Positions 1-64,000 of a stretch of DNA of 64,000 nucleotides are shown here, piece after piece. A program made the position numbers and the translations under genes. Every line of letters begins with the position of its first letter. Position 1 is the first letter of the stretch. This stretch comes from Promethearchaeia archaeon (GTDB taxonomy: Archaea > Asgardarchaeota > Lokiarchaeia > Sigyniarchaeales > SOKP01), in contig JAHQWL010000088.1 in NCBI GenBank assembly GCA_029856155.1, positions 1 to 64,000 on the forward strand. Direction: 5' to 3'. The notes beneath the pieces are model-generated. The model did not search any database, had not been told where the DNA came from, and saw only the letters and a program-made list of their open reading frames with translations.

Positions 1-512
1 ATCCAACTTGCTATTATTGATCCAACCAAGTTTGCAAAATATACGAGTCCAAAAACACTTCCATATATTACGATGAACTGCACAATTGTTAAATCTGTAA
101 GCGGATTTACCATACCAACGATTATAGGTGCTAAAATTAATATCATCATTGAATATAACGGCGCCTTACCTAAAAATTCTCCAAGAAAGATATCGTTAGG
201 TTTAACTGGAGTCGCTAAAATAATCTCTTTCTCAAGAACTTCAGATTTTCTAAACAAAACAAAGAGTGGATACATCATTGCTATCAAAAATAATGAAATA
301 AAGGTAAATTCAATTAATTGAAAAATAAGTACTTCAAATTGATAAGAATACTCTTTAACAACTTCAGGAATAATTGCATCCAAGAAAAACGGTCCAATAA
401 AAAGTCCCCAGTATAATGAGATTGAAAAAACTAAAATAAAGAATACTCGCCTATAATTTCTAAATCGACTTGTCTTGATGCGAATTTCATTTTTTGCTAT
501 TGTTTTCCACAT
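1..512 (-). CDS. Membrane protein, ABC-2/permease-like (runs off the window start)
   Basis: Not in the ORF track. Manual translation from ATG at 512 gives MWKTIAKNEIRIKTSRFRNYRRVFFILVFSISLYWGLFIGP...EKEIILATPVKPNDIFLGEFLGK. It has several TM segments and the 'LxTPV...IFLG' motif of ABC exporter permeases. Confidence 0.65.
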   Translation of the reverse strand, partial: MWKTIAKNEIRIKTSRFRNYRRVFFILVFSISLYWGLFIGPFFLDAIIPEVVKEYSYQFEVLIFQLIEFTFISLFLIAMMYPLFVLFRKSEVLEKEIILATPVKPNDIFLGEFLGKAPLYSMMILILAPIIVGMVNPLTDLTIVQFIVIYGSVFGLVYFANLVGSIIASW

Positions 513-800
513 ATTCAATAAATGTTTACTCTTTAAATTTGTAAAATACTCTAAATTTACAGAAATAAATATAATGAATTGTTTTTCTAAAATAAAAGTT
601 TTTTAGATTCCTATGAATGTTTAGATTTTGAAAATATTAATTATTGAAAGTAAAAATTTAATTTAACATAAGAAAATCATCTGTTAAATTTAAAAAAATC
701 AGAAAAAGGTCAATTTTTTGTTAATAAATATATATTAAATTTTATAAGATAATTCTATTCAGAAGTAAAGAATCAGATTTTCAATTTTAATTTGAATAAA

Positions 801-814
801 TTAGGTATACCTAA
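801..814. promoter_or_regulatory. Perfect palindrome TTAGGTATACCTAA, DtxR/MntR/SirR-type operator candidate
   Basis: 14-bp perfect inverted repeat directly before a TATA-like TTTTTAAATAT (816-826), upstream of the MgtE-family genes. It resembles TTAGG..CCTAA boxes of DtxR-family metal repressors. Confidence 0.6.
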
Positions 815-953
815 ATTTTTAAATATAATAGATTCTAATTAAAATATAAGAAGAAGACTATTAATAAATTTTTAATGAAATTCACAATAAACTAGTATAA
901 AAAATGCTCGAAAAAGATAAATTAAACTCAACCGAATCTGATGAGGATGGCAT

Positions 954-1508
954 ATGGAGTCTCAAGATTCTAAAGGCAAAATTGTCAAAGAAACCTTCCC
1001 ATCAGAAATTGTCTCGATCGTTGGCGATATCCTAGCTGGAATCATTCTATCCCTCTTAATTATACGTTTTGCGAGTTTTCTTGTTTTAATATTAATGATT
1101 CCCGCCCTTTTGTCTCTAAGAGGCAATTTAAGTGGCCCTTTTATAGCTAGAGTTTCTCGAGATTTAGTTATTGGAGCATTATCTAAGAGATCATGGCTCG
1201 AAAATGCTCTTGCTACGTATACTCTCTCACTTATCACTGCATTTTTTATTGGTATTTTCTCGATGATCTTAAATTTAGCCTTTTTCAAATTAACTATTCT
1301 CCCAATGGGGTATTTTATTCTTATTCCAATAATTACAATTCTTTTAACACTTTCTATTTCAATTCCTTGTTCTACTGGGTTAAATTATTTAGCTTTCAAA
1401 AAAGGATTAAATCCAAATAATGTAGTAAATCCTGTGATGACCGCCGTTGATGATTTTTCTACTGTTTTTTGCTTTCTTTTAACTATAATAATGCTGGGGG
1501 TGCCTTAA
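954..1508 (+). CDS. MgtE/SLC41-family divalent cation transporter membrane subunit 1
   Basis: Five TM segments, 'IPALLSLRGNL' and 'GLNPNNVVNPVMTAVDD' MgtE integral-membrane motifs. Confidence 0.85.
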   Translation: MESQDSKGKIVKETFPSEIVSIVGDILAGIILSLLIIRFASFLVLILMIPALLSLRGNLSGPFIARVSRDLVIGALSKRSWLENALATYTLSLITAFFIGIFSMILNLAFFKLTILPMGYFILIPIITILLTLSISIPCSTGLNYLAFKKGLNPNNVVNPVMTAVDDFSTVFCFLLTIIMLGVP

Positions 1509-2060
1509 ATGAAATATTATATGAAAATTTTCAAAGAATCAATAATTATTGTAATTTTATCTTCACTATTGGGAATCATTTCAGGTTCAGTTTTATCTTC
1601 AAACGAAGAGATATTATCTGCTATTCCTATATTGCTCCTAATAATCCCTGCATTAAATTCACTAATTGGCGACATGTCTACGGTTCTTGTGTCAAGATTA
1701 ACGACACATCTCTATATTGGAACATTAGCGCCTAAAGTTCAGATATCAGATCGATTAAAAGAAGATTTTTATGGATTACTCATAACTACGGTGTTAAGCT
1801 TAATTTCTCTGTTATTTTTAGGCTATTTAGTAGGAATAATCTCAGGAATCAGAATTGTAAATCCACTATTAATGATTTTTGTTATATCAATTACGATTTT
1901 ATTGATTTTTTTTATTATGTTTATAGCGTTATTTCTTGGGGCTATATTTCTATTTAAGCGAGGGAGAGACCCTAATAATTTTTTAATTCCATTTGTTACA
2001 TCTCTAGCTGATTTTCTTACGCCCCTATTCTTAATTGTATTTATAATAATATTTATATAA
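1509..2060 (+). CDS. MgtE/SLC41-family divalent cation transporter membrane subunit 2
   Basis: 'IPALNSLIGD' and 'GRDPNNFLIPFVTSLAD' motifs. Start codon abuts the previous stop. Confidence 0.85.
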   Translation: MKYYMKIFKESIIIVILSSLLGIISGSVLSSNEEILSAIPILLLIIPALNSLIGDMSTVLVSRLTTHLYIGTLAPKVQISDRLKEDFYGLLITTVLSLISLLFLGYLVGIISGIRIVNPLLMIFVISITILLIFFIMFIALFLGAIFLFKRGRDPNNFLIPFVTSLADFLTPLFLIVFIIIFI

Positions 2061-2097
2061 AAACAAATTTATATGAAAAATGAGTGAATAAAACAAT

Positions 2098-3348
2098 ATG
2101 ACTAAACCTAGTAAAAAATTTAAGTACAAACCACTCTCTGTAAAGGATATCATTAGAGAAATGAAACAAAATATCGATTTAATGATAGATTTGGCTTATA
2201 GTGCAATTAAATTTGGAAGTAGAGAACTAGCAGATGAAACCTATAAAATGGAACAAAGAATTCATGAACTTACATTCTTACTTAATTTCCAAATTATTCA
2301 AGCACCTCCAGGAGGACTGGATGGAGCCAAGAGTTTAGAACCAATCGTTGTTATGGGATATTCTATTGATAAAATTTCTGATGCTTTATCAGATATTGCC
2401 AGAGTAGTATATATCAATAATGATATCTCGTATTTTGCTCAATTATTTAGAGATATTAGCTACGTGCCCGAACCTATTGTCAAAATAATTGTTAATAAAG
2501 GGTGTGAATTTATCGGACAAGTGAGGAAAGAAATACACTTCAGATCTAAACATGGAGTTGATTTAATCGCAATTCGTAGAGAAGGAAAATGGCTTTTTGA
2601 GAGAGATGAAACGATATTAATAGGTGATATTTTAATTGTTAAGGGAGAAATTCAATCTATAATAGACTTAAAAAAACTATGTTATGATCAAGAACCTTTT
2701 TCATTTAAAATTGGAGAAGGGGAGAAAGAACAAATCCTCGACCTTGGTAATCCAGATATTTGTGAGAAAGTTGAAGAAATCCAAAGAAATTATATTTTAA
2801 TAACTGATATTTCAGAAACTATGATAGAATTGGCACTAGCAGCGCTCTTCTTCAGTAATGAGGAAGTTTCGGAAGACGTTTTAGAAATGGAGGAATTAAT
2901 GGATGGTTTAAATTTAGCTCTTGAAAAAGATCTTCTTGATTTAGCAAAATTGGTTGAATCACCACGAGATCTTACTGGAATAATGAGAATTGTATTTAGT
3001 TGTGAATTAATAGCTGATGCTGCTGCCCATATTGCAGAAAATATTCTTAAAGGATTTGAGCCACATGGAATTTTACAGCAAGCTATTCGAGAAACTTCAG
3101 AAATTGTAGTAAGAGAAACATTATCTGAAGATTCATACTTTAAAGGCAAAACATATAATGAATTACAAGATAAACGCTATAAGCGAGGTTTTCATATTAT
3201 AGCTTTGAAAAGAGAAGATAAATGGGTATATAGCTTTAAACCAGAGTTCATTTTCGAAGAGGGAGATCTCCTTATAGGATTAGGGCCATTAGAAACAGTT
3301 ATGCAATGGAAAAAGTGTGTGAATCCAGAAAAATATAAAGAAGAATAA
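2098..3348 (+). CDS. PhoU-like + TrkA-C (RCK-C) protein, internally duplicated (COG3273-like)
   Basis: Two repeats: 'LMIDLAYSA...DKISDA...IAIRREGKW...GDILIVKG' and 'TMIELALAA...ELIADAA...IIALKREDKW...GDLLIGLG'. Confidence 0.85.
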   Translation: MTKPSKKFKYKPLSVKDIIREMKQNIDLMIDLAYSAIKFGSRELADETYKMEQRIHELTFLLNFQIIQAPPGGLDGAKSLEPIVVMGYSIDKISDALSDIARVVYINNDISYFAQLFRDISYVPEPIVKIIVNKGCEFIGQVRKEIHFRSKHGVDLIAIRREGKWLFERDETILIGDILIVKGEIQSIIDLKKLCYDQEPFSFKIGEGEKEQILDLGNPDICEKVEEIQRNYILITDISETMIELALAALFFSNEEVSEDVLEMEELMDGLNLALEKDLLDLAKLVESPRDLTGIMRIVFSCELIADAAAHIAENILKGFEPHGILQQAIRETSEIVVRETLSEDSYFKGKTYNELQDKRYKRGFHIIALKREDKWVYSFKPEFIFEEGDLLIGLGPLETVMQWKKCVNPEKYKEE

Positions 3349-3364
3349 AAAAAATATCATTATT

Positions 3365-3952
3365 ATGACTTCTGAAAATAATCAAGAAAGATTTTATAAT
3401 ACAATGATAGAATTAGCAAGTCAAATAAGAATTAATGCTGAAACCATTAAAAGTCATGATGTTTTAAATACAATTGATTTAATTTTACAAATTTATAATA
3501 ATAAGAACAGAATTTTTGTATATGGTGCTGGACGATCAGGATTTATTGGAAGATGTTTTGCTCAAAGATTAATGCATTTAGGTATAAAATCATGTTTTGT
3601 ATCGGATGCAGTTACTCATCAATATACAAGTAAAGATCTATTGATTATAGTAAGTGGAAGTGGAGAGACTACTTCCACAGTCGCAATCTCGAAAAAAGCA
3701 AAAAAAATTGGAGGAAAAATAATCTCTCTCAGTAATAATTCTAAAAGTACAATAGGTAAACTATCTGATTATATTATTGAAATAAAAGGAAAAAGTAAAG
3801 ATGTCGCTTTAACTCATAAATCTCTTGCACCTTATACTAGTTTATTTGATATTTCAGCTTTAGCGGTTTTAGATTCGATAGGAGGTATATTGATGGTAAA
3901 ATTGAACATCACAGAAGAAGATATTGACAAAAGGCATGCATCAATAGAATAA
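3365..3952 (+). CDS. hxlB: 6-phospho-3-hexuloisomerase (SIS domain)
   Basis: RIFVYGAGRSG, FAQRLMHLG, SGSGET, C-terminal RHASIE. Confidence 0.85.
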   Translation: MTSENNQERFYNTMIELASQIRINAETIKSHDVLNTIDLILQIYNNKNRIFVYGAGRSGFIGRCFAQRLMHLGIKSCFVSDAVTHQYTSKDLLIIVSGSGETTSTVAISKKAKKIGGKIISLSNNSKSTIGKLSDYIIEIKGKSKDVALTHKSLAPYTSLFDISALAVLDSIGGILMVKLNITEEDIDKRHASIE

Positions 3953-3956
3953 ACTG

Positions 3957-4382
3957 CTATTTAATATTCAATATTTTTAATAATTTATTAAAAGCAATGA
4001 TATTATATTTCCATTTTAATATATTCTTTACTTCATTTTGTGAACACCATAAAAATTCTTCATGTTCATAACTTAACTGTATTTCTTTTTCTTTGTTAAT
4101 TTCAACTGCAAAACAAAAGTCTTTCATTTTTTTTAATTCCTTATTCTTATTGGTTTTGTAAGTAAAATTATAATTTAGATCAATTATTCTTTTTATTTCT
4201 TTTATTCCAGTTTCTTCATAAACTTCTCGTTTTATGGTATCATTATAATCTTCCCCTTTTTCAATGCCTCCAGATAAATGTTGCCAAAATCCTCCTCGCT
4301 CTACAGTTCTTTTTAATATTAAGACTTTAAATTGTGGATTTTTTGTAAATATAAATACTTGGACATTACTTCTATCTATCAT
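3957..4382 (-). CDS. NUDIX hydrolase (NudB/dATP pyrophosphohydrolase-like)
   Basis: Nudix box GGIEKGE...REVYEETGI, plus FWQ and LSYEH motifs. Confidence 0.85.
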   Translation of the reverse strand: MIDRSNVQVFIFTKNPQFKVLILKRTVERGGFWQHLSGGIEKGEDYNDTIKREVYEETGIKEIKRIIDLNYNFTYKTNKNKELKKMKDFCFAVEINKEKEIQLSYEHEEFLWCSQNEVKNILKWKYNIIAFNKLLKILNIK

Positions 4383-4440
4383 AAATATTGAATTTTACTA
4401 GCTTTTAATTTATATAAATATTATATTTGGTAGTTATTTA

Positions 4441-4845
4441 GTGATATTTATGCATGAATATATTGAAGTAAAACACATTTCTGAAAAAAAAGGTAGAGGG
4501 GCTTTTGCTAAAAAGTCAATTAAGAAAGATAGCATTATTGATGTTGCTTACGTAGTTCCTATTCCTAATAAAGACTATAAGAAAATTTATAAGACAATCT
4601 TGTATAATTATTGTTATATTTGGGAAGACCCAGAGCATATGCCCGCATTTAGAAATGCCATAACTCTCAGTGTAAGTCAATTTATCAATCATTCTTATGA
4701 CCCCAATGTAAAATATCTTTATGATTATGAAAATAAAGCAATGGAATTTATTGCTATCAAAGATATTTCAGTTGGGGAAGAGCTTGTTACAAATTATAAT
4801 GCGAGGATAGATGATAAAAGTCCTATGTGGTTTGAGGTAGAATAA
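4441..4845 (+). CDS. SET-domain protein-lysine methyltransferase (start probably ATG 4450)
   Basis: KGRGAFA, FINHSYDPNV and GEELVTNY SET motifs. Confidence 0.9.
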   Translation: MIFMHEYIEVKHISEKKGRGAFAKKSIKKDSIIDVAYVVPIPNKDYKKIYKTILYNYCYIWEDPEHMPAFRNAITLSVSQFINHSYDPNVKYLYDYENKAMEFIAIKDISVGEELVTNYNARIDDKSPMWFEVE

Positions 4846-4927
4846 TTTAATTTTTTCTTAATTATTTTCTTAATAAACTTCCTTTTTTGTTACATTTCGC
4901 ATTATTTAATATTGAAGTTATATTTTA

Positions 4928-5341
4928 TTGTTAATGGTGATATCTATGAATGATCTTGCCAAAGTGAAATTCATATCTTTAAATAAAGGAAAAGGTCTTA
5001 TTGCTAAAAAAGATATTAGAAAAGGAAAGATTATTGATGTTGCGCACGTTATTTTAATTTCTAATAAAGATTATAAACAAATTAATAAAACTCTTATCTC
5101 CAATTATTGTTTCGAATGGAAAAATCCAAAATATAAATCAGAAAATAAAATAGCTCTCGCTATGACTATTTGTCAGTTTATGAATCACTCTTATAGTCCA
5201 AATGTTATATATGAGTACAATTATAAAAATGATACAATTAAATTTAAAACAATAAAGAATATTTCTGCTGGGGAAGAGCTTGTTATGAACTATAATGCAA
5301 GACCTTCCGATAAATCTCTCGTATGGTTTGATGTAGAATAA
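4928..5341 (+). CDS. SET-domain protein-lysine methyltransferase, tandem paralog
   Basis: KGKGLIA, FMNHSYSPNV, GEELVMNY. Colinear with the 4441 ORF. Confidence 0.9.
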   Translation: MLMVISMNDLAKVKFISLNKGKGLIAKKDIRKGKIIDVAHVILISNKDYKQINKTLISNYCFEWKNPKYKSENKIALAMTICQFMNHSYSPNVIYEYNYKNDTIKFKTIKNISAGEELVMNYNARPSDKSLVWFDVE

Positions 5342-5342
5342 T

Positions 5343-6206
5343 TTAATTCTTCCTTAAAGATTTAAGTATTTTTAAATTCATAACATCTTCTTTTAAATTA
5401 TCACTTTTTGGGGTTTCCAATATTCCTGGCATATCTTTAAATCTTTCATCATTAATTAAGAAACTAAATGGTTCTTTTCCTATTTTCCCCTGCCCAATAT
5501 GATTATGTCTATCAACTCTGGAGCCACATCCTTTATCGGTATCATTTAAATGAAAAGCAAACAAATATTTTAAACCAATAACATCATCGAATTCATTCCA
5601 CATCTCTTCATATCTTTTTTTTGTTCTAAAATCATATCCTGATGCGAAAGAATGGGCTGTATCAAAACATACACCTATTCTATTTTTATTTTGGATTTTA
5701 TCTATAATATATTTCATATGTTTAAATTCATATCCAAGATCATTGCCTTGTCCGGCTGTAGTTTCTAATAAAATTATGACCTTAGAATCTTTTGTGTCCT
5801 CAATTAAATTATTTAATTGTTTTGCAATACGAGTTAAAGCATATATCTCATCTTCATCTTCATTTTTATTTCCGGGGTGAATATTTGCATAATCGAGTTT
5901 CAACTGATCTGCTTTTATTAATTCATCCAACATCGCTGAATAAGATTTTTCCAGCTTTTCTTGCTCTGTGCCAGCTAGGTTGATTAAATAACTATTATGT
6001 GTTAGTATCGGCCAAATATTATCTAATTCTTTTCTCTTTCCTAAAAATTTATTAATCTCTTCTTGTTCTAAAGGTTTGGATACCCACCCACGTACATTTC
6101 GAATAAAAACTTGAATTGATTCACAACTTAATTCATTTCCTACATCTAAAGCCTTATATTTACCTCCAGAAACACTCATATGTGCCCCAATTCTCAATAA
6201 AAACAC
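5343..6206 (-). CDS. nfo: Endonuclease IV (AP endonuclease)
   Basis: IGAHMS, HNSYLINL, HPG, LLETTAGQG, CFDTAH, HLND, DRH, ETP metal-binding motifs. Confidence 0.95.
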   Translation of the reverse strand: MFLLRIGAHMSVSGGKYKALDVGNELSCESIQVFIRNVRGWVSKPLEQEEINKFLGKRKELDNIWPILTHNSYLINLAGTEQEKLEKSYSAMLDELIKADQLKLDYANIHPGNKNEDEDEIYALTRIAKQLNNLIEDTKDSKVIILLETTAGQGNDLGYEFKHMKYIIDKIQNKNRIGVCFDTAHSFASGYDFRTKKRYEEMWNEFDDVIGLKYLFAFHLNDTDKGCGSRVDRHNHIGQGKIGKEPFSFLINDERFKDMPGILETPKSDNLKEDVMNLKILKSLRKN

Positions 6207-6404
6207 CTAACCAATAATTGTATTTTGATAGATATCTATTATATACTATAATTTCTTTTTTATTGATTAATTTTATCCAATAAATCCAATTTTAACTAAA
6301 TTAAAAAACTACATATTTTCAGATTCTATAAATCTTAAGAAATATAATTGCTTTAGATAACCTCCCAATATAATATAAGAATAATTTTAAATACTTAATA
6401 GAAA

Positions 6405-6689
6405 ATGGACTACTTTTCTTTTATAAAGTTTAAATCTTTAGATATCTATAATATTTTTCTCATTCAAAGAGGTGTGGAGATTTTGGAAATTGAACAACAA
6501 TTAATAAAACGTGCAATAAAATTTTTAGGGCTTATATTTATGATGTGTGGTGGTATTATAATTATTTTTAATATAATCTTCCTACCTGGTAGAACTATAC
6601 TCCTCCCGGATTTTTTACCAGATTTTATTTTTTGGATATTAATTTTTTCAGTTGGATATGCATTAGATATGGTTTCAAGAGCCCTATAG
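6405..6689 (+). CDS. Small two-TM hypothetical membrane protein (start probably TTG about 6483 after GAGGTG)
   Basis: Two hydrophobic segments and an SD-like GAGGTG. Confidence 0.5.
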   Translation: MDYFSFIKFKSLDIYNIFLIQRGVEILEIEQQLIKRAIKFLGLIFMMCGGIIIIFNIIFLPGRTILLPDFLPDFIFWILIFSVGYALDMVSRAL

Positions 6690-6745
6690 AAAAAAATAAT
6701 TTTTTTTTTTCAATTTATTTTTTGTATAAAATTTAAGAAAAGAAA

Positions 6746-8476
6746 CTAAAATTTATGCTCATCTAATTTTTTCCAAAAATTTTTTAATTCTACTTTTTCA
6801 AAAGTATATTTTAAACCTAATGGTTCTGAAGGTTCATTTCTGAAAAATTCTGGAACATCATTCATCTCTTGAGTAATTCCTGCTTTCTCATTAAATGCAA
6901 GCTCAGTTCTTATGATATCAATACCAATATTAATTACATCTTCTCTTGTTAAGTTTAAATCATACATAGCATTAATTGCATTCGCTAAAATTTCCATGTT
7001 TTCATAACTTGGGCCGATAAAATAACAGCAACCCATAGAATCCATTATTGCTGTATAAATTTGAAGTTCGAAAGATAAATCAAGTTTATTTTCATTTTTC
7101 GTTAATTCTCCATAGTCTTTATGCTGACTTGGCACTCGATTGGCGATTGCTGCTCCAGCTGTATGATCTGCCCCCATAGGTGAAGTTGCATAAGTTACCC
7201 CCATACCTTTGAAGACTCTGCTATCATAAGCCGAAATTCCTTGTCCTTTTACTTGGGGAATTCGCTTAGCACTAAGTCTCTCTCCAATATTTTTAACACC
7301 ATTCCCATATAATTGCCCTTCTTCTGTATTATTTCGAATATCAGTATCTAAGATTTCGAAAGTTTTTTCAGCATTTCCCCACTCTATTTTTCCACAATCC
7401 ATAGCTACACCCATAGTTCCACCAAACTCAATTGTATCAAGACCTACATCATCACAAAGATGATCAATTTTAGCTAAACTATCTAAATCATCAATCATCA
7501 AGTTACTGCCATTTAGAGCCATTGTTTCATATTCTAGACTTGATGTAATGTGATTCCCCGATTCATCAACGACTAAATTTGAACATTTTATTACACAGGT
7601 TGGAGAACAAGCTAATCTCTTTTTACCCCCTCTCGCACTAACAAGCTCATGAAGTTTTTCTCCTGAAATATTATCAATTTTATCATAAGAACCCATCCTA
7701 AAATTTTTAGTTGGTATGCCTCCATATCCACTCATCGCAGCCATCATCATAGATGTACCGAAAATTGAGAATCTTTCTTTAGTTTGCGCCAATTCTTTCG
7801 CGAAAGGACTTGAAACTTCTCTAAATTTTTTAATATCATGAATTTTTAATTTCGATGTTTTTGGCGGTATAATTATTATCGCCTTAATTTTTTTCGAACC
7901 CATTACAGCACCTAAGCCACCTCGAGCAGCATGTCTACTGGGGTATCCTTCTAAATCATTTGCCCCTACAGTTGATGATTTCATCAAATATTCACCTGCA
8001 GGACCAATGGAATAAATTCCAATATTATCTCCATATTTTTCCATTAATTTAGTATGGAGTTCATAATTCCCATAACCAGTATATTGTTCTGCTGGTAAAA
8101 TATTAATACTATCTTCATCAATTAAGATAAGTTTTAATGTTGAGGATATATTTTCTAACACTATGGCTCTAATACCATGCCTAGCTAGCATCATAGCAGG
8201 TCTTCCACCTACATTAGCTTCTTTTATCCCATTAGTCAAAGGACTTTTTGCCCCTACTGACGTACGAGCAGAGCAAGGAAATGGGCTGCCACCAAGAAGG
8301 CCATTGGCTATAATTAATTTATTTTCCCTTCCTAAAGGATTGCATAATGGAGGGACTTCATCATGAATAATTTGAGAACTTAGTCCTCTAGCACCACGCT
8401 GGAAATATTTCGAATCCGGAGTTATTTCTTCAAATCGAATATCTTCATTCTCTACATTTATTCTTACGATTTTCAT
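6746..8476 (-). CDS. aor: Tungsten-dependent aldehyde:ferredoxin oxidoreductase family
   Basis: KSPLTNGIKEANVGG, IGPAGE, AARGGLGAVMGSKKIKAI, CSPTCVIKC, EYET, GLDTI, GADH. Confidence 0.9.
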   Translation of the reverse strand: MKIVRINVENEDIRFEEITPDSKYFQRGARGLSSQIIHDEVPPLCNPLGRENKLIIANGLLGGSPFPCSARTSVGAKSPLTNGIKEANVGGRPAMMLARHGIRAIVLENISSTLKLILIDEDSINILPAEQYTGYGNYELHTKLMEKYGDNIGIYSIGPAGEYLMKSSTVGANDLEGYPSRHAARGGLGAVMGSKKIKAIIIIPPKTSKLKIHDIKKFREVSSPFAKELAQTKERFSIFGTSMMMAAMSGYGGIPTKNFRMGSYDKIDNISGEKLHELVSARGGKKRLACSPTCVIKCSNLVVDESGNHITSSLEYETMALNGSNLMIDDLDSLAKIDHLCDDVGLDTIEFGGTMGVAMDCGKIEWGNAEKTFEILDTDIRNNTEEGQLYGNGVKNIGERLSAKRIPQVKGQGISAYDSRVFKGMGVTYATSPMGADHTAGAAIANRVPSQHKDYGELTKNENKLDLSFELQIYTAIMDSMGCCYFIGPSYENMEILANAINAMYDLNLTREDVINIGIDIIRTELAFNEKAGITQEMNDVPEFFRNEPSEPLGLKYTFEKVELKNFWKKLDEHKF

Positions 8477-8525
8477 AGTTTAATTATAATAGCTGAAATT
8501 ATTTTATTTTTTCTCTTATTTTGAA

Positions 8526-9839
8526 CTAGTTAAAAGGATTTTTTTCCTTTAAGATTTTATCCTGATATTCCTTTAAAGGAGGAGGACACAATCCTTTTTC
8601 TGTGGCATTTTTTTTTAAAGCTTTAATAATTTCGCCTAGATTTAATGAAATTGGGCACCAGTGATAGCAATTTTCACACCCCGTACAAAGAAATAAACCA
8701 TCTTTCACAGCAGCTTCAATTCCGTTGTGAATATAATCTCTTATAATCGCGGTTGAACCAAGACCATATTTTGAAGCATATATATTACCAAATGCTCTAG
8801 AAGCAGTACAAACATAATTGCAGGTTCTACATCCGATGCATTTTAGAAATTCCTTGAATAAGAGGTTTTCCTTCAAGGCTTTTGTACGCCAATCATCAAC
8901 TAATATTACAACAACCTCTTTTGCTCCATACATTCCCGTAACACTTCTTCCTTGTATATCAGAAGTATTTGAAGGGCCAGATATTAAGCTAATATAATTG
9001 AATGATACATTATTAATTCTTGATTGTAATTTTGTAACCAAAACAGCATCTAATAGTGTAGGAACAATTTTTGTTATGCCACAGACAACAATATGTTTTT
9101 CGGTTGCTCTAGTGAGTAAACTTATGTTGCCTTCATTTTCTCCCAAAACAATAGTACCATCTTCAGCAGAAATCGCATTAGCAGAAGTTAAAGAGACTTT
9201 AACCTCATTGAGAAGTTCTTTCCTATATGAATTTCTAAAAAATTCTACAATATTTTTCGCATTGGGTTCAATCTCTACATCATATACTTCTTTTATTTTA
9301 TCTGCAATTTCCTTTTCTGTAAAATGAGCACCAGGGCCAACCTGAAAACTTGGTAACTTATAATCAAAAAGTTGTACAAGAATATCTCCTAAATCTGTTT
9401 CATTAATTTTAATGTTGTTTTTCTCCAATACGTCAATAATACCTATATCCTTTGCTTCTACTGATTTCGATTTATAGATCAATTTACTATCTCCTAATTC
9501 TTCCATGAAAAGATCTTGGGCCTCTTTGTTAGTTTTAGCATAATGTACTTTAAAATTTTGTTTGCGCATAATATCTATACATTTTTCTACATAATATTCC
9601 ATATTTTCAACAAAATTTTCTCTTATCTTGATTAGTTGATCTCTATATTTTTCTACAAATTCTCTACTTGTATCATCATAGAGATATCTCATGTCATGTT
9701 GTCTAGTTTTCACAGTACAAGCTAATTTCCAAAAATCCCCAAATTTTCTTTCTAGACAGTTCTCATCTTGAAGAATATTAATTCTTTGTTTTACCGTCTC
9801 ATATAATTCATTTCCTTTATTACTCACTAATGGGATCAA
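8526..9839 (-). CDS. lutB: LutB/YkgF-like LUD-domain iron-sulfur protein (lactate utilization B)
   Basis: KSKS, ETDLGD, ENEGN, ISGPSNTSDI, CIGCRTC..C and CTGCENC..CP 4Fe-4S motifs. Confidence 0.8.
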   Translation of the reverse strand: MIPLVSNKGNELYETVKQRINILQDENCLERKFGDFWKLACTVKTRQHDMRYLYDDTSREFVEKYRDQLIKIRENFVENMEYYVEKCIDIMRKQNFKVHYAKTNKEAQDLFMEELGDSKLIYKSKSVEAKDIGIIDVLEKNNIKINETDLGDILVQLFDYKLPSFQVGPGAHFTEKEIADKIKEVYDVEIEPNAKNIVEFFRNSYRKELLNEVKVSLTSANAISAEDGTIVLGENEGNISLLTRATEKHIVVCGITKIVPTLLDAVLVTKLQSRINNVSFNYISLISGPSNTSDIQGRSVTGMYGAKEVVVILVDDWRTKALKENLLFKEFLKCIGCRTCNYVCTASRAFGNIYASKYGLGSTAIIRDYIHNGIEAAVKDGLFLCTGCENCYHWCPISLNLGEIIKALKKNATEKGLCPPPLKEYQDKILKEKNPFN

Positions 9840-10560
9840 CTCCTTCCATTATTTTAGCTATAAAATCTTCAAACTTAATAACTGGCTTTTTTATATGGTT
9901 CTCCTCTTTAATGCGTTTAAGTGCTGTATAACAAAAAGGACATGCTGTTAACAGGGCTTTTCCCTCCTTAGATTGCTCAAAGATTAATCTAGAATTATAA
10001 TCGCTATTTTCCTTAAAAATAGAATAGACTCCTCCTCCAGCGCCACAACAATCACTATTAGTTCTATTATGCTCCATTTCATATAATTCAATATTATCTA
10101 TTGAATTAACTATCATCCTTGGTTCTTCTAATATAGGTTTTTGTGCATTTCTGAGGTGACATGCATCATGATAAACAACTTTGATTTTATTTCCTCGATA
10201 TTTTAAGTCAAGCTTTTGTAAATTCTCTTGTATTGATATAAATTGTAATAAATGTTTTATATCAATGTTAAAATCATTTCCTAAATATAAAGGATAAAAT
10301 TTAGTAAGATAATTGTAACAACCCGCACAAATTGTGACAATTTCAAAAACGTCGTTTAATTTAAACCAATCATTCACAAATTTAACATGTGCCTCTAACT
10401 CCTTTTCACTTGCAGTATTATATGCTAATGCGCCGCAGCAAGGAGTATTATCTATCACTTTATATTCTTGATCTAATTTCTTTATGATTTTTATAGCGTT
10501 AGCACATGTATCCTTATATTTAGAATTTGACAAGCACCCTAAGAAGATTAATTTTGTCAT
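9820..10560 (-). CDS. CCG-domain Fe-S protein (LutA/GlpC/HdrD-like)
   Basis: Two CCG motifs (PCCGA, DCCGAGGG), YHDACHL, TACPFC. Overlaps the lutB start. Confidence 0.85.
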   Translation of the reverse strand: MTKLIFLGCLSNSKYKDTCANAIKIIKKLDQEYKVIDNTPCCGALAYNTASEKELEAHVKFVNDWFKLNDVFEIVTICAGCYNYLTKFYPLYLGNDFNIDIKHLLQFISIQENLQKLDLKYRGNKIKVVYHDACHLRNAQKPILEEPRMIVNSIDNIELYEMEHNRTNSDCCGAGGGVYSIFKENSDYNSRLIFEQSKEGKALLTACPFCYTALKRIKEENHIKKPVIKFEDFIAKIMEGVDPISE

Positions 10561-10698
10561 AGTTAGATTAAGTTATACGTTTAAAAAAAGATTTAACCTT
10601 ATTTTATTTAAGCTTATATCCCATTATACTTAATATTAAATTAATCGAAATTTATAACATCTAAAATATTTAATAACCCAATTAAAAAACTAAGTGAG

Positions 10699-10980
10699 TT
10701 GATTATAATCCCAAAATTGTTGGAAAACGAAAAAAAGAGATTCTCACTATTTCTTAATAAAAATCGGTGCGGAGGATGTCAAATGTGCATTTCTTTATGC
10801 CCAACTGGTATTTTAGAGCTCAGTAATGAATTGAATATGCGTATTGCTTATATTCCTAGAGTAAAGGAAGGAAAAGCAAACTATTGTACAGCTTGTAGAA
10901 GATGTGAATTTGGTTGTCCTGATTGGTGTATTTATATTCTAGATAAGGAAGAAAAAAAGAGTGAAAAAGCTAAAACATAA
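10699..10980 (+). CDS. korD: 2x[4Fe-4S] ferredoxin, delta subunit of 2-oxoacid:ferredoxin oxidoreductase
   Basis: CGGCQMCISLCP and CTACRRCEFGCP; first gene of the operon. Confidence 0.8.
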   Translation: MIIIPKLLENEKKRFSLFLNKNRCGGCQMCISLCPTGILELSNELNMRIAYIPRVKEGKANYCTACRRCEFGCPDWCIYILDKEEKKSEKAKT

Positions 10981-10997
10981 TAGGGAGAGAGAAAAAA

Positions 10998-12170
10998 ATG
11001 AGTACAAAAGGTGGTAAGAGATATTTACAAGAAGGGAAATATGTTATGATGGGAAATGTTGCAATGTCAGAAGGAGCATTAGCTGCAGGTTTGGATTTCT
11101 TTGGGGGGTATCCAATAACTCCATCAACTGAAGTTATTGAGCATCTTACTAAACGATTACCAGAAGTTGGAGGATGTTGTATTCAAATGGAAGACGAATT
11201 AGCATCAATAAATGCTATCGTGGGTGCATCTTTAGTTGGAGCAAAATCAATGACTGCAACTTCCGGACCAGGCTTATCTTTAATGGTCGAGACGATATCA
11301 ATGGCAGCAAATCTTGAAATTCCTATTGTCTTATGTGATGTACAACGCGTTGGTCCTGGTAGTCATGGACCTGTAACCTCACCCCATCATAATGATTTAG
11401 GATTAATACGTTTTGCAGGTCATGGGGAATTTCAAGTAATCGCTTTAGCACCTATGAACTGCCAAGAACTCTTTGATTTAACTATTACGGCTTTCAATTT
11501 TGCTGAAACCTATCGATGTCCTGTATTTATTATTTCAGATGCTTATTTAGGACATCTTCATGAACCTGTTTATATCCCTGCAAAAGAAGAGCTAATTAAG
11601 AGAGTCATTAACCGTGAATTACCTCAAGATTATACATATAAATACTCTTTTAAGGATAATAATACTGGAGAATATATTATACCAAAACCTCCAATCGTTG
11701 GTACAGACTATTTTCCCCCCATGTCTCTCCATCTACCTCATAATAATGCAGGAATTCCAACATCAAATGCATTAGGATTTATGGAAATGTTAATTGAAAA
11801 GGTAAAATCTAATATAGATAAGATTTCGATAACCGAAGAATATAAATTAGAGGATGCGGATATTATTATCATTGCATATGGTCTGCCTGTTAGAGCTAGT
11901 TATCGTGCAGTTGATATGGCAAGGGAACAGGGAATAAAAATAGGTATATTTAGATTAATAACAATTTGGCCTTTTCCCGATGAAAAAGTAAAGAGAGTTG
12001 TAAAAAACGTTAAAGCAATTATTGTACCCGAATTAAACTATACAGGTTTTATAGCGGAACAAGTAGAAAGAGTTAAAAAGCTTGAAATTCCAATTTTTAA
12101 AATCCCTAAAGTGGGAGATTTTCATCATCCAGATGATATATTAAATGTTATTAAGGAGGTATCAAAATAA
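10998..12170 (+). CDS. korA: 2-oxoacid:ferredoxin oxidoreductase alpha subunit
   Basis: GYPITPSTE, QMEDE, ATSGPG, DVQRVGP. Confidence 0.9.
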   Translation: MSTKGGKRYLQEGKYVMMGNVAMSEGALAAGLDFFGGYPITPSTEVIEHLTKRLPEVGGCCIQMEDELASINAIVGASLVGAKSMTATSGPGLSLMVETISMAANLEIPIVLCDVQRVGPGSHGPVTSPHHNDLGLIRFAGHGEFQVIALAPMNCQELFDLTITAFNFAETYRCPVFIISDAYLGHLHEPVYIPAKEELIKRVINRELPQDYTYKYSFKDNNTGEYIIPKPPIVGTDYFPPMSLHLPHNNAGIPTSNALGFMEMLIEKVKSNIDKISITEEYKLEDADIIIIAYGLPVRASYRAVDMAREQGIKIGIFRLITIWPFPDEKVKRVVKNVKAIIVPELNYTGFIAEQVERVKKLEIPIFKIPKVGDFHHPDDILNVIKEVSK

Positions 12171-13087
12171 TGTCTGATTTAGGTCCACGATATCCATCTG
12201 AGAAACCAGACCATCCATATGTCCAGTTTTCAATGGGTGGATATCTTTATGGTAAATTTAATTCCCTTTTTTGTGCAGGATGTGGGTATGGTATAATTGG
12301 ACATCTTTTTACTCGTGTTTTTGAGAATGAAAAACTAGATCCTAAACTATTTCCATTAATTATAGGTATTGGTTGTTATACACAATTAGTAACATTAGTA
12401 CATCATACCTCTCAAAAGATTTTTGCACTTCACGGTCGAGCTCCTGCAATAGCTACAGGAATTAAAATGGCAAATCCAAAATTAAAACCTATTATATTTA
12501 CCGGAGATGGAGATTGTTTAGGAATTGGTGGGAATCATTTTATTCATACTTGTCGTAGAAACCTCGATTGTGTTATGCTTATCTTTAATAACAGTATATA
12601 TGCTATGACAGGGGGTCAAGGTGCTCCAACTACATTGTATGGAGCAAAAAGCACAACTACACCTTACAAGACATTTGAAAATAGAAGTGATGCCATGAAA
12701 TTAGCTTTAGCTGCGGGTGCAACATATATCGCTAGAACTACGGTAGCACACCCACGAACTCTAATGAAATATTTTAAGAAAGCTTTAAATCATAAAGGAA
12801 CTTCTGTGATTGAAGTTATCACCCCTTGCCTAACATATTTTGGGAGTAAAAATCTCGATAGTCTGGGTGCTGAAAATTTAGGAATTCAGGGTAGTAAAAT
12901 GGATACTGGAGGAAAAATGATAGATTGGATAAAAAGAAATACAGTAAGAAAAAACCAAGCGCTATTCATGGATGATGCTGAACTATTTAATAGATACATT
13001 ATAGGTGAATTTCGATATGATATTGAGAAACCTGAATATTCAGAAGAATATGCTAAAATTCAGAAAAAAGCAATGGGAGAAGATTAA
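12170..13087 (+). CDS. korB: 2-oxoacid:ferredoxin oxidoreductase beta subunit (TPP-binding)
   Basis: FCAGCG, HGRA, GDGD...NN, YAMTGGQ, TPC. Confidence 0.9.
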   Translation: MSDLGPRYPSEKPDHPYVQFSMGGYLYGKFNSLFCAGCGYGIIGHLFTRVFENEKLDPKLFPLIIGIGCYTQLVTLVHHTSQKIFALHGRAPAIATGIKMANPKLKPIIFTGDGDCLGIGGNHFIHTCRRNLDCVMLIFNNSIYAMTGGQGAPTTLYGAKSTTTPYKTFENRSDAMKLALAAGATYIARTTVAHPRTLMKYFKKALNHKGTSVIEVITPCLTYFGSKNLDSLGAENLGIQGSKMDTGGKMIDWIKRNTVRKNQALFMDDAELFNRYIIGEFRYDIEKPEYSEEYAKIQKKAMGED

Positions 13088-13089
13088 AT

Positions 13090-13689
13090 ATGAGTAGATA
13101 TGAAGTTAGAATTGTAGGATTTGGGGGTCAAGGAGTAATAACACTCTCAAAAATGATAATTACCGCCAGTTCGTTATATGAAAACCTAACAGCAACTCAA
13201 ACTGAAGCTTATAGTTCATCTGCGCGCGGAGGAAAATGCTGGGCAGAAATAGTCATAGATTTAGACAGAAATATTAAATTAATAGATTATCCAAAGGCAA
13301 TGAAACCTTATGATTTTCTTATCATCCTTTCAGAAGAAGCTGCTAATGAAGTAAAACCCGATCATCTTAAAAAGAATGGACATTCTGGATTTTTAATTTG
13401 GGATACCTCAACTATACAAAGATTTCGAACTTTAAGAGGAATTGATAAAGTTATTGGAATGCCTATTCAGAAAATGGCAGTAGAGAAATTTGGAAATATG
13501 GTTTATGGAAATTCAATATTATTTGGAGCATTTACTATTCTTTCAGGCATTTTTTCTGAAGAATCTGCTATTGAAACCATCAAAAAATTTGTACCCTATT
13601 CTACTCTTGAAAACAATTTAGAAGCATATGAATTAGGAAAACAAGAAGCAAAAGAATTCCTCACGCAATTAAAGGAGGAGAAACACTAG
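13090..13689 (+). CDS. korC: 2-oxoacid:ferredoxin oxidoreductase gamma subunit
   Basis: GFGGQGV, YSSSARGG, NSILFGA. Confidence 0.85.
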   Translation: MSRYEVRIVGFGGQGVITLSKMIITASSLYENLTATQTEAYSSSARGGKCWAEIVIDLDRNIKLIDYPKAMKPYDFLIILSEEAANEVKPDHLKKNGHSGFLIWDTSTIQRFRTLRGIDKVIGMPIQKMAVEKFGNMVYGNSILFGAFTILSGIFSEESAIETIKKFVPYSTLENNLEAYELGKQEAKEFLTQLKEEKH

Positions 13690-13691
13690 TT

Positions 13692-15509
13692 ATGTATATT
13701 AATAAAATACAAAAAGGTTGGAAAGAATTAGAATCTGAAGTAATTACTTCTGGAAAATGTGTTTTTTGTGGTGCTTGTGGAGCCTTCTGCGATAATATTA
13801 AATTTGACATGATCAAAGAAGTCCCGAAAGAAGACGGGTCATGTAAAGATGCTAATACTTGTAGAGATGGATTCGGAATATGCTATAATTTGTGCCCTAA
13901 AACTGAGATTGATCAATATCCCCTTTCTTTATTGGACAAGTGGGTGTTTGAGAAAAAGCATGATAAAATTCTGGGTCATTATATCGATATTCTGTCTGTT
14001 AAGTTAACAGATAAAGCTCAAGAAAAGATTCCTCTTGGAGTAGGGCCCTTAACTGGTTTATTATGGGTTGCAATGGAAAACGAATTAATAGATGCCGTAC
14101 TCATAACTGATAAAGATGAAAATTATAACCCTATTCCCAAAATAGCAAATTCTTCAAATGAATTGTTCAAGGGAATTGGGTATAAACCATCTCAAGTACC
14201 TATTCTATCGTTAGTGGGGGAAGCAATTAATCAAGAATATACGGATATTGCAGTTGTAGGAACATCTTGTCAAATACAAGCATTGAGAAAGTTACAAAAT
14301 CACCCAGGTTTTGATTTTGAAGCTTATGATTTGGTAAGTTTAGCAATAGGAACCTTTTGCACAGGAACCTTCTACAATCAAATTCTTGAAGAAATCTATA
14401 AGGAATATGATATTAATAGGAAGGAAATTCTTAATATTAGAACTGATAGAGATCATTTCAATCTTATAATAAAATCAGATTCAAAAGTAACTAAAATTCC
14501 ATTAAATTACCTCTATGATAGAGCTATTAGAAAAGCTTGCTTTTCATGTTCAGATTATACGGCATCGTTTGCAGATATTTCAGTAGGAGAATTTGGGAGT
14601 GAATCTGGCTGGAATACTATTATTATTCGAACAATAAGAGGTAAAGAAGTATTAGATTTAGCTTTAGAACAAGGAATTGTTAAAGCAAAACCTCTTGATA
14701 AAGATAATGAAGAAATAATCTTGGATTTAACAAGAAATAAAACTGACATTGTGAATATTGAATCTATTATCGATCATTCTCCCGATATTAAAAGTTTTAT
14801 AATTAGGAATCAGAGAATTGCGAGAGTTTATCGTCCAGGAATGTTTGTAATCCTATGGATTCCAGATTATGATTTTTTACCAATGTCAATTTCTAAAATT
14901 GATGGAAATCTTATTGAAATTACAGTTCAAAAAGTAGGCGAAGGTACATCAAAATTATTCGAAATGAATGAAGGAGATATTATCGGTATTAGGGGACCAT
15001 TTGGAAGTTCATTTAATTACGAGGATGCTAATAATATTTTGATTGTAGGAGGAGGTATGGGAATTGCAGCTCTTACAACCTTAATAGAGCCATTAAAAAA
15101 TAATAAGAAAAACGTTTTCATCAATATTGGGGCAAAAGATAAAGCATCATTAATATTTGAAGAGCGGTTGAGCGCTTTAATCCCAAACACTATGTGTACC
15201 ACGGAAGATGGGTCTTATGGAAAAAAGTGTCTGGTAACTGATACAATAGAACAAATTATTAATGAAGAAAATATTGACCTTATTATAACCTGTGGTCCTG
15301 AAATGATGATGAAACGAGTTCTAGAAATAGCTAATTCAAAAAGAATTGAACTCCAAGCAAGCTTAGAACGAAAAATGAAATGTGGAATAGGATTATGTGG
15401 TTCATGTTCTATTGGCAGTAATAATGACATTACAGTTTGTAAAGATGGTCCAGTATTTACTTCCATGCAATTAAAGGACTTTCCTCAATTTGGAACCTAT
15501 AAAAAATAA
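13692..15509 (+). CDS. Fusion of FrhB-like F420 dehydrogenase beta subunit and PyrK/NfnA-like FAD/NAD(P)/[2Fe-2S] electron-transfer subunit
   Basis: N-half: CVFCGACGAFC, CYNLCP, VVGTSCQ, IGTFC, CFSCSDYTASFADISVG. C-half from about aa 355: PGMFV, GIRGPFG, VGGGMGIA, CGPEMMM, MKCGIGLCGSC, VCKDGPVF. Confidence 0.85.
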   Translation: MYINKIQKGWKELESEVITSGKCVFCGACGAFCDNIKFDMIKEVPKEDGSCKDANTCRDGFGICYNLCPKTEIDQYPLSLLDKWVFEKKHDKILGHYIDILSVKLTDKAQEKIPLGVGPLTGLLWVAMENELIDAVLITDKDENYNPIPKIANSSNELFKGIGYKPSQVPILSLVGEAINQEYTDIAVVGTSCQIQALRKLQNHPGFDFEAYDLVSLAIGTFCTGTFYNQILEEIYKEYDINRKEILNIRTDRDHFNLIIKSDSKVTKIPLNYLYDRAIRKACFSCSDYTASFADISVGEFGSESGWNTIIIRTIRGKEVLDLALEQGIVKAKPLDKDNEEIILDLTRNKTDIVNIESIIDHSPDIKSFIIRNQRIARVYRPGMFVILWIPDYDFLPMSISKIDGNLIEITVQKVGEGTSKLFEMNEGDIIGIRGPFGSSFNYEDANNILIVGGGMGIAALTTLIEPLKNNKKNVFINIGAKDKASLIFEERLSALIPNTMCTTEDGSYGKKCLVTDTIEQIINEENIDLIITCGPEMMMKRVLEIANSKRIELQASLERKMKCGIGLCGSCSIGSNNDITVCKDGPVFTSMQLKDFPQFGTYKK

Positions 15510-15669
15510 CAATTAATAAAAAATATTAAATTTTTAAGGTCTAAAATACTTAATCTATGGATTTTAGGTTCTTCTTTTATTACTTTAAATTTCAATTAAT
15601 TAGCATTTCTAGATCTTTTATAAATTATATTTCATAATATTAGCAAAAAACAAATAGGAATTCAATATA

Positions 15670-15900
15670 ATGGTATCAAAAGGTATTAAATATTTAATTG
15701 GTCTAATTGTAATTATTCTAATTACTCTGTTTTTAGGATTTGTTTTTACAAGAATTATTGGAGCAAATGTGTGTGGGTTTGAAAATCCTACGTGTGAACA
15801 AAGATTTTTCTTTAAATGGTTTTTCCCAGTATGTGTATTATCATTTCTCGCACTTCTAGGACTTATAGGAATTGGGTTACTTTGCCAAAAATTAGGATAA
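15670..15900 (+). CDS. Small two-TM protein with a Cys pair in the loop
   Basis: Two TM helices flanking VCGFENPTCE. Confidence 0.6.
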   Translation: MVSKGIKYLIGLIVIILITLFLGFVFTRIIGANVCGFENPTCEQRFFFKWFFPVCVLSFLALLGLIGIGLLCQKLG

Positions 15901-16101
15901 AGAGTATTATGACAGAGATCCTTTCTTAATAATTTTTTACCATAATTTGAGTAAGTTAGAAAATGCTCAAAGTTTGCGAATTTTAAAAAATATACAATTT
16001 GTATTGCCTTGTAAAATAAGTTTTAAGAAGCTGTTTATTATATAATACTTTTAACTTTAATTCCCAAATTTTTAATTATTAATTAATTTTTTTCTAATAG
16101 C

Positions 16102-17055
16102 GTGGAAAACTATAATTTAAAAAAGGGGGTAATCTTTGCCTCGATTACAATTTTCACAATTGGCTTACAACCAGTAATCTCAAATGCTCGTCCCAGTATA
16201 ATAGATCCTTATTTATTTGGCGCAATTACAGCTTTAATTGAAGCGGTAATTTTTCTTCCTATATTTATATTAGAAAGACGTAAATTAAAAAAAGAATTAC
16301 AAAATAGCTCAGAATTGTTTGAAAAAAATTTTTCTTTACTTAACGGTTGGAAAAAGAGTGTAAATATTAAAGTGCTGATCATAATAGGTTTATCGTTTAG
16401 TGCAGTTCCTATACTACTTTATATTGGATACGAATTAGCAGGCGCAATAATAAGCTCCTTAACAATGAAATCAGAAATCATTTTCGCATTAATCTTTGGA
16501 TTTTTTTTATTAAAGGAAAAGATTAATAAAATTCAAATTGCTTTTTGCTTTCTCTTATTCTTTGGCCTAATTATTGCGATTACTGGTGGGTCCTTTAACA
16601 TTCTTGAATTTAATATAGGTGTAATTATTCTTCTCTTAAGCGTAATACTCTTTACTTTTGTCCATACACTTACAAAAATTAGTTTTGAAAGAAACGAATT
16701 ATTTCCTTCTCAGGTTGTGTTTATACGGAACTTTATTTCTGGTATTCTCTTAACAATTATATATTTCTTAGTTTTTCCTCTTGAAAATATTTTCATAGTT
16801 ATTAATCCTAATAATTTAATGTTTTTCCTAATTATGGGCTTAGATTACGGCATTAGTTTATTCTTTTGGTATAAAGCATTAACATACATTCAGATTGGGA
16901 AAGCAAGCATAATTATATCATTAAGCCCTATAGTCTCTTCTTTTTTTTCTTTTCTTTTTCTTGGAGAACTTTTCACAATCTACCATTTAATAGGTACAAT
17001 AATAATTATATTATCAATTTGTATGATTATGAAAGAAAAGAATAAAGTGGAGTGA
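16102..17055 (+). CDS. DMT/EamA family transporter
   Basis: Ten TM segments with two EamA repeats (LLKEKI; SPIVSSFFSFLFLGE). Confidence 0.85.
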   Translation: MENYNLKKGVIFASITIFTIGLQPVISNARPSIIDPYLFGAITALIEAVIFLPIFILERRKLKKELQNSSELFEKNFSLLNGWKKSVNIKVLIIIGLSFSAVPILLYIGYELAGAIISSLTMKSEIIFALIFGFFLLKEKINKIQIAFCFLLFFGLIIAITGGSFNILEFNIGVIILLLSVILFTFVHTLTKISFERNELFPSQVVFIRNFISGILLTIIYFLVFPLENIFIVINPNNLMFFLIMGLDYGISLFFWYKALTYIQIGKASIIISLSPIVSSFFSFLFLGELFTIYHLIGTIIIILSICMIMKEKNKVE

Positions 17056-17274
17056 ATAAAAAATTTTCAAATATTTAAGGTTTAAAATGCTTACTGATTC
17101 TTGAGGGATAATTTTCAGATTTAAAACAATTTCAGCTTCTTGAGGGGTAAATTGATGTTTTAAGATTCTAAGTTCTACACCAGATTCCGTCTCAGGATAA
17201 TCAATTGGAAGAGAATCTAAATAAATCTGAAGTTTTCGATAGATATCATCTTCATTTTTGGAGTTCATAAACAC
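17014..17274 (-). pseudogene. Truncated N-terminal remnant of a 4Fe-4S-binding protein (paralog of 35779..36870)
   Basis: DIYRKLQIYLDSLPIDYPETESGVELRILKHQFTPQEA matches DIYRNLQIHLDQFPVGFPATKTDIEIKVLMHLFSEKEA, then homology stops. Confidence 0.75.
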
Positions 17275-17489
17275 AAATTGATTATAATATCTTAAAAATC
17301 TACCCTCAGATTAATACATATAATTTTGCAACAATCAATTAAACATTTACCTAAATTTGTTCACTTAGATTTTTAAAAATTGGGAAAAAAAACCCACTCG
17401 CATTTAATTTATCAAAAAAAAATTCAGAAAATATTATCTTCAACAACTTTTTTTCAATATATTTAAATATACAACTATGATCTATTAGC

Positions 17490-17529
17490 ATATCACCTAT
17501 TATTATTTATAAATTAATAGCCGTGATAT
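17490..17529. promoter_or_regulatory. Imperfect inverted repeat centred on a TATA-like box upstream of tfb
   Basis: ATATCAC-CTATTA-TT-ATTTATAAAT-TAATAG-CC-GTGATAT. Confidence 0.4.
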
Positions 17530-17575
17530 TATGTTATTATCGTTTTTTTAACAATTTATTTTATTGTGAATAATC

Positions 17576-18502
17576 ATGAATGAGCAGTATCGTGACCGAA
17601 TTTTTAATAATAAAATCGATGAAGATCAATTACCCCAATCAAGATGTTGTGATATTCCTATTATTGAATCTCGAGATGGCAATAAAGTATGTTTAAACTG
17701 TGGTGTGATCTTTGAACGAACGTTTGTTGGAAATGAAAGAAGAGCCTATACAATAGAGGAAATTCAGAATCGCCGTAGAACAGAACCTCGATGGCGAGAT
17801 TTTGGACCACGTACTATGTTGCCAAATACAAAAACAGACAGTAAAGGTAAATCTATTGGTGCTAAGGAGCAAGCTCTCTTCTCTCGACTCTCAAAAATTC
17901 AAAATTCATTAATCTCTAGCATTGAGAGGAATTTTTGGGAAGCAAAACCGAAATTAAAAATGTTGACTTCTAAACTTAATATACCAGAGTACATCTCCGA
18001 AACAGCGTGGAAAATATACAGTATTGTAGCAAAAAAGAAATTAACTATGGGTAGATCAATAAATGGGTTTATTTCAGGTTCCTTATATGCTGCTATACGT
18101 GTTCATGATTTTCCACGATTATTAGATGAGATATGCGAAGCATCATTAACACCAAGGCGAACAGTTCATAGGAGTTTAGCTATGATTATTCGTGAAGTAT
18201 TACCGGATCTTAATTTAAGGTATCAGCCTATTACTGCTGAAAGTTTGGTATTTCGATTTGGTAATGAGTTAGATCTACCAATAAAAATACAAAAAAATGC
18301 AATTAATATGTTAAAAGATGCTTCAAAAAATGGACTTAAAAGAACGGGAAAAGACCCAAAAGGATTAGCTGCGGCATGCATTTACATTGCTGCAAAAAAC
18401 GGATGTATTCGCAAGACTCAATCGAAGGTCGCTGACGTAGCTAAGATTACAGAGGTAACTTTGCGGAGTCGTGCCAAACAGATTAAAAGTAAGCTACTTT
18501 AA
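17576..18502 (+). CDS. tfb: Transcription initiation factor IIB
   Basis: Zn ribbon (CCD...CLNCG), ERN, two cyclin repeats, GKDPKGLAAACIY, TQSKVADVAKITEVTLRSR. Confidence 0.92.
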   Translation: MNEQYRDRIFNNKIDEDQLPQSRCCDIPIIESRDGNKVCLNCGVIFERTFVGNERRAYTIEEIQNRRRTEPRWRDFGPRTMLPNTKTDSKGKSIGAKEQALFSRLSKIQNSLISSIERNFWEAKPKLKMLTSKLNIPEYISETAWKIYSIVAKKKLTMGRSINGFISGSLYAAIRVHDFPRLLDEICEASLTPRRTVHRSLAMIIREVLPDLNLRYQPITAESLVFRFGNELDLPIKIQKNAINMLKDASKNGLKRTGKDPKGLAAACIYIAAKNGCIRKTQSKVADVAKITEVTLRSRAKQIKSKLL

Positions 18503-18621
18503 GAAGGTTCTATATCTTTAAGTAATTAAATCAATTATTCTTTATTTTTCTTTATTATCTCGTTTAAAAGAAATTAAAAACAAATTCTATTACTTTATTT
18601 CTTATTATTTCGAATAAAAAA

Positions 18622-19179
18622 TTAAGATTTTTTAGATTGTTCTTGTTGGAGAGTGTATTTTATTCCAACAGCAGTAATAGTTAATCCAATAAGTAAATAG
18701 TAAGTATTTACCGTCATAAAGGAAACCCAGTATATTGCTGGTAAAATTGAAGTAATATCCATATTATAAAGGGCAGTTTGAAAATGGATAGTAGTAAAGG
18801 GTGTTGTAATAGCAGTTTTACCTAATAATACTAAATAATTCATTTTAATAAAAGCTCCCATTAAGACCACCATACCAATAACAACGATGAACTTTGCTAA
18901 TGGAATGCTTTCGATGTCATCTTTTAACGATCTTTTAAACATAAAAATTCCTACGATTAAATAACAACACATAGAAGTAACTAGAAATAACCACAATACT
19001 GTTCCAGTAAGCGGGAAGATTGTAGATGAATATATAAATTCCGAAAGTAAAAGTGAATTTCCATCAAGAATAAACGGTGTAAAATTTAACAAAATGATAA
19101 AAGCAATCTCGAGTAATGAAAGAATAATAAATATAGATCCGATGATTCGAAGAAATTTTAGAACTTTTTTATATTCCAT
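18622..19179 (-). CDS. Hypothetical four-TM membrane protein
   Basis: Four hydrophobic segments. Confidence 0.65.
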   Translation of the reverse strand: MEYKKVLKFLRIIGSIFIILSLLEIAFIILLNFTPFILDGNSLLLSEFIYSSTIFPLTGTVLWLFLVTSMCCYLIVGIFMFKRSLKDDIESIPLAKFIVVIGMVVLMGAFIKMNYLVLLGKTAITTPFTTIHFQTALYNMDITSILPAIYWVSFMTVNTYYLLIGLTITAVGIKYTLQQEQSKKS

Positions 19180-19331
19180 TTTAACTCACCTTAATTTTTT
19201 TAAAAATCCAAGAAAATTTTTTATGCAATTATACTTATTATTGTTTTTGAAATTATTAAAAATTTTTAATATTATTGTTTTTTACATAAATTCTATTCAA
19301 TAGTAATTAAATATATCAAATTGATTTTTGA

Positions 19332-20297
19332 TTGAAAAAAAAGAAGAATCACGCACCGGAAATTTTTACTTGTTCGCATAAAAATGTCAAACAAGACAGT
19401 GGGTTCATAGTTTGTCAAGATTGTGGATTAATTATGGAAGATAATTTAGCTTTTGAATCCACAGCATCAACTAGCGACTTTTATACAGATTCGCAGAGAG
19501 ACTATGAAAGAAGAATTAATATAAGTAATTCGAAGGCGCTTCAAGATCCCATAATAAAAGAGAAATACGACCGAATTAAAACACTTGAAAAATGGTTCCG
19601 AGACTATAAATCTGATTTTACTGAACAAAAAAAGACTATTGAATTATTAAAAAGCCATAGCATAGGATTAAACATTAATAATGTAAAATACAAAGAAATT
19701 AAGGATAGGTATTTGAAATATAACAAATACCATCACCATAATTATCAAAATATGGTTATTATTTTTCTCGCAATTGTATGGTTAGAAATAAAAGATATCA
19801 CAAATATACGAATCGAAGAATTTATTAAAGTTTCTAGAGAATTAGGGCATAAAATCAATAAAAAGATGGTCAATAACGCCATGCTAAAAGTTAAAAGAAC
19901 AGAAAAGATATTTAAAGATAAAAAAAGTGCTTTAGATCTAGAAAATGAGATCAAAAATAAAATAAAAATTGTTTTTCAAAAAGATCTAAACAATATTTCA
20001 TTCAAGGAAGTTCAAGAGTTTTTTAGTGATAAAATTGAATATGAAAAAACTAAAATTGAAATGCTATTATTAGCTGATAAAGTATTAAATATAATCTCAT
20101 ATAATCAAATTCAAAATTTAAACTATAAAGCATTTACAGCGGGATTGATTTATTATGTAGGACAAACACTTGACAATCGAAAAATATTTACTCAAAGCCT
20201 TATAGAAAGGACCAGCAAATTTTCAAGTACTACTATTAGAAAGAAGTATCATGTCTTAAAAGATCTTTTAGGAGATCCCCAAAATCTGGAATTGTGA
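19332..20297 (+). CDS. Divergent TFIIB-like protein (Zn ribbon + cyclin-fold/HTH)
   Basis: CSH...VCQDCGLIM Zn ribbon. C-terminal 'AFTAGLIYY...FTQSLI...SSTTIRKKY' matches the TFB second repeat and HTH. Confidence 0.7.
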   Translation: MKKKKNHAPEIFTCSHKNVKQDSGFIVCQDCGLIMEDNLAFESTASTSDFYTDSQRDYERRINISNSKALQDPIIKEKYDRIKTLEKWFRDYKSDFTEQKKTIELLKSHSIGLNINNVKYKEIKDRYLKYNKYHHHNYQNMVIIFLAIVWLEIKDITNIRIEEFIKVSRELGHKINKKMVNNAMLKVKRTEKIFKDKKSALDLENEIKNKIKIVFQKDLNNISFKEVQEFFSDKIEYEKTKIEMLLLADKVLNIISYNQIQNLNYKAFTAGLIYYVGQTLDNRKIFTQSLIERTSKFSSTTIRKKYHVLKDLLGDPQNLEL

Positions 20298-20389
20298 TTT
20301 AAAAAGTATTTCTTTAGTCAAAATCATTAATATACTTCAAAACCTTATTAAATAATATTTAAATTACACTTACAGTTTTAATAATTAAA

Positions 20390-23260
20390 ATGTCATCATC
20401 AGAAAAACCTAATGAAATCATTTATTACAGTCAATCCATTGAAGATCTAATCAAAGCTTTCAATACTGATATAGATCATGGATTGAAATCATCAGAATTA
20501 AATGAAAGATATTTAAAATCTGGATATAATGAATTACCAAAAATAAAAAAATCAATTTGGAAGATTTATCTTGCCCCAATTTTCAATTTTTTGATTGTGA
20601 TTCTTCTTATAACAGGCATAGTGATTGTAATTTTAGGTTCTGCTGAAGAGACCGTTATTACATTTACAGTTGTAATTTTAAATTCTGCAACTGTAGTAAT
20701 TCAACAATATAGAGCACAGAAGGCTTTAGAATCTCTACGGCAAATTTCTGCGTTAAAAGCTACAGTAATTAGAGATGGGAATCAATTCGAAGTACCGAAT
20801 AGAGAATTAGTACCTGGAGATGTTGTGATTTTGGAACAAGGAGATAAAATACCCGCTGATGGGAGAATCATAAATTACGTAAATCTTACGATTGATGAAG
20901 CTCCTCTAACTGGTGAAAGTGAACCAGTAGAAAAAACTAATAGCATTATCAAAGAAAATGATGTTTCAATACAAAAGCAAACTAATATGGTATTTATGGG
21001 AACATATATTTATACTGGAAGGGCAAAAGCATTGATTACAGGAACTGGTATTAATACTGAGATTGGGAAGATATCTGAAACCCTTAATGAAATGGGGAGT
21101 ATTGAAGATATCCCACTAACAAGAAAATTAAATAGATTAGGGTATATTTTAGGGACAATCGTGGTAATAAATTTAATCGTATTAATCATTTATAAATTTT
21201 CTTTATTGTTAATTCAAGGAAATTTCATTCAATCAGAAATAAGTAGCGCTCTTGTTAGTTCTATATTAAGAGCTATTAATATCTTACCCATCAATCTTCC
21301 CATTTTGTCAACACTAGTATTAATTACAGGTGTACTAAATATGGCTCAAAGTGGCGTAATAATCAAAAATCTTTCTTCGATAGAATCACTCGGTCGGGTT
21401 TCTGTAATTTGTTCAGATAAAACTGGTACAATTACTAAAAATGAAATGACGGTTGAAAAATTTTGGATTAACGAGGAAGAATTTGACGTTACAGGTTCTG
21501 GTTATGATTCTGAAGGAGGAATATTTAAAAATAGTACTCCCATAAGCTTGAAAGATAATCCGACTTTTATTAAATTTATAGATTCAATGGTTTTAAATAA
21601 TAATGCTCAACTAGTATATGAAGATGTTAAAATCAGATTAAAAGAAAAAAGAGAAATGGCAGTAAGACGAGCCCTAGGTTCTCCAACTGAAGCTGCTTTA
21701 TTAGTGCTAGTTGAAAAAGCTGGACATATCCCTTACGATATTAAAAAGAAATATGAATTCATTAATGAATTTTCTTTTACTTCTGAATTAAAAAGAATGA
21801 GCTCAATATATAAAATTAATAATAATGAAAATGAAATATTTGTATTTACTAAAGGAGCTCCTGAAAGAATTATCGAGATTTCTTCTAGTATTGATATAAA
21901 TGGAAATATAAAACCTTTAGATTCTAACTTTAGAAAAGAAATACTGAATAAAATAGAAGATCGTGCAAATGAAGGATATAGAACTCTCGCTTTATCTTAT
22001 AAAATGTTTGCTAATGTTAACGATCCTAAAAGAGAAGAAGTAGAAAAAGAATTAATTTTATTAGGATTTGTTTCAATTATGGACCCTCCAAGAAAAGGTG
22101 TTAAAGAGTCTATTGAACAATGCCAAAATGGGGACATAAAAGTTATAATGATTACTGGTGATCACCCCGCAACAGCTAAAACAATTGCTTCACAAATGGG
22201 AATTCACAAAGAAGGAGATTTAGTTATCGAAGGTTCTCAGTTAAAAAGTTCTGAAAATATTGATTTTGAAAAAATTTCTGTTTTTGCTCGTGTAGAGCCT
22301 TCAGATAAAGAAATAATTGTTAAACGTTACCAAGATAATGATAAAGTAGTTGCTATGACGGGAGATGGAATTAATGATTCACTAGCATTAAAGCTCGCTA
22401 ATGCGGGTATAGCTATGGGTATTACAGGAACAGATGTTGCAAAAGAAACTGCGGATATGGTTATCTCAGATGATAATTTTACTTCTATTGAAAAAGGTGT
22501 TAGAATCGGCCGTGGTTTATTTTCGAAAATTAGGACTATAATCTATTTTTTTATTTGTTTGAATATAATGGAAGCAATCATCTTTTTTACTTATGAATTT
22601 ATACCCACATTTGATCTCTTTAGTTCAGAATGGCAACATATCTACATTTTTGGTATTGTACACTCCCTTCCTTCATTGGCATTAGTGATCGATACACATC
22701 CTAAGGATATTATGCTTGAACCACCTAGAGATGAAGAACAGATATTGAATAAAAATATGTGGATAATGTTATTAACACAAGCTTTTCTTATGGGTTTGGG
22801 ATTAGTTCTAATTCTGCAATTGACGTTATGGCACGTCATTCCGTTGAATAATTGGAACTTAAATCCATATTTTAGCTATTTTAATCCTGCCTCTAAATTT
22901 TCTGAATTGGTGGCTCAAAAAGCAAGAACTATGTTTATTACTACCATATTTATTCTCGAAACAAATTTCATATGGACATTTAGAAGACCAAATAAATCTC
23001 TCAATAGAAGTATAAAAGAAGAATTTAGTCTCTCTTTATTAGTTATATGTTTGTTTACGTTAGCATTGCATATTCTTTTTATTTGTTTTTCATACCTTGT
23101 TAATTACTATGTAAATGATGTTTTCGGGTTAGATTTACAGATAAATTTCATGTTTCTAAGCGGAACAGATTGGATACTCTGTATTTTATTTGCTTTACCA
23201 GGTATATTTGGCATTGAAGTATTTAAATATTTTGCTCGAGAAAAAAACATTCATTTTTAA
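20390..23260 (+). CDS. P-type ATPase, P2A-like scaffold with non-canonical transport site
   Basis: LTGES, CSDKTGT, KGAPE, DPPR, TGDH, MTGDGIND; M4 reads PINLP. Confidence 0.92.
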   Translation: MSSSEKPNEIIYYSQSIEDLIKAFNTDIDHGLKSSELNERYLKSGYNELPKIKKSIWKIYLAPIFNFLIVILLITGIVIVILGSAEETVITFTVVILNSATVVIQQYRAQKALESLRQISALKATVIRDGNQFEVPNRELVPGDVVILEQGDKIPADGRIINYVNLTIDEAPLTGESEPVEKTNSIIKENDVSIQKQTNMVFMGTYIYTGRAKALITGTGINTEIGKISETLNEMGSIEDIPLTRKLNRLGYILGTIVVINLIVLIIYKFSLLLIQGNFIQSEISSALVSSILRAINILPINLPILSTLVLITGVLNMAQSGVIIKNLSSIESLGRVSVICSDKTGTITKNEMTVEKFWINEEEFDVTGSGYDSEGGIFKNSTPISLKDNPTFIKFIDSMVLNNNAQLVYEDVKIRLKEKREMAVRRALGSPTEAALLVLVEKAGHIPYDIKKKYEFINEFSFTSELKRMSSIYKINNNENEIFVFTKGAPERIIEISSSIDINGNIKPLDSNFRKEILNKIEDRANEGYRTLALSYKMFANVNDPKREEVEKELILLGFVSIMDPPRKGVKESIEQCQNGDIKVIMITGDHPATAKTIASQMGIHKEGDLVIEGSQLKSSENIDFEKISVFARVEPSDKEIIVKRYQDNDKVVAMTGDGINDSLALKLANAGIAMGITGTDVAKETADMVISDDNFTSIEKGVRIGRGLFSKIRTIIYFFICLNIMEAIIFFTYEFIPTFDLFSSEWQHIYIFGIVHSLPSLALVIDTHPKDIMLEPPRDEEQILNKNMWIMLLTQAFLMGLGLVLILQLTLWHVIPLNNWNLNPYFSYFNPASKFSELVAQKARTMFITTIFILETNFIWTFRRPNKSLNRSIKEEFSLSLLVICLFTLALHILFICFSYLVNYYVNDVFGLDLQINFMFLSGTDWILCILFALPGIFGIEVFKYFAREKNIHF

Positions 23261-23404
23261 TATTGTTTTTATTCTTAAAAATTACTATTGAATACATTCT
23301 AGCAAAAAAGCAATAAATTAAAAGTTATGAATATCATAGGTTATTTATTATATTGAATAGAAATTTGAATTCAATTATTTGTTAAAAACTGTGGAAGAAC
23401 CACA

Positions 23405-26317
23405 ATGGAATCTACAGAAGAAAATTTTTATAATCTTGAATTAGGCGAAATCTACAAAAAATTTCAAACCGATCCTAAGAATGGTTTATCTGTAAAAGAA
23501 GCTGTCAAACGATTAGAAAAATATGGTTTAAATGAAATTCCCAAAGTCTCTAAGGGTTTCATTAAAATATACCTTGCTCCATTATTTAACTGGTTAATCG
23601 TTATTTACCTAATAGGGGCTGTAATACTAATTTTAGCATGGGCTTTTGGTGGAGAGGGAGATTTAATAACTGTTGCATTGACTTTATTTATCGTTCTTTT
23701 AAACTGTGTAGTCGCAATTATACAGCAATACAGAGCAACAAAAAAACTTAAAGCTTTACGAGAATTAACCGCTCCTACATCCACTATAATTAGGGATGGG
23801 CAAAAACAAGAGGTTCTGACCAAAGAAATTGTTGTGGGTGATCTGTTAGTAATAAGTCAAGGGGATAAGATTCCTGCAGATGCGAGGATTATTGAATCCT
23901 TTAATCTTGTGGTAAATGAAGCTTCTTTAACAGGAGAAAGCGAACCTGTAAGAAAAACGGAATTAGGAGAAGCAATAAAAAAAAGAGATATTTCTATAGG
24001 AGAACGTAGTAATATGGTATTTTATGGAACATTTATTTCTACAGGAACAGGTAAATCCGTCATAGTTGAAACTGGGGGAAATACTGAAATAGGGAAGATT
24101 TCTCATGGTCTAGAAGAAGCTGGTACAAGCGAGATTCCAATTCGCCAAAAAATGAATAATTTTGGTAAATGGTTAGGGATTATTGTTTTCGTTTTTTGGT
24201 TAATAACATTAATAATTATCTGGGCTGCAAGGGGGTCTCCTGAAATTGTGGAAAGTTTAAATTCTGCTCTCGATCTTATGCCAATCAATATACCATTATT
24301 GGTTACTATTATCTTAATAACTGGAGTACTTGCTATGGCTCATCGTGGCGTAATTATAAGAAATCTTGCTTCCGTTGATAGTTTAGGACGTGTAAGTGTT
24401 GTATGTTCTGATAAAACAGGTACACTAACTAAGAACCAAATGTCAGTTCAACATGTTTGGACAAACGGATCAATATTTCGAGTAACAGGTAGTGGATATA
24501 GCCCTGAGGGAGATATTATTCTCATGGATGACCCTAAGAATCATATTTATGTTAAACATATTAATGAATACCCATATCTTAAATTACTTTTGACTTGTGG
24601 TTTCCTAAACAATAATTCTGCTTTAGTGAAAAATGAAATTGAAATATCTGGAAAAACCCTCTATAATTGGAATGTGATTGGCTCTCCTACTGAGGGAGCA
24701 CTGATGGTTTTATTTCAGAAGGGTATGGGTGATTATCTTCTTGAGGATTATGAATCTATTACAGAATATCCGTTTGATTCATCTTTAAAACGAATGACTA
24801 AACTTTATAAAAGAGATAAAGTATATGTTTCCTTTACAAAGGGCGCAAGTGAAATTTTAATGCCCTTATGTTCAAAAGTAATATATAATGATAGTAAAAT
24901 TGAATTTACTGATGAGATAAAGAAGAAGATTATGGAAATTGTAAATTTATATGCAAATCAAGGTTATAGAATTTTAAGTTTATGCTATAAAGAAATGAAT
25001 GAGATCCCTCCAGAAGGAATTGAAGGTAGAGAAATAAGTGAAACAGATTTAACATTTATTGGGTTTGTTACAATATTAGATCCTCCAAGAGATGGTGTAA
25101 GAGAATCTATAGAACAATGTCATGAAGCGGGTGTTGATGTGATAATGATCACAGGAGACTCTCCAGCTACTGCGAGAGCGATTGCTTCACAGATCTCTAT
25201 TGTAACTAAAGAAAGTGATATTGTTGTAGAAGGGAGAGAAGTTAAAAATATCGAATCCTATGAAGAATTTTCTAAAATTAAGGTGTTTGCTCGAGTATCT
25301 CCAGAACATAAAGAAGATATAGTTGAGAAATATCAGGAACAAAAAAAAGTTGTTGCTATGACAGGTGATGGTGTGAACGATGCTTTAGCTTTAAATATGG
25401 CTGATGCAGGAGTAGCTATGGGAATTGCCGGCACTGATGTAGCTAAAGAAGCTTCAGATATGGTGATATCCGATGATTCATTTAACTCAATAGTAACAGG
25501 TATTCAACAAGGAAGGGGGATATTCGCAAGAATCCGAGCTGTAGTATTTTTCTATATTGTTATTAATGTATTTGAAGGTATTGTCCAATTTATATTAGCT
25601 ATTATACTAGATTTGCCTTATTTCTTAGATGAAGCTTTCTATTATCAATGGGTTTTTCTTTCAATAACTTTACATATATTTCCAGGATTAATTCTTACAT
25701 TTGATACTACTTCAAAAGACATAATGAAAGAAAAGCCGCGAGATTCAGAAGAAATCCTTTCAAAAAATACTTTTAATCTATTATTTATATTTGGTATTTT
25801 ACTTGCTATAAGTATGGTGATAGTGTATTTCATAACAATTACAGGCTTATATCCTGTTTTTCCTGAAAATATAGTTCCAGGATATCTATATTTTGATGAA
25901 TCACTATTACCTCCCGAGATATATAATATTCCAGAAGTTGCATTAGCCGACGTTTTAGAAAAAATAAATGTAATCAGAACTATTGGAAAAACCTTAACAA
26001 TGATGATGTGCACTCTATTTTTCTGTGAATCTTTTCTTGTATATCAGATTAGAAGGCCAAATAAATCTTTGATAAAGAGTCTTATTGAAGATCGAAATAA
26101 ATTTATGTTTCTTCTAATTGGACTTTTATTCTTTGTTTTCATTGCTCTAATATATATTCCTGGAGTACAAGTTTTCTTAGCTTCTGCAGGACTCAATTTT
26201 ATGTTCATGTTTCTAACAGGATTAGATTGGCTGGTATGTTTCTTAATCTCTTTAGTCTGCATCGTATCGTTTGAGATTGTAAAGTTTGTGGCGCGTAAAA
26301 AAGATATTACGTTTTAA
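23405..26317 (+). CDS. P-type ATPase, tandem paralog with non-canonical transport site
   Basis: LTGES, CSDKTGT, KGASE, DPPR, TGDS, MTGDGVND; M4 reads PINIP. Confidence 0.92.
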   Translation: MESTEENFYNLELGEIYKKFQTDPKNGLSVKEAVKRLEKYGLNEIPKVSKGFIKIYLAPLFNWLIVIYLIGAVILILAWAFGGEGDLITVALTLFIVLLNCVVAIIQQYRATKKLKALRELTAPTSTIIRDGQKQEVLTKEIVVGDLLVISQGDKIPADARIIESFNLVVNEASLTGESEPVRKTELGEAIKKRDISIGERSNMVFYGTFISTGTGKSVIVETGGNTEIGKISHGLEEAGTSEIPIRQKMNNFGKWLGIIVFVFWLITLIIIWAARGSPEIVESLNSALDLMPINIPLLVTIILITGVLAMAHRGVIIRNLASVDSLGRVSVVCSDKTGTLTKNQMSVQHVWTNGSIFRVTGSGYSPEGDIILMDDPKNHIYVKHINEYPYLKLLLTCGFLNNNSALVKNEIEISGKTLYNWNVIGSPTEGALMVLFQKGMGDYLLEDYESITEYPFDSSLKRMTKLYKRDKVYVSFTKGASEILMPLCSKVIYNDSKIEFTDEIKKKIMEIVNLYANQGYRILSLCYKEMNEIPPEGIEGREISETDLTFIGFVTILDPPRDGVRESIEQCHEAGVDVIMITGDSPATARAIASQISIVTKESDIVVEGREVKNIESYEEFSKIKVFARVSPEHKEDIVEKYQEQKKVVAMTGDGVNDALALNMADAGVAMGIAGTDVAKEASDMVISDDSFNSIVTGIQQGRGIFARIRAVVFFYIVINVFEGIVQFILAIILDLPYFLDEAFYYQWVFLSITLHIFPGLILTFDTTSKDIMKEKPRDSEEILSKNTFNLLFIFGILLAISMVIVYFITITGLYPVFPENIVPGYLYFDESLLPPEIYNIPEVALADVLEKINVIRTIGKTLTMMMCTLFFCESFLVYQIRRPNKSLIKSLIEDRNKFMFLLIGLLFFVFIALIYIPGVQVFLASAGLNFMFMFLTGLDWLVCFLISLVCIVSFEIVKFVARKKDITF

Positions 26318-26396
26318 AATCATCTTTTTTCTTTTATTTTTCTTAAATTTGATAATAAAGGATACTTTTTTATTATAAACTTGATTTTTTTCTTTT

Positions 26397-26942
26397 ATGT
26401 TAAGAGGGAAAAGAATCAAATTAGGTCCTATTAAAAGAGAATATATTGATTCATTTCTAAAATGGTTTAATGATCCCGAAATTACTCAATATCTTATAAT
26501 CTATCGTCCAATGACTAGGATGGCTGAAGAAGAATGGATGGAAACATTAAAAGAACGTGAGGATACTATTCATTTTTCTATTGTTATTCCAAATGAAGAT
26601 GGATCAGAGATTCTTATAGGTAATTGTGGAATTCATAAAATAGATTGGAAAAATCGAGTAGGAGAACTTGGAATAGTAATTGGAGAAAAAGAGTATCAAA
26701 ATGAAGGATTTGGTACTGAAGCAATAGAAATATTATTAGAATATAGCTTTAACACGGTGAACCTAAACAGAATCGAATTGCTTGTCTATGATTACAATGT
26801 TAGAGCCATGAAAGCATATAAAAAAGTAGGATTTATTGAAGAAGGGCGAAAGCGGCAATTTATGTGGTATAAGGGAGCTTATCATGATGCGATAATGATG
26901 GGAATATTAGCTGAAGAATGGGTAAAGAAAAATAAAAAATAA
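26397..26942 (+). CDS. GNAT N-acetyltransferase (RimJ/RimL/SpeG-like)
   Basis: ELGIVIGEKEYQNEGFGTEA, LNRIEL, N.RA..AY.KVGF..EG..R. Confidence 0.9.
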   Translation: MLRGKRIKLGPIKREYIDSFLKWFNDPEITQYLIIYRPMTRMAEEEWMETLKEREDTIHFSIVIPNEDGSEILIGNCGIHKIDWKNRVGELGIVIGEKEYQNEGFGTEAIEILLEYSFNTVNLNRIELLVYDYNVRAMKAYKKVGFIEEGRKRQFMWYKGAYHDAIMMGILAEEWVKKNKK

Positions 26943-26943
26943 T

Positions 26944-27999
26944 TTATTCTAATTCCTTAAAGTATGGGATTATCTTATCTCGAAATATTTCATAGACTTT
27001 ATTTGTATCGGGACCTCTATTCATTAAACTCATATGTGTTGCTCCGGCTTGTTTATATTTTTCTATACTTGAAATGACATCATCGATTGTGCCTAAACAA
27101 TTAGTATCTTGCAGAATTGTTTCAGGCAATTTATCCAGATTCTCTAAGTAATCCATTGAATTCATACTATTCATTTCAAAATCATGAACATTAAAATCTT
27201 CTGGTAAATCTAAGTTAGGATATGCTTCGTTCGTAATGAAGGAATTTAATAGATAGGAAGATTTAAAGAATTCACATCTTTTTATAGCATTCTCGGGATC
27301 CTCATTATCAATGGCTACAAAGCAATCATAAACATAATCAATCTCAGTAGGATCTCTGCCAGCTGCTTTTGCTGCATCAAAAACCTCTTTTTGTTTCTCC
27401 TTATAGAGCCATGGCGGTTGATAAAGTGGATACCACCCATCTGCTAATTCTCCAGTTATTTGACGAGTTTTTGGTCCATTGCCAGCAATATAAATTGGTG
27501 GACTTTTCTGAATTGGTTTTATTTGAATATAGGCTTTTTTTATTTCTCCCCAGAATTCACTGTTTCTATTAACTTTTTTCTTGGTCCAAAATTCCCTCAA
27601 TAAGATAATATACTCTCGTAATTTTGAAACAGATTTGTTTCTATCTAAACCATACATGTCAATATTCATTGCCTCTCCTGCTCCAAGCCCAATCATACCT
27701 CTCCCATTAGAGATCTGGTCTAATGTAGCTACTTTATGAGCCATTAATGCTGGATGAAAGCGATGACAATCAGAGACACCAGTGCATAATTTAATTTTTT
27801 TTGTTATCATCGCTAAGGATGTTAAAAAGCAATAGGCATCATAGCATGTTCCTGGACCTGGAGGTAACATTATTGTATGATCTGCATAAAAAACACCAAA
27901 AAACCCACACTCTTCAGCCTTTTTTGTTCCTTCGAACATATATTCAAGACGAGGCGTTGGTACAGGGATATGGAAACTAAACTTCATTATTCTAATCAT
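26944..27999 (-). CDS. LLM-class (luciferase-like) oxidoreductase, probably F420-dependent
   Basis: ADH, HPALMAHKVATLDQISNGR, GLGAGE, PPIYIAGNGP, ADGW. Confidence 0.85.
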   Translation of the reverse strand: MIRIMKFSFHIPVPTPRLEYMFEGTKKAEECGFFGVFYADHTIMLPPGPGTCYDAYCFLTSLAMITKKIKLCTGVSDCHRFHPALMAHKVATLDQISNGRGMIGLGAGEAMNIDMYGLDRNKSVSKLREYIILLREFWTKKKVNRNSEFWGEIKKAYIQIKPIQKSPPIYIAGNGPKTRQITGELADGWYPLYQPPWLYKEKQKEVFDAAKAAGRDPTEIDYVYDCFVAIDNEDPENAIKRCEFFKSSYLLNSFITNEAYPNLDLPEDFNVHDFEMNSMNSMDYLENLDKLPETILQDTNCLGTIDDVISSIEKYKQAGATHMSLMNRGPDTNKVYEIFRDKIIPYFKELE

Positions 28000-28150
28000 A
28001 CTCCTCTAGTATTGTTTAATCTTTTTTTGAACATTATTTATCAAAATTTGTATTTTTATTCAAATCTTTTGATAAATTTTAAAATCCAAGAGATTTATAA
28101 AATTTTTAGAATTTCTTTAACATAATAAGAAAATATATAGAAGTGATAAA

Positions 28151-29272
28151 ATGGATATTGATATAAAATTCGGGACAGAGGGTACATTTATCCCTCCTTT
28201 TGATAGGGGTATTGAAACCATAAAGAGAATCGAGAATAGTGGTTATGATTCAGTATGGTTTGCAGATCATTTAATGGGGTGGATTCCAGAATCAATTTGG
28301 ACTCCAGACCTTATTGAAATGTCAACAATTCAGAATAGTCCACATGATTTTTACGATGTTTTTTCTGTAATGTCAGTGGCAGCTTGGAACACTAAAAATG
28401 TTAAATTGGGTACGAGTGTTACAGAGACTTTTAGGAGACATCCAGCTGTGCTAGCCCAAACCTTTTTAACGTTGGATCATATATCAAAAGGGCGATCAAT
28501 TCTCGGCATCGGTACCGGTGAAGGGGAAAATATCATTCCATATGGTATAAAATGGGAGAAACCTGTTAGCAGATTGGAAGAGGCAATAAAAATAATAAAA
28601 CTCCTTTGGGAAAATGAAGGAAAAGTCAGTTTTGATGGGAACTTTTGGAAATTAAAAAATGCTGTCCTTTCTATAAAACCCTATGAAGAAAAAAAATATC
28701 CTCCGATATGGATCGCAGCACATGGCCCTAAAATGTGTGAATTGACGGGGAGATTAGGAGATGGTTGGATACCGTCCAACTTTAATCCTAAAACATATAA
28801 AGAAAAGCTTGATATTATTCAAAATTCAGCAAAAAAAGCAGGACGTAGTCCAGAAGATATTACACCCGGTTTATGGTGCAATTTAATTATTGATGAAGAT
28901 CATAATGAATGTGATAAACTATTAGAATCCGCTTATGTAAAAAACTATAGTTTAATTCAATCAAATGAATATTTTGAAAAATTTGGTATTTCACATCCAT
29001 TCGGCAAAGATTTTTACGGCCTTCTTGACTATATCCCTACAAACTATGACCGAGAAACTATGCTTGAAGCTTTTAGTAAGATACCAGCAAAATTGTGCGA
29101 TGAAAGTTTTTTACATGGCACACCAGATGAGATTATATCTAAAATTGAAGACTATGCCAAAGCTGGTTTGAAACATATTGTTCTTTATAATATTACCTAT
29201 AATTGCGATATTACTAAAATAAAAAGTTCATTTGGATGTGTAAAGAAAATATTACAATATTTCAAGGGTTAA
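28151..29272 (+). CDS. LLM-class oxidoreductase, probably F420-dependent
   Basis: DSVWFADHLMGW, RRHPAVLAQ, GIGTGEGEN, PPIWIAAHGP, GDGW. Confidence 0.88.
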   Translation: MDIDIKFGTEGTFIPPFDRGIETIKRIENSGYDSVWFADHLMGWIPESIWTPDLIEMSTIQNSPHDFYDVFSVMSVAAWNTKNVKLGTSVTETFRRHPAVLAQTFLTLDHISKGRSILGIGTGEGENIIPYGIKWEKPVSRLEEAIKIIKLLWENEGKVSFDGNFWKLKNAVLSIKPYEEKKYPPIWIAAHGPKMCELTGRLGDGWIPSNFNPKTYKEKLDIIQNSAKKAGRSPEDITPGLWCNLIIDEDHNECDKLLESAYVKNYSLIQSNEYFEKFGISHPFGKDFYGLLDYIPTNYDRETMLEAFSKIPAKLCDESFLHGTPDEIISKIEDYAKAGLKHIVLYNITYNCDITKIKSSFGCVKKILQYFKG

Positions 29273-29348
29273 ACTCTATGAAAAACTTTTTTCCAAATTA
29301 AATAATGTTTTTCCTATTGTTTTATTTATAATTTATAAGTGAGCAATT

Positions 29349-30482
29349 ATGGATATTTCAGAAATAAAAATAGGAACTGAAAGTAGCATTTTTGGACCAG
29401 TTGATAAGGGAATTACTCAAATAAAAAGGTTAGAGGAAATTGGTTTTGATTCTGTTTGGATGGCAGATCATTTAATGGGTTGGACCCCTGAATCAATATG
29501 GACTCCGGATCTTATTAAAGTAGCAGCGGTTCAACAAGATCCTCACATTTTTCATGAGGTATATTCTATATTAGCTGTTGTTGCATGGATTACAAATAAA
29601 ATATTGTTGGGAACAAGTGTCACCGAGACATTCCGAAGGCATCCAGCAGTATTGGCACAAACCTTGATAACTCAAGATAATATATCTAAAGGTCGAGTTA
29701 TTTTAGGAATTGGTACTGGAGAAGGAGAAAATATTGTTCCTTATGGGATAAAATGGGATAAGCCCGTAAGTAGGCTAGAAGAATCAATAAATATAATTAA
29801 ACTCCTTTGGGAAAGTGATAAAAAAGTAAATTATAACGGAGAATTTTGGAAGCTTAAGGATGCTGTTCTAACCGCAAAACCATTTAAAAAAAATAAATAT
29901 CCTCCTATTTGGATTGCTGCACATGGACCTAAAATGCTAAATTTAACTGGACGATTGGGTGATGGATGGTTACCCGCATATTCGGACCCTCAAGCTTATA
30001 AATATAGATTAAATCATATTCACAATGCAGCTAAAAAAGCTGGAAGAGATATTGATGAGATTACACCTGGTTTGTATTCATATCTAATTATAGATGAGGA
30101 TCATAACGCATGTGATGATTTAATTGGGAGTCCTTATGTTAAAAACATGTTGTTAACATTTCCGAATTCTGTTTATAAAGAATATGGAACAAAACATCCA
30201 TTAGGCGAAGATTTTTATGGATTAATTGATTACATTCCCACGAAATACGATCGAGAAACAATACTAGAAGCTATTAATAAAATTCCTCAAAAAATGTGTG
30301 ATGATCATATCTTGCACGGGACACCTGATGATATTATTGGAAAAATTGAAGAATATGCAAAGGTTGGAATGAAACATATTGTTCTTACTAACTTAACCTT
30401 TGTAAATGATTTATCGAAAGTTAAAAGCTCATATTATTATATGCAAAAAGTACTAAAATATTTCAAGGATAACAATCCTTAG
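29349..30482 (+). CDS. LLM-class oxidoreductase, close tandem paralog of 28151
   Basis: Long identical motif blocks shared with the 28151 ORF. Confidence 0.88.
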   Translation: MDISEIKIGTESSIFGPVDKGITQIKRLEEIGFDSVWMADHLMGWTPESIWTPDLIKVAAVQQDPHIFHEVYSILAVVAWITNKILLGTSVTETFRRHPAVLAQTLITQDNISKGRVILGIGTGEGENIVPYGIKWDKPVSRLEESINIIKLLWESDKKVNYNGEFWKLKDAVLTAKPFKKNKYPPIWIAAHGPKMLNLTGRLGDGWLPAYSDPQAYKYRLNHIHNAAKKAGRDIDEITPGLYSYLIIDEDHNACDDLIGSPYVKNMLLTFPNSVYKEYGTKHPLGEDFYGLIDYIPTKYDRETILEAINKIPQKMCDDHILHGTPDDIIGKIEEYAKVGMKHIVLTNLTFVNDLSKVKSSYYYMQKVLKYFKDNNP

Positions 30483-30738
30483 AAATCTAAAAGAAAAAAA
30501 TTTTATTTCATTTTTGCTAAATTTTTATTTTATCTTTAATTTCAATTTTCAAGCAAAAATTTTTTACATTTTGAATAAAAATTCAGGTTTCATAAGCACT
30601 AATAAAATATTATCTACAAATTTTAATAATTCAATTTCCGATTTATCCCATATAGAATAAATAATAATGATTCAAATTTACATATCACTATTACTTAGAT
30701 AATAGTACCAAAAGATTTACTCAAATATTTGATTTATA

Positions 30739-33700
30739 TTGGAATGTAGAAGAACGATGACTAAAATTAACAATTATAATATAAAGAAAAATAAAATTGT
30801 TTGCATTTTAATTATTTTCCTTACATTACTTATAACTTCTGATGTTAATCGAATAGCTAGAGATAATCTAAATAAAAAAAATGAATCAGATCTCATAACT
30901 ACACCTAATAGTGATTTAGATTTAAAATTAAGTGATGAACCTTTAAATGAATATTCTGGAATAGGAAAAGCTCAAAATATTTCTGAAAGTGGGAATGGGA
31001 ATTTTCAAAATTACAATTTGGATATAACAAATAACGATAATGCTTCGATACAAGTTCCAAATTATTGGAAAGCTAATGAAATCATATGTAATATATCCAA
31101 TATTTATGAATATGATAAATATTGGATAAATGATACATTTGATTCGGGATATGATTCAGATTTTTGGAAAGGTTACACTAACTCTGAATATGTTTCTTTT
31201 GGTTGGCATGAGGCCTCAACTGGAACAAATGATTCAATATATATGAAATTTAGTGAATCTGGTGCTTCATGGGTTAATGTAATTGCTAATTGGAATTGTA
31301 CACTTCCAGTCCCAAAAGAACACATACCATTTGATAATTGGGAAATAATATATAAATACCGTGTAATATATACCGATTATACTTGGCTACCTGGTGGAGG
31401 TGCTTATAATAGTTTAACTATTGATGTTGATGGTAGATCTCAGGAATTTACTCAACAAAAGCTTGATACTTTAGATAATGATACCTGGTATACTGGAAAT
31501 GTTCCTTTGATTCAACCAGAGATATATAATTGGGCCCTTCCTGGCAATATATCATTAATATTTGAAATAGGTTATAAAAATTCTTTCATTAATCCAACGG
31601 GTTATTTAAAAGTATTTTATGATAATATTACTCTGAAATTATCGACAATCCCAAAACCCTCTCAAATAAATCTTACTATCAATGATTTGACTAATGGGTA
31701 TAATGCAAGTGTTAATGATCTTATTGAATTTGGTAAAGGGACAGTAAATTTAAAAAATACTTGGAATGGAGATGAAGGGGGAAAATACCATTATTTTTCG
31801 TTTTCCCATAATTCTACTGGTAATTTAGTTATCTATACAGATTTTTATGCAGAAGCTACATCCTCTCGAAAAACAAACTCGCTATTGTTGATCGAGGGGA
31901 GTGAATTTATGGCTGAAAATAATTCTAAGACACAATGGACAATGTTTTTTACAGTAACTCAACCTGGTTCTTATTCTAATGATTATTATTTCAATATTTC
32001 TAAACCATTAAATTGGAATATTACTGAGGTAATTGATCCTTATTTAAATAATAAAATAAATGATACAATAGGGGCAGGGTATGGTAATACAACTTTTACA
32101 ATTCCTAATAACATAATAACTAATGGTTTATGGAAATTTGTAGCGGAGGCTCCAAATTATATAAAAGAAGCAAATTTTTATAAATGGAGTGGTGTTGATT
32201 GGATTAAAAACTCTACTTTCCATCATGGAGAAAAATTAAAGATTAATGCTTCAATTAATACTGAATTAATTCCAATTACAGAATTAACAAATGGATCTTT
32301 ACAAATTTTTTATCCCAATGGAACCCTATTTTACGCAGAAAATACTTCTGTAAGTAGTGGTGGAAGTCTTGAATTTTCAGAAATTATCATAGGGAGAAAA
32401 AATGCAAGTGCTGGAAAATATTCAGTATGTATTATTTGGAATGATGATGATGTTAACATGACTCAAGTTGGATTCTATAAACTAGAATTTATTGTATACC
32501 ACCATACAAGTTTAACCGCTATTGACTCCTTTTTCGAACAGACTGCTGGAGAACCTCTCCTAATAAAAGTGAGATTTAATGATACTGTTCTTAATAAGGC
32601 AATTGAATTTGCGACAATCACTTATAAATCAACATTTGGTTCATCTGGAACAATGGCTTATATAGGTGCTGGAACATATTTTTCTGAAGTAAACACGGAT
32701 GGTTTGGCACTTGGAGATTATTATTTTTCATTTAATGCCTCAAAACTCTATTATGAGAATCAAACTGCTATAAATTTGATCCAATTAAGAATTATCGCCC
32801 AACCATTAACTTTGGAAGTGCCGAGTACTATTATTAGTGCGATTGCAAATGATTATGCTATTTGTCAGATAAATGTTACCGGGGCGATTTCTGAGGCGTT
32901 TATTACAGATGGTGTTAATATTAGCACGGATTGGGAAAATCCATATTCTATTGAAGATTTTAATAACGGTACATTCGAACTTAACTTTTCTACATATCAT
33001 TTACCCTCTCAAGGTATTATAGAGACTTTCACAGTTACTATTTTTGCTAATAAGACTGATTATGGGAGTACTACTAGCTATATTTCGATACAAGTAACAC
33101 CGTTAGCCACCACAGCATATTTAAACCAAACTGTTGTTAATGTATTATTAAATCAAGGTTTTTATTTAAAAGTAAATTATACTATTGCGGGAACGGGTGA
33201 ATTAATTACCGGAGCAACCTTAAATGTGACATGGGCATCAACTTATACGATTTTTCCTGTTGCTGATGGTTTTATCGTATATTTTTCTACTAGTGGTCTT
33301 TCAATAGATATCTATACAATATTCTTTCAATTAAATCATCCAGAATATCAAACAGCATTCGAAAGCATATTTGTAATTATAGAGGAAAATCCAACTTATA
33401 TCGAAGTATATTTGAATCAACTAGACAGAACAACGGAAAAAACGATAACGATTCAATGGAATGAGGCTTTAAATATTACTATTTTATATAAAGATTCTTT
33501 AACCAATGATTTTATTTCTGGGGCTATAGTATATATGAATGGATCAGGGATTTCAAGAGTCTTAGATGAAAACGGACAACAATATTATACTATTTTAAGC
33601 TCGGGAGTCATGTCTGTTGGAATTCATTTTTTGACGGTTTCAATTGAAAAAGATAATTATATTTTTGTTTCAGAGATTCTTAAAATAGTAGTAGAACAAG

Positions 33701-34881
33701 TAGTAATTTCTGTTGGGACTATCGATATTGAAAATTCTCTTGATGTTTATGCTGGAAGTGATCAATTAATTAAAATAAACTTAACGGAACAAAATTCTGG
33801 AAATTTAATTCCAAATGCCAATATCTCCTTCTTGTGGAGATTTGATATAGGTGAATTTGAAAATTTAGGTGATGGTACTTACCAAGTTCAATTAAATATT
33901 CCAAGTAGTGCATTGGGAAGTTATAGCGTAGAGCTTATAATATCTGTTGAAGGAGGATACTATAAAACAACAGAATCGTCTTTTCTTATAGTAGTATTAC
34001 AAGAACAAACTCCAGATAATAGTTATTTAATCTGGGTAATAGCAATAGTGCTATTAAGTGTAATAGGGGTTCTTGGCGTTTTAATTGCAAGAAGTTATAT
34101 ATTCTTACCGAGGAAAAGAGAAAAGGAACAACAATTTTTAGACAAAATTCAAGTCTTTAAAGATCTTGAGAATATTCAAGGAATTATGCTTATTCAAAAA
34201 TTAAGTGGCATGCCATTTTTCACAAAAAGTGTTTCTGAATTTAATTTTGAAGAAAATATTCTAATTTCTGGTTTCATTCAAGCAATTACTTTATTTGGTG
34301 AACAATCTGTTATAGCTACTTCATTAAAAGAGAAAAAAAAACATCATGAAATATATTCTGAACATATAATTGAATTGAATTTCAAATTTTTTCATTTGTT
34401 GATTTGTGATTATCAGTGTCTAAGAACTCTTCTGATCCTTAAAGATGCATCTTCAGAGAAATTAAAAAATCAGTTATATATATTAACAGTTGAAATATGC
34501 TCTAAGTTTTCAGAAGAAATAGAAGATTATAAAGGAAAAGCTATTGAATTTGAAGAGATTATTGAAATTTTAATGAACAAGTTCTTATTTTTATTTTATA
34601 ATGAGCCTTTTAAGTTAAATCAAGGTGAAGTCTTTATAGAGTCTATGAAAAAGAGTCGCGAATTAGAATCAATGGAGTCTCGAGTTCTTAATGTAATAAT
34701 AACTTTAACCAATTATAGTGAAGAAATCACACTAGATAGAATAATTCAAGAAATTGGCGAGGAAAATATAGATTTAATTTATGGGGGTTTACAATCTTTA
34801 ATTGAAAATAAATTTATACTTCCTGCCTATTTCAAAAATAACAATTCAAATTCTTCACCAAGTAAATCGATAAAGGGTTAA
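30739..34881 (+). CDS. Large cell-surface protein: N-terminal signal/TM, beta-rich ectodomain, TM, cytoplasmic longin/roadblock-like + winged-helix-like tail
   Basis: N-terminal KKNKIVCILIIFLTLLIT; many N-x-S/T sequons; TM LIWVIAIVLLSVIGVLGVLIA (about 34027-34089); GIMLIQKLSGMPFF...LISGFIQAITLFG. Confidence 0.75.
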   Translation: MECRRTMTKINNYNIKKNKIVCILIIFLTLLITSDVNRIARDNLNKKNESDLITTPNSDLDLKLSDEPLNEYSGIGKAQNISESGNGNFQNYNLDITNNDNASIQVPNYWKANEIICNISNIYEYDKYWINDTFDSGYDSDFWKGYTNSEYVSFGWHEASTGTNDSIYMKFSESGASWVNVIANWNCTLPVPKEHIPFDNWEIIYKYRVIYTDYTWLPGGGAYNSLTIDVDGRSQEFTQQKLDTLDNDTWYTGNVPLIQPEIYNWALPGNISLIFEIGYKNSFINPTGYLKVFYDNITLKLSTIPKPSQINLTINDLTNGYNASVNDLIEFGKGTVNLKNTWNGDEGGKYHYFSFSHNSTGNLVIYTDFYAEATSSRKTNSLLLIEGSEFMAENNSKTQWTMFFTVTQPGSYSNDYYFNISKPLNWNITEVIDPYLNNKINDTIGAGYGNTTFTIPNNIITNGLWKFVAEAPNYIKEANFYKWSGVDWIKNSTFHHGEKLKINASINTELIPITELTNGSLQIFYPNGTLFYAENTSVSSGGSLEFSEIIIGRKNASAGKYSVCIIWNDDDVNMTQVGFYKLEFIVYHHTSLTAIDSFFEQTAGEPLLIKVRFNDTVLNKAIEFATITYKSTFGSSGTMAYIGAGTYFSEVNTDGLALGDYYFSFNASKLYYENQTAINLIQLRIIAQPLTLEVPSTIISAIANDYAICQINVTGAISEAFITDGVNISTDWENPYSIEDFNNGTFELNFSTYHLPSQGIIETFTVTIFANKTDYGSTTSYISIQVTPLATTAYLNQTVVNVLLNQGFYLKVNYTIAGTGELITGATLNVTWASTYTIFPVADGFIVYFSTSGLSIDIYTIFFQLNHPEYQTAFESIFVIIEENPTYIEVYLNQLDRTTEKTITIQWNEALNITILYKDSLTNDFISGAIVYMNGSGISRVLDENGQQYYTILSSGVMSVGIHFLTVSIEKDNYIFVSEILKIVVEQVVISVGTIDIENSLDVYAGSDQLIKINLTEQNSGNLIPNANISFLWRFDIGEFENLGDGTYQVQLNIPSSALGSYSVELIISVEGGYYKTTESSFLIVVLQEQTPDNSYLIWVIAIVLLSVIGVLGVLIARSYIFLPRKREKEQQFLDKIQVFKDLENIQGIMLIQKLSGMPFFTKSVSEFNFEENILISGFIQAITLFGEQSVIATSLKEKKKHHEIYSEHIIELNFKFFHLLICDYQCLRTLLILKDASSEKLKNQLYILTVEICSKFSEEIEDYKGKAIEFEEIIEILMNKFLFLFYNEPFKLNQGEVFIESMKKSRELESMESRVLNVIITLTNYSEEITLDRIIQEIGEENIDLIYGGLQSLIENKFILPAYFKNNNSNSSPSKSIKG

Positions 34882-34908
34882 TTAATTTTTAGTATCTCTA
34901 AAATAAAT

Positions 34909-35679
34909 CTATTTAAATCCTTGACAAAAAGAATCCACGTTTTCTGGTAATACATTATGATTATAACCTCCTTCTAATAAAGCAAATCGTCTTCCCCTAC
35001 ATAATTTCTCAGAATATTCGTTCATTAATCTTCCTAGTTCTGTGTAATCTTCAGGGTATAGAAGATGCCCCCAATCCTCGATACCTTGATCGAATCCAGC
35101 ACTTGCAACAAAAATATCAATATCCTTCAAATTTTCCATATATGATTTTACTTCATTAATATAACCAGTTCTCCCACTTGAATCAGGATTAAGAATCTTA
35201 ACCTTAAAGTCGTCATCTCTATTTGTTAAAATGTTTATATTTCCGTCTCCTGTATGAAGATCAAAATCTAATATAAATGCTGATTTAATTTTACTTTCAG
35301 AATATAATCTCAATAGACTTATACTAATATTGTTAAAATAACAAAATCCCCAACAAGAATCTGCTGAAGCATGATGACCTGGAGGCCTAATAACGGCAAA
35401 TGTTGGATTACCTTTAAACCCTTCCTCAGCAGCTAAAATTGCTCCGCCAGCAGCTAAGGATGCTAATTCACACAATAATTTGTCTCTTTTTATATTTTGG
35501 AGATGCCTATGAGTATGAGCTCTTAAAATATCTTCATCTGTCGCGGGAGTAGGAGTAATGATTTCATATTCTTTGTTTTCTGAAATTTTGTCCATAATCC
35601 CTTCTAATCTTCCTGGAGAAGCTGCAGGGTCCCATGCATACTCAGAATTATAGTATTTTTCATGAAACACAATTTTCAT
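34909..35679 (-). CDS. Histone deacetylase/AcuC family Zn-dependent deacetylase
   Basis: RPPGHHA, GFCYFNN, DFDLHTGDG, SAGFD, LEGGY. Confidence 0.92.
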   Translation of the reverse strand: MKIVFHEKYYNSEYAWDPAASPGRLEGIMDKISENKEYEIITPTPATDEDILRAHTHRHLQNIKRDKLLCELASLAAGGAILAAEEGFKGNPTFAVIRPPGHHASADSCWGFCYFNNISISLLRLYSESKIKSAFILDFDLHTGDGNINILTNRDDDFKVKILNPDSSGRTGYINEVKSYMENLKDIDIFVASAGFDQGIEDWGHLLYPEDYTELGRLMNEYSEKLCRGRRFALLEGGYNHNVLPENVDSFCQGFK

Positions 35680-35778
35680 ACTTTTATCAACCTTATTTAA
35701 TTACATTTAAAAAACCATATGATGAATATTATTTAACCATTTTAATAGATTTATTAACTTTTTTTATAATATACGAAA

Positions 35779-36870
35779 ATGCTAAATTATAATGATATAT
35801 ACCGTAATTTGCAAATACACTTAGATCAATTTCCTGTAGGATTTCCAGCTACAAAAACAGATATTGAAATAAAAGTCTTAATGCACCTTTTTTCAGAAAA
35901 AGAAGCGTTGATTGCGACAAAATTAAATTGGTCGTATGATACTCTTGAAAATATATATAATCGTCTTGAGAGTAAGGATATTTCTATTGAATCGTTAGAA
36001 TATTCGCTTAATACTATGATTAAAAAAGGTACAATAAAATATAAAACTGAAAACGGAAAGAAATTATATGCTAATCTTCCGTTAGTTGTAGGTATTTTTG
36101 AATATCAAGTTAACAAGCTCACTAAAGAATTTTTTCAAGATTTTGATGAATACTTGGTATCTGCATTTGGAGCAGAGTTATTAGGTACAAAAGTTTCTCA
36201 ATTTCGTACCATCCCGATACAACAAAGTATCATACCAGAAAATTTTATAGCAAACTATGATGAAGTAAAACAAATAATTCAAAATTCTGAAGAACCCTTA
36301 ACTGTAGCTAATTGTGTCTGTCGTCAGAGCAAAGAACTTTATGATCAACCTTGTGAAAAAACATCTTTGAGGGAAACCTGTTTTTATTTTGGAAAAACAG
36401 GACAATTATTTTTAGACCAAGGATGGGCTCGTCAAGTAAGTAGAGAGGAGGTTTTAAATATTATGCAACAAGCTGAAAATGATGGACTTATTTTCCAATC
36501 AGGAAATACTATTAATCCAGAATTTATTTGTTGTTGTTGTGGTTGCTGCTGTGCGATTCTTACAAAATTGCAGAAACTCCCACGCCCTTCAAGAGTAATT
36601 TCAAGTAATTATCATGCTGAAATTAATCCTGATTTATGTGTTGGATGTGGAACATGTGTTGATCGATGCCAAATAAATTCAATAAAACTATACGACAATT
36701 TAGCAAAAGTTATACTTAAACGATGTATTGGATGTGGAGTATGTATTCCATCTTGTCCGGAAGTAGCAATTCAGCTTATAAAAAAAGAAGGAGAAATGAG
36801 ACCTCCATCGACACAAGAAGATTTATTTTCACAAATAATGAATAAAAAGCAACAATTAAGAAAAAAATAA
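35779..36870 (+). CDS. 4Fe-4S dicluster protein with Cys-rich FICCCCGCCC motif
   Basis: CVCR, ICCCCGCCC, CVGCGTCVDRC, CIGCGVCIPSCP. Confidence 0.85.
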   Translation: MLNYNDIYRNLQIHLDQFPVGFPATKTDIEIKVLMHLFSEKEALIATKLNWSYDTLENIYNRLESKDISIESLEYSLNTMIKKGTIKYKTENGKKLYANLPLVVGIFEYQVNKLTKEFFQDFDEYLVSAFGAELLGTKVSQFRTIPIQQSIIPENFIANYDEVKQIIQNSEEPLTVANCVCRQSKELYDQPCEKTSLRETCFYFGKTGQLFLDQGWARQVSREEVLNIMQQAENDGLIFQSGNTINPEFICCCCGCCCAILTKLQKLPRPSRVISSNYHAEINPDLCVGCGTCVDRCQINSIKLYDNLAKVILKRCIGCGVCIPSCPEVAIQLIKKEGEMRPPSTQEDLFSQIMNKKQQLRKK

Positions 36871-36897
36871 TTTTAGATGAAATTGAAACATCATTTC

Positions 36898-37842
36898 TTA
36901 AAGTCTTCGACTTAACTTATCAATCATATCTTTTGTCATATTAATAAGATTATAACTGGGATTCCAACCCCATTCCTCACGAGCAAGCGAATCATCAATC
37001 GATTTTGGCCATGAATCTGCAATTTCTTGTCTAAAATCAGGTTTGTAATCTATTTCAAATTGAGGTATATGCTTCTTAATTTCTGCAGCAATTTCTCCTG
37101 CGGAGAAACTCATACCAGTAATATTATATACTCGACGTTTTAGTTTTGAATTATCTGCTTCTAAAAGATCGATCATACATTTCAAGCAATCCGGCATGTA
37201 CATCATAGGTAACGCTGTATCTTCTTTTAAGAAGCATGTATATTTCTTATTCTTAATTGCTTCATAAAATATCTCAACAGCGTAATCTGTAGTACCACCC
37301 CCTGGAAGCGTTTCACTACTAATTATTCCAGGAAGTCTCATTGAGCGAATGTCTAACCCATATTTTTTGTAATAATATTCTGCTAATAGTTCTCCTGCAA
37401 CTTTCGTGATACCATACATAGTTGTAGGTTGTAGTATTGTGATATTTGGTGTATTCTCTCTTGGAGTAGTAGGACCAAAAGCAGCTATTGAACTTGGCCA
37501 AATTATAGTTTTAATTTCATACTTCCTACTTGTTTCAAGAATATTAATTAATCCATTCATGTTTATATCCCAAGCAGTCTGAGGCATTTTCTCACCTATT
37601 GCTGAGAGTATTGAAGCCATGTGAAATATTGTATCTATCTCATATTCATAGAAAACTCTTGAAAGCGTATTTTTTTCTAAAGCATCTAGATATATTACTG
37701 GACCAGATTTTCTAATTTCATCTGGAAGTGGGGTTTTTCTTCCAGTAGCTATTACATTATCATTTCCATATGTATTCCTCAGGAAGGGAACTAATTCACT
37801 TCCAATTTGACCCGCAGCACCTATTACAAGTATTTTTCTCAT
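36898..37842 (-). CDS. tdh: L-threonine 3-dehydrogenase (SDR/epimerase type)
   Basis: GAAGQIG, PSSIAAFG, YGITK, PGGGTTDYAV, LPMMYMPD, IADSWP; divergent from kbl. Confidence 0.9.
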   Translation of the reverse strand: MRKILVIGAAGQIGSELVPFLRNTYGNDNVIATGRKTPLPDEIRKSGPVIYLDALEKNTLSRVFYEYEIDTIFHMASILSAIGEKMPQTAWDINMNGLINILETSRKYEIKTIIWPSSIAAFGPTTPRENTPNITILQPTTMYGITKVAGELLAEYYYKKYGLDIRSMRLPGIISSETLPGGGTTDYAVEIFYEAIKNKKYTCFLKEDTALPMMYMPDCLKCMIDLLEADNSKLKRRVYNITGMSFSAGEIAAEIKKHIPQFEIDYKPDFRQEIADSWPKSIDDSLAREEWGWNPSYNLINMTKDMIDKLSRRL

Positions 37843-38024
37843 TTTTATCAGATTTTATAATGTTAAGTTGTTAGTATAATTCATAATATACTCAATAAAA
37901 AAAGGTTTATTCATAATAATCCCATCTTTAAACCCCATTTAGAGGATAAGTAAAACTAAAATACTTTTCACAATAGACATAAATAATAATTAAACTCACT
38001 AATTTCAAAAAAATTTTAGGTGAT

Positions 38025-39215
38025 ATGATGAAAAGAGATCCTGTTGCTTTTCTTAAGGAAGAAATGACCGAATTAAGAAGCAACAATCTTGAATGGATTA
38101 TTCGATATTTAGAAGAAGGGTCAAAACCTCACTCCACTGTAGATGGCAAGAAAGTGTTAATGCTCAATACGAACAACTATCTCGGTCTAGCAACTCATCC
38201 TAAGATTATACAAGCTGCAATAGATGCGACAAAAAAATATGGTGCTGGAGCAGGAGCGGTTCCTGTCATTGCTGGTAGTTTTGATTTGACGAAAGAGTTC
38301 CAAAAACAATTTGCTAAATTTAAGGAAGTTGATGCTTCGCTTTTATGTCAAACAGGATTTGCAGTTAACACAGGATTAATTCCTATGTTAGTTGGAAAAC
38401 AAGATATAGTAGTTTCAGACGAGTTAAACCATGGTTCGATAATTGACGGAGTAAGGCTATCTGGAGCAAGTCGTATTATTTATAAGCACAATGATGTTGG
38501 AGATTTAGAGAGACAATTAAAAGAGGCTGAAAAGCAAGAACCAAGAAGAATCTGTATTATTACTGACGGAGTCTTCTCTATGGATGGAGATATGGCTCCA
38601 CTAGACGGTATAGCTAAAGTTGCGGAAGATTTCGGAGCCATGATTTTCGTTGATGATTGTCACGGAGAAGGCGTATTGGGAGAGGGAAGAGGTATCGTTG
38701 CTCATTTTAATCTACAAGGGAAAGTTCATGTTGAGGGTGGTTCAATGAGTAAAGGATTCGGTGTATTTGGAGGTACTGTAGCCGGTTCAAAAGATTTAAT
38801 TGAATTCTGTGCCAATAAAAGCAGAACTTACCTTTTAAGCACTGCACATCCCCCCGGAGTTGTAGCTGCTAACATCGCTTCAATTGATGTAGTCGAAACC
38901 GAGCCCGAACACGTCAAACGAGTGTGGGAAAACACGAATTATTTCAAAAAAGAAGTTCAAAGTATGGGATATGATACAGGAAACTCGTCAACTCCTATAA
39001 TTCCATTGATTATTGGAGATCCGGGAAAAGCTCAAGAGCTAGCACGAGTTCTTTTTGAAGACGAAGGAATCTATGGGACACCTATAGTATTCCCTATGGT
39101 CGCAAGAGAATTATCAAGAATACGAGTACAGATGAACGCCTTGCTGACAAAGGAAGATTTAAACATGGCGTTAGCTGCCATAGAAAAAGTTGGAAAGAAA
39201 TTAGATATTATTTAA
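38025..39215 (+). CDS. kbl: Glycine C-acetyltransferase (2-amino-3-ketobutyrate CoA ligase)
   Basis: NNYLGL, SDELNHGSIIDG, TDGVFSMDGD, DDCHG, SMSK (PLP Lys), RIRVQM. Confidence 0.88.
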   Translation: MMKRDPVAFLKEEMTELRSNNLEWIIRYLEEGSKPHSTVDGKKVLMLNTNNYLGLATHPKIIQAAIDATKKYGAGAGAVPVIAGSFDLTKEFQKQFAKFKEVDASLLCQTGFAVNTGLIPMLVGKQDIVVSDELNHGSIIDGVRLSGASRIIYKHNDVGDLERQLKEAEKQEPRRICIITDGVFSMDGDMAPLDGIAKVAEDFGAMIFVDDCHGEGVLGEGRGIVAHFNLQGKVHVEGGSMSKGFGVFGGTVAGSKDLIEFCANKSRTYLLSTAHPPGVVAANIASIDVVETEPEHVKRVWENTNYFKKEVQSMGYDTGNSSTPIIPLIIGDPGKAQELARVLFEDEGIYGTPIVFPMVARELSRIRVQMNALLTKEDLNMALAAIEKVGKKLDII

Positions 39216-39259
39216 TTTATTTTTTAATCATTTTTTATTTATAAAAAAAACTGTTTTAT

Positions 39260-39568
39260 AACAGTTATATATTCATATCTGGTCACAAGAAGAATTCCTT
39301 CATTTAGATTTATATCAAGAATCCTTTCTAGATGCATTACTTCCTCACTCACTATCTCAATGGTATTAAGAAAACCTGAAAAAACAGTTTCGGTTATATT
39401 CATGTCTGTCCAGTCATGATCATATAAAGGATTACCTTTATTATCTCTTACCGCGATTCTATAAACAATATAAGGCAAAAAATAGAGAATTTTAACTTTT
39501 TCATGATACCTATTGTTATTATTAATATTCAAATGAAATTTGATAGTTGGACGAAAGTGTTAAAAATT
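39260..39568 (-). pseudogene. Internal fragment duplicating 41141..41449 of the 40715..42040 membrane protein gene
   Basis: Near-identical DNA and peptide (LPYIVYRIAVRDNKGNPLYDHDWTDMNITETVFSGFLN). Confidence 0.9.
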
Positions 39569-39642
39569 AAAGAAAACATTCGGTCATATCTAACAAAAAA
39601 CAAGATCAATTTTTATAGACAACAAAAAAGATATGATATAAA

Positions 39643-39810
39643 TTGGAGACAAAAAAACAGACTATAATTATTGTATTAATTGCAGTAATAGCTACAGCCG
39701 GAATAGCTGTAGGAATAACTTACGTCCTTGTAGTCCCTACTCCAGGAACAGAAGCAGAAGTGGATGCACTCGAAATAATTTTATTCAATTATATGCATAT
39801 GGCTTTTTAA
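39643..39810 (+). pseudogene. 5' fragment of a sugar-binding protein paralog (copy of the 42984 N-terminus and its promoter)
   Basis: LETKKQTIIIVLIAVIATAGIAVGITYVLVVPTPGTEAEVDALEI versus MEPKKQTIIFVLIAVISTAAIVAGVTYVILAPTPEGEVDALEI. Confidence 0.85.
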
Positions 39811-39901
39811 GCTTCTTCTGACTTCGTTTTTCGAGATATTTCGTCCAATTAAAAGACATAATAAAAAACATAATAGTAATTGTTATGTTGTGTTTTTACA
39901 T

Positions 39902-40203
39902 TTATATTTAGGATTAAGAGAGGAATCGATTGACCAAAGAAAGCCAAATTAGAAAAGGAATTAAAAGTTGAGGAAGGGATTTTTAGGTTAATAAAACAAC
40001 CTCAGCAAATTACTGAAGAAGAAGTCTCGATTTCTAAAGAAAAGAAAATTTGCCTTGTATATAAAGGAAAAGTTTTTGGGCTGAATTTTATTTGTCCTCA
40101 ATGTGAGGCTTTTTACTGTGCAAAATGTTCTGAAGCATTAAATAATTTAGAAAATGCGTGTTGGACTTTAATTTTCACAGGGATTTCTGCTTATCTTATA
40201 TAA
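39902..40203 (+). pseudogene. C-terminal remnant of a membrane protein with a Cys-rich Zn-finger tail
   Basis: YLGLREE, then a frameshift to EGIFRLIKQPQQITEEEVSISKEKKICLVYKGK...ICPQCEAFYCAKC...ENACW; no start or N-terminus. Confidence 0.65.
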
Positions 40204-40376
40204 AGACGATATAATGGAATAGCCTAAAAAAAATCAACTATTTTACTTGTTTTAGCTACTTCTAACAAATTTTTCTTTATATTCTTTATTTATATGATAT
40301 TTATAAATTGTAGTGTTTTATCTTTTTTGGGATATTTATCAGTATTTTAACTGTGCCTGAACAAGCTATCAAAACT

Positions 40377-40628
40377 ATGGATAAGAACCAAGATTTGATA
40401 ACTAATTGTGGTTTTGAACTTATAAAACAATTGAACTGGCCTGAGGATTGCTGGTGGACTGAATATTATAGCCTATTGGAAAAAAAAGTCAAGGAGATCC
40501 GTGAATAAAAAGAAAATCCAGATATTTTCAAAAATATTAGCGTCATCGAGGCAGAAATTAGGCGGGTAAAGACCAATCCGAAGAATAGCGATTGTGCGCA
40601 TTATATTTTACAAAAAAAAGGAGATTAA
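40377..40628 (+). pseudogene. C-terminal remnant of a class I SAM-dependent methyltransferase-like gene
   Basis: ITNCGFELIKQLNWPEDCWWTEYYSLLEKK with an in-frame TAA, ending HYILQKKGD; no SAM-binding N-terminus. Confidence 0.55.
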
Positions 40629-40714
40629 TTTATAAAAGGTAAAAAAGATGAATCGGATAAATGTAGTAGGGGCAAGACTTCATAATTTAAAGGATTTAAA
40701 TGTGGAATTTTCAA

Positions 40715-42040
40715 TTATTCTAAATATTTATTTTTTTCTACTTCTTCCTTTGACTTTTTCAATTCCAATTCATCAATTTCATTTTTAAATTCATCATAGA
40801 AATCAAAAAATTCAGAAGGGTCTGAATATGGAGTTTTAATTAATTCATTTAAAACATTTTCATATTCATCTTCGTTTTCAAAAATATTTTTAAAATTATT
40901 CTCAATCTGTTTTGGCAATTCATGATATTTAGCTGATAATGTCATAAGCTGGTTTTTATTTTTAATATTCTGATATGGAATAATTGAGAAGTATTTATTT
41001 ATAAACTCATAAGCTGATTTATACTCGTTCATATCTATACAAGATTTTTCGAGAAGACTTTTAAATTTATTTTCAAAATCATTTGTAAAATTATTAACAC
41101 AATCTCTTAATAATTTGGATGCTTTAGATGCAAGTAAACAAACAGTTATATATTCATATCTGGTCACAAGAAGAATTCCTTCATTTAGATTTATATCAAG
41201 GATCCCTCCTACATGCATTACTTCCTCACTCATTATCTCAATGGCATTAAGAAACCCTGAAAAAACAGTTTCGGTTATATTCATATCTGTCCAGTCATGA
41301 TCATATAGAGGATTACCTTTATTATCTCTTACCGCGATTCTATAAACAATATAAGGTAAAACGTAGAGAATTTTAATATCTTTTATGATAACTATTGTTA
41401 TTATTAATATACCAATCAAATTTGATAGATAGACGAAAATGTTAAAAATCGGATTAATATTATTGAGTAGATGAAATATAGAACCTCCAACAAATATTAT
41501 AGTTCCTGTAAAACATAATAAAGATTTTTTTTTATAATAAAAAGGGCTACTTGACCACGTTTTAATCCCCCAGAAAAATAAATAAGTAAGAAATACTGAA
41601 TAAAAGATAATAAATGCAATATTAAAGAGTCCATTAGGTACATATTTTTCAAATCCCATTTCTATTACAAGCTTGACAGCGTTAGGTTGGGTTCCCAAAA
41701 AAATAAGTAAAAAACCCAAACAACAGGATAAAATAAGACCAAAAGTATAATATGACTCTTTTAACATATTATTAAAAAATAGAATAAAAAAGAATGTAAA
41801 TGGGAATACAAGCATAATATGAATACGAGCAAAAGCTCCATTTTCAAAAATAATAGAAATAATATTTGTTAAAAAATATAAGCCCAAAAACCATGATGTT
41901 AGTCTTAAATAAAATAACAGTGGAAATCTTTTCGTAACCTTAGATACCTGTATTGCGATCGTTATTATTAGAAAGATTACCGTCATGGAAATTAAAGAAG
42001 CAAACTCTAAAATAATAAATAAGTTCATAATGATCCCCAT
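40715..42040 (-). CDS. About seven-TM membrane protein with cytoplasmic longin/roadblock-like domain
   Basis: About seven hydrophobic segments, then RIAVRDNKGNPLY...VFSGFLNAIEIMSEE...FTNDFENKF. Confidence 0.75.
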   Translation of the reverse strand: MGIIMNLFIILEFASLISMTVIFLIITIAIQVSKVTKRFPLLFYLRLTSWFLGLYFLTNIISIIFENGAFARIHIMLVFPFTFFFILFFNNMLKESYYTFGLILSCCLGFLLIFLGTQPNAVKLVIEMGFEKYVPNGLFNIAFIIFYSVFLTYLFFWGIKTWSSSPFYYKKKSLLCFTGTIIFVGGSIFHLLNNINPIFNIFVYLSNLIGILIITIVIIKDIKILYVLPYIVYRIAVRDNKGNPLYDHDWTDMNITETVFSGFLNAIEIMSEEVMHVGGILDINLNEGILLVTRYEYITVCLLASKASKLLRDCVNNFTNDFENKFKSLLEKSCIDMNEYKSAYEFINKYFSIIPYQNIKNKNQLMTLSAKYHELPKQIENNFKNIFENEDEYENVLNELIKTPYSDPSEFFDFYDEFKNEIDELELKKSKEEVEKNKYLE

Positions 42041-42071
42041 TTTTATATATATATTAATTTAATTTACCTTA

Positions 42072-42773
42072 TCAAATTATATCTTTTTTAAAATTTTCTA
42101 AAAGAAATTCTTTCATTCTCTGTGAAATACAAATCTCTTTTGTGGATTCATCTTTATAGATTAAAATTTGATGTTCCATTAATATTTTTAATCGATAATT
42201 AACATTTTCTCTCTTAAAGTTAATCTTCTTATAAACATGTGGTTTTTTAATCTTTTTATAGTCCATAAATAGTTGAATAATGTTTCTATTAAGTTCATCT
42301 TTCATAAAAAAACACAATTTTCCAAAATCATCTTCTATATCCAAAGGAAGAAATAAAGAATAATTTCCAACTTTAATTTTTTTTATATATTTAAATTTAA
42401 GTAGCATCTTTAAATGCCAAAGTAATTGTCCTGCACTTCCAGAATGATCTGTAAAAACCTTCTCCCTTATATAAGAGAATGTTGCACCATTAAGACTATC
42501 TATCACATGATAAATCTTTTTCCTATATAGATTCAATAATATCGTGTCTCTTGTATGTTTTGAACCATCAATAAGTATTTTATTATTATTTAAAAATTGT
42601 ATGATCTCCAATATATCTCCTGTAGAAATGCCCAAAGATCTAACAGCTATATTATAGAGTTTTTTTACTTTCACAATCTTATTATTTTTGATTAATTCTT
42701 TAGCAATTTCTATTATTTTTTGAACATTAGGATTTTCTAACGATAGTGGCCCAACGACATTTTTAAATTTCAT
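42072..42773 (-). CDS. Winged-helix transcriptional regulator (multi-wHTH)
   Basis: RKKIYHVI...GATFSYIRE...GQLLWHLKMLL and a second HTH RENVNYRLKIL; divergent from the ABC operon. Confidence 0.75.
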   Translation of the reverse strand: MKFKNVVGPLSLENPNVQKIIEIAKELIKNNKIVKVKKLYNIAVRSLGISTGDILEIIQFLNNNKILIDGSKHTRDTILLNLYRKKIYHVIDSLNGATFSYIREKVFTDHSGSAGQLLWHLKMLLKFKYIKKIKVGNYSLFLPLDIEDDFGKLCFFMKDELNRNIIQLFMDYKKIKKPHVYKKINFKRENVNYRLKILMEHQILIYKDESTKEICISQRMKEFLLENFKKDII

Positions 42774-42983
42774 TTTTAAGAATAATACCTAATAAATAAT
42801 CTAAATTTTGAAAGTAGACAAAATTGAGAAGGTTTCCCAATTTTGATTATATCTTCTAACACTTTAAAAATTTTTGGAAAATGTTAGTCCTTATATCCTT
42901 TAATAACGCTAAAAATATTTCTTAATATCTAAAAAAAAATTAGTATCAATTTTTATAGACAACAAAAAAGAGATGATATAAAA

Positions 42984-44339
42984 ATGGAACCTAAAAAACA
43001 AACAATAATTTTTGTTTTAATTGCCGTAATATCTACCGCTGCAATTGTTGCAGGAGTAACTTATGTTATTTTGGCTCCCACTCCAGAAGGAGAAGTGGAC
43101 GCACTCGAGATATACCACTGGTGGACATCGGGAGGGGAAGCAGCAGCAATTACAGCGCTTGTAGATGAGTTCATAGCACTACATCCCGATACAACTGTTC
43201 AACAGGTCCAAATTGCTGGAGGAGGAGGTTTTGAAATGAGAGTAAAGATAAAAACATTGATGCTTGCAGGACAACCTCCAGATACTTTCCAAATTCATAA
43301 TGGTTATGAGTGGAAAATATTTTATGATGCCGGCTTGTTAAATAATATAGATCCTATCTGGACAACAGCGTTAAAAGCTGCAGTTCCTGATGTTGTAGAA
43401 GATATAAGTAAAGGACCTGATGGCCATTACTACGCTGTCCCTGTTAACATTCATAGAAGTAATGTATTATGGTTTAATTATGAAATACTTAATGATACTG
43501 GAATAGATCCCGCAACACTTACTACTTGGCCAGCTTTTTGGGCTGCATGTGATGCTATAATAGCCAATCCAAACTATACCATTACGGCACCAGTCGCAAT
43601 GGGAGAGCAATGGACTGCTGCACATGCTTTTGAACAAGTTCTTGCTAGTGTAGGTATTGATACCTATGAAGCATGGATAAATGGAGAAATTGATAGTACT
43701 TCAGCAACCCATTACGCTGATTTAGTCACTGCCTGTGAAATCTATAAAACCCTTACAACTTATATTAATTCTGATTGGGCTGGAAAATCATGGGATAGTG
43801 CTATAGCTAAATTGCTTGCCGCAACACCAACTGCTGCGTTTGCAATTATGGGTGATTGGGCAAACGGAGAATTCTTCCAAGCAGAATGGGATCATGGTGT
43901 TGACTATGGAACTATCGGAGTTCCAGGAACAGGTAATATGTATGGTCTTGTAGTAGATTGTTTTGAAAAACCAAAAAATATTCTTCATCCAACTGCTGTA
44001 GACAACTGGTTAGGAGTGGTTGCTTCAAAAGATGGACAAGATGCCTTTAATCCTCTAAAAGGATCAATATCCGCCCGAACTGATGCAAATATTTCTAAGT
44101 ATGGGGCTTATCAACAATCTGCTATAGCAGACTTTAATACAATTGACGCTTCTCCTACTTCATATATGTTTCCAAGTGTAGTTCATGGTAGTGGTGCTCC
44201 AGAAGCATTTAATACTGATTTTATTCCTTTAATCGGAGCATTAACCTCAGGTACAGCTACCGCCTCTCAAACAGCTACAGCTTTAGCTGCCCTAGCGGCT
44301 ACATATAGCAGTGATTTTATCAAAACATGGAGTTTATAA
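42984..44339 (+). CDS. Sugar (glucose/mannose-type) ABC transporter substrate-binding protein
   Basis: N-terminal anchor, EIYHWWTSGGEAAA, PPDTFQ, VPVNIHRSN, MGDWANGE, FNPLKGSI. Confidence 0.92.
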   Translation: MEPKKQTIIFVLIAVISTAAIVAGVTYVILAPTPEGEVDALEIYHWWTSGGEAAAITALVDEFIALHPDTTVQQVQIAGGGGFEMRVKIKTLMLAGQPPDTFQIHNGYEWKIFYDAGLLNNIDPIWTTALKAAVPDVVEDISKGPDGHYYAVPVNIHRSNVLWFNYEILNDTGIDPATLTTWPAFWAACDAIIANPNYTITAPVAMGEQWTAAHAFEQVLASVGIDTYEAWINGEIDSTSATHYADLVTACEIYKTLTTYINSDWAGKSWDSAIAKLLAATPTAAFAIMGDWANGEFFQAEWDHGVDYGTIGVPGTGNMYGLVVDCFEKPKNILHPTAVDNWLGVVASKDGQDAFNPLKGSISARTDANISKYGAYQQSAIADFNTIDASPTSYMFPSVVHGSGAPEAFNTDFIPLIGALTSGTATASQTATALAALAATYSSDFIKTWSL

Positions 44340-44414
44340 AATAAATTCTAAAACTTTTTTTTTTTATATTATTTAGTAAGATTAAATTTACTCAAAAAAT
44401 AGTAAGGTGTTAAA

Positions 44415-45368
44415 TTGGAACAAATAAGTGAAGAGATAGATAAAATTGAAGATTTTAAAGTTGAAAAAAAGCTTAAATTTTCAAAAGATATAATAAATAA
44501 CATATTTGCTAGAGATAAATTAATTATTCGATTAATTTTCATTACTTGTTGTATTCTTGTAGCATACTTTGTATATTATTTTATAGTATGGAATATTCTT
44601 GTCTCAATGACAGATTGGCAGGGATTAATTCAAACTTATAATTTTGTAGGTTTTGAAAATTATCTCAGAATGCTTGATGATCCAATATTTTGGACTTCTT
44701 TAACAAACAATCTTGTCTTTATGCTTGTATTTATACCGTCCAGTATTGTTATTGGACTCTTCTTAGCAATACTTTTAGATCAAAAAATCAGGAAAGAGAG
44801 TGTCTTTAGGACAATATATTTATTACCTTATGCGCTTTCATTCATTGTTACTGCTTATTTATGGCAATGGATGTTTACTGAAGAGGGTGTTATTAATTTT
44901 ATATTAGATCTATTTGGTCTTGGATTTTTAAAGATGTCTTGGATAAGTGATCCAGATATAGCGCTTTTCAGTGTTTCATTCGCTTTAGTTTGGCAATTTT
45001 CTGGTTACATAATGTTAATTTTTTTAGCAGCAATAAGAACCGTTCCACAATCACATATTATGGCTGCCCAAATAGATGGTGCGTCTGGTTTTAGACTATA
45101 TACACGTGTTATTATCCCACAAATTAAGACATCGACTTTTACAGCTTTTGTTATTCTTATGATATTTTCCTTAAAAGCGTTTGATTTTATATGGATTTTA
45201 ACCGATGGAGGTCCAGGTTGGGCAACTACAATTTTACCAATTACTGTATATAAAGTAGCCTTTAAATCAAATCAATTTGCTTATAGCTCTGCAATTGCAA
45301 CAACATTATTATTAATAGTTATGGTAATTGTAATTCCTTACCTTTATATAACATATAGGAAGAGGTAA
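44415..45368 (+). CDS. Carbohydrate ABC transporter permease
   Basis: FVGFENY, EAA-like MAAQIDGA, LKAFD. Confidence 0.92.
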   Translation: MEQISEEIDKIEDFKVEKKLKFSKDIINNIFARDKLIIRLIFITCCILVAYFVYYFIVWNILVSMTDWQGLIQTYNFVGFENYLRMLDDPIFWTSLTNNLVFMLVFIPSSIVIGLFLAILLDQKIRKESVFRTIYLLPYALSFIVTAYLWQWMFTEEGVINFILDLFGLGFLKMSWISDPDIALFSVSFALVWQFSGYIMLIFLAAIRTVPQSHIMAAQIDGASGFRLYTRVIIPQIKTSTFTAFVILMIFSLKAFDFIWILTDGGPGWATTILPITVYKVAFKSNQFAYSSAIATTLLLIVMVIVIPYLYITYRKR

Positions 45369-45374
45369 TAAGAA

Positions 45375-46292
45375 ATGAGTTCACATGAAGTAAACCAAAC
45401 TGAAACGTTAGACGTAATAGATGATTTAAAATGGGAAAAGATTCACGGTAGTAAAGGATTTAGATTATTAAAAATAAGGCAAATAATAAAAAAAATAATA
45501 CTTTATACTGTTTTAATAGTTGCCTTAATTGTAACGGTAATACCACTTTGGTCCGGTATTATGTCTGCCTTTAAAACTCAAGCAGATTTATCATTAACAT
45601 CACCACTTGCTCCACCTACAATTCCAACATTCGAGCCTTTAATTTATGCTTGGAAGGAATTGCAGCGACCTTTAATAAATTCCGTTCTATTTACTACTCT
45701 AGCAACTATCTTTTCTTGTTTGCTCGGTTCTATATGTGGTTTTGTATTGACTAAATTAAAGTTCAAAGGTTCTAATACTGTATTTCTTCTTATTACTTTA
45801 GGAATTTTCCTTCCATATCAGTCTATTATAATTCCTCTTTTTATTACTATAAGAAATTTGGGAATATATGATACAATGTGGGCTATGATATTAGTACATT
45901 CAGTCTATGGAATTCCTATGACGACACTTCTCTTTAGAAGTTATTATGAATCGATACCAATCAGTATAATAGACGCGGCTAAAACTGATGGGGCGGGAGT
46001 AATGGCGATATATAGAAGGCTTATACTTCCATTATCTCCTTTACCCTTTGTTGTTGCTGGAGTGTTTCAGTTTACTAGTATTTGGAATGATTATCTTTTT
46101 GCTCTGATACTTACAGGGTCAAATTTCGAACCAGCTTCATTTGCCCTTTCAAATATGGCAGGAGGAACTGAAACTGCTTGGAATAATACAATGGCGGGTA
46201 CTTTTTTGTATTCTTTACCTATTTTACTTATTTTTGTTTTGTTAGGTAAATATTTAATGCAAGGATTAATGGCAGGAGCAGTAAAAGGTTAG
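45375..46292 (+). CDS. Carbohydrate ABC transporter permease
   Basis: DAAKTDGA, WNDYL, GLMAGAVKG. Confidence 0.92.
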   Translation: MSSHEVNQTETLDVIDDLKWEKIHGSKGFRLLKIRQIIKKIILYTVLIVALIVTVIPLWSGIMSAFKTQADLSLTSPLAPPTIPTFEPLIYAWKELQRPLINSVLFTTLATIFSCLLGSICGFVLTKLKFKGSNTVFLLITLGIFLPYQSIIIPLFITIRNLGIYDTMWAMILVHSVYGIPMTTLLFRSYYESIPISIIDAAKTDGAGVMAIYRRLILPLSPLPFVVAGVFQFTSIWNDYLFALILTGSNFEPASFALSNMAGGTETAWNNTMAGTFLYSLPILLIFVLLGKYLMQGLMAGAVKG

Positions 46293-46302
46293 AGGTTATA
46301 TT

Positions 46303-47424
46303 ATGCCAAATGTAAAAATAAGAAATTTAGTAAAGAAATATGGAGATATTTATGCACTGGATAAAATAAACTTAGATATAAACGATGGTGAACTATTCAT
46401 ATTACTTGGCCCATCTGGTTGTGGAAAAACAACAACTCTCTTTAGTGTCGCAGGGTTGATTAAACCTGATGAAGGTGAAATATGGTTTGGAGACCATTTG
46501 ATTACTAGTGCTGAGAGGAATTACATTGAAAGACCTCAAGATAGAAATATTGCTATGGTTTTTCAAGACTATGCTATCTACCCTCATTTGACTGTTTTTA
46601 AAAATATTGCCTTCCCATTACAAATTATAAATCTAAGTAGAGATGAAATTAAAAAAAGAGTTTTTGATACAGCAAAAAGTCTTGGAATAGAAGATCTTCT
46701 AGAAAGGAAGCCAAAACAACTTAGTGGTGGCCAACGACAAAGAGTAGCTTTAGCCAGGGCAATTGTTAGGGAGCCTAATGTATTTTTGATGGATGAACCT
46801 CTTTCTAATCTTGATGCTAAATTGAGAGTTTTTGCTAGAGCCGAACTTAAAAGATTGCATAAAAAATTAGGAATTACAATTATTTATGTAACTCACGACC
46901 AGATAGAAGCACTTTCAATGGGAACTACAATTGCGATTTTAAACAAAGGAAAAATTGAACAAGTAGGTAAACCAGATAGTATTTATAACTTTCCTAAAAA
47001 TTTATTTGTTGCGGGGTTCATTGGAAGTCCTCCTATGAATATGTTAGATGGTAGTTTGAAAAAAGATAATGGAAATGCATATCTAGATTTCGGTTTTACA
47101 GAATATAAATTACTAAATGAATTACATCAAATTAATACAGTAAAACATAAGGAAATAGTGTTAGGCATTCGACCAGAAGATGTTCTTATGTCAAAAGAAA
47201 TTGTTAATAATTCCGTTAGAGCAATAATTGATATTATAGAACCAATGGGGAGAGAATTTGAAATACATCTAGATCTAGGGAAAAAAATAATAATTAGTGT
47301 AATGAGAAAAATTGAGAATTTTAGAATTGGTGATGAAGTTTATCTAACTTTTAATGATAAAAAACTCCATTTTTTTGATAAAAAAACGGGAGAAAATATA
47401 TTTACATCAAATTATAATGATTAA
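46303..47424 (+). CDS. Sugar ABC transporter ATP-binding protein (MalK/UgpC family)
   Basis: GPSGCGKTT, LSGGQRQR, LMDEPLSNLDAKLR, YVTHDQ, TOBE tail. Confidence 0.95.
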   Translation: MPNVKIRNLVKKYGDIYALDKINLDINDGELFILLGPSGCGKTTTLFSVAGLIKPDEGEIWFGDHLITSAERNYIERPQDRNIAMVFQDYAIYPHLTVFKNIAFPLQIINLSRDEIKKRVFDTAKSLGIEDLLERKPKQLSGGQRQRVALARAIVREPNVFLMDEPLSNLDAKLRVFARAELKRLHKKLGITIIYVTHDQIEALSMGTTIAILNKGKIEQVGKPDSIYNFPKNLFVAGFIGSPPMNMLDGSLKKDNGNAYLDFGFTEYKLLNELHQINTVKHKEIVLGIRPEDVLMSKEIVNNSVRAIIDIIEPMGREFEIHLDLGKKIIISVMRKIENFRIGDEVYLTFNDKKLHFFDKKTGENIFTSNYND

Positions 47425-47466
47425 TTCCATTGGAACAAAAGATATTATTTTTTATTCCATTCTTGT

Positions 47467-47592
47467 TTATAATGGTTTTGCTAGTATAGCTTTAACTCTA
47501 TGATTTTTAAATTCCCTTGTTGGTACTGGTTTAATTAGACAAATCGTATCTGTCTTTCTCCCTGTTCCACCAATAGCAATGATCTCTCTATC
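47467..47592 (-). pseudogene. 3' remnant of a paralog of the 49151..49735 gene
   Basis: DREIIAIGGTGRKTDTICLIKPVPTREFKNHRVKAILAKPL* versus DDDIICIGGTGRGADTVCLIKPMTTSLFHQLRVKAILAKPL*. Confidence 0.85.
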
Positions 47593-47610
47593 AATAAAAA
47601 GGATATGCAG

Positions 47611-48000
47611 TCACATAGTTATTTCAATTCGATTTTTTTCAGGATCTAATATCGTACTTTCGAAATAACCGTCCCCCGTATATCTTGGACCACCTAAAAT
47701 TTCATAACCATCATTAGCTAACCGAGTAGTCAAAGCAATTACCTTTTCCTTAGATCCTACAGATATAGCTAAATGAATAAAACCTGTAAACTGTTTATAT
47801 GGGTTATTTGAAGATTCTGGAATTGATGGCATTTGCATTAGTTCCAACCTAGTTCCACCATCAAAGGTTAAGAAATATGACGAGAACTAATGTTTACTAT
47901 TGAAGTATAGATCATTTGATTTTGCACCAAAATAAGTTTCATAAAAAATTCTAATCTTTTCCAAGTTCCTAACCCAGATTGCAATATGGTCGATTTTCAA
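47611..48000 (-). pseudogene. VOC/glyoxalase family gene interrupted by an in-frame TAG (47887-47889)
   Basis: TTG start after AGGTG: LKIDHIAIWVRNLEK...NSKH*FSSYFLTFDGGTRLELM...GPRYTGDGYFES..DPEKNRIEIT. Confidence 0.85.
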
Positions 48001-48107
48001 TAGAATTTCACCTTAAATAGTTTTAATTCATTTAGTCTAATCTTCTTCTAAATGCTATCTCTTATTTTCTTTATTATTATTTCTTAAAATTAACGTATAG
48101 TAATTAT

Positions 48108-49100
48108 TTATTCTCCGGGATATTTAAAATGCCATTGAGAACGTAATATGTCCATAGTTTTCATTATTTCTAAAGTTTCATCTAATGGCATGATCTTACT
48201 TTCGATTTTATTGGTATTTAAACATTGCATTACTTCCATTGCTTCATAGTTATAACCGGTTGATTTAAACGGTATCCTAATCGTTTTTTTTGGTTTTCCC
48301 TCTAATTTCAAAATCATTTTCGTTGGATGAAAAAAGTCAGGAATTTCCAGATATCCTTTAATTCCATAGATGAAAGCATCATGTGGCATAATCAGCCTAT
48401 GTGAAGAAGAAAGCATAGCAGTTTGTCCATTTTCATATTCAAATAAATAACAAGATTTTTCATCCACATTTGTTTTTCCAATATATGCGCTACTTTTAAT
48501 TTTCGAAGGAGGTTGTTTATAAATCATTCTCGCAAATGAAATAGGATAGATTCCCAGATCAAGTAATGCACCCCCTCCTAAATCAGGATTGAATGAACGG
48601 GCTTTAGGGTCTAATTCCTTTTTAATTCCAAAGTCAGCCGTAACATGTTGAATTTCTCCTAATAGGCCCTCGTCTACAAATTCATTTAATTTTACGATAC
48701 AAGGTAAAAATCTTGTCCACATAGCTTCCATTAAAAATATATTATTGTTACGGGCTGTGTTAATTAACCCTTCAGCTTGTTTAGCATTCAATGTAATAGG
48801 TTTTTCACAGAGAACTGGTTTTCCGTGATTTAGACAGAGTAATGTATTTTTATAATGGAAATTATGAGTAGTTGCAATATATATAACATCCACAGCGGGA
48901 TTCTTTACCAATTCTTCATAATTATTATATACATTTTTCACACCGAACATTTTACCAAAACTTTCAGCTTTTCCCTCTGTTCTAGAAGCAACACCCTCTA
49001 ATATTGCATCGGGAACTACCTTTAATCCCTCAGCAAACTTATAGGCTATCCTTCCACAACCTAAAATTCCCCATTTTATTATATTACCCATATTATTCAT
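48108..49100 (-). CDS. Gfo/Idh/MocA oxidoreductase (xylose/dihydrodiol dehydrogenase-like)
   Basis: WGILGCGRIA, VLCEKP, MEAMWTRF, GGGALLDLGIY. Confidence 0.92.
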   Translation of the reverse strand: MNNMGNIIKWGILGCGRIAYKFAEGLKVVPDAILEGVASRTEGKAESFGKMFGVKNVYNNYEELVKNPAVDVIYIATTHNFHYKNTLLCLNHGKPVLCEKPITLNAKQAEGLINTARNNNIFLMEAMWTRFLPCIVKLNEFVDEGLLGEIQHVTADFGIKKELDPKARSFNPDLGGGALLDLGIYPISFARMIYKQPPSKIKSSAYIGKTNVDEKSCYLFEYENGQTAMLSSSHRLIMPHDAFIYGIKGYLEIPDFFHPTKMILKLEGKPKKTIRIPFKSTGYNYEAMEVMQCLNTNKIESKIMPLDETLEIMKTMDILRSQWHFKYPGE

Positions 49101-49150
49101 TTATTATTTTAATCGAATTTAATAGTAAAATCTTGTTATTCCCTTTTTGT

Positions 49151-49735
49151 TTATAATGGTTTTGCGAGTATCGCTTTAACTCTTAACTGATGAAATAAAC
49201 TTGTAGTCATGGGTTTTATTAGGCATACTGTATCTGCTCCTCTCCCTGTCCCACCAATACAAATGATATCATCATCAAGATTTGAAATTAGTCCCGCATC
49301 AGCAACCATGGCTGCAATCTCCATACAAACTTTTGTACCCTGACTGAAATTTTCTCGAAGATATTTAGCCATAATCTCTACAGGAGCCCACTGCTTTAAA
49401 GACATCCGAAGGCTTCTTTCTACTGAACCAAATGCGTGTGTCGCGGAAAATACAATTAAACCGTCCTGTCTCAACTCTTTTATTAAATCCTCAGGAAATT
49501 CTTGTCTCTTTTCTGTTCCACCAAAGTAAAATGAGTGGGTAACAATTATCAGTTTATATTTTTTAAGATCAAAGATATCTTTTGCCTTTTGAGCAGTCAT
49601 ACCAGTAGTGCTGGCAATTACAATCTCTTTTATACCAAATTTTTCAGCGTATTTTTTAGCAATTTCTAATGCTTTTTCAGTGTTCTGAGGCCCCCCATTT
49701 TCAAAATAAGTAACTTCAATATTTAAATCTGGCAT
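49151..49735 (-). CDS. Pyruvate-kinase C-terminal-like domain protein (COG1751/MTH1675 family)
   Basis: YFENGGPQNTE, IVIASTTG, QGTKVCMEI, DAG, GGTGRGADT. Confidence 0.85.
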   Translation of the reverse strand: MPDLNIEVTYFENGGPQNTEKALEIAKKYAEKFGIKEIVIASTTGMTAQKAKDIFDLKKYKLIIVTHSFYFGGTEKRQEFPEDLIKELRQDGLIVFSATHAFGSVERSLRMSLKQWAPVEIMAKYLRENFSQGTKVCMEIAAMVADAGLISNLDDDIICIGGTGRGADTVCLIKPMTTSLFHQLRVKAILAKPL

Positions 49736-49928
49736 ATATCATCAAAATTTTTACTTTTAATATTTAAAATATTATTTTTTTATTAGTAAAGAATATGATT
49801 CTAATTAAATGAATATTATTAAGGTCAAGGTTGTTCTTTATAAGTATTGATATAGTTTTAAAAAGATCAAAATCTAAATACATTTAATTACTTTTTAATG
49901 TAAATTTAATAACAAATGTGGATATAAT

Positions 49929-51380
49929 ATGAGCGAAAGAGAAATTTCTTTAAAAGAAAAAATATTATTTGGCACAAACGCGTTCCCAGATCAAATGACT
50001 TATCAAGCATTTACTATTTATGTGTTTACTTTTTTCTTTGCTGTTGTACATCTCAGCATGCTTGAAATGTGGATAGGATTCGTTCTATGGGGTATTTGGA
50101 ATATGTTTAACGATCCTCTTTTAGGAGCATTAAGCGAAAAAACAAAACAAAAAGGTAGATTGGGAAAACGTAAATTTTATTTGATAATTTCATTTATCCC
50201 GCTCGCGTTGATAATGATTTTTCTTTTTACAGTAATTCCAAGGGACCCACTTAGTACCTCACAGTTTACTTTTCATTTCTGGTATTTTATGTTAATAATT
50301 TTCACCTTTGAATTCTTTTATACAATGTTTTCAGTAAATACAAATGCTGTATTCCCCGAAATGTTTCCCACAGAAAAACAAAGAGGCGATGTAAACGTAT
50401 TTATAAAAGCCTTTACTATGGTTGCTGTAATACTTGCTTCATTAATTCCTACATTTATCGTAACTCCTTCTTTAGTTCCAACAACTGATCCATTAGTTGA
50501 TCCAGTAACTTACGCAGCAGAAGTTGCTAGTATTCAGAATAAATATATTATTTCTGGTATAGTATTAGCTGTAATAATATTGATCACAGCAATTTTGTTT
50601 ATTTTCTTTGGTGTGAAAGAAAAAGAAGAACAAATAAGTGATTTTGAAAAAAGACCAGGATTTTTCGAATCATTGAAAATAACATTTTCAAATAGAACAT
50701 TTATAAAATTCACACTTGGAAATATGCTTATTTGGTATTGCTTTAATATATTATTAACAATATTTCCACTCTACGCTGTCTACGTACTGGGAAGAACTAA
50801 AGGAACCTCATTAATTGGCATTACATTGATGTTAGCGCTATTATCTGCAGCATTTCTTATGCCTATTCAAGCAAGGATTAGAAAAAGATACGGTACTCGT
50901 AAAGGATTAATGATTGGCTTGGGAATATGGATAATCACTTTATTTCCCCTAGTTCTTTTATCAAATAATGAAATAAGTAGAACATTATCATTATTTGTCT
51001 TTATAACGATAGGATTTGGCTTATCAGCTGCGCTATTTTTTATTGATATAATTCACGGTGATGTAATTGATCAAGATGCACTTAAATTTGGCATAAAAAG
51101 AGCAGCTAGCTATTATGGTGTAAATGCTTTTATCCATCGTTTTTCAATGATACTTGGAATTACAACTATTTATATTATCTTTTCGGGAACTGGATGGAGT
51201 AGTTATGTACCTGTTGTTGCTGATCCATTATTAAGAGAAATTGGTATAAAAGCTTTGATGTTTCTGTTTCCTTCAATAGCTCTTATTGGATCAATTCTCT
51301 TCTTTAAATTTTACGATTTACATGGTGAAAAGCTTGAAAAAATGAGACAGGAATTAGAAAAACATCCCGAATTAAAGTAA
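49929..51380 (+). CDS. MFS transporter, GPH (glycoside-pentoside-hexuronide) family
   Basis: WNMFNDPLLGALSE, GKRK, FPEMF, DVIDQD, YYG; 12 TM. Confidence 0.88.
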   Translation: MSEREISLKEKILFGTNAFPDQMTYQAFTIYVFTFFFAVVHLSMLEMWIGFVLWGIWNMFNDPLLGALSEKTKQKGRLGKRKFYLIISFIPLALIMIFLFTVIPRDPLSTSQFTFHFWYFMLIIFTFEFFYTMFSVNTNAVFPEMFPTEKQRGDVNVFIKAFTMVAVILASLIPTFIVTPSLVPTTDPLVDPVTYAAEVASIQNKYIISGIVLAVIILITAILFIFFGVKEKEEQISDFEKRPGFFESLKITFSNRTFIKFTLGNMLIWYCFNILLTIFPLYAVYVLGRTKGTSLIGITLMLALLSAAFLMPIQARIRKRYGTRKGLMIGLGIWIITLFPLVLLSNNEISRTLSLFVFITIGFGLSAALFFIDIIHGDVIDQDALKFGIKRAASYYGVNAFIHRFSMILGITTIYIIFSGTGWSSYVPVVADPLLREIGIKALMFLFPSIALIGSILFFKFYDLHGEKLEKMRQELEKHPELK

Positions 51381-51395
51381 ATATTTTTTTTTTTT

Positions 51396-52310
51396 TTATC
51401 TTAATCCTAATTTTTCCCTGGTTTCATCAACAGTAGCGGGATCTCTCCCAAGTTCTTTGGTTAATCGAACCATCCTTTTTACTAACTGAGCATTACTCTC
51501 TACCATTTCTCCTTTCTGATAATATAAAATATCTTCAAGCCCAGTCCGGACATTTCCCCCCATACAAAGAGCAATCGTTGTTGTTCGAAGATTTAATTTG
51601 CCTACAGTAACTACTTGCCAAGTGGATCCTTCTGGTAATAAATCAACCATGTTTAATAAATTTCTAATTGTTGCTGGTGCTCCTCCTCCGATACCTAAAA
51701 CAATACTAAAGTGAAGTGGAGGTTCAAGAACCTTGAATCTTGAGACTAACGTCTCAATATTGGTAATATGACTTGTATCATATACTTCAATCTCAATCCC
51801 AAAACCCTTTTTATTACAGCGCTCAACATATCGTTTATTGAAAGACAATGGATTATCAAAAGTATGGTTACCATATTTAGTTTGAAATTCAAAGGTACCA
51901 GCGTTAATAGTATGCATATCTGGTGGAGGATCTATATTGAGAAGATTTAACCGTTCTTTAAGAGTGGGCATAACAATGGTTTGACCGTATTTCCGTCCTT
52001 TACTACTAGTTTTAGTACCATATGCTATGCGGGCACCTATTCCATTCCCAATTTGAACAATAATTGGACACTTTTCACGTATGAGCTTAACAGCTTTATT
52101 ATAATATTTGAGATCCGGTGTATTTTGTCCGTCTTCGCCACGAACATGAAGATGTATTATTGAAGCACCTGCTTCATAACATTCCAATGCATCTTGAGCT
52201 TGCTCTTCAGGAGTTATAGGTATTGCTGGATTTGCCCATTTTCCTTGAATTCCTCCTGTAATTGCTGCTGTTATAATTACTTTTTCATCTGTAAGTAAAT
52301 TTGGTTTCAT
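51396..52310 (-). CDS. BKACE / 3-keto-5-aminohexanoate cleavage enzyme family
   Basis: IITAAITG, PITPEE, AGASIIHLHVR, EIEVYD, VRTGLED. Confidence 0.9.
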   Translation of the reverse strand: MKPNLLTDEKVIITAAITGGIQGKWANPAIPITPEEQAQDALECYEAGASIIHLHVRGEDGQNTPDLKYYNKAVKLIREKCPIIVQIGNGIGARIAYGTKTSSKGRKYGQTIVMPTLKERLNLLNIDPPPDMHTINAGTFEFQTKYGNHTFDNPLSFNKRYVERCNKKGFGIEIEVYDTSHITNIETLVSRFKVLEPPLHFSIVLGIGGGAPATIRNLLNMVDLLPEGSTWQVVTVGKLNLRTTTIALCMGGNVRTGLEDILYYQKGEMVESNAQLVKRMVRLTKELGRDPATVDETREKLGLR

Positions 52311-52509
52311 TTTTTAAACCTTTTATTTAATTATTAGCAATTTTATTATTTGTTACGGTTGTTTATGTTAATTGTAATAATAATCTCTTTCATTTAATTC
52401 TCATGATTTAGAAAAAATTCAGTTTTATATTAAAATAAATAAAAGATAAATATAATTTTGGAATTAAATACCTTATCGTAATTATAATAAATTTAGAATC
52501 ACTCTAATC

Positions 52510-54282
52510 ATGCCCAATTATACTCCTAAAGAAGCTGAATTCTATGCTCGTTTTGGTGAACAAATGCAAAAGGCTCTAACTAATCCAAATCAGAGTATAG
52601 CCACATCTATTGAAGAGTTGGCAAAAAACATGCCAAAAAAAAAGGCTTTACTATATGAAGATTCTTCTTGGACTTGGCAAGAATTTAATGAAGAAAGCAA
52701 TATAATCGCAAACCATTTTCTTAATTCAGGATTAGAACCAAATGATACTGTTGCTTTAATGCTTGAAAATTCACCTGAATACCTCTTTTATACAACTGGA
52801 ATTAATAAACTGCAAGGGATTAGTGCGTTAATTAATTTTAATCTTAGGAAACAAGCATTAATCCATTCTTTTAAATTGGCAGAACCAAGGTGGATAATTG
52901 TTGATGGTGATAGTTTACCTTACTTTATTGAAATTGTTGAGGATTTAGATTATCCCTATGAGAATATTTATGTTATTAATAACAATAAGAATAATCCTCA
53001 TGATTTTACTAACTTACAAACTATCACTAAAAACTTATCCAGAACTAATCCTGATACTACTTATAATTCAATTTTACATCAAACTGCATTGTATATTTAC
53101 ACTTCAGGCACAACAGGTCTCCCTAAAGCCTGTGTAATGGAAAATTTTAAACTATTTACTCAAGGTAACTTCTTAGGAATAGCTTTTGCAAAAACGGATA
53201 TAAACGATATTGTATATATCCCAACCCCACTTTACCATAATTTAGCTATAGGCGTTGCCTGGCCAGCTATTTCTCAAACTGGTGCTACTCTAGCAATAAG
53301 AAAACGTTTTTCTGCCTCTGAATACTGGAAAGATATCCATAAATTTCAAGCGACTTGTAGCATCTATGTTGGTGAAATCCCTCGATATCTTCTCAATCAA
53401 CCACCCTCTGAATATGAAAAAAATCATACACTCAAAAAGATGTTAGGATTAGGCCTCCGAAAGGAGATATGGGAGAGATTTCAATCTCGTTTTCAGATTG
53501 GACATATATACGAATTTTATGGATTAACTGAGGGTCATCGATCTCTTATTAATGTTGAGGAAATTCCCGGAATGATAGGGAGATTAACTCAATCTGGATT
53601 AATTTTAGTGAAAGTTAATCCTGAAACAGGTGAATTTTACAGAAATGAGAGAGGTTATTGTATCAAATGCAAACCAGGTGATATTGGAATGGTTTTGCTT
53701 AAAATTGATAAGGGAACCTTTTTCATGGGGTACACAGATAAAGAAAAAACAGAAGACAAATTTCTACATGATGTTTTTTTAAAAGATGATACTTATTTTA
53801 ATACCAATGATATGTTAATGCTTCATGATGACCTTTGGGTATCGTTTGCAGATCGATTCGGTGATACTTACCGATGGAAAGGTGAAAATGTATCTACTCT
53901 TGAAATAGAATCCATTCTAAATTCTTATCCATCAATTTATATGTCCGCTGTTTATGGTGTTTCTATTCCAAATACAGAAGGAAAAGCTGGAATGGCTGCA
54001 ATTAAATTAAATCCCTCTTTGAAGTTTGAAATTGATAATTTTTCTCAATTTATTGCAGATGTTTTTCCAGTTTATTCTATTCCTGTCTTTATTCGAATTT
54101 GTGAAGATGAACTAGAAATTACAGGCCCCTATAAAATAAAGAAAACTAACATACTTCGAGAAGCATATCATATTGACTTAATCACTGATAAAGTATATCT
54201 ATGGAATCAACAGGACAAAATCTATATTTCGTTGGATAATGATATATATCAGAAATTAATTAATGGGCAGTTGAGAATATAA
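52510..54282 (+). CDS. Long-chain acyl-CoA synthetase, FATP/FadD6-like
   Basis: YIYTSGTTGLPKA, YVGEIPRYL, EFYGLTE, DRFGDTYRWKGENVST, EGKAGMA. Confidence 0.92.
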   Translation: MPNYTPKEAEFYARFGEQMQKALTNPNQSIATSIEELAKNMPKKKALLYEDSSWTWQEFNEESNIIANHFLNSGLEPNDTVALMLENSPEYLFYTTGINKLQGISALINFNLRKQALIHSFKLAEPRWIIVDGDSLPYFIEIVEDLDYPYENIYVINNNKNNPHDFTNLQTITKNLSRTNPDTTYNSILHQTALYIYTSGTTGLPKACVMENFKLFTQGNFLGIAFAKTDINDIVYIPTPLYHNLAIGVAWPAISQTGATLAIRKRFSASEYWKDIHKFQATCSIYVGEIPRYLLNQPPSEYEKNHTLKKMLGLGLRKEIWERFQSRFQIGHIYEFYGLTEGHRSLINVEEIPGMIGRLTQSGLILVKVNPETGEFYRNERGYCIKCKPGDIGMVLLKIDKGTFFMGYTDKEKTEDKFLHDVFLKDDTYFNTNDMLMLHDDLWVSFADRFGDTYRWKGENVSTLEIESILNSYPSIYMSAVYGVSIPNTEGKAGMAAIKLNPSLKFEIDNFSQFIADVFPVYSIPVFIRICEDELEITGPYKIKKTNILREAYHIDLITDKVYLWNQQDKIYISLDNDIYQKLINGQLRI

Positions 54283-54308
54283 AAAAAAATTTTTTTGGAG
54301 ATATAATT

Positions 54309-55181
54309 TTGAAAAATCTTTTAGATGGAAAATATGCATTAATTACGGGTGGTGGAAGAGGAATTGGAAAAGCAGTCGCTCTTGAGTATGCAAGAAATGG
54401 TGCTAACATCGCAATTACAGCTTTAGAAGAAAATGAGTTACTTGCAGTTGTTGATGACATCAAAAAGTATGGTGTGGAAGGGATTTCCATTCCTGCTGAC
54501 TTGACAAATGTTGAAGAAGTAAAATTAGTCGTAGAAATGTATTTTAAGAATTTTAAGAAATGCGATATTTTAGTAAACAATGCAGGGATGTCATATTATT
54601 GCTCAATGTTAGATGTATCCCTCGAGAAAGCAATAAAATTATTTAATCTTAATCTTATTGCCTATTATGCAATAATTAAATTAATACTTCCTAAAATGGT
54701 TGAACAACAAAGAGGAAATATCATCATGACGGCTTCTGTTCATGGAAATATGTTTTTTAATCCAAATCAAGTAGCTTATTCTTCTACAAAAGCAGGAGTT
54801 TCTGCTATGGGAAAATGTCTTCATAATGAATTAAATCCATTTAATATCCAGGTAAATGTAATTCTTCCAGGAGCAATTCAAACTAAATTATATGAAGATA
54901 GTGCAGAACGAGGACAATTAGCACCTAAACCAATCTCTCCTGAAGCAATTGCTCCGATATACGTTTTTCTTGCAAGTGATTTATCATTTAAGCGGTACCA
55001 AGGAAAGATAATAAATCAAATGTTGCTCTTTGATCTTTTACCTAAAATTAAGAAAGAAGTGAATAACACAGATTTTAAAATTAGAGCTATAACCAAATCT
55101 ATGAAAAGTAAACTAAGGAAAGGTGAATACAGTTTATTACGAAAAAATCAAGAATTAATAGATTTTCTAATTAAATATTGA
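54309..55181 (+). CDS. SDR family oxidoreductase with C-terminal extension
   Basis: TGGGRGIG, NNAG, YSSTK. Confidence 0.9.
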   Translation: MKNLLDGKYALITGGGRGIGKAVALEYARNGANIAITALEENELLAVVDDIKKYGVEGISIPADLTNVEEVKLVVEMYFKNFKKCDILVNNAGMSYYCSMLDVSLEKAIKLFNLNLIAYYAIIKLILPKMVEQQRGNIIMTASVHGNMFFNPNQVAYSSTKAGVSAMGKCLHNELNPFNIQVNVILPGAIQTKLYEDSAERGQLAPKPISPEAIAPIYVFLASDLSFKRYQGKIINQMLLFDLLPKIKKEVNNTDFKIRAITKSMKSKLRKGEYSLLRKNQELIDFLIKY

Positions 55182-55894
55182 ATTTACATTCTGTATGTGG
55201 AATAATTATGAAGGAAATACTGACTAAAATGGAAAAAGATGCACTTTTAACTCATTTAGTTTTCGTAATTATATGTGTAATCTTAATTCTTGTGCCCTTT
55301 GGTTTTGGTATGGGTTTAAAATTGTTTTTACTAGTAATAATCTATAATATAATGATTGGATTTGTAAGTATTTGGCGGAAATATGAAATCTGGATAAATA
55401 TTTGGCTTTTTGTATTAATACTTAGTATATTTCAACTATTCCCAGATTGGTTTTTATCTGCTGAACTTGGCATTTTGGTATTTCCTGAAGATGGATTCAT
55501 TAAAGTTGGAACTGTCTCACTATACATGATGGGTTTATGGTCTCTACCGTTATTTTTAATTACATTTATTGGAACTAGTTTTCAAGAACGGTATTCAAAA
55601 TTAATTACATATTTGACTGTGACATTAATGACATTGATTATATTTGGATTAGCTGAACAAACAATGTGGATGCTTCAATCTTGGTATGCACAAAATGTAG
55701 TTATGATTGGGCATGTAGCATTATATATAATTATTCCAGAGGTTATCCTTGGTTTATCAACCTATTTAGGATATAAAATAATTCAACAGAAAAACCATTT
55801 CTTTAAAATTCCAGTTGCATTTACTATAATGCTTTTATATCTTGGAAGTGCGACATTCTTTTATTTCTTAATTGAACAAGTGTTATTAGGGTAA
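55178..55894 (+). CDS. Multi-TM hypothetical membrane protein (start probably about 55209)
   Basis: About seven TM segments, FPDWFLS...LVFP motif. Confidence 0.7.
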   Translation: MNLHSVCGIIMKEILTKMEKDALLTHLVFVIICVILILVPFGFGMGLKLFLLVIIYNIMIGFVSIWRKYEIWINIWLFVLILSIFQLFPDWFLSAELGILVFPEDGFIKVGTVSLYMMGLWSLPLFLITFIGTSFQERYSKLITYLTVTLMTLIIFGLAEQTMWMLQSWYAQNVVMIGHVALYIIIPEVILGLSTYLGYKIIQQKNHFFKIPVAFTIMLLYLGSATFFYFLIEQVLLG

Positions 55895-56007
55895 AAAGAA
55901 ACTTAAAATTAAAGTATTCAATATTGATAATTTAGAGATTATTGAAGATTTTTAAGTATTAAAGTTAATATTAAATTAAAAAAAAATAAAAAGAGGAGAA
56001 ATAAAAA

Positions 56008-56241
56008 TTGACTCTATGTTTTGTTTTAATGAATGTTCAAGCGGGATTTGTAGAACCTGTAGTTCGTGGTTTAGAAAAAATACCTGAAGTTAAAGAAAGT
56101 TATCCAGTTACCGGAGGTATTGACATAATTGTTAAAGTAGAAGGCCCAGATGTAGAAACAATTGCAAAAACAATTCTAGCGAAAATCCATAGTCTTCCGG
56201 GCGTTAACCGTACAGAAACTCATATTGTTGTGCCATTATAA
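56008..56241 (+). CDS. Lrp/AsnC ligand-binding domain protein
   Basis: IPEVKESYPVTGGIDIIVKV...IHSLPGVNRTET; strong SD GAGGAG. Confidence 0.88.
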   Translation: MTLCFVLMNVQAGFVEPVVRGLEKIPEVKESYPVTGGIDIIVKVEGPDVETIAKTILAKIHSLPGVNRTETHIVVPL

Positions 56242-56320
56242 ACTCTATAAATCTAGAACAGTGCTATTATAAGCATTAAAAGAAAAAAAAAGAAGTTAAT
56301 TGGATTTTTCTTAAAATATT

Positions 56321-57220
56321 CTAGGATTCATCAGAATTTTTAGGTTCTTTTTCTATTTCCCTTCTAATAAATTTAATGTTTTCTTTAAGGGTTTTTTTTA
56401 TTGGGTCATCTTTTATCTCAAGTTTATTTAAAATCTGAACTGCTTCCTCAAATAATTCTAATGCTTCAGGGTATTGAGCTTTTTTATAGTATAATCCCGG
56501 AAGATTAAAGAATTTATATGATATACATTGGATGGCAGTTATAATGATCCATATCAGTATGAGAATTGATAAGATCCATTCGATTAAGGGATTAAACACA
56601 ATAAGAAGAATTATCAACATAAATCCTATAAAGAAACCATAATATGCCAAATATTTTTTAAATGCTGGACCTTCATACATCATTGATTTTGGTACTAAGT
56701 ACATTAAATAACTATAAAGAACGATATAGAAAGACGAACCAATAAAGGCAGTGGATGCAACAAAACTATGAAATGCTACGAATGCCGCTATGTATGTTTC
56801 ATCTGGAATTATTCCGACTAAGGCAATACACATGTTAGAGAAAATTGCTATGCCTGTTGCTAACCTTCTAAGATTATCATTTATATTAACTAGTTCTCTT
56901 TCTAAATAAATATAAAATGGAATTAACAATGAGCCTGTCACCACAAAAGCAATACTGAACAATGATTTAGCTTCCATTAATCCTAATGTACTTACGGTGT
57001 GTATTAATGGTGAATATCCCGGAGTAACTAAAGCAGTTAGAGGTAGCATAATTGCCATAAATAACGCACCCGCAAGACCAAATAATACTTCCATCCTAGA
57101 TTCTGTTTTTAATACCATTTTTATCACTTCTAAAAATAATGGATAAAATATATTAATGTAAAAATTCCACCATTTTATAACATAATTATTGTCGTAAAAG
57201 TTTATTAAACTTTTACCCAC
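56321..57220 (-). CDS. DUF998-like membrane protein with C-terminal TPR-like helix pair (start probably 57118)
   Basis: PGYSPLIHTVSTLG, VGIIP, FHSFVA, EW; tail GLYYKKAQYPEALELFEEAVQI. Confidence 0.65.
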   Translation of the reverse strand: MGKSLINFYDNNYVIKWWNFYINIFYPLFLEVIKMVLKTESRMEVLFGLAGALFMAIMLPLTALVTPGYSPLIHTVSTLGLMEAKSLFSIAFVVTGSLLIPFYIYLERELVNINDNLRRLATGIAIFSNMCIALVGIIPDETYIAAFVAFHSFVASTAFIGSSFYIVLYSYLMYLVPKSMMYEGPAFKKYLAYYGFFIGFMLIILLIVFNPLIEWILSILILIWIIITAIQCISYKFFNLPGLYYKKAQYPEALELFEEAVQILNKLEIKDDPIKKTLKENIKFIRREIEKEPKNSDES

Positions 57221-57315
57221 TTTTCCTATTATAAATTACTCTTCTATAATAGAATTCCTATAATGATAACCGTATAATTATTATACTTCAGAATTATAAC
57301 TTTTATTAAAATAGG

Positions 57316-57501
57316 TTGAACTTAAGTAATAATAGAATTTGCGAAGTACCAAAGGCTATAGCGAGATTAGAAAGGCTTCAATCAATTAATTTAAGCTTCA
57401 ATAATATATCAATATTGCCAAAGGCAATAGAAGAAATAGAGGGATTGCGCTTTATCTATTTGGAAGGAAATCCAGAGTTAACAAATACTGGGAAAAAATA
57501 A
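57316..57501 (+). pseudogene. Leucine-rich repeat fragment (about 2.5 repeats)
   Basis: LNLSNNRICEVP..I..LERLQSINLSFNNISILP..I..L..IYLEGNP; in-frame TAA just upstream. Confidence 0.6.
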
Positions 57502-57612
57502 AATATTAAGATAAATTTGTTATTATAGAAAAGTATTTTTATTGTTCTAAACAATTAAGAAATATTTATAAATTAGGTGAACAACCATATATAAGAGAAG
57601 TGTGATATTTTA

Positions 57613-58161
57613 ATGGACGGAGAGAAATTTACTTTCAAAATTACAGTGATCGGAGATGGTGCTGTAGGAAAAACGTCATTAATCCGAAAATTTACTGAAG
57701 GTGGTTTTGAAGATGCCTATATCCAAACTATAGGAGCACAATTTTCTAAATATACTGAAGAAATAGATGGTGATAACTGTAAATTATTTTTTTGGGATAT
57801 AGCGGGTCAAGATACCTTCCATTTTTTACGTCCTGCTTTCTATAAATCTAGCTTGGCTGCTATTATTGTATTTTCTCTTGAAGAAAATGATTTTGGTAGA
57901 GATAGTTTTAAACATGTCCAGAATTGGCAAAATGAAATAAAAAAATTCTGTGGAGAAATACCTATTTTACTGTTTGGAAATAAAGTTGATTTAATTGATG
58001 AGAAAAACTTCGATGAAGAGAAAATCCAAAAATTTGTTGATAAAAAAGACTTTTTTGGGTATTATAAGACTTCCGCTAAAACTGGACAAGGAGTATACGA
58101 AGCATTTCAAGCAATTATTCAAAACTTATATTCTAAATACAAGGAAATCTCTGAAAAATAG
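57613..58161 (+). CDS. Rab-like small GTPase
   Basis: GDGAVGKTS, TIG, WDIAGQ, GNKVD, TSAK. Confidence 0.93.
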   Translation: MDGEKFTFKITVIGDGAVGKTSLIRKFTEGGFEDAYIQTIGAQFSKYTEEIDGDNCKLFFWDIAGQDTFHFLRPAFYKSSLAAIIVFSLEENDFGRDSFKHVQNWQNEIKKFCGEIPILLFGNKVDLIDEKNFDEEKIQKFVDKKDFFGYYKTSAKTGQGVYEAFQAIIQNLYSKYKEISEK

Positions 58162-58228
58162 AAAAAATTGAAAATTTAGGCAAACTTTTGAATTTTACAT
58201 TTAAAATCTTTAAAATTTACTACTCTAC

Positions 58229-58813
58229 TCAGTAAATTTTAAAAATAATATCGTTTAAAGGTCTTTTAGGAACGTGCATTTTCCCCTCATTGTCTTTCCA
58301 ATAGTTGAAAGAATCTATATAAGGTTCTATTACAGATTCTTCATCTGGATATCCTATACTAATTACTTGTTTAATTATATAGTAATCTGGAATCTCTAAT
58401 AATTTGCCAATTTTTTTTACATTAATTGATCCCATCCAACAGCATCCAAAACCAAAATTAACAGCACCAAGCAATATATTTTCAACGGCAGCTCCAACAT
58501 CAAAATCAATATATGCATTTTTTATGTGTGTATTTACAAGCACTATAATATATGCTGTAGGTTCTCTTCCTTTTTCGGGAGTTCTTTGTTCCTCAGGGAG
58601 TGAGGCAGCCCAATTTACTAATGGAAATAATTTCTCCCTGATTACAGCATTATGAACAATAATGAATTCAAGAGCTTGAATATTACGTGCCACTGGAGCT
58701 ATACGGGCATAATCAATTAACTTTTTTAAAAGTTCTAATGGGACGGGATCTTGTTTAAATCTTCTTATCGTTCTTCTCTTATATATTATTTCTTCCAAAT
58801 TCAAATTTTTCAC
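58229..58813 (-). CDS. Nitroreductase family protein
   Basis: RRTIRRF, APVARNIQ, DVGAAVENILL, GCCW, IGYPDE. Confidence 0.9.
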   Translation of the reverse strand: MKNLNLEEIIYKRRTIRRFKQDPVPLELLKKLIDYARIAPVARNIQALEFIIVHNAVIREKLFPLVNWAASLPEEQRTPEKGREPTAYIIVLVNTHIKNAYIDFDVGAAVENILLGAVNFGFGCCWMGSINVKKIGKLLEIPDYYIIKQVISIGYPDEESVIEPYIDSFNYWKDNEGKMHVPKRPLNDIIFKIY

Positions 58814-58824
58814 TTCATTTTTGC

Positions 58825-59868
58825 TTATTGATGGGATTTAATTAAACTTTCCGCCAATTTATAAAAGCTTTCTTCTACATTTTTTCCAGTTAACGCAGAA
58901 GTCTCAATATACTCTAAATTAAGTTCATTTGCGATTTTTAGTGCTTCTTCAGATGCTATATTTCTTTTAGACATTAAATCTTCCTTATTTCCTAAGATAA
59001 AGCCAATCAAAATTTCTTGCGAAGGAACAACATTTTTTTTAATATCTTCGTACCAATTTTGAATACTTTCAAAAGATTTGCGATTTGTTAAATCAAATAT
59101 TAAAATTACTGCTTCTAGCCCCATATAAAAATGACGCCTCATAAGCTCGAATTTACTTTGTCCTGCGATATCCCAAAGAATCAAATTGACATGATCATCT
59201 TGTACTTGAATATTTTTTTCTGAAATTGATACACCCAACGTAGGAATATAGGTTTGCATAAAGGCATGATCTATAAACCGAAGTATGGTGCTTGTTTTTC
59301 CAACTCCTGGATCTCCACATACAACAATTTTATAGTTGAATCCTAATCCTCTTTCTCTTGGTTTTTTTTCTTCTGGAAAAGCCTCTACTGTAGTGATCTT
59401 TTTTTCTTTATTACGTAGGTCATCTAAAATTTCTGAAATTCTAGTTTTCAAATTGGTTAGTTCAACATAAATTTCATCAGAATTAGCCTTTCTATTCTCT
59501 AATTCAATAATTTTTTGAACACTATCAGCAAATGTAGACTCAAGATAATTAATATATTTATAGAAAATAAGGTCATATGCTTCATTGAATAATACTGTAA
59601 TTGATGATATTGCCGCACCTCCCCTGCTAGCTTCATTTTCTCGTTCTACATATTTAATGATACCTTTTAAATTGAACATTGGAAAAGGAATTATAACTAA
59701 AGACTGAGGTATGATTCCTTGATCAGTTGAGAGAATCGTGATTGATTTAATGCTCACTGACATTCGAATGTCATCTTGTAGATCAACTGGATCCCATAAA
59801 AAAGGTTGTGGACCAACTTTTTCGTCCAATAACGTATAAACTATTGAGGTGATTATTTTTTCAGTCAT
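58825..59868 (-). CDS. Longin/uDENN-like domain fused to Rab-like GTPase
   Basis: N-terminal IVYTLLDEKVGPQP; C-terminal GDPGVGKTS, PTLG, WDIAGQ, GNKED, ETSAL. Confidence 0.85.
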   Translation of the reverse strand: MTEKIITSIVYTLLDEKVGPQPFLWDPVDLQDDIRMSVSIKSITILSTDQGIIPQSLVIIPFPMFNLKGIIKYVERENEASRGGAAISSITVLFNEAYDLIFYKYINYLESTFADSVQKIIELENRKANSDEIYVELTNLKTRISEILDDLRNKEKKITTVEAFPEEKKPRERGLGFNYKIVVCGDPGVGKTSTILRFIDHAFMQTYIPTLGVSISEKNIQVQDDHVNLILWDIAGQSKFELMRRHFYMGLEAVILIFDLTNRKSFESIQNWYEDIKKNVVPSQEILIGFILGNKEDLMSKRNIASEEALKIANELNLEYIETSALTGKNVEESFYKLAESLIKSHQ

Positions 59869-59999
59869 TGCCGAGATTAAATGATATAATAATTATAGAA
59901 AAATTCAATGTTTTATTTGACTATATTCTATAATTTATAAAAATAGGAGTTTATAAAAATTTGTGAATTTGAATGGTTTACATTTTAAATACTAATAGT

Positions 60000-60021
60000 T
60001 CGTGAAACACCTCTTTCACGA
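60000..60021. other. Hairpin TCGTGAAA-CACCTC-TTTCACGA between the two GTPase-fusion genes
   Basis: 8-bp perfect stem, 16 nt downstream of the stop of the 60038 gene. Confidence 0.4.
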
Positions 60022-60037
60022 TGAAAACTCTTGATAA

Positions 60038-61081
60038 TTACAAACGTGATTTGTACAATAAAGTAGCAATTGTAGAAAAAGCATAATCAACATTTTCTCC
60101 TTGTAGTGCAGAAGTTTCTATAAACCCTAAATTTAATTGGCTTGCTAGATTATTTGCCATATCAGTTGTTATTATTCTCTGCTCAACTAAGTCGTTTTTA
60201 TTTCCAATAACAAATCCAGTTAGCATATCTGATCTATTTTTTAATTGAGCGAGGACATCAGAATACCACTTTGGAATGCTATTAAAGGTCTCGATTCTAG
60301 TTAAATCAAAAACTAAAAAAACCGCGTCAAAACCTCGGTAAAATTGTTGCCTCATTGTTTCAAATTTGACTTGTCCTCCTATATCCCATAAAGTTAATTG
60401 AATTATAGCATCTTCAACCTTAAATATCTTATCTGTTACATGAACTCCTAGAGTTGGTACATAAGATCTTCTAAACGCATTATTTGTATATCTTAAGATT
60501 AATGAAGTTTTACCTACGGAGGGATCGCCTATTATTATTATTTTAAATTGATAATCTATTAAACTTCGGTCTTTATATTGCTGTTCAGGGAATGCCTCAC
60601 TCTCTTGTTGAGCCATTTCTTGAAGTTTTAATTCTTCCAAAAGAGCAGATATATTAAATTCAAGATGTTCAATTAATTTAACGAAATCTTCCCTGGATGC
60701 TTTTGATTTTTCTAAATTTATTATTTCTGGTGTAAGATTATTAAAAGGAATAGATAGATCATTAATATATTTATAAAAAATTACATCATCTATTTCTTGA
60801 AACAACAATACAAGTGCAGATAGACCAATACTTCCTCTTCTTGAAGGATCATCCCATTTAATGTATTTAACAATTCCCTTCAAATTCTTTGAAGGAAAGG
60901 GGAGGATTACTAAAGATTCTGGGATAAGTCCTTCTTCACCCGATAGGATTGTTAATGCCTTAATGCTTATGTGAATTAAATCCATTTGTGTGAATGTATT
61001 GGGTTTCCATGCTACGGGATTTGGTCCCATTTCATCACTCATTTCTATGTATACTATCCCTTGAATTATTTGACGTTTCAT
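60038..61081 (-). CDS. Longin/uDENN-like domain fused to Rab-like GTPase, tandem paralog
   Basis: IVYIEMSDEMGPNP; GDPSVGKTS, PTLG, WDIGGQ, GNKND, ETSAL; same 347-aa length. Confidence 0.85.
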   Translation of the reverse strand: MKRQIIQGIVYIEMSDEMGPNPVAWKPNTFTQMDLIHISIKALTILSGEEGLIPESLVILPFPSKNLKGIVKYIKWDDPSRRGSIGLSALVLLFQEIDDVIFYKYINDLSIPFNNLTPEIINLEKSKASREDFVKLIEHLEFNISALLEELKLQEMAQQESEAFPEQQYKDRSLIDYQFKIIIIGDPSVGKTSLILRYTNNAFRRSYVPTLGVHVTDKIFKVEDAIIQLTLWDIGGQVKFETMRQQFYRGFDAVFLVFDLTRIETFNSIPKWYSDVLAQLKNRSDMLTGFVIGNKNDLVEQRIITTDMANNLASQLNLGFIETSALQGENVDYAFSTIATLLYKSRL

Positions 61082-61206
61082 AATTATTTAGAATTCTTCT
61101 GAATGAGAAATTAAAGCAATGATAGAGTGTAAATATTTCGTTTTTAACTAATAATATAATCTTTTTATATAAATATTAATTTGCTAAAAAAAAAAATGAA
61201 ATTAGA

Positions 61207-61917
61207 TTATACTTTTAAACCTAAATACATAAGCCAGAAACTAGATAGATACCCAATTCTTACTATAATCACTAAAATTCCTGGAACAGTTAACCCCTCT
61301 AACAAGCCAAATATACAAAAACATATCGAACCTGCTGAAAGATAAAGAAAATTTCTACGTATGACTCCTGAAGATTGAAGAGCTTTATATAAAAAGCCTA
61401 GTCCTAAAAAGACAAGAACTGTTATTAACATAACACCCATTAATATTCCCGCTAAAGTCATTAAATTTACATTATAATCAATTAAGTTTATAAGTGGGTC
61501 GTCTGGTGGTGAAGGAACGAAATTAAAAGACCCTAGAGGATCTAAAAATACAACGATTTCAAAGAATATTGAAATTATTAATATAATTACTAGGATATAC
61601 ATTTTTATTTTTGGGGTAAGTAATTCTGCACCGATATACATTGCTGTTATGATCGCAGGAGCAAACCAAATATAAGATAGAATAGCAACCGAACCATTAT
61701 TAGGTAGATTGTGTCGAATAGTAAGAACTAATAGAAAATCTATAAATACACCTAACCACATAAGCCCAGCAAACATGTTGGCTGTACCTAAAAAAGCAAC
61801 TAATTTAGCCTTTGTTTTTCTTGAACGATAAATAAAGAATAAGCCAAATATAATGCCAAAAATCACTACCCCTGACGCAGTAACTCCATCAATCCATCCA
61901 TTTATATCCAATACCAA
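61207..61917 (-). CDS. About seven-TM membrane protein without cytoplasmic output domain
   Basis: About seven hydrophobic segments ending FWLMYLGLKV; SD AGGAGG. Confidence 0.75.
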   Translation of the reverse strand: MVLDINGWIDGVTASGVVIFGIIFGLFFIYRSRKTKAKLVAFLGTANMFAGLMWLGVFIDFLLVLTIRHNLPNNGSVAILSYIWFAPAIITAMYIGAELLTPKIKMYILVIILIISIFFEIVVFLDPLGSFNFVPSPPDDPLINLIDYNVNLMTLAGILMGVMLITVLVFLGLGFLYKALQSSGVIRRNFLYLSAGSICFCIFGLLEGLTVPGILVIIVRIGYLSSFWLMYLGLKV

Positions 61918-62018
61918 GATTAAATCTTCCTCCTTTTCATTTTGTTATTTATTGGAAGAAAAATTATTTTTATAATATGTATTATATAATCTTTTATTGT
62001 AATAAATACTAGGTTTAA

Positions 62019-62092
62019 TGGGAAAGAGGGGATTTGAACCCCCGACCTCTTGGTCCCGGACCAAGTATCATACCAATCTAGACTACCTTCCC
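62019..62092 (-). tRNA. tRNA-Pro(CGG), intronless, CCA not encoded
   Basis: Reverse complement GGGAAGG TA GTCTAGATTGGTATGAT A CTTGG TCCGGGA CCAAG AGGTC GGGGG TTCAAAT CCCCT CTTTCCC A folds as a cloverleaf. Confidence 0.92.
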
Positions 62093-62254
62093 ATAGTAAC
62101 TAAATACACTAAAAATAAGTAATTTAATTGAATAAAACTTTAAATATATTTAAAATCTCTAGAATTAATTTTCTTCTACATTAGGATTTTTTAAGCAATC
62201 TTACTGAATTTGATAATTATGGAAAATCATCATAAAACATCCAAGAAAATTTTC

Positions 62255-62545
62255 TTAATCTTTTATTTTTTCTAAGATAGAGATGATTCGGTAAATTGTA
62301 GTGCGGGAGTGGAAGGGGATATTGGGATCTTGACTTAAATCACCAACCATATACATTACATTGCTGGAAAGAACACCTGGGGTCTCATCTTCCCTATGTA
62401 ATTCATTAATACCTCTTTGTGCGATTCTCTTTATATTCCTAGGTACACTACGGTCATTTATCATTCCATTTAAAAGATATTCAACATTTTCAAAGCCCTT
62501 TTTTTCTTCTTCAGTTAGTGTTCTTGGCATTGAAAAAATCACCAT
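62255..62545 (-). CDS. UPF0147 family archaeal protein (start probably 62530)
   Basis: INDRSVPRNIKR...DLSQDPNIPFHSRTTIYRIISILE. Confidence 0.85.
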   Translation of the reverse strand: MVIFSMPRTLTEEEKKGFENVEYLLNGMINDRSVPRNIKRIAQRGINELHREDETPGVLSSNVMYMVGDLSQDPNIPFHSRTTIYRIISILEKIKD

Positions 62546-62944
62546 ATAAAGTCTACAGCAGATTAATAAAATAGAAATTTAAAATGTAAAATATTTTTTA
62601 AAATATAATTTTTTTGATTTTAAAAGAATTATAGCAGAATCCTAATTCAAAATTTGTCTTTTAAATTTAGTATCGTATTATCTGAATTCATTAATTTGAG
62701 GCTAAAATTTATGAAATGAATCAATAACCTTATTTTTCAAACGTTTTCAGAAGTTAATGAAATCGATTCTAATCCGAGTATTTGAACAATTAAAAGTTAT
62801 TGTTGGAGTCTAAAAAAATTCCTAAGATAAAAAGCTTAAAAATAATGGTATCAATATCAAGTTTATATCTTATAATATGAGATTCAATCTAAATATGGAT
62901 CTTAAATTATTAAAAAAAAAATAATATATAATGGGTGATAAATA

Positions 62945-63787
62945 TTGACACTTTCACCATATGAAGGATATAAATTTTTCCAAATGGAAAAGGATAAAGA
63001 TGTATTAATTATAAAATTAAATCGACCTAAAGTAAATGCATTAAGCGAAAATGTTTTTGAAGAATTATTCAATATAGTTAAAACTGCAAATGTTGATACA
63101 GAAGTAATTTCTGTTGTTATAGCTAGCGCAAATCCAAAGCTTTTTACAGTAGGAGCAGATATTAAAGAAATGATTAAAAAATATGGTAGAAAACCAAAAA
63201 AGGCTATTGATAATCTAAATTTAGGTCATTCCACACTTAATTTAATTGAAGACTCTCCAAAATGCTTTATAGTAGCATTCAAAGGTACATCTTATGGAGG
63301 AGGTATCGAACTAGCATGTGCGTGTGATATCAGAGTTGCTTCAGAAGATGCATATTTTGCTATGCCTGAAACAAGAATTGGGCTTGTTCCAGGATATGGA
63401 GGAACCCAACGACTTCCTCGTATTATTGGTTGGGGGCGAGCTAAAAAATTTATATTAAGTGGAGAGCCAATAGATGCTCAAGAAGCCTTCAGAATAGGTC
63501 TAATTGATGAAATTGTACCTAAAGGCAAAGAATTACAAAGAGCTTTGCATTATGCTCATTCAATTGCACGGGGAGCTCCAATATCGGCAGCATTAACTAA
63601 GAAAGCTATAAATGAAGGTTTTAATATGAATTTAAAAGATGCGCTTGAGAAAGAAAAAGAGTGTTTTATGAGAAATATCAAAACCCAAATGTGGGAAGAG
63701 GGACTATGGGGTTTTATCAGAAAAAAACCTCCAGCATTCAAACGTATTGGGGAAATTGGATATCCCTTTGAAGATTATTTTGCTTAA
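62945..63787 (+). CDS. Enoyl-CoA hydratase/isomerase (crotonase)
   Basis: LNRPKVNAL, FTVGADI, GGGIELA, PETRIGLVPGYGGTQRLPR. Confidence 0.92.
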   Translation: MTLSPYEGYKFFQMEKDKDVLIIKLNRPKVNALSENVFEELFNIVKTANVDTEVISVVIASANPKLFTVGADIKEMIKKYGRKPKKAIDNLNLGHSTLNLIEDSPKCFIVAFKGTSYGGGIELACACDIRVASEDAYFAMPETRIGLVPGYGGTQRLPRIIGWGRAKKFILSGEPIDAQEAFRIGLIDEIVPKGKELQRALHYAHSIARGAPISAALTKKAINEGFNMNLKDALEKEKECFMRNIKTQMWEEGLWGFIRKKPPAFKRIGEIGYPFEDYFA

Positions 63788-63849
63788 AAGGGAATATTCT
63801 TCATATGAAAAAAAAAATCAAAAATTCATAATTTTTAATTTAATATAGA

Positions 63850-64000
63850 TTATACAATTAATTCAATTTTTTTTCCGCAAAAACTACATTTTTTTAATTC
63901 TCTACTAAAAAATTCTCCACATTCATTACATTTTTGTAAATTTGCATCTATTATTTCTTTAGCTATACTTAAAAATGCTTCTTTTACATTTTGCCCTGTT
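63850..64000 (-). CDS. C-terminus of a small GTPase carrying a zinc ribbon (partial)
   Basis: Not in the ORF track. Manual translation TGQNVKEAFLSIAKEIIDANLQKCNECGEFFSRELKKCSFCGKKIELIV* shows the post-G5 helix followed by CxxC...CxxC. Confidence 0.75.
   Translation of the reverse strand, partial: TGQNVKEAFLSIAKEIIDANLQKCNECGEFFSRELKKCSFCGKKIELIV

Follow-up and report, generated by a model that had tools for sequence, protein, structure and literature searches.

The window analyzed here is the whole 64,000-nucleotide stretch of contig JAHQWL010000088.1 (assembly GCA_029856155.1, a Promethearchaeia archaeon) and contains two adjacent genes for P-type ATPases that share 43% identity. The genes, the spacer, and the diagnostic motifs are listed below; motif entries with no further detail are motif readings.

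20390–23260, +: gene 1 (P0001), a P-type ATPase of the P2 type and member of the Asgard PxN/His clade, reading frame open at these coordinates, 956 aa
20909–20920, +: gene 1, A-domain TGES
21287–21301, +: gene 1, M4 PINLP, with Ile301 at the SERCA E309 position and Asn302 (21293–21295) at the G310 position
21416–21430, +: gene 1, phosphorylation motif DKTGT
21851–21859, +: gene 1, KGA
22148–22162, +: gene 1, MITGD
22361–22378, +: gene 1, hinge motif GDGIND
22559–22573, +: gene 1, M5 LNIME, with Asn725 and Glu728 as the equivalents of site I residues N768 and E771
22655–22672, +: gene 1, M6 IVHSLP, with His758 (22661–22663) at the D800 position, where the M6 helix is broken in the structural model
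22958–22960, +: gene 1, M8 Glu857, the E908 equivalent
23261–23404, no strand: intergenic spacer, 144 bp, AT-rich, with T-runs 3' of the first stop codon
23405–26317, +: gene 2 (P0002), paralog of gene 1, reading frame open at these coordinates, 970 aa
23930–23941, +: gene 2, A-domain TGES
24281–24295, +: gene 2, M4 PINIP, with Asn295 at 24287–24289
24410–24424, +: gene 2, phosphorylation motif DKTGT
25364–25381, +: gene 2, hinge motif GDGVND
25562–25576, +: gene 2, M5 INVFE
25667–25684, +: gene 2, M6 TLHIFP, with His757 at 25673–25675
26027–26029, +: gene 2, M8 Glu875

By motif reading, both proteins carry DKTGT, TGES, KGA, DPPR, MxTGD, and GDGxND, so the original prediction that the two pumps keep their catalytic motifs was borne out at the coordinates above. 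Both also score well above the cut-off of the superfamily model TIGR01494 (288 and 283 bits for genes 1 and 2, respectively, versus 62.3), which places them in the P-type ATPase superfamily. The residue next but one after the hinge motif is Leu; this position is Pro in 95% of ordinary relatives.

Analysis of gene 1 with Pfam identified the E1-E2_ATPase, Cation_ATPase, Hydrolase, and Cation_ATPase_N/C domains. In an AlphaFold2 model of this protein (pLDDT 82), helix M4 is broken at residues 297–302 and helix M6 at residue 758, which are the unwinding points of canonical pumps. The best 50 structural neighbors of the model are all P2 pumps, and the closest relatives in sequence and structure are the P2 cation pumps LMCA1, SPCA1, SERCA, and the Na,K- and H,K-ATPases. 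The Cation_ATPase_N/C domains, the ten helices, the grouping with P2 pumps in trees (see below), and the fold neighbors assign the proteins to the P2 class in the broad sense. From their sequences, we conclude that the two proteins are P-type ATPases of the P2 type with a complete catalytic apparatus and what is predicted to be ordinary ATP-driven E1/E2 machinery.

An Rfam scan of positions 18000–28000, spacer included, gave no match, and a scan for bacterial promoters and terminators returned no more than the chance level for AT-rich DNA; the two genes may be transcribed separately. No neighboring genes conserved across Asgard families were found, nor was there a polyamine-related neighbor or a metal or ion theme among the neighbors that do occur, of which the annotated ones are unrelated housekeeping genes. 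The pumps themselves have no metal-binding N- or C-terminal extensions.

An Asgard-only subfamily of P2 pumps

The signature present in both genes (P-x-N in M4 and His in M6) defines a monophyletic clade of ∼32 clusters at 50% identity, with an SH-aLRT support of 100 under two models (LG+G4 and LG+C20 PMSF, with the P1B pumps of the same genome as the outgroup). These trees cover prokaryotic sequences only. The clade and the P2 pumps are grouped with supports of 94 (LG+G4) and 96 (LG+C20 PMSF), and P3A, P3B, and P1B pumps fall outside. Under LG+G4, the clade is sister to all sampled prokaryotic P2 pumps, the remainder being supported at only 81; under LG+C20, it branches from among the P2A lineages, where support values are 0–60. 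The two genes derive from different subclades, as P0002 groups with P0136 and P0001 with P0122–P0124.

Members of the clade are present in 90 of the 151 sampled Asgard genomes, at one to five copies each, and in 12 of the 27 sampled Asgard families; they were not found in the other 15 families or among 423 genomes from three archaeal phyla outside the Asgard group. All named clade members are from Asgard archaea. When genome contigs were scanned with the clade alignment, the scan, which saturated on the universal motifs CSDKTGT and GDGxND, returned 80 ordinary PE(G/A)LP pumps of other phyla, used here solely as named references, and no clade member. Orthologs of gene 1 are unusually conserved, with at least 69% identity across Asgard lineages. 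On another contig, the same genome encodes a canonical P2A pump (PEGL in M4, NIATD in M6), and it also contains two P1B pumps. These data show that the pumps form a monophyletic P2-type subfamily, so far known from Asgard archaea only.

This family is apparently undescribed. The literature search found no description of it, and queries for PINLP and for FUPA gave nothing relevant. Since both proteins also lie below every NCBIfam equivalog cut-off, these results fit the earlier proposal of a new subclass. Only one P-type ATPase family, P6, has been added since the 1998 classification, and a 2023 review expects more to come from prokaryotes (PMC10654040).

Residues at the canonical ion sites

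Residue equivalences were taken from two independent alignments, one made with HMMER against LMCA1 and SPCA1 and the other with MAFFT against 109 ordinary P2 pumps. The alignments agree that SERCA E309 is replaced by Ile, G310 by Asn, N796 by Phe or Ser, T799 by Val or Leu, and D800 by His, and that the equivalents of N768, E771, and E908 are retained. The original readings of PINLP and PINIP in M4, of His at the D800 position in M6, of NxxE in M5, and of Glu in M8 were confirmed by both. With the equivalents of E309, N796, T799, and D800 replaced, the pumps are predicted, as had been claimed, to be intact and yet unable to form the normal Ca2+ site II.

These features are common to the clade. 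The E309 position is hydrophobic (I/V/F/L/W) in 32 of 32 clade members, compared with Glu in 107 of 109 ordinary relatives, and the D800 position is His in 31 of 32, compared with Asp in 101 of 109. At the position of the M6 Asn, most members have an aromatic or aliphatic residue. Only five polar residues are conserved in the transmembrane core (E728, H758, E857, N302, and N725, in 88–100% of the ∼32 clusters): the M5 Glu (E728) is kept in 32, the M8 Glu (E857) in 30, the M4 Asn (N302) in 29, and the M5 Asn (N725) in 28 of the 32 members. At the M8 position, ordinary prokaryotic P2 relatives often have Gln, Arg, or Lys (Gln in 56 and Glu in 46 of the 109), and the retention of Glu in 94% of clade members versus 42% of ordinary relatives speaks for the use of site I.

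Conservation of PIN(L/I)P in homologs had been set as a test of the original prediction, and PINLP was found in 116 of 121 close orthologs; the M6 His was read in 119 of these, and the motif pattern was unmatched in the other two. Because the substitution pattern is common to the whole clade, it is far beyond what chance would give. The view that the substitutions are under selection is upheld, as it now extends beyond two paralogs to ∼32 clusters and 90 of 151 Asgard genomes.

Two further differences were observed. One subclade carries PIMIP together with His-Asp in M6, a variant that looks compensatory. In M1 and M2, several positions that are acidic in ordinary relatives have neutral residues in these pumps (Q→P63, E→Q106), a poor fit to a hard divalent cation.

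Predicted transport and its alternatives

The proteins resemble P2A pumps in their Pfam architecture, TGES motif, ten-helix layout with unwound M4 and M6, M5 N..E pair, best fold matches (TM 0.6–0.8), and best sequence matches (434 bits for LMCA1, 9euq/6zhf; 378 for human SPCA1, 8iwt/7yam; 344 for SERCA1a/2b), and SERCA also has the M8 Glu; a PDB sequence search with the C-terminal third alone (217 residues) gave no match at E ≤ 0.001. However, both score below the P2A models TIGR01116 (463 and 435 bits versus 703.4) and TIGR01522 (451 and 488 bits versus 798.3). Instead of the P2A motifs, which are PEGL(P) with its gating Glu in M4 and N-x-x-(T)-D in M6, the clade has P-(I/V/F/L/W)-N-x-P and an aromatic or aliphatic residue followed by x-His (PINLP/PINIP and IVHSLP/TLHIFP in the two genes). 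LMCA1 and SPCA rely on site II alone, the very site that appears destroyed in the clade, where site I is kept.

P3A H+-ATPases of the AHA2/PMA1 type resemble the clade in that the E309 position of their P-x-x-x-P motif is hydrophobic (PMC4937031) and their site is reduced, with few ligands. They differ in keeping the M6 Asp and an M5 Arg (ETxR), where the clade has an M6 His and M5 N..E; they form a separate clade in both trees, and TIGR01647 gives genes 1 and 2 only 342 and 350 bits (cut-off 615.5). Also separate in the tree are the P3B references, which carry PEMLP, and the P3B Mg2+-ATPase (MgtA) model TIGR01524 gives 320 and 299 bits versus a cut-off of 610.75. The P6 pump CtpE of Mycobacterium, which takes up Ca2+, is likewise a prokaryotic P2-like pump lacking the omnipresent TM6 Asp (PMC10654040, PMC5615198), but by its published description, the basis of this comparison, it retains the TM4 PEGL, and its TM6 residue is Ile rather than His (PMC10654040), which sets the clade apart from P6. 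In P1B-4 pumps (sCoaT type), the transport site in the membrane contains a His that is a proposed internal counter-ion (PMC10654040), a likeness by analogy only, as P1B pumps belong to a different topology class and their models give 162–239 bits.

We favor, with a probability of about 0.7, a single-site cation pump in which site II is abolished and site I is kept in modified form. Site II would be plugged by the bulky hydrophobic residue that replaces the M4 gating Glu; of the M6 residues, the Asn is in most members replaced by an aromatic or aliphatic side chain, and the Asp is lost. Site I would be rebuilt from the retained M5 Asn and Glu and M8 Glu, the His that replaces the M6 Asp, and the new Asn in unwound M4. 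One small cation would then be occluded at a single His/Glu/Glu/Asn/Asn site and moved by the usual alternating-access cycle. We infer single-site use, a cation as cargo, the identity of the ion, and the direction of transport from the observed motifs, conservation, clade, distribution, and fold. If site I alone is used, these pumps would invert the arrangement of LMCA1, SPCA, and PMCA, which use site II alone, and would be a natural experiment on specificity change in P-type pumps. The clade is well delimited, occurs widely in the archaea most closely related to eukaryotes, and has exchanged the TM6 Asp for His and the TM4 gating Glu for a hydrophobic plug, with the other Ca2+ site kept.

The pumped ion is probably small and other than calcium, the latter because a canonical PEGL/N..TD pump is encoded elsewhere in the same genome. 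Given a ligand set of His, two carboxylates, and amides, a divalent transition metal (Mn2+, Fe2+, Co2+, Ni2+, or Zn2+) is our leading but tentative choice; against it stands the unusual conservation of the orthologs (about 70% identity across Asgard lineages). The absence of a metal or ion theme among the neighbors and the lack of metal-binding terminal extensions weigh against the cation-pump reading in general. The main alternative, possible though ranked below the metal, is H+, with His and Glu as a protonatable center or His as a built-in counter-ion. A simple H+ pump is at odds with the absence of the M6 Asp and M5 Arg that mark P3A pumps and with the co-occurrence of genuine P3A pumps and the clade in at least 19 sampled genomes. 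Transport of Na+ or K+ appears unlikely. Phyletic complementarity between the clade and P3A proton pumps was considered and rejected because both co-occur in Asgard genomes.

If the proteins were still pumps for Ca2+ (or Ca2+/Mn2+) of the P2A type, with site I used in place of site II and a changed stoichiometry or affinity, this would fit the finding that the top matches by HMM, sequence, and structure are Ca2+ pumps, as well as the retained equivalents of N768, E771, and E908. Public annotation also calls the clade proteins Ca2+-transporting ATPases, and Asgard orthologs have been assigned to TC 3.A.3.2.21 (PMC7997004). These annotations are automatic, however; both proteins fall below all Ca2+-pump equivalog cut-offs, none of the E309, N796, T799, or D800 equivalents is kept, and the genome has its canonical Ca2+ pump elsewhere. 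Histidine is, moreover, an unusual Ca2+ ligand, and we regard this reading as improbable. A standing misannotation is thereby corrected, as clade proteins have been counted as Ca2+ pumps and the Ca2+-pump count has been used as evidence for Ca2+ signaling in Asgard archaea (PMC7997004). A little less probable still is an organic cargo (a polyamine or another amine), which by analogy with P5B pumps might occupy the buried Glu pair, with the hydrophobic M4 residue making a wider pocket. The replacement of site II by hydrophobic and aromatic residues with two acids kept, the neutralized entry-side acids, and the lack of an inorganic-ion gene context are consistent with such a cargo, but the P5 model gives only 246–256 bits (cut-off 618), the fold neighbors are ion pumps, and no polyamine-related gene lies nearby. 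The P5-type M4 motif has a doubled proline, and PINLP is not of this type. Least probable of all is that transport has been lost and that the proteins are ATP-driven sensors or scaffolds. Scaffold roles are discussed for some P4 ATPases (PMC10654040), but all catalytic motifs are kept and the five mid-membrane polar residues are conserved in 88–100% of the ∼32 clusters.

The original prediction also offered the pair as candidates for a P2A-to-P4 intermediate. Lipid flippases, or a prokaryotic stage toward the eukaryotic P4 ATPases, would be in keeping with the loss of canonical site II, with a family confined to the archaea most closely related to eukaryotes, and with the Ile at the E309 position, which the P4 PISL motif of ATP8A2 and Drs2 shares (PMC4937031); P4 pumps are reported from eukaryotes only, and their origin is an open question (PMC10654040). 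The Ile, described as flippase-like, is not exclusive to flippases: Ile or Val likewise occupies this position in P3 proton pumps (PMC4937031), and M4 reads PVAMP, PVAQP, or PVALP in six sequences that score above the TIGR01647 cut-off (L096, L097, L099, and L133–L135). Asgard P3A pumps are among those with a hydrophobic residue at this position. In the clade, P-I is common to PISL, but the Ser is Asn and a second proline follows, as in the P-x-x-x-P of P2 and P3 pumps. The A domain has TGES rather than DGET in both genes and nearly all clade members. P4 pumps have an M5 Lys beside the conserved Asn (K873-N874 in ATP8A2) and lack buried acids (PMC4937031), whereas here the residue before the M5 Asn is Leu, Thr, or Ile and two buried Glu (E728 and E857) are conserved. 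The PhoLip_ATPase_N/C domains are absent from the Pfam scan, TIGR01652 gives 111.5 and 117.2 bits for genes 1 and 2 (cut-off 431), lower than any other P-type subfamily model, P1B included, and the P2-only structural neighbors and the 15 of 27 Asgard families in which the clade was not found also speak against a flippase. A search for CDC50 (PF03381), which had no positive control, gave no match in this genome or in any control genome. On this evidence a flippase function is very unlikely; equally so is a new Asgard-specific family whose hydrophobic M4 gate and widened, half-hydrophobic pocket would take cargo larger than a metal ion, such as a lipid head group or organic cation, and which would then lie close to where the eukaryotic "large-substrate" pumps (P4/P5) are rooted in prokaryotes. 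The P4-intermediate idea is not supported, and the pumps are probably not forerunners of lipid flippases; an attractive candidate for the origin of that class falls away for want of support.

Motifs, ion-site residues and family signature

The two adjacent pump genes give stop-free translations that are 43% identical over their full length, and every motif named in the original prediction was found in its predicted place in both proteins by motif reading.

20390-23260, +, gene 1 ORF (956 residues)
21287-21301, +, gene 1 M4, PINLP
22958-22960, +, gene 1 M8 Glu
23405-26317, +, gene 2 ORF (970 residues)
24281-24295, +, gene 2 M4, PINIP
26027-26029, +, gene 2 M8 Glu
both ORFs, +, catalytic motifs TGES, DKTGT, KGA, MITGD and GDGxND
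both ORFs, +, M5 LNIME (gene 1) and INVFE (gene 2)
both ORFs, +, M6 IVHSLP (gene 1) and TLHIFP (gene 2)

Their Pfam architecture is the usual P2/P3 one (Cation_ATPase_N, E1-E2_ATPase, Cation_ATPase, Hydrolase, Cation_ATPase_C). Ion-site equivalences were derived with HMMER against LMCA1 and SPCA1 and with MAFFT against 109 ordinary P2 pumps (ordinary relatives) plus P3A (H+), P3B (Mg2+) and P1B (transition-metal) references, and the two methods concur (table; T799 is Val in gene 1 and Leu in gene 2). The M8 column was anchored by an LMCA1-like Enterococcus sequence, which has Arg there, and by the organism's own canonical pump, which has Glu.

Residues at SERCA ion-site positions (position; gene 1; gene 2; clade; ordinary relatives)
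E309; Ile; Ile; hydrophobic 32/32; Glu 107/109
G310; Asn; Asn; Asn 29/32; Gly 101/109
N768; Asn; Asn; Asn 28/32; Asn 103/109
E771; Glu; Glu; Glu 32/32; Glu 103/109
N796; Phe; Ser; mostly Tyr/Phe or aliphatic; Asn 103/109
D800; His; His; His 31/32; Asp 101/109
E908; Glu; Glu; Glu 30/32; Gln 56/109, Glu 46/109

When 1.84 billion cluster representatives were searched for homologs, the top group was a sharply separated set of ∼32 clusters at 50% identity (at least 520 bits, alignment reaching the C terminus) with the signature P-(I/V/F/L/W)-N-x-(P/V/I) in M4, N..E in M5 and His in M6; next below came ordinary PEGLP / N..TD pumps. From these sequences, we take the pattern in genes 1 and 2 to define a family, hereafter the clade. 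The only conserved polar residues in its helix cores are N302, N725, E728, H758 and E857 (gene 1 numbering), and further clade-specific switches replace a conserved M1 Gln by Pro, an M2 Glu by Gln and the Pro of GDGxNDxP by Leu. Variant M4 motifs within the clade are PITIP, PFNFP and PWNFP, and PIMIP. In the PIMIP subclade (protein P0139, locus L116:7054-9996, −), the M4 Asn is lost and M6 reads ..VHDIPP, with an Asp gained beside the His, a pair that looks compensatory within the site. The clade alignment was used to model gene 1 with AlphaFold2 (pLDDT 82, pTM 0.71); the model has helix breaks in M4 at residues 297-302 and in M6 at 758, the same points at which M4 and M6 unwind to form the ion sites of canonical pumps.

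Distribution and phylogeny of the clade

The original prediction assigned the pumps to an Asgard archaeon, and the NCBI names of close orthologs bear this out, being Hodarchaeota, Thorarchaeota, Lokiarchaeota, Hermodarchaeota, Helarchaeota, Odinarchaeota or Promethearchaeota. In a clade-profile search of 151 Asgard genomes, full-length members scored at least 1078 bits and ordinary P2A pumps at most 945, a split checked against the sequences of 22 loci scoring above 1078 bits and two scoring ∼900 bits. Clade members, in one to five copies per genome, occur in 90 of the 151 genomes, in 52 of 72 high-quality genomes, in 36 of 52 genera and in 12 of 27 GTDB families; none was detected in the genomes searched from the other 15 families. 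The same was true of 423 genomes from three other archaeal phyla (best score, 866 bits), whose top matches have PEGLP/PESLP with N..TD, and the 80 loci from other phyla among the GTDB matches listed are all of the PE(G/A)LP type. In the ESM Atlas, the nearest cluster comes mostly from Promethearchaeota. At least 16 genomes of the window's GTDB family share the head-to-tail pair, and a separate tandem of two similar copies has arisen independently in one other family. Two near-complete genomes (98-99%) of the window's family, G099 and G104, have P3A proton pumps well above cut-off, and the clade was not found in them; other members of their genus have both.

A quick IQ-TREE search (LG+G4, 109 rows) included three P3A and four P3B sequences, all above NCBIfam cut-offs, and was rooted on two P1B pumps of the window's own genome. 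The clade was monophyletic (SH-aLRT 100, stem 0.24) and grouped with P2 pumps (support 94), with P3A and P3B outside; its sister group comprised every prokaryotic P2 pump in the sample, and that group had a support of only 81. A second tree of 57 rows, computed with the site-heterogeneous LG+C20+F+G4 PMSF model, recovered both the clade (support 100) and its grouping with P2 pumps (96), but supports for its place among P2A lineages collapsed to 0-60. The clade is a long-stemmed lineage within the P2 radiation. Genes 1 and 2 belong to separate subclades, so their duplication is old.

Flippase and cation-pump readings

The M4 motifs had been likened to those of P4 lipid flippases, making the pumps candidates for a P2A-to-P4 intermediate. 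P4-defining features were taken from PMC4937031 and PMC10654040. The A-domain motif is TGES in both pumps, not DGET; the P4 model TIGR01652, with a cut-off of 431 bits, gives these proteins 111-117, less than any other subfamily model does, P1B included; Pfam finds no PhoLip domain in either protein; the M5 Lys is missing; and buried acids are present. A CDC50 search of the organism's own genome, run without a positive control, gave no match. All of the best 50 structural neighbors are P2 pumps. Given the TGES motif, the TIGR01652 score, the missing PhoLip domains and M5 Lys, and the all-P2 fold neighbors, we find the intermediate unsupported. The one feature shared with P4 flippases, Ile at the E309 position, is not flippase-specific, since P3 ATPases also carry Ile or Val there (PMC4937031); PVAMP, PVAQP or PVALP is the M4 motif in six sequences that exceed the P3A cut-off, of which three come from Asgard genomes. 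PINLP also retains the second proline of P2/P3 M4 motifs.

In the clade, site II is filled in, whereas site I is preserved under strong constraint and recentred on the His, with the M4 Asn added. This combination leads us to read the clade as small-cation pumps, with a probability of about 0.7; the site pattern is what would be expected of a working single-ion site rather than a decayed site or a lipid groove. As cargo, a transition metal ranks first, if only tentatively. A His with two carboxylates and amides is the type of ligand set used for Mn2+, Fe2+, Co2+, Ni2+ or Zn2+. P1B-4 metal pumps also have a His in the site (PMC10654040). Protons rank second and are a doubtful cargo: M4 looks like that of P3A, and a His/Glu pair is naturally suited to protonation, but genuine P3A pumps co-occur with the clade in at least 19 genomes. 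Besides the tandem, the organism's own genome has two P1B pumps, no P3A and, on contig 10, a canonical P2A pump, its third P2 pump:

contig 10, 1005-3848, −, L003 (947 residues), with PEGL (Ile replacing the second Pro), STNFDE, NIATDGIP and the M8 Glu

Judged by these motifs, L003 is likely the true Ca2+ pump of this organism, and the presence of this separate canonical pump makes Ca2+ an unlikely cargo for the clade. Palmgren notes for P6 (CtpE-type) pumps that Ca2+ import goes along with a lost TM6 Asp (PMC10654040); by analogy, import is a possible direction for the clade pumps. A literature search found no description of the clade. A transporter census of Asgard proteomes lists "orthologs of a putative Ca2+ ATPase, TC 3.A.3.2.21", taken as supporting Ca2+ signaling (PMC7997004), which may be the clade or the canonical pump.

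Gene neighborhood

No neighbor gene is kept across Asgard families among the pump loci compared, and annotated neighbors are unrelated (TFIIB, EamA, GNAT, luciferase-like genes, pantoate transferase, Lon-like and M29 peptidases, and others). A scan of window positions 18000-28000 found no Rfam element. Other features of the window are as follows.

9820-15509, redox cluster, including a CCG-domain protein
10998-13689, in the cluster, 2-oxoacid:ferredoxin oxidoreductase alpha, beta and gamma subunits
13692-15509, in the cluster, 605-aa fusion of FrhB-like, NAD-binding and DHODB Fe-S domains
17576-18502 and 19332-20297, TFIIB gene (two TFIIB repeats), then a 321-aa TTG-start ORF, just upstream of the pumps
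25645-26013, −, 122-aa antisense ORF entirely within gene 2, probably spurious
26397-26942, GNAT acetyltransferase gene, directly before the next row of genes
26944-30482, three luciferase-like monooxygenase paralogs in a row, one − and two +
30739-34881, +, 1380-aa TTG-start ORF with no Pfam family at E ≤ 0.01

The 321-aa ORF, whose sole match is a weak one to the TFIIB zinc ribbon (E 5e-4), could be a second, divergent TFB paralog; another genome of this genus (L108) shows the same arrangement with the TFIIB gene. In one Asgard family, a ∼655-aa protein is encoded beside the pump gene, once or twice (L114:4983-6950, −; L115:9825-11810, +; also L111-L113). It matches the eukaryotic E3 UFM1 ligase domain PF09743 weakly (E 1e-5 to 1e-10) and is possibly a eukaryote-like signature protein, linked to the pump by synteny within that one family only.
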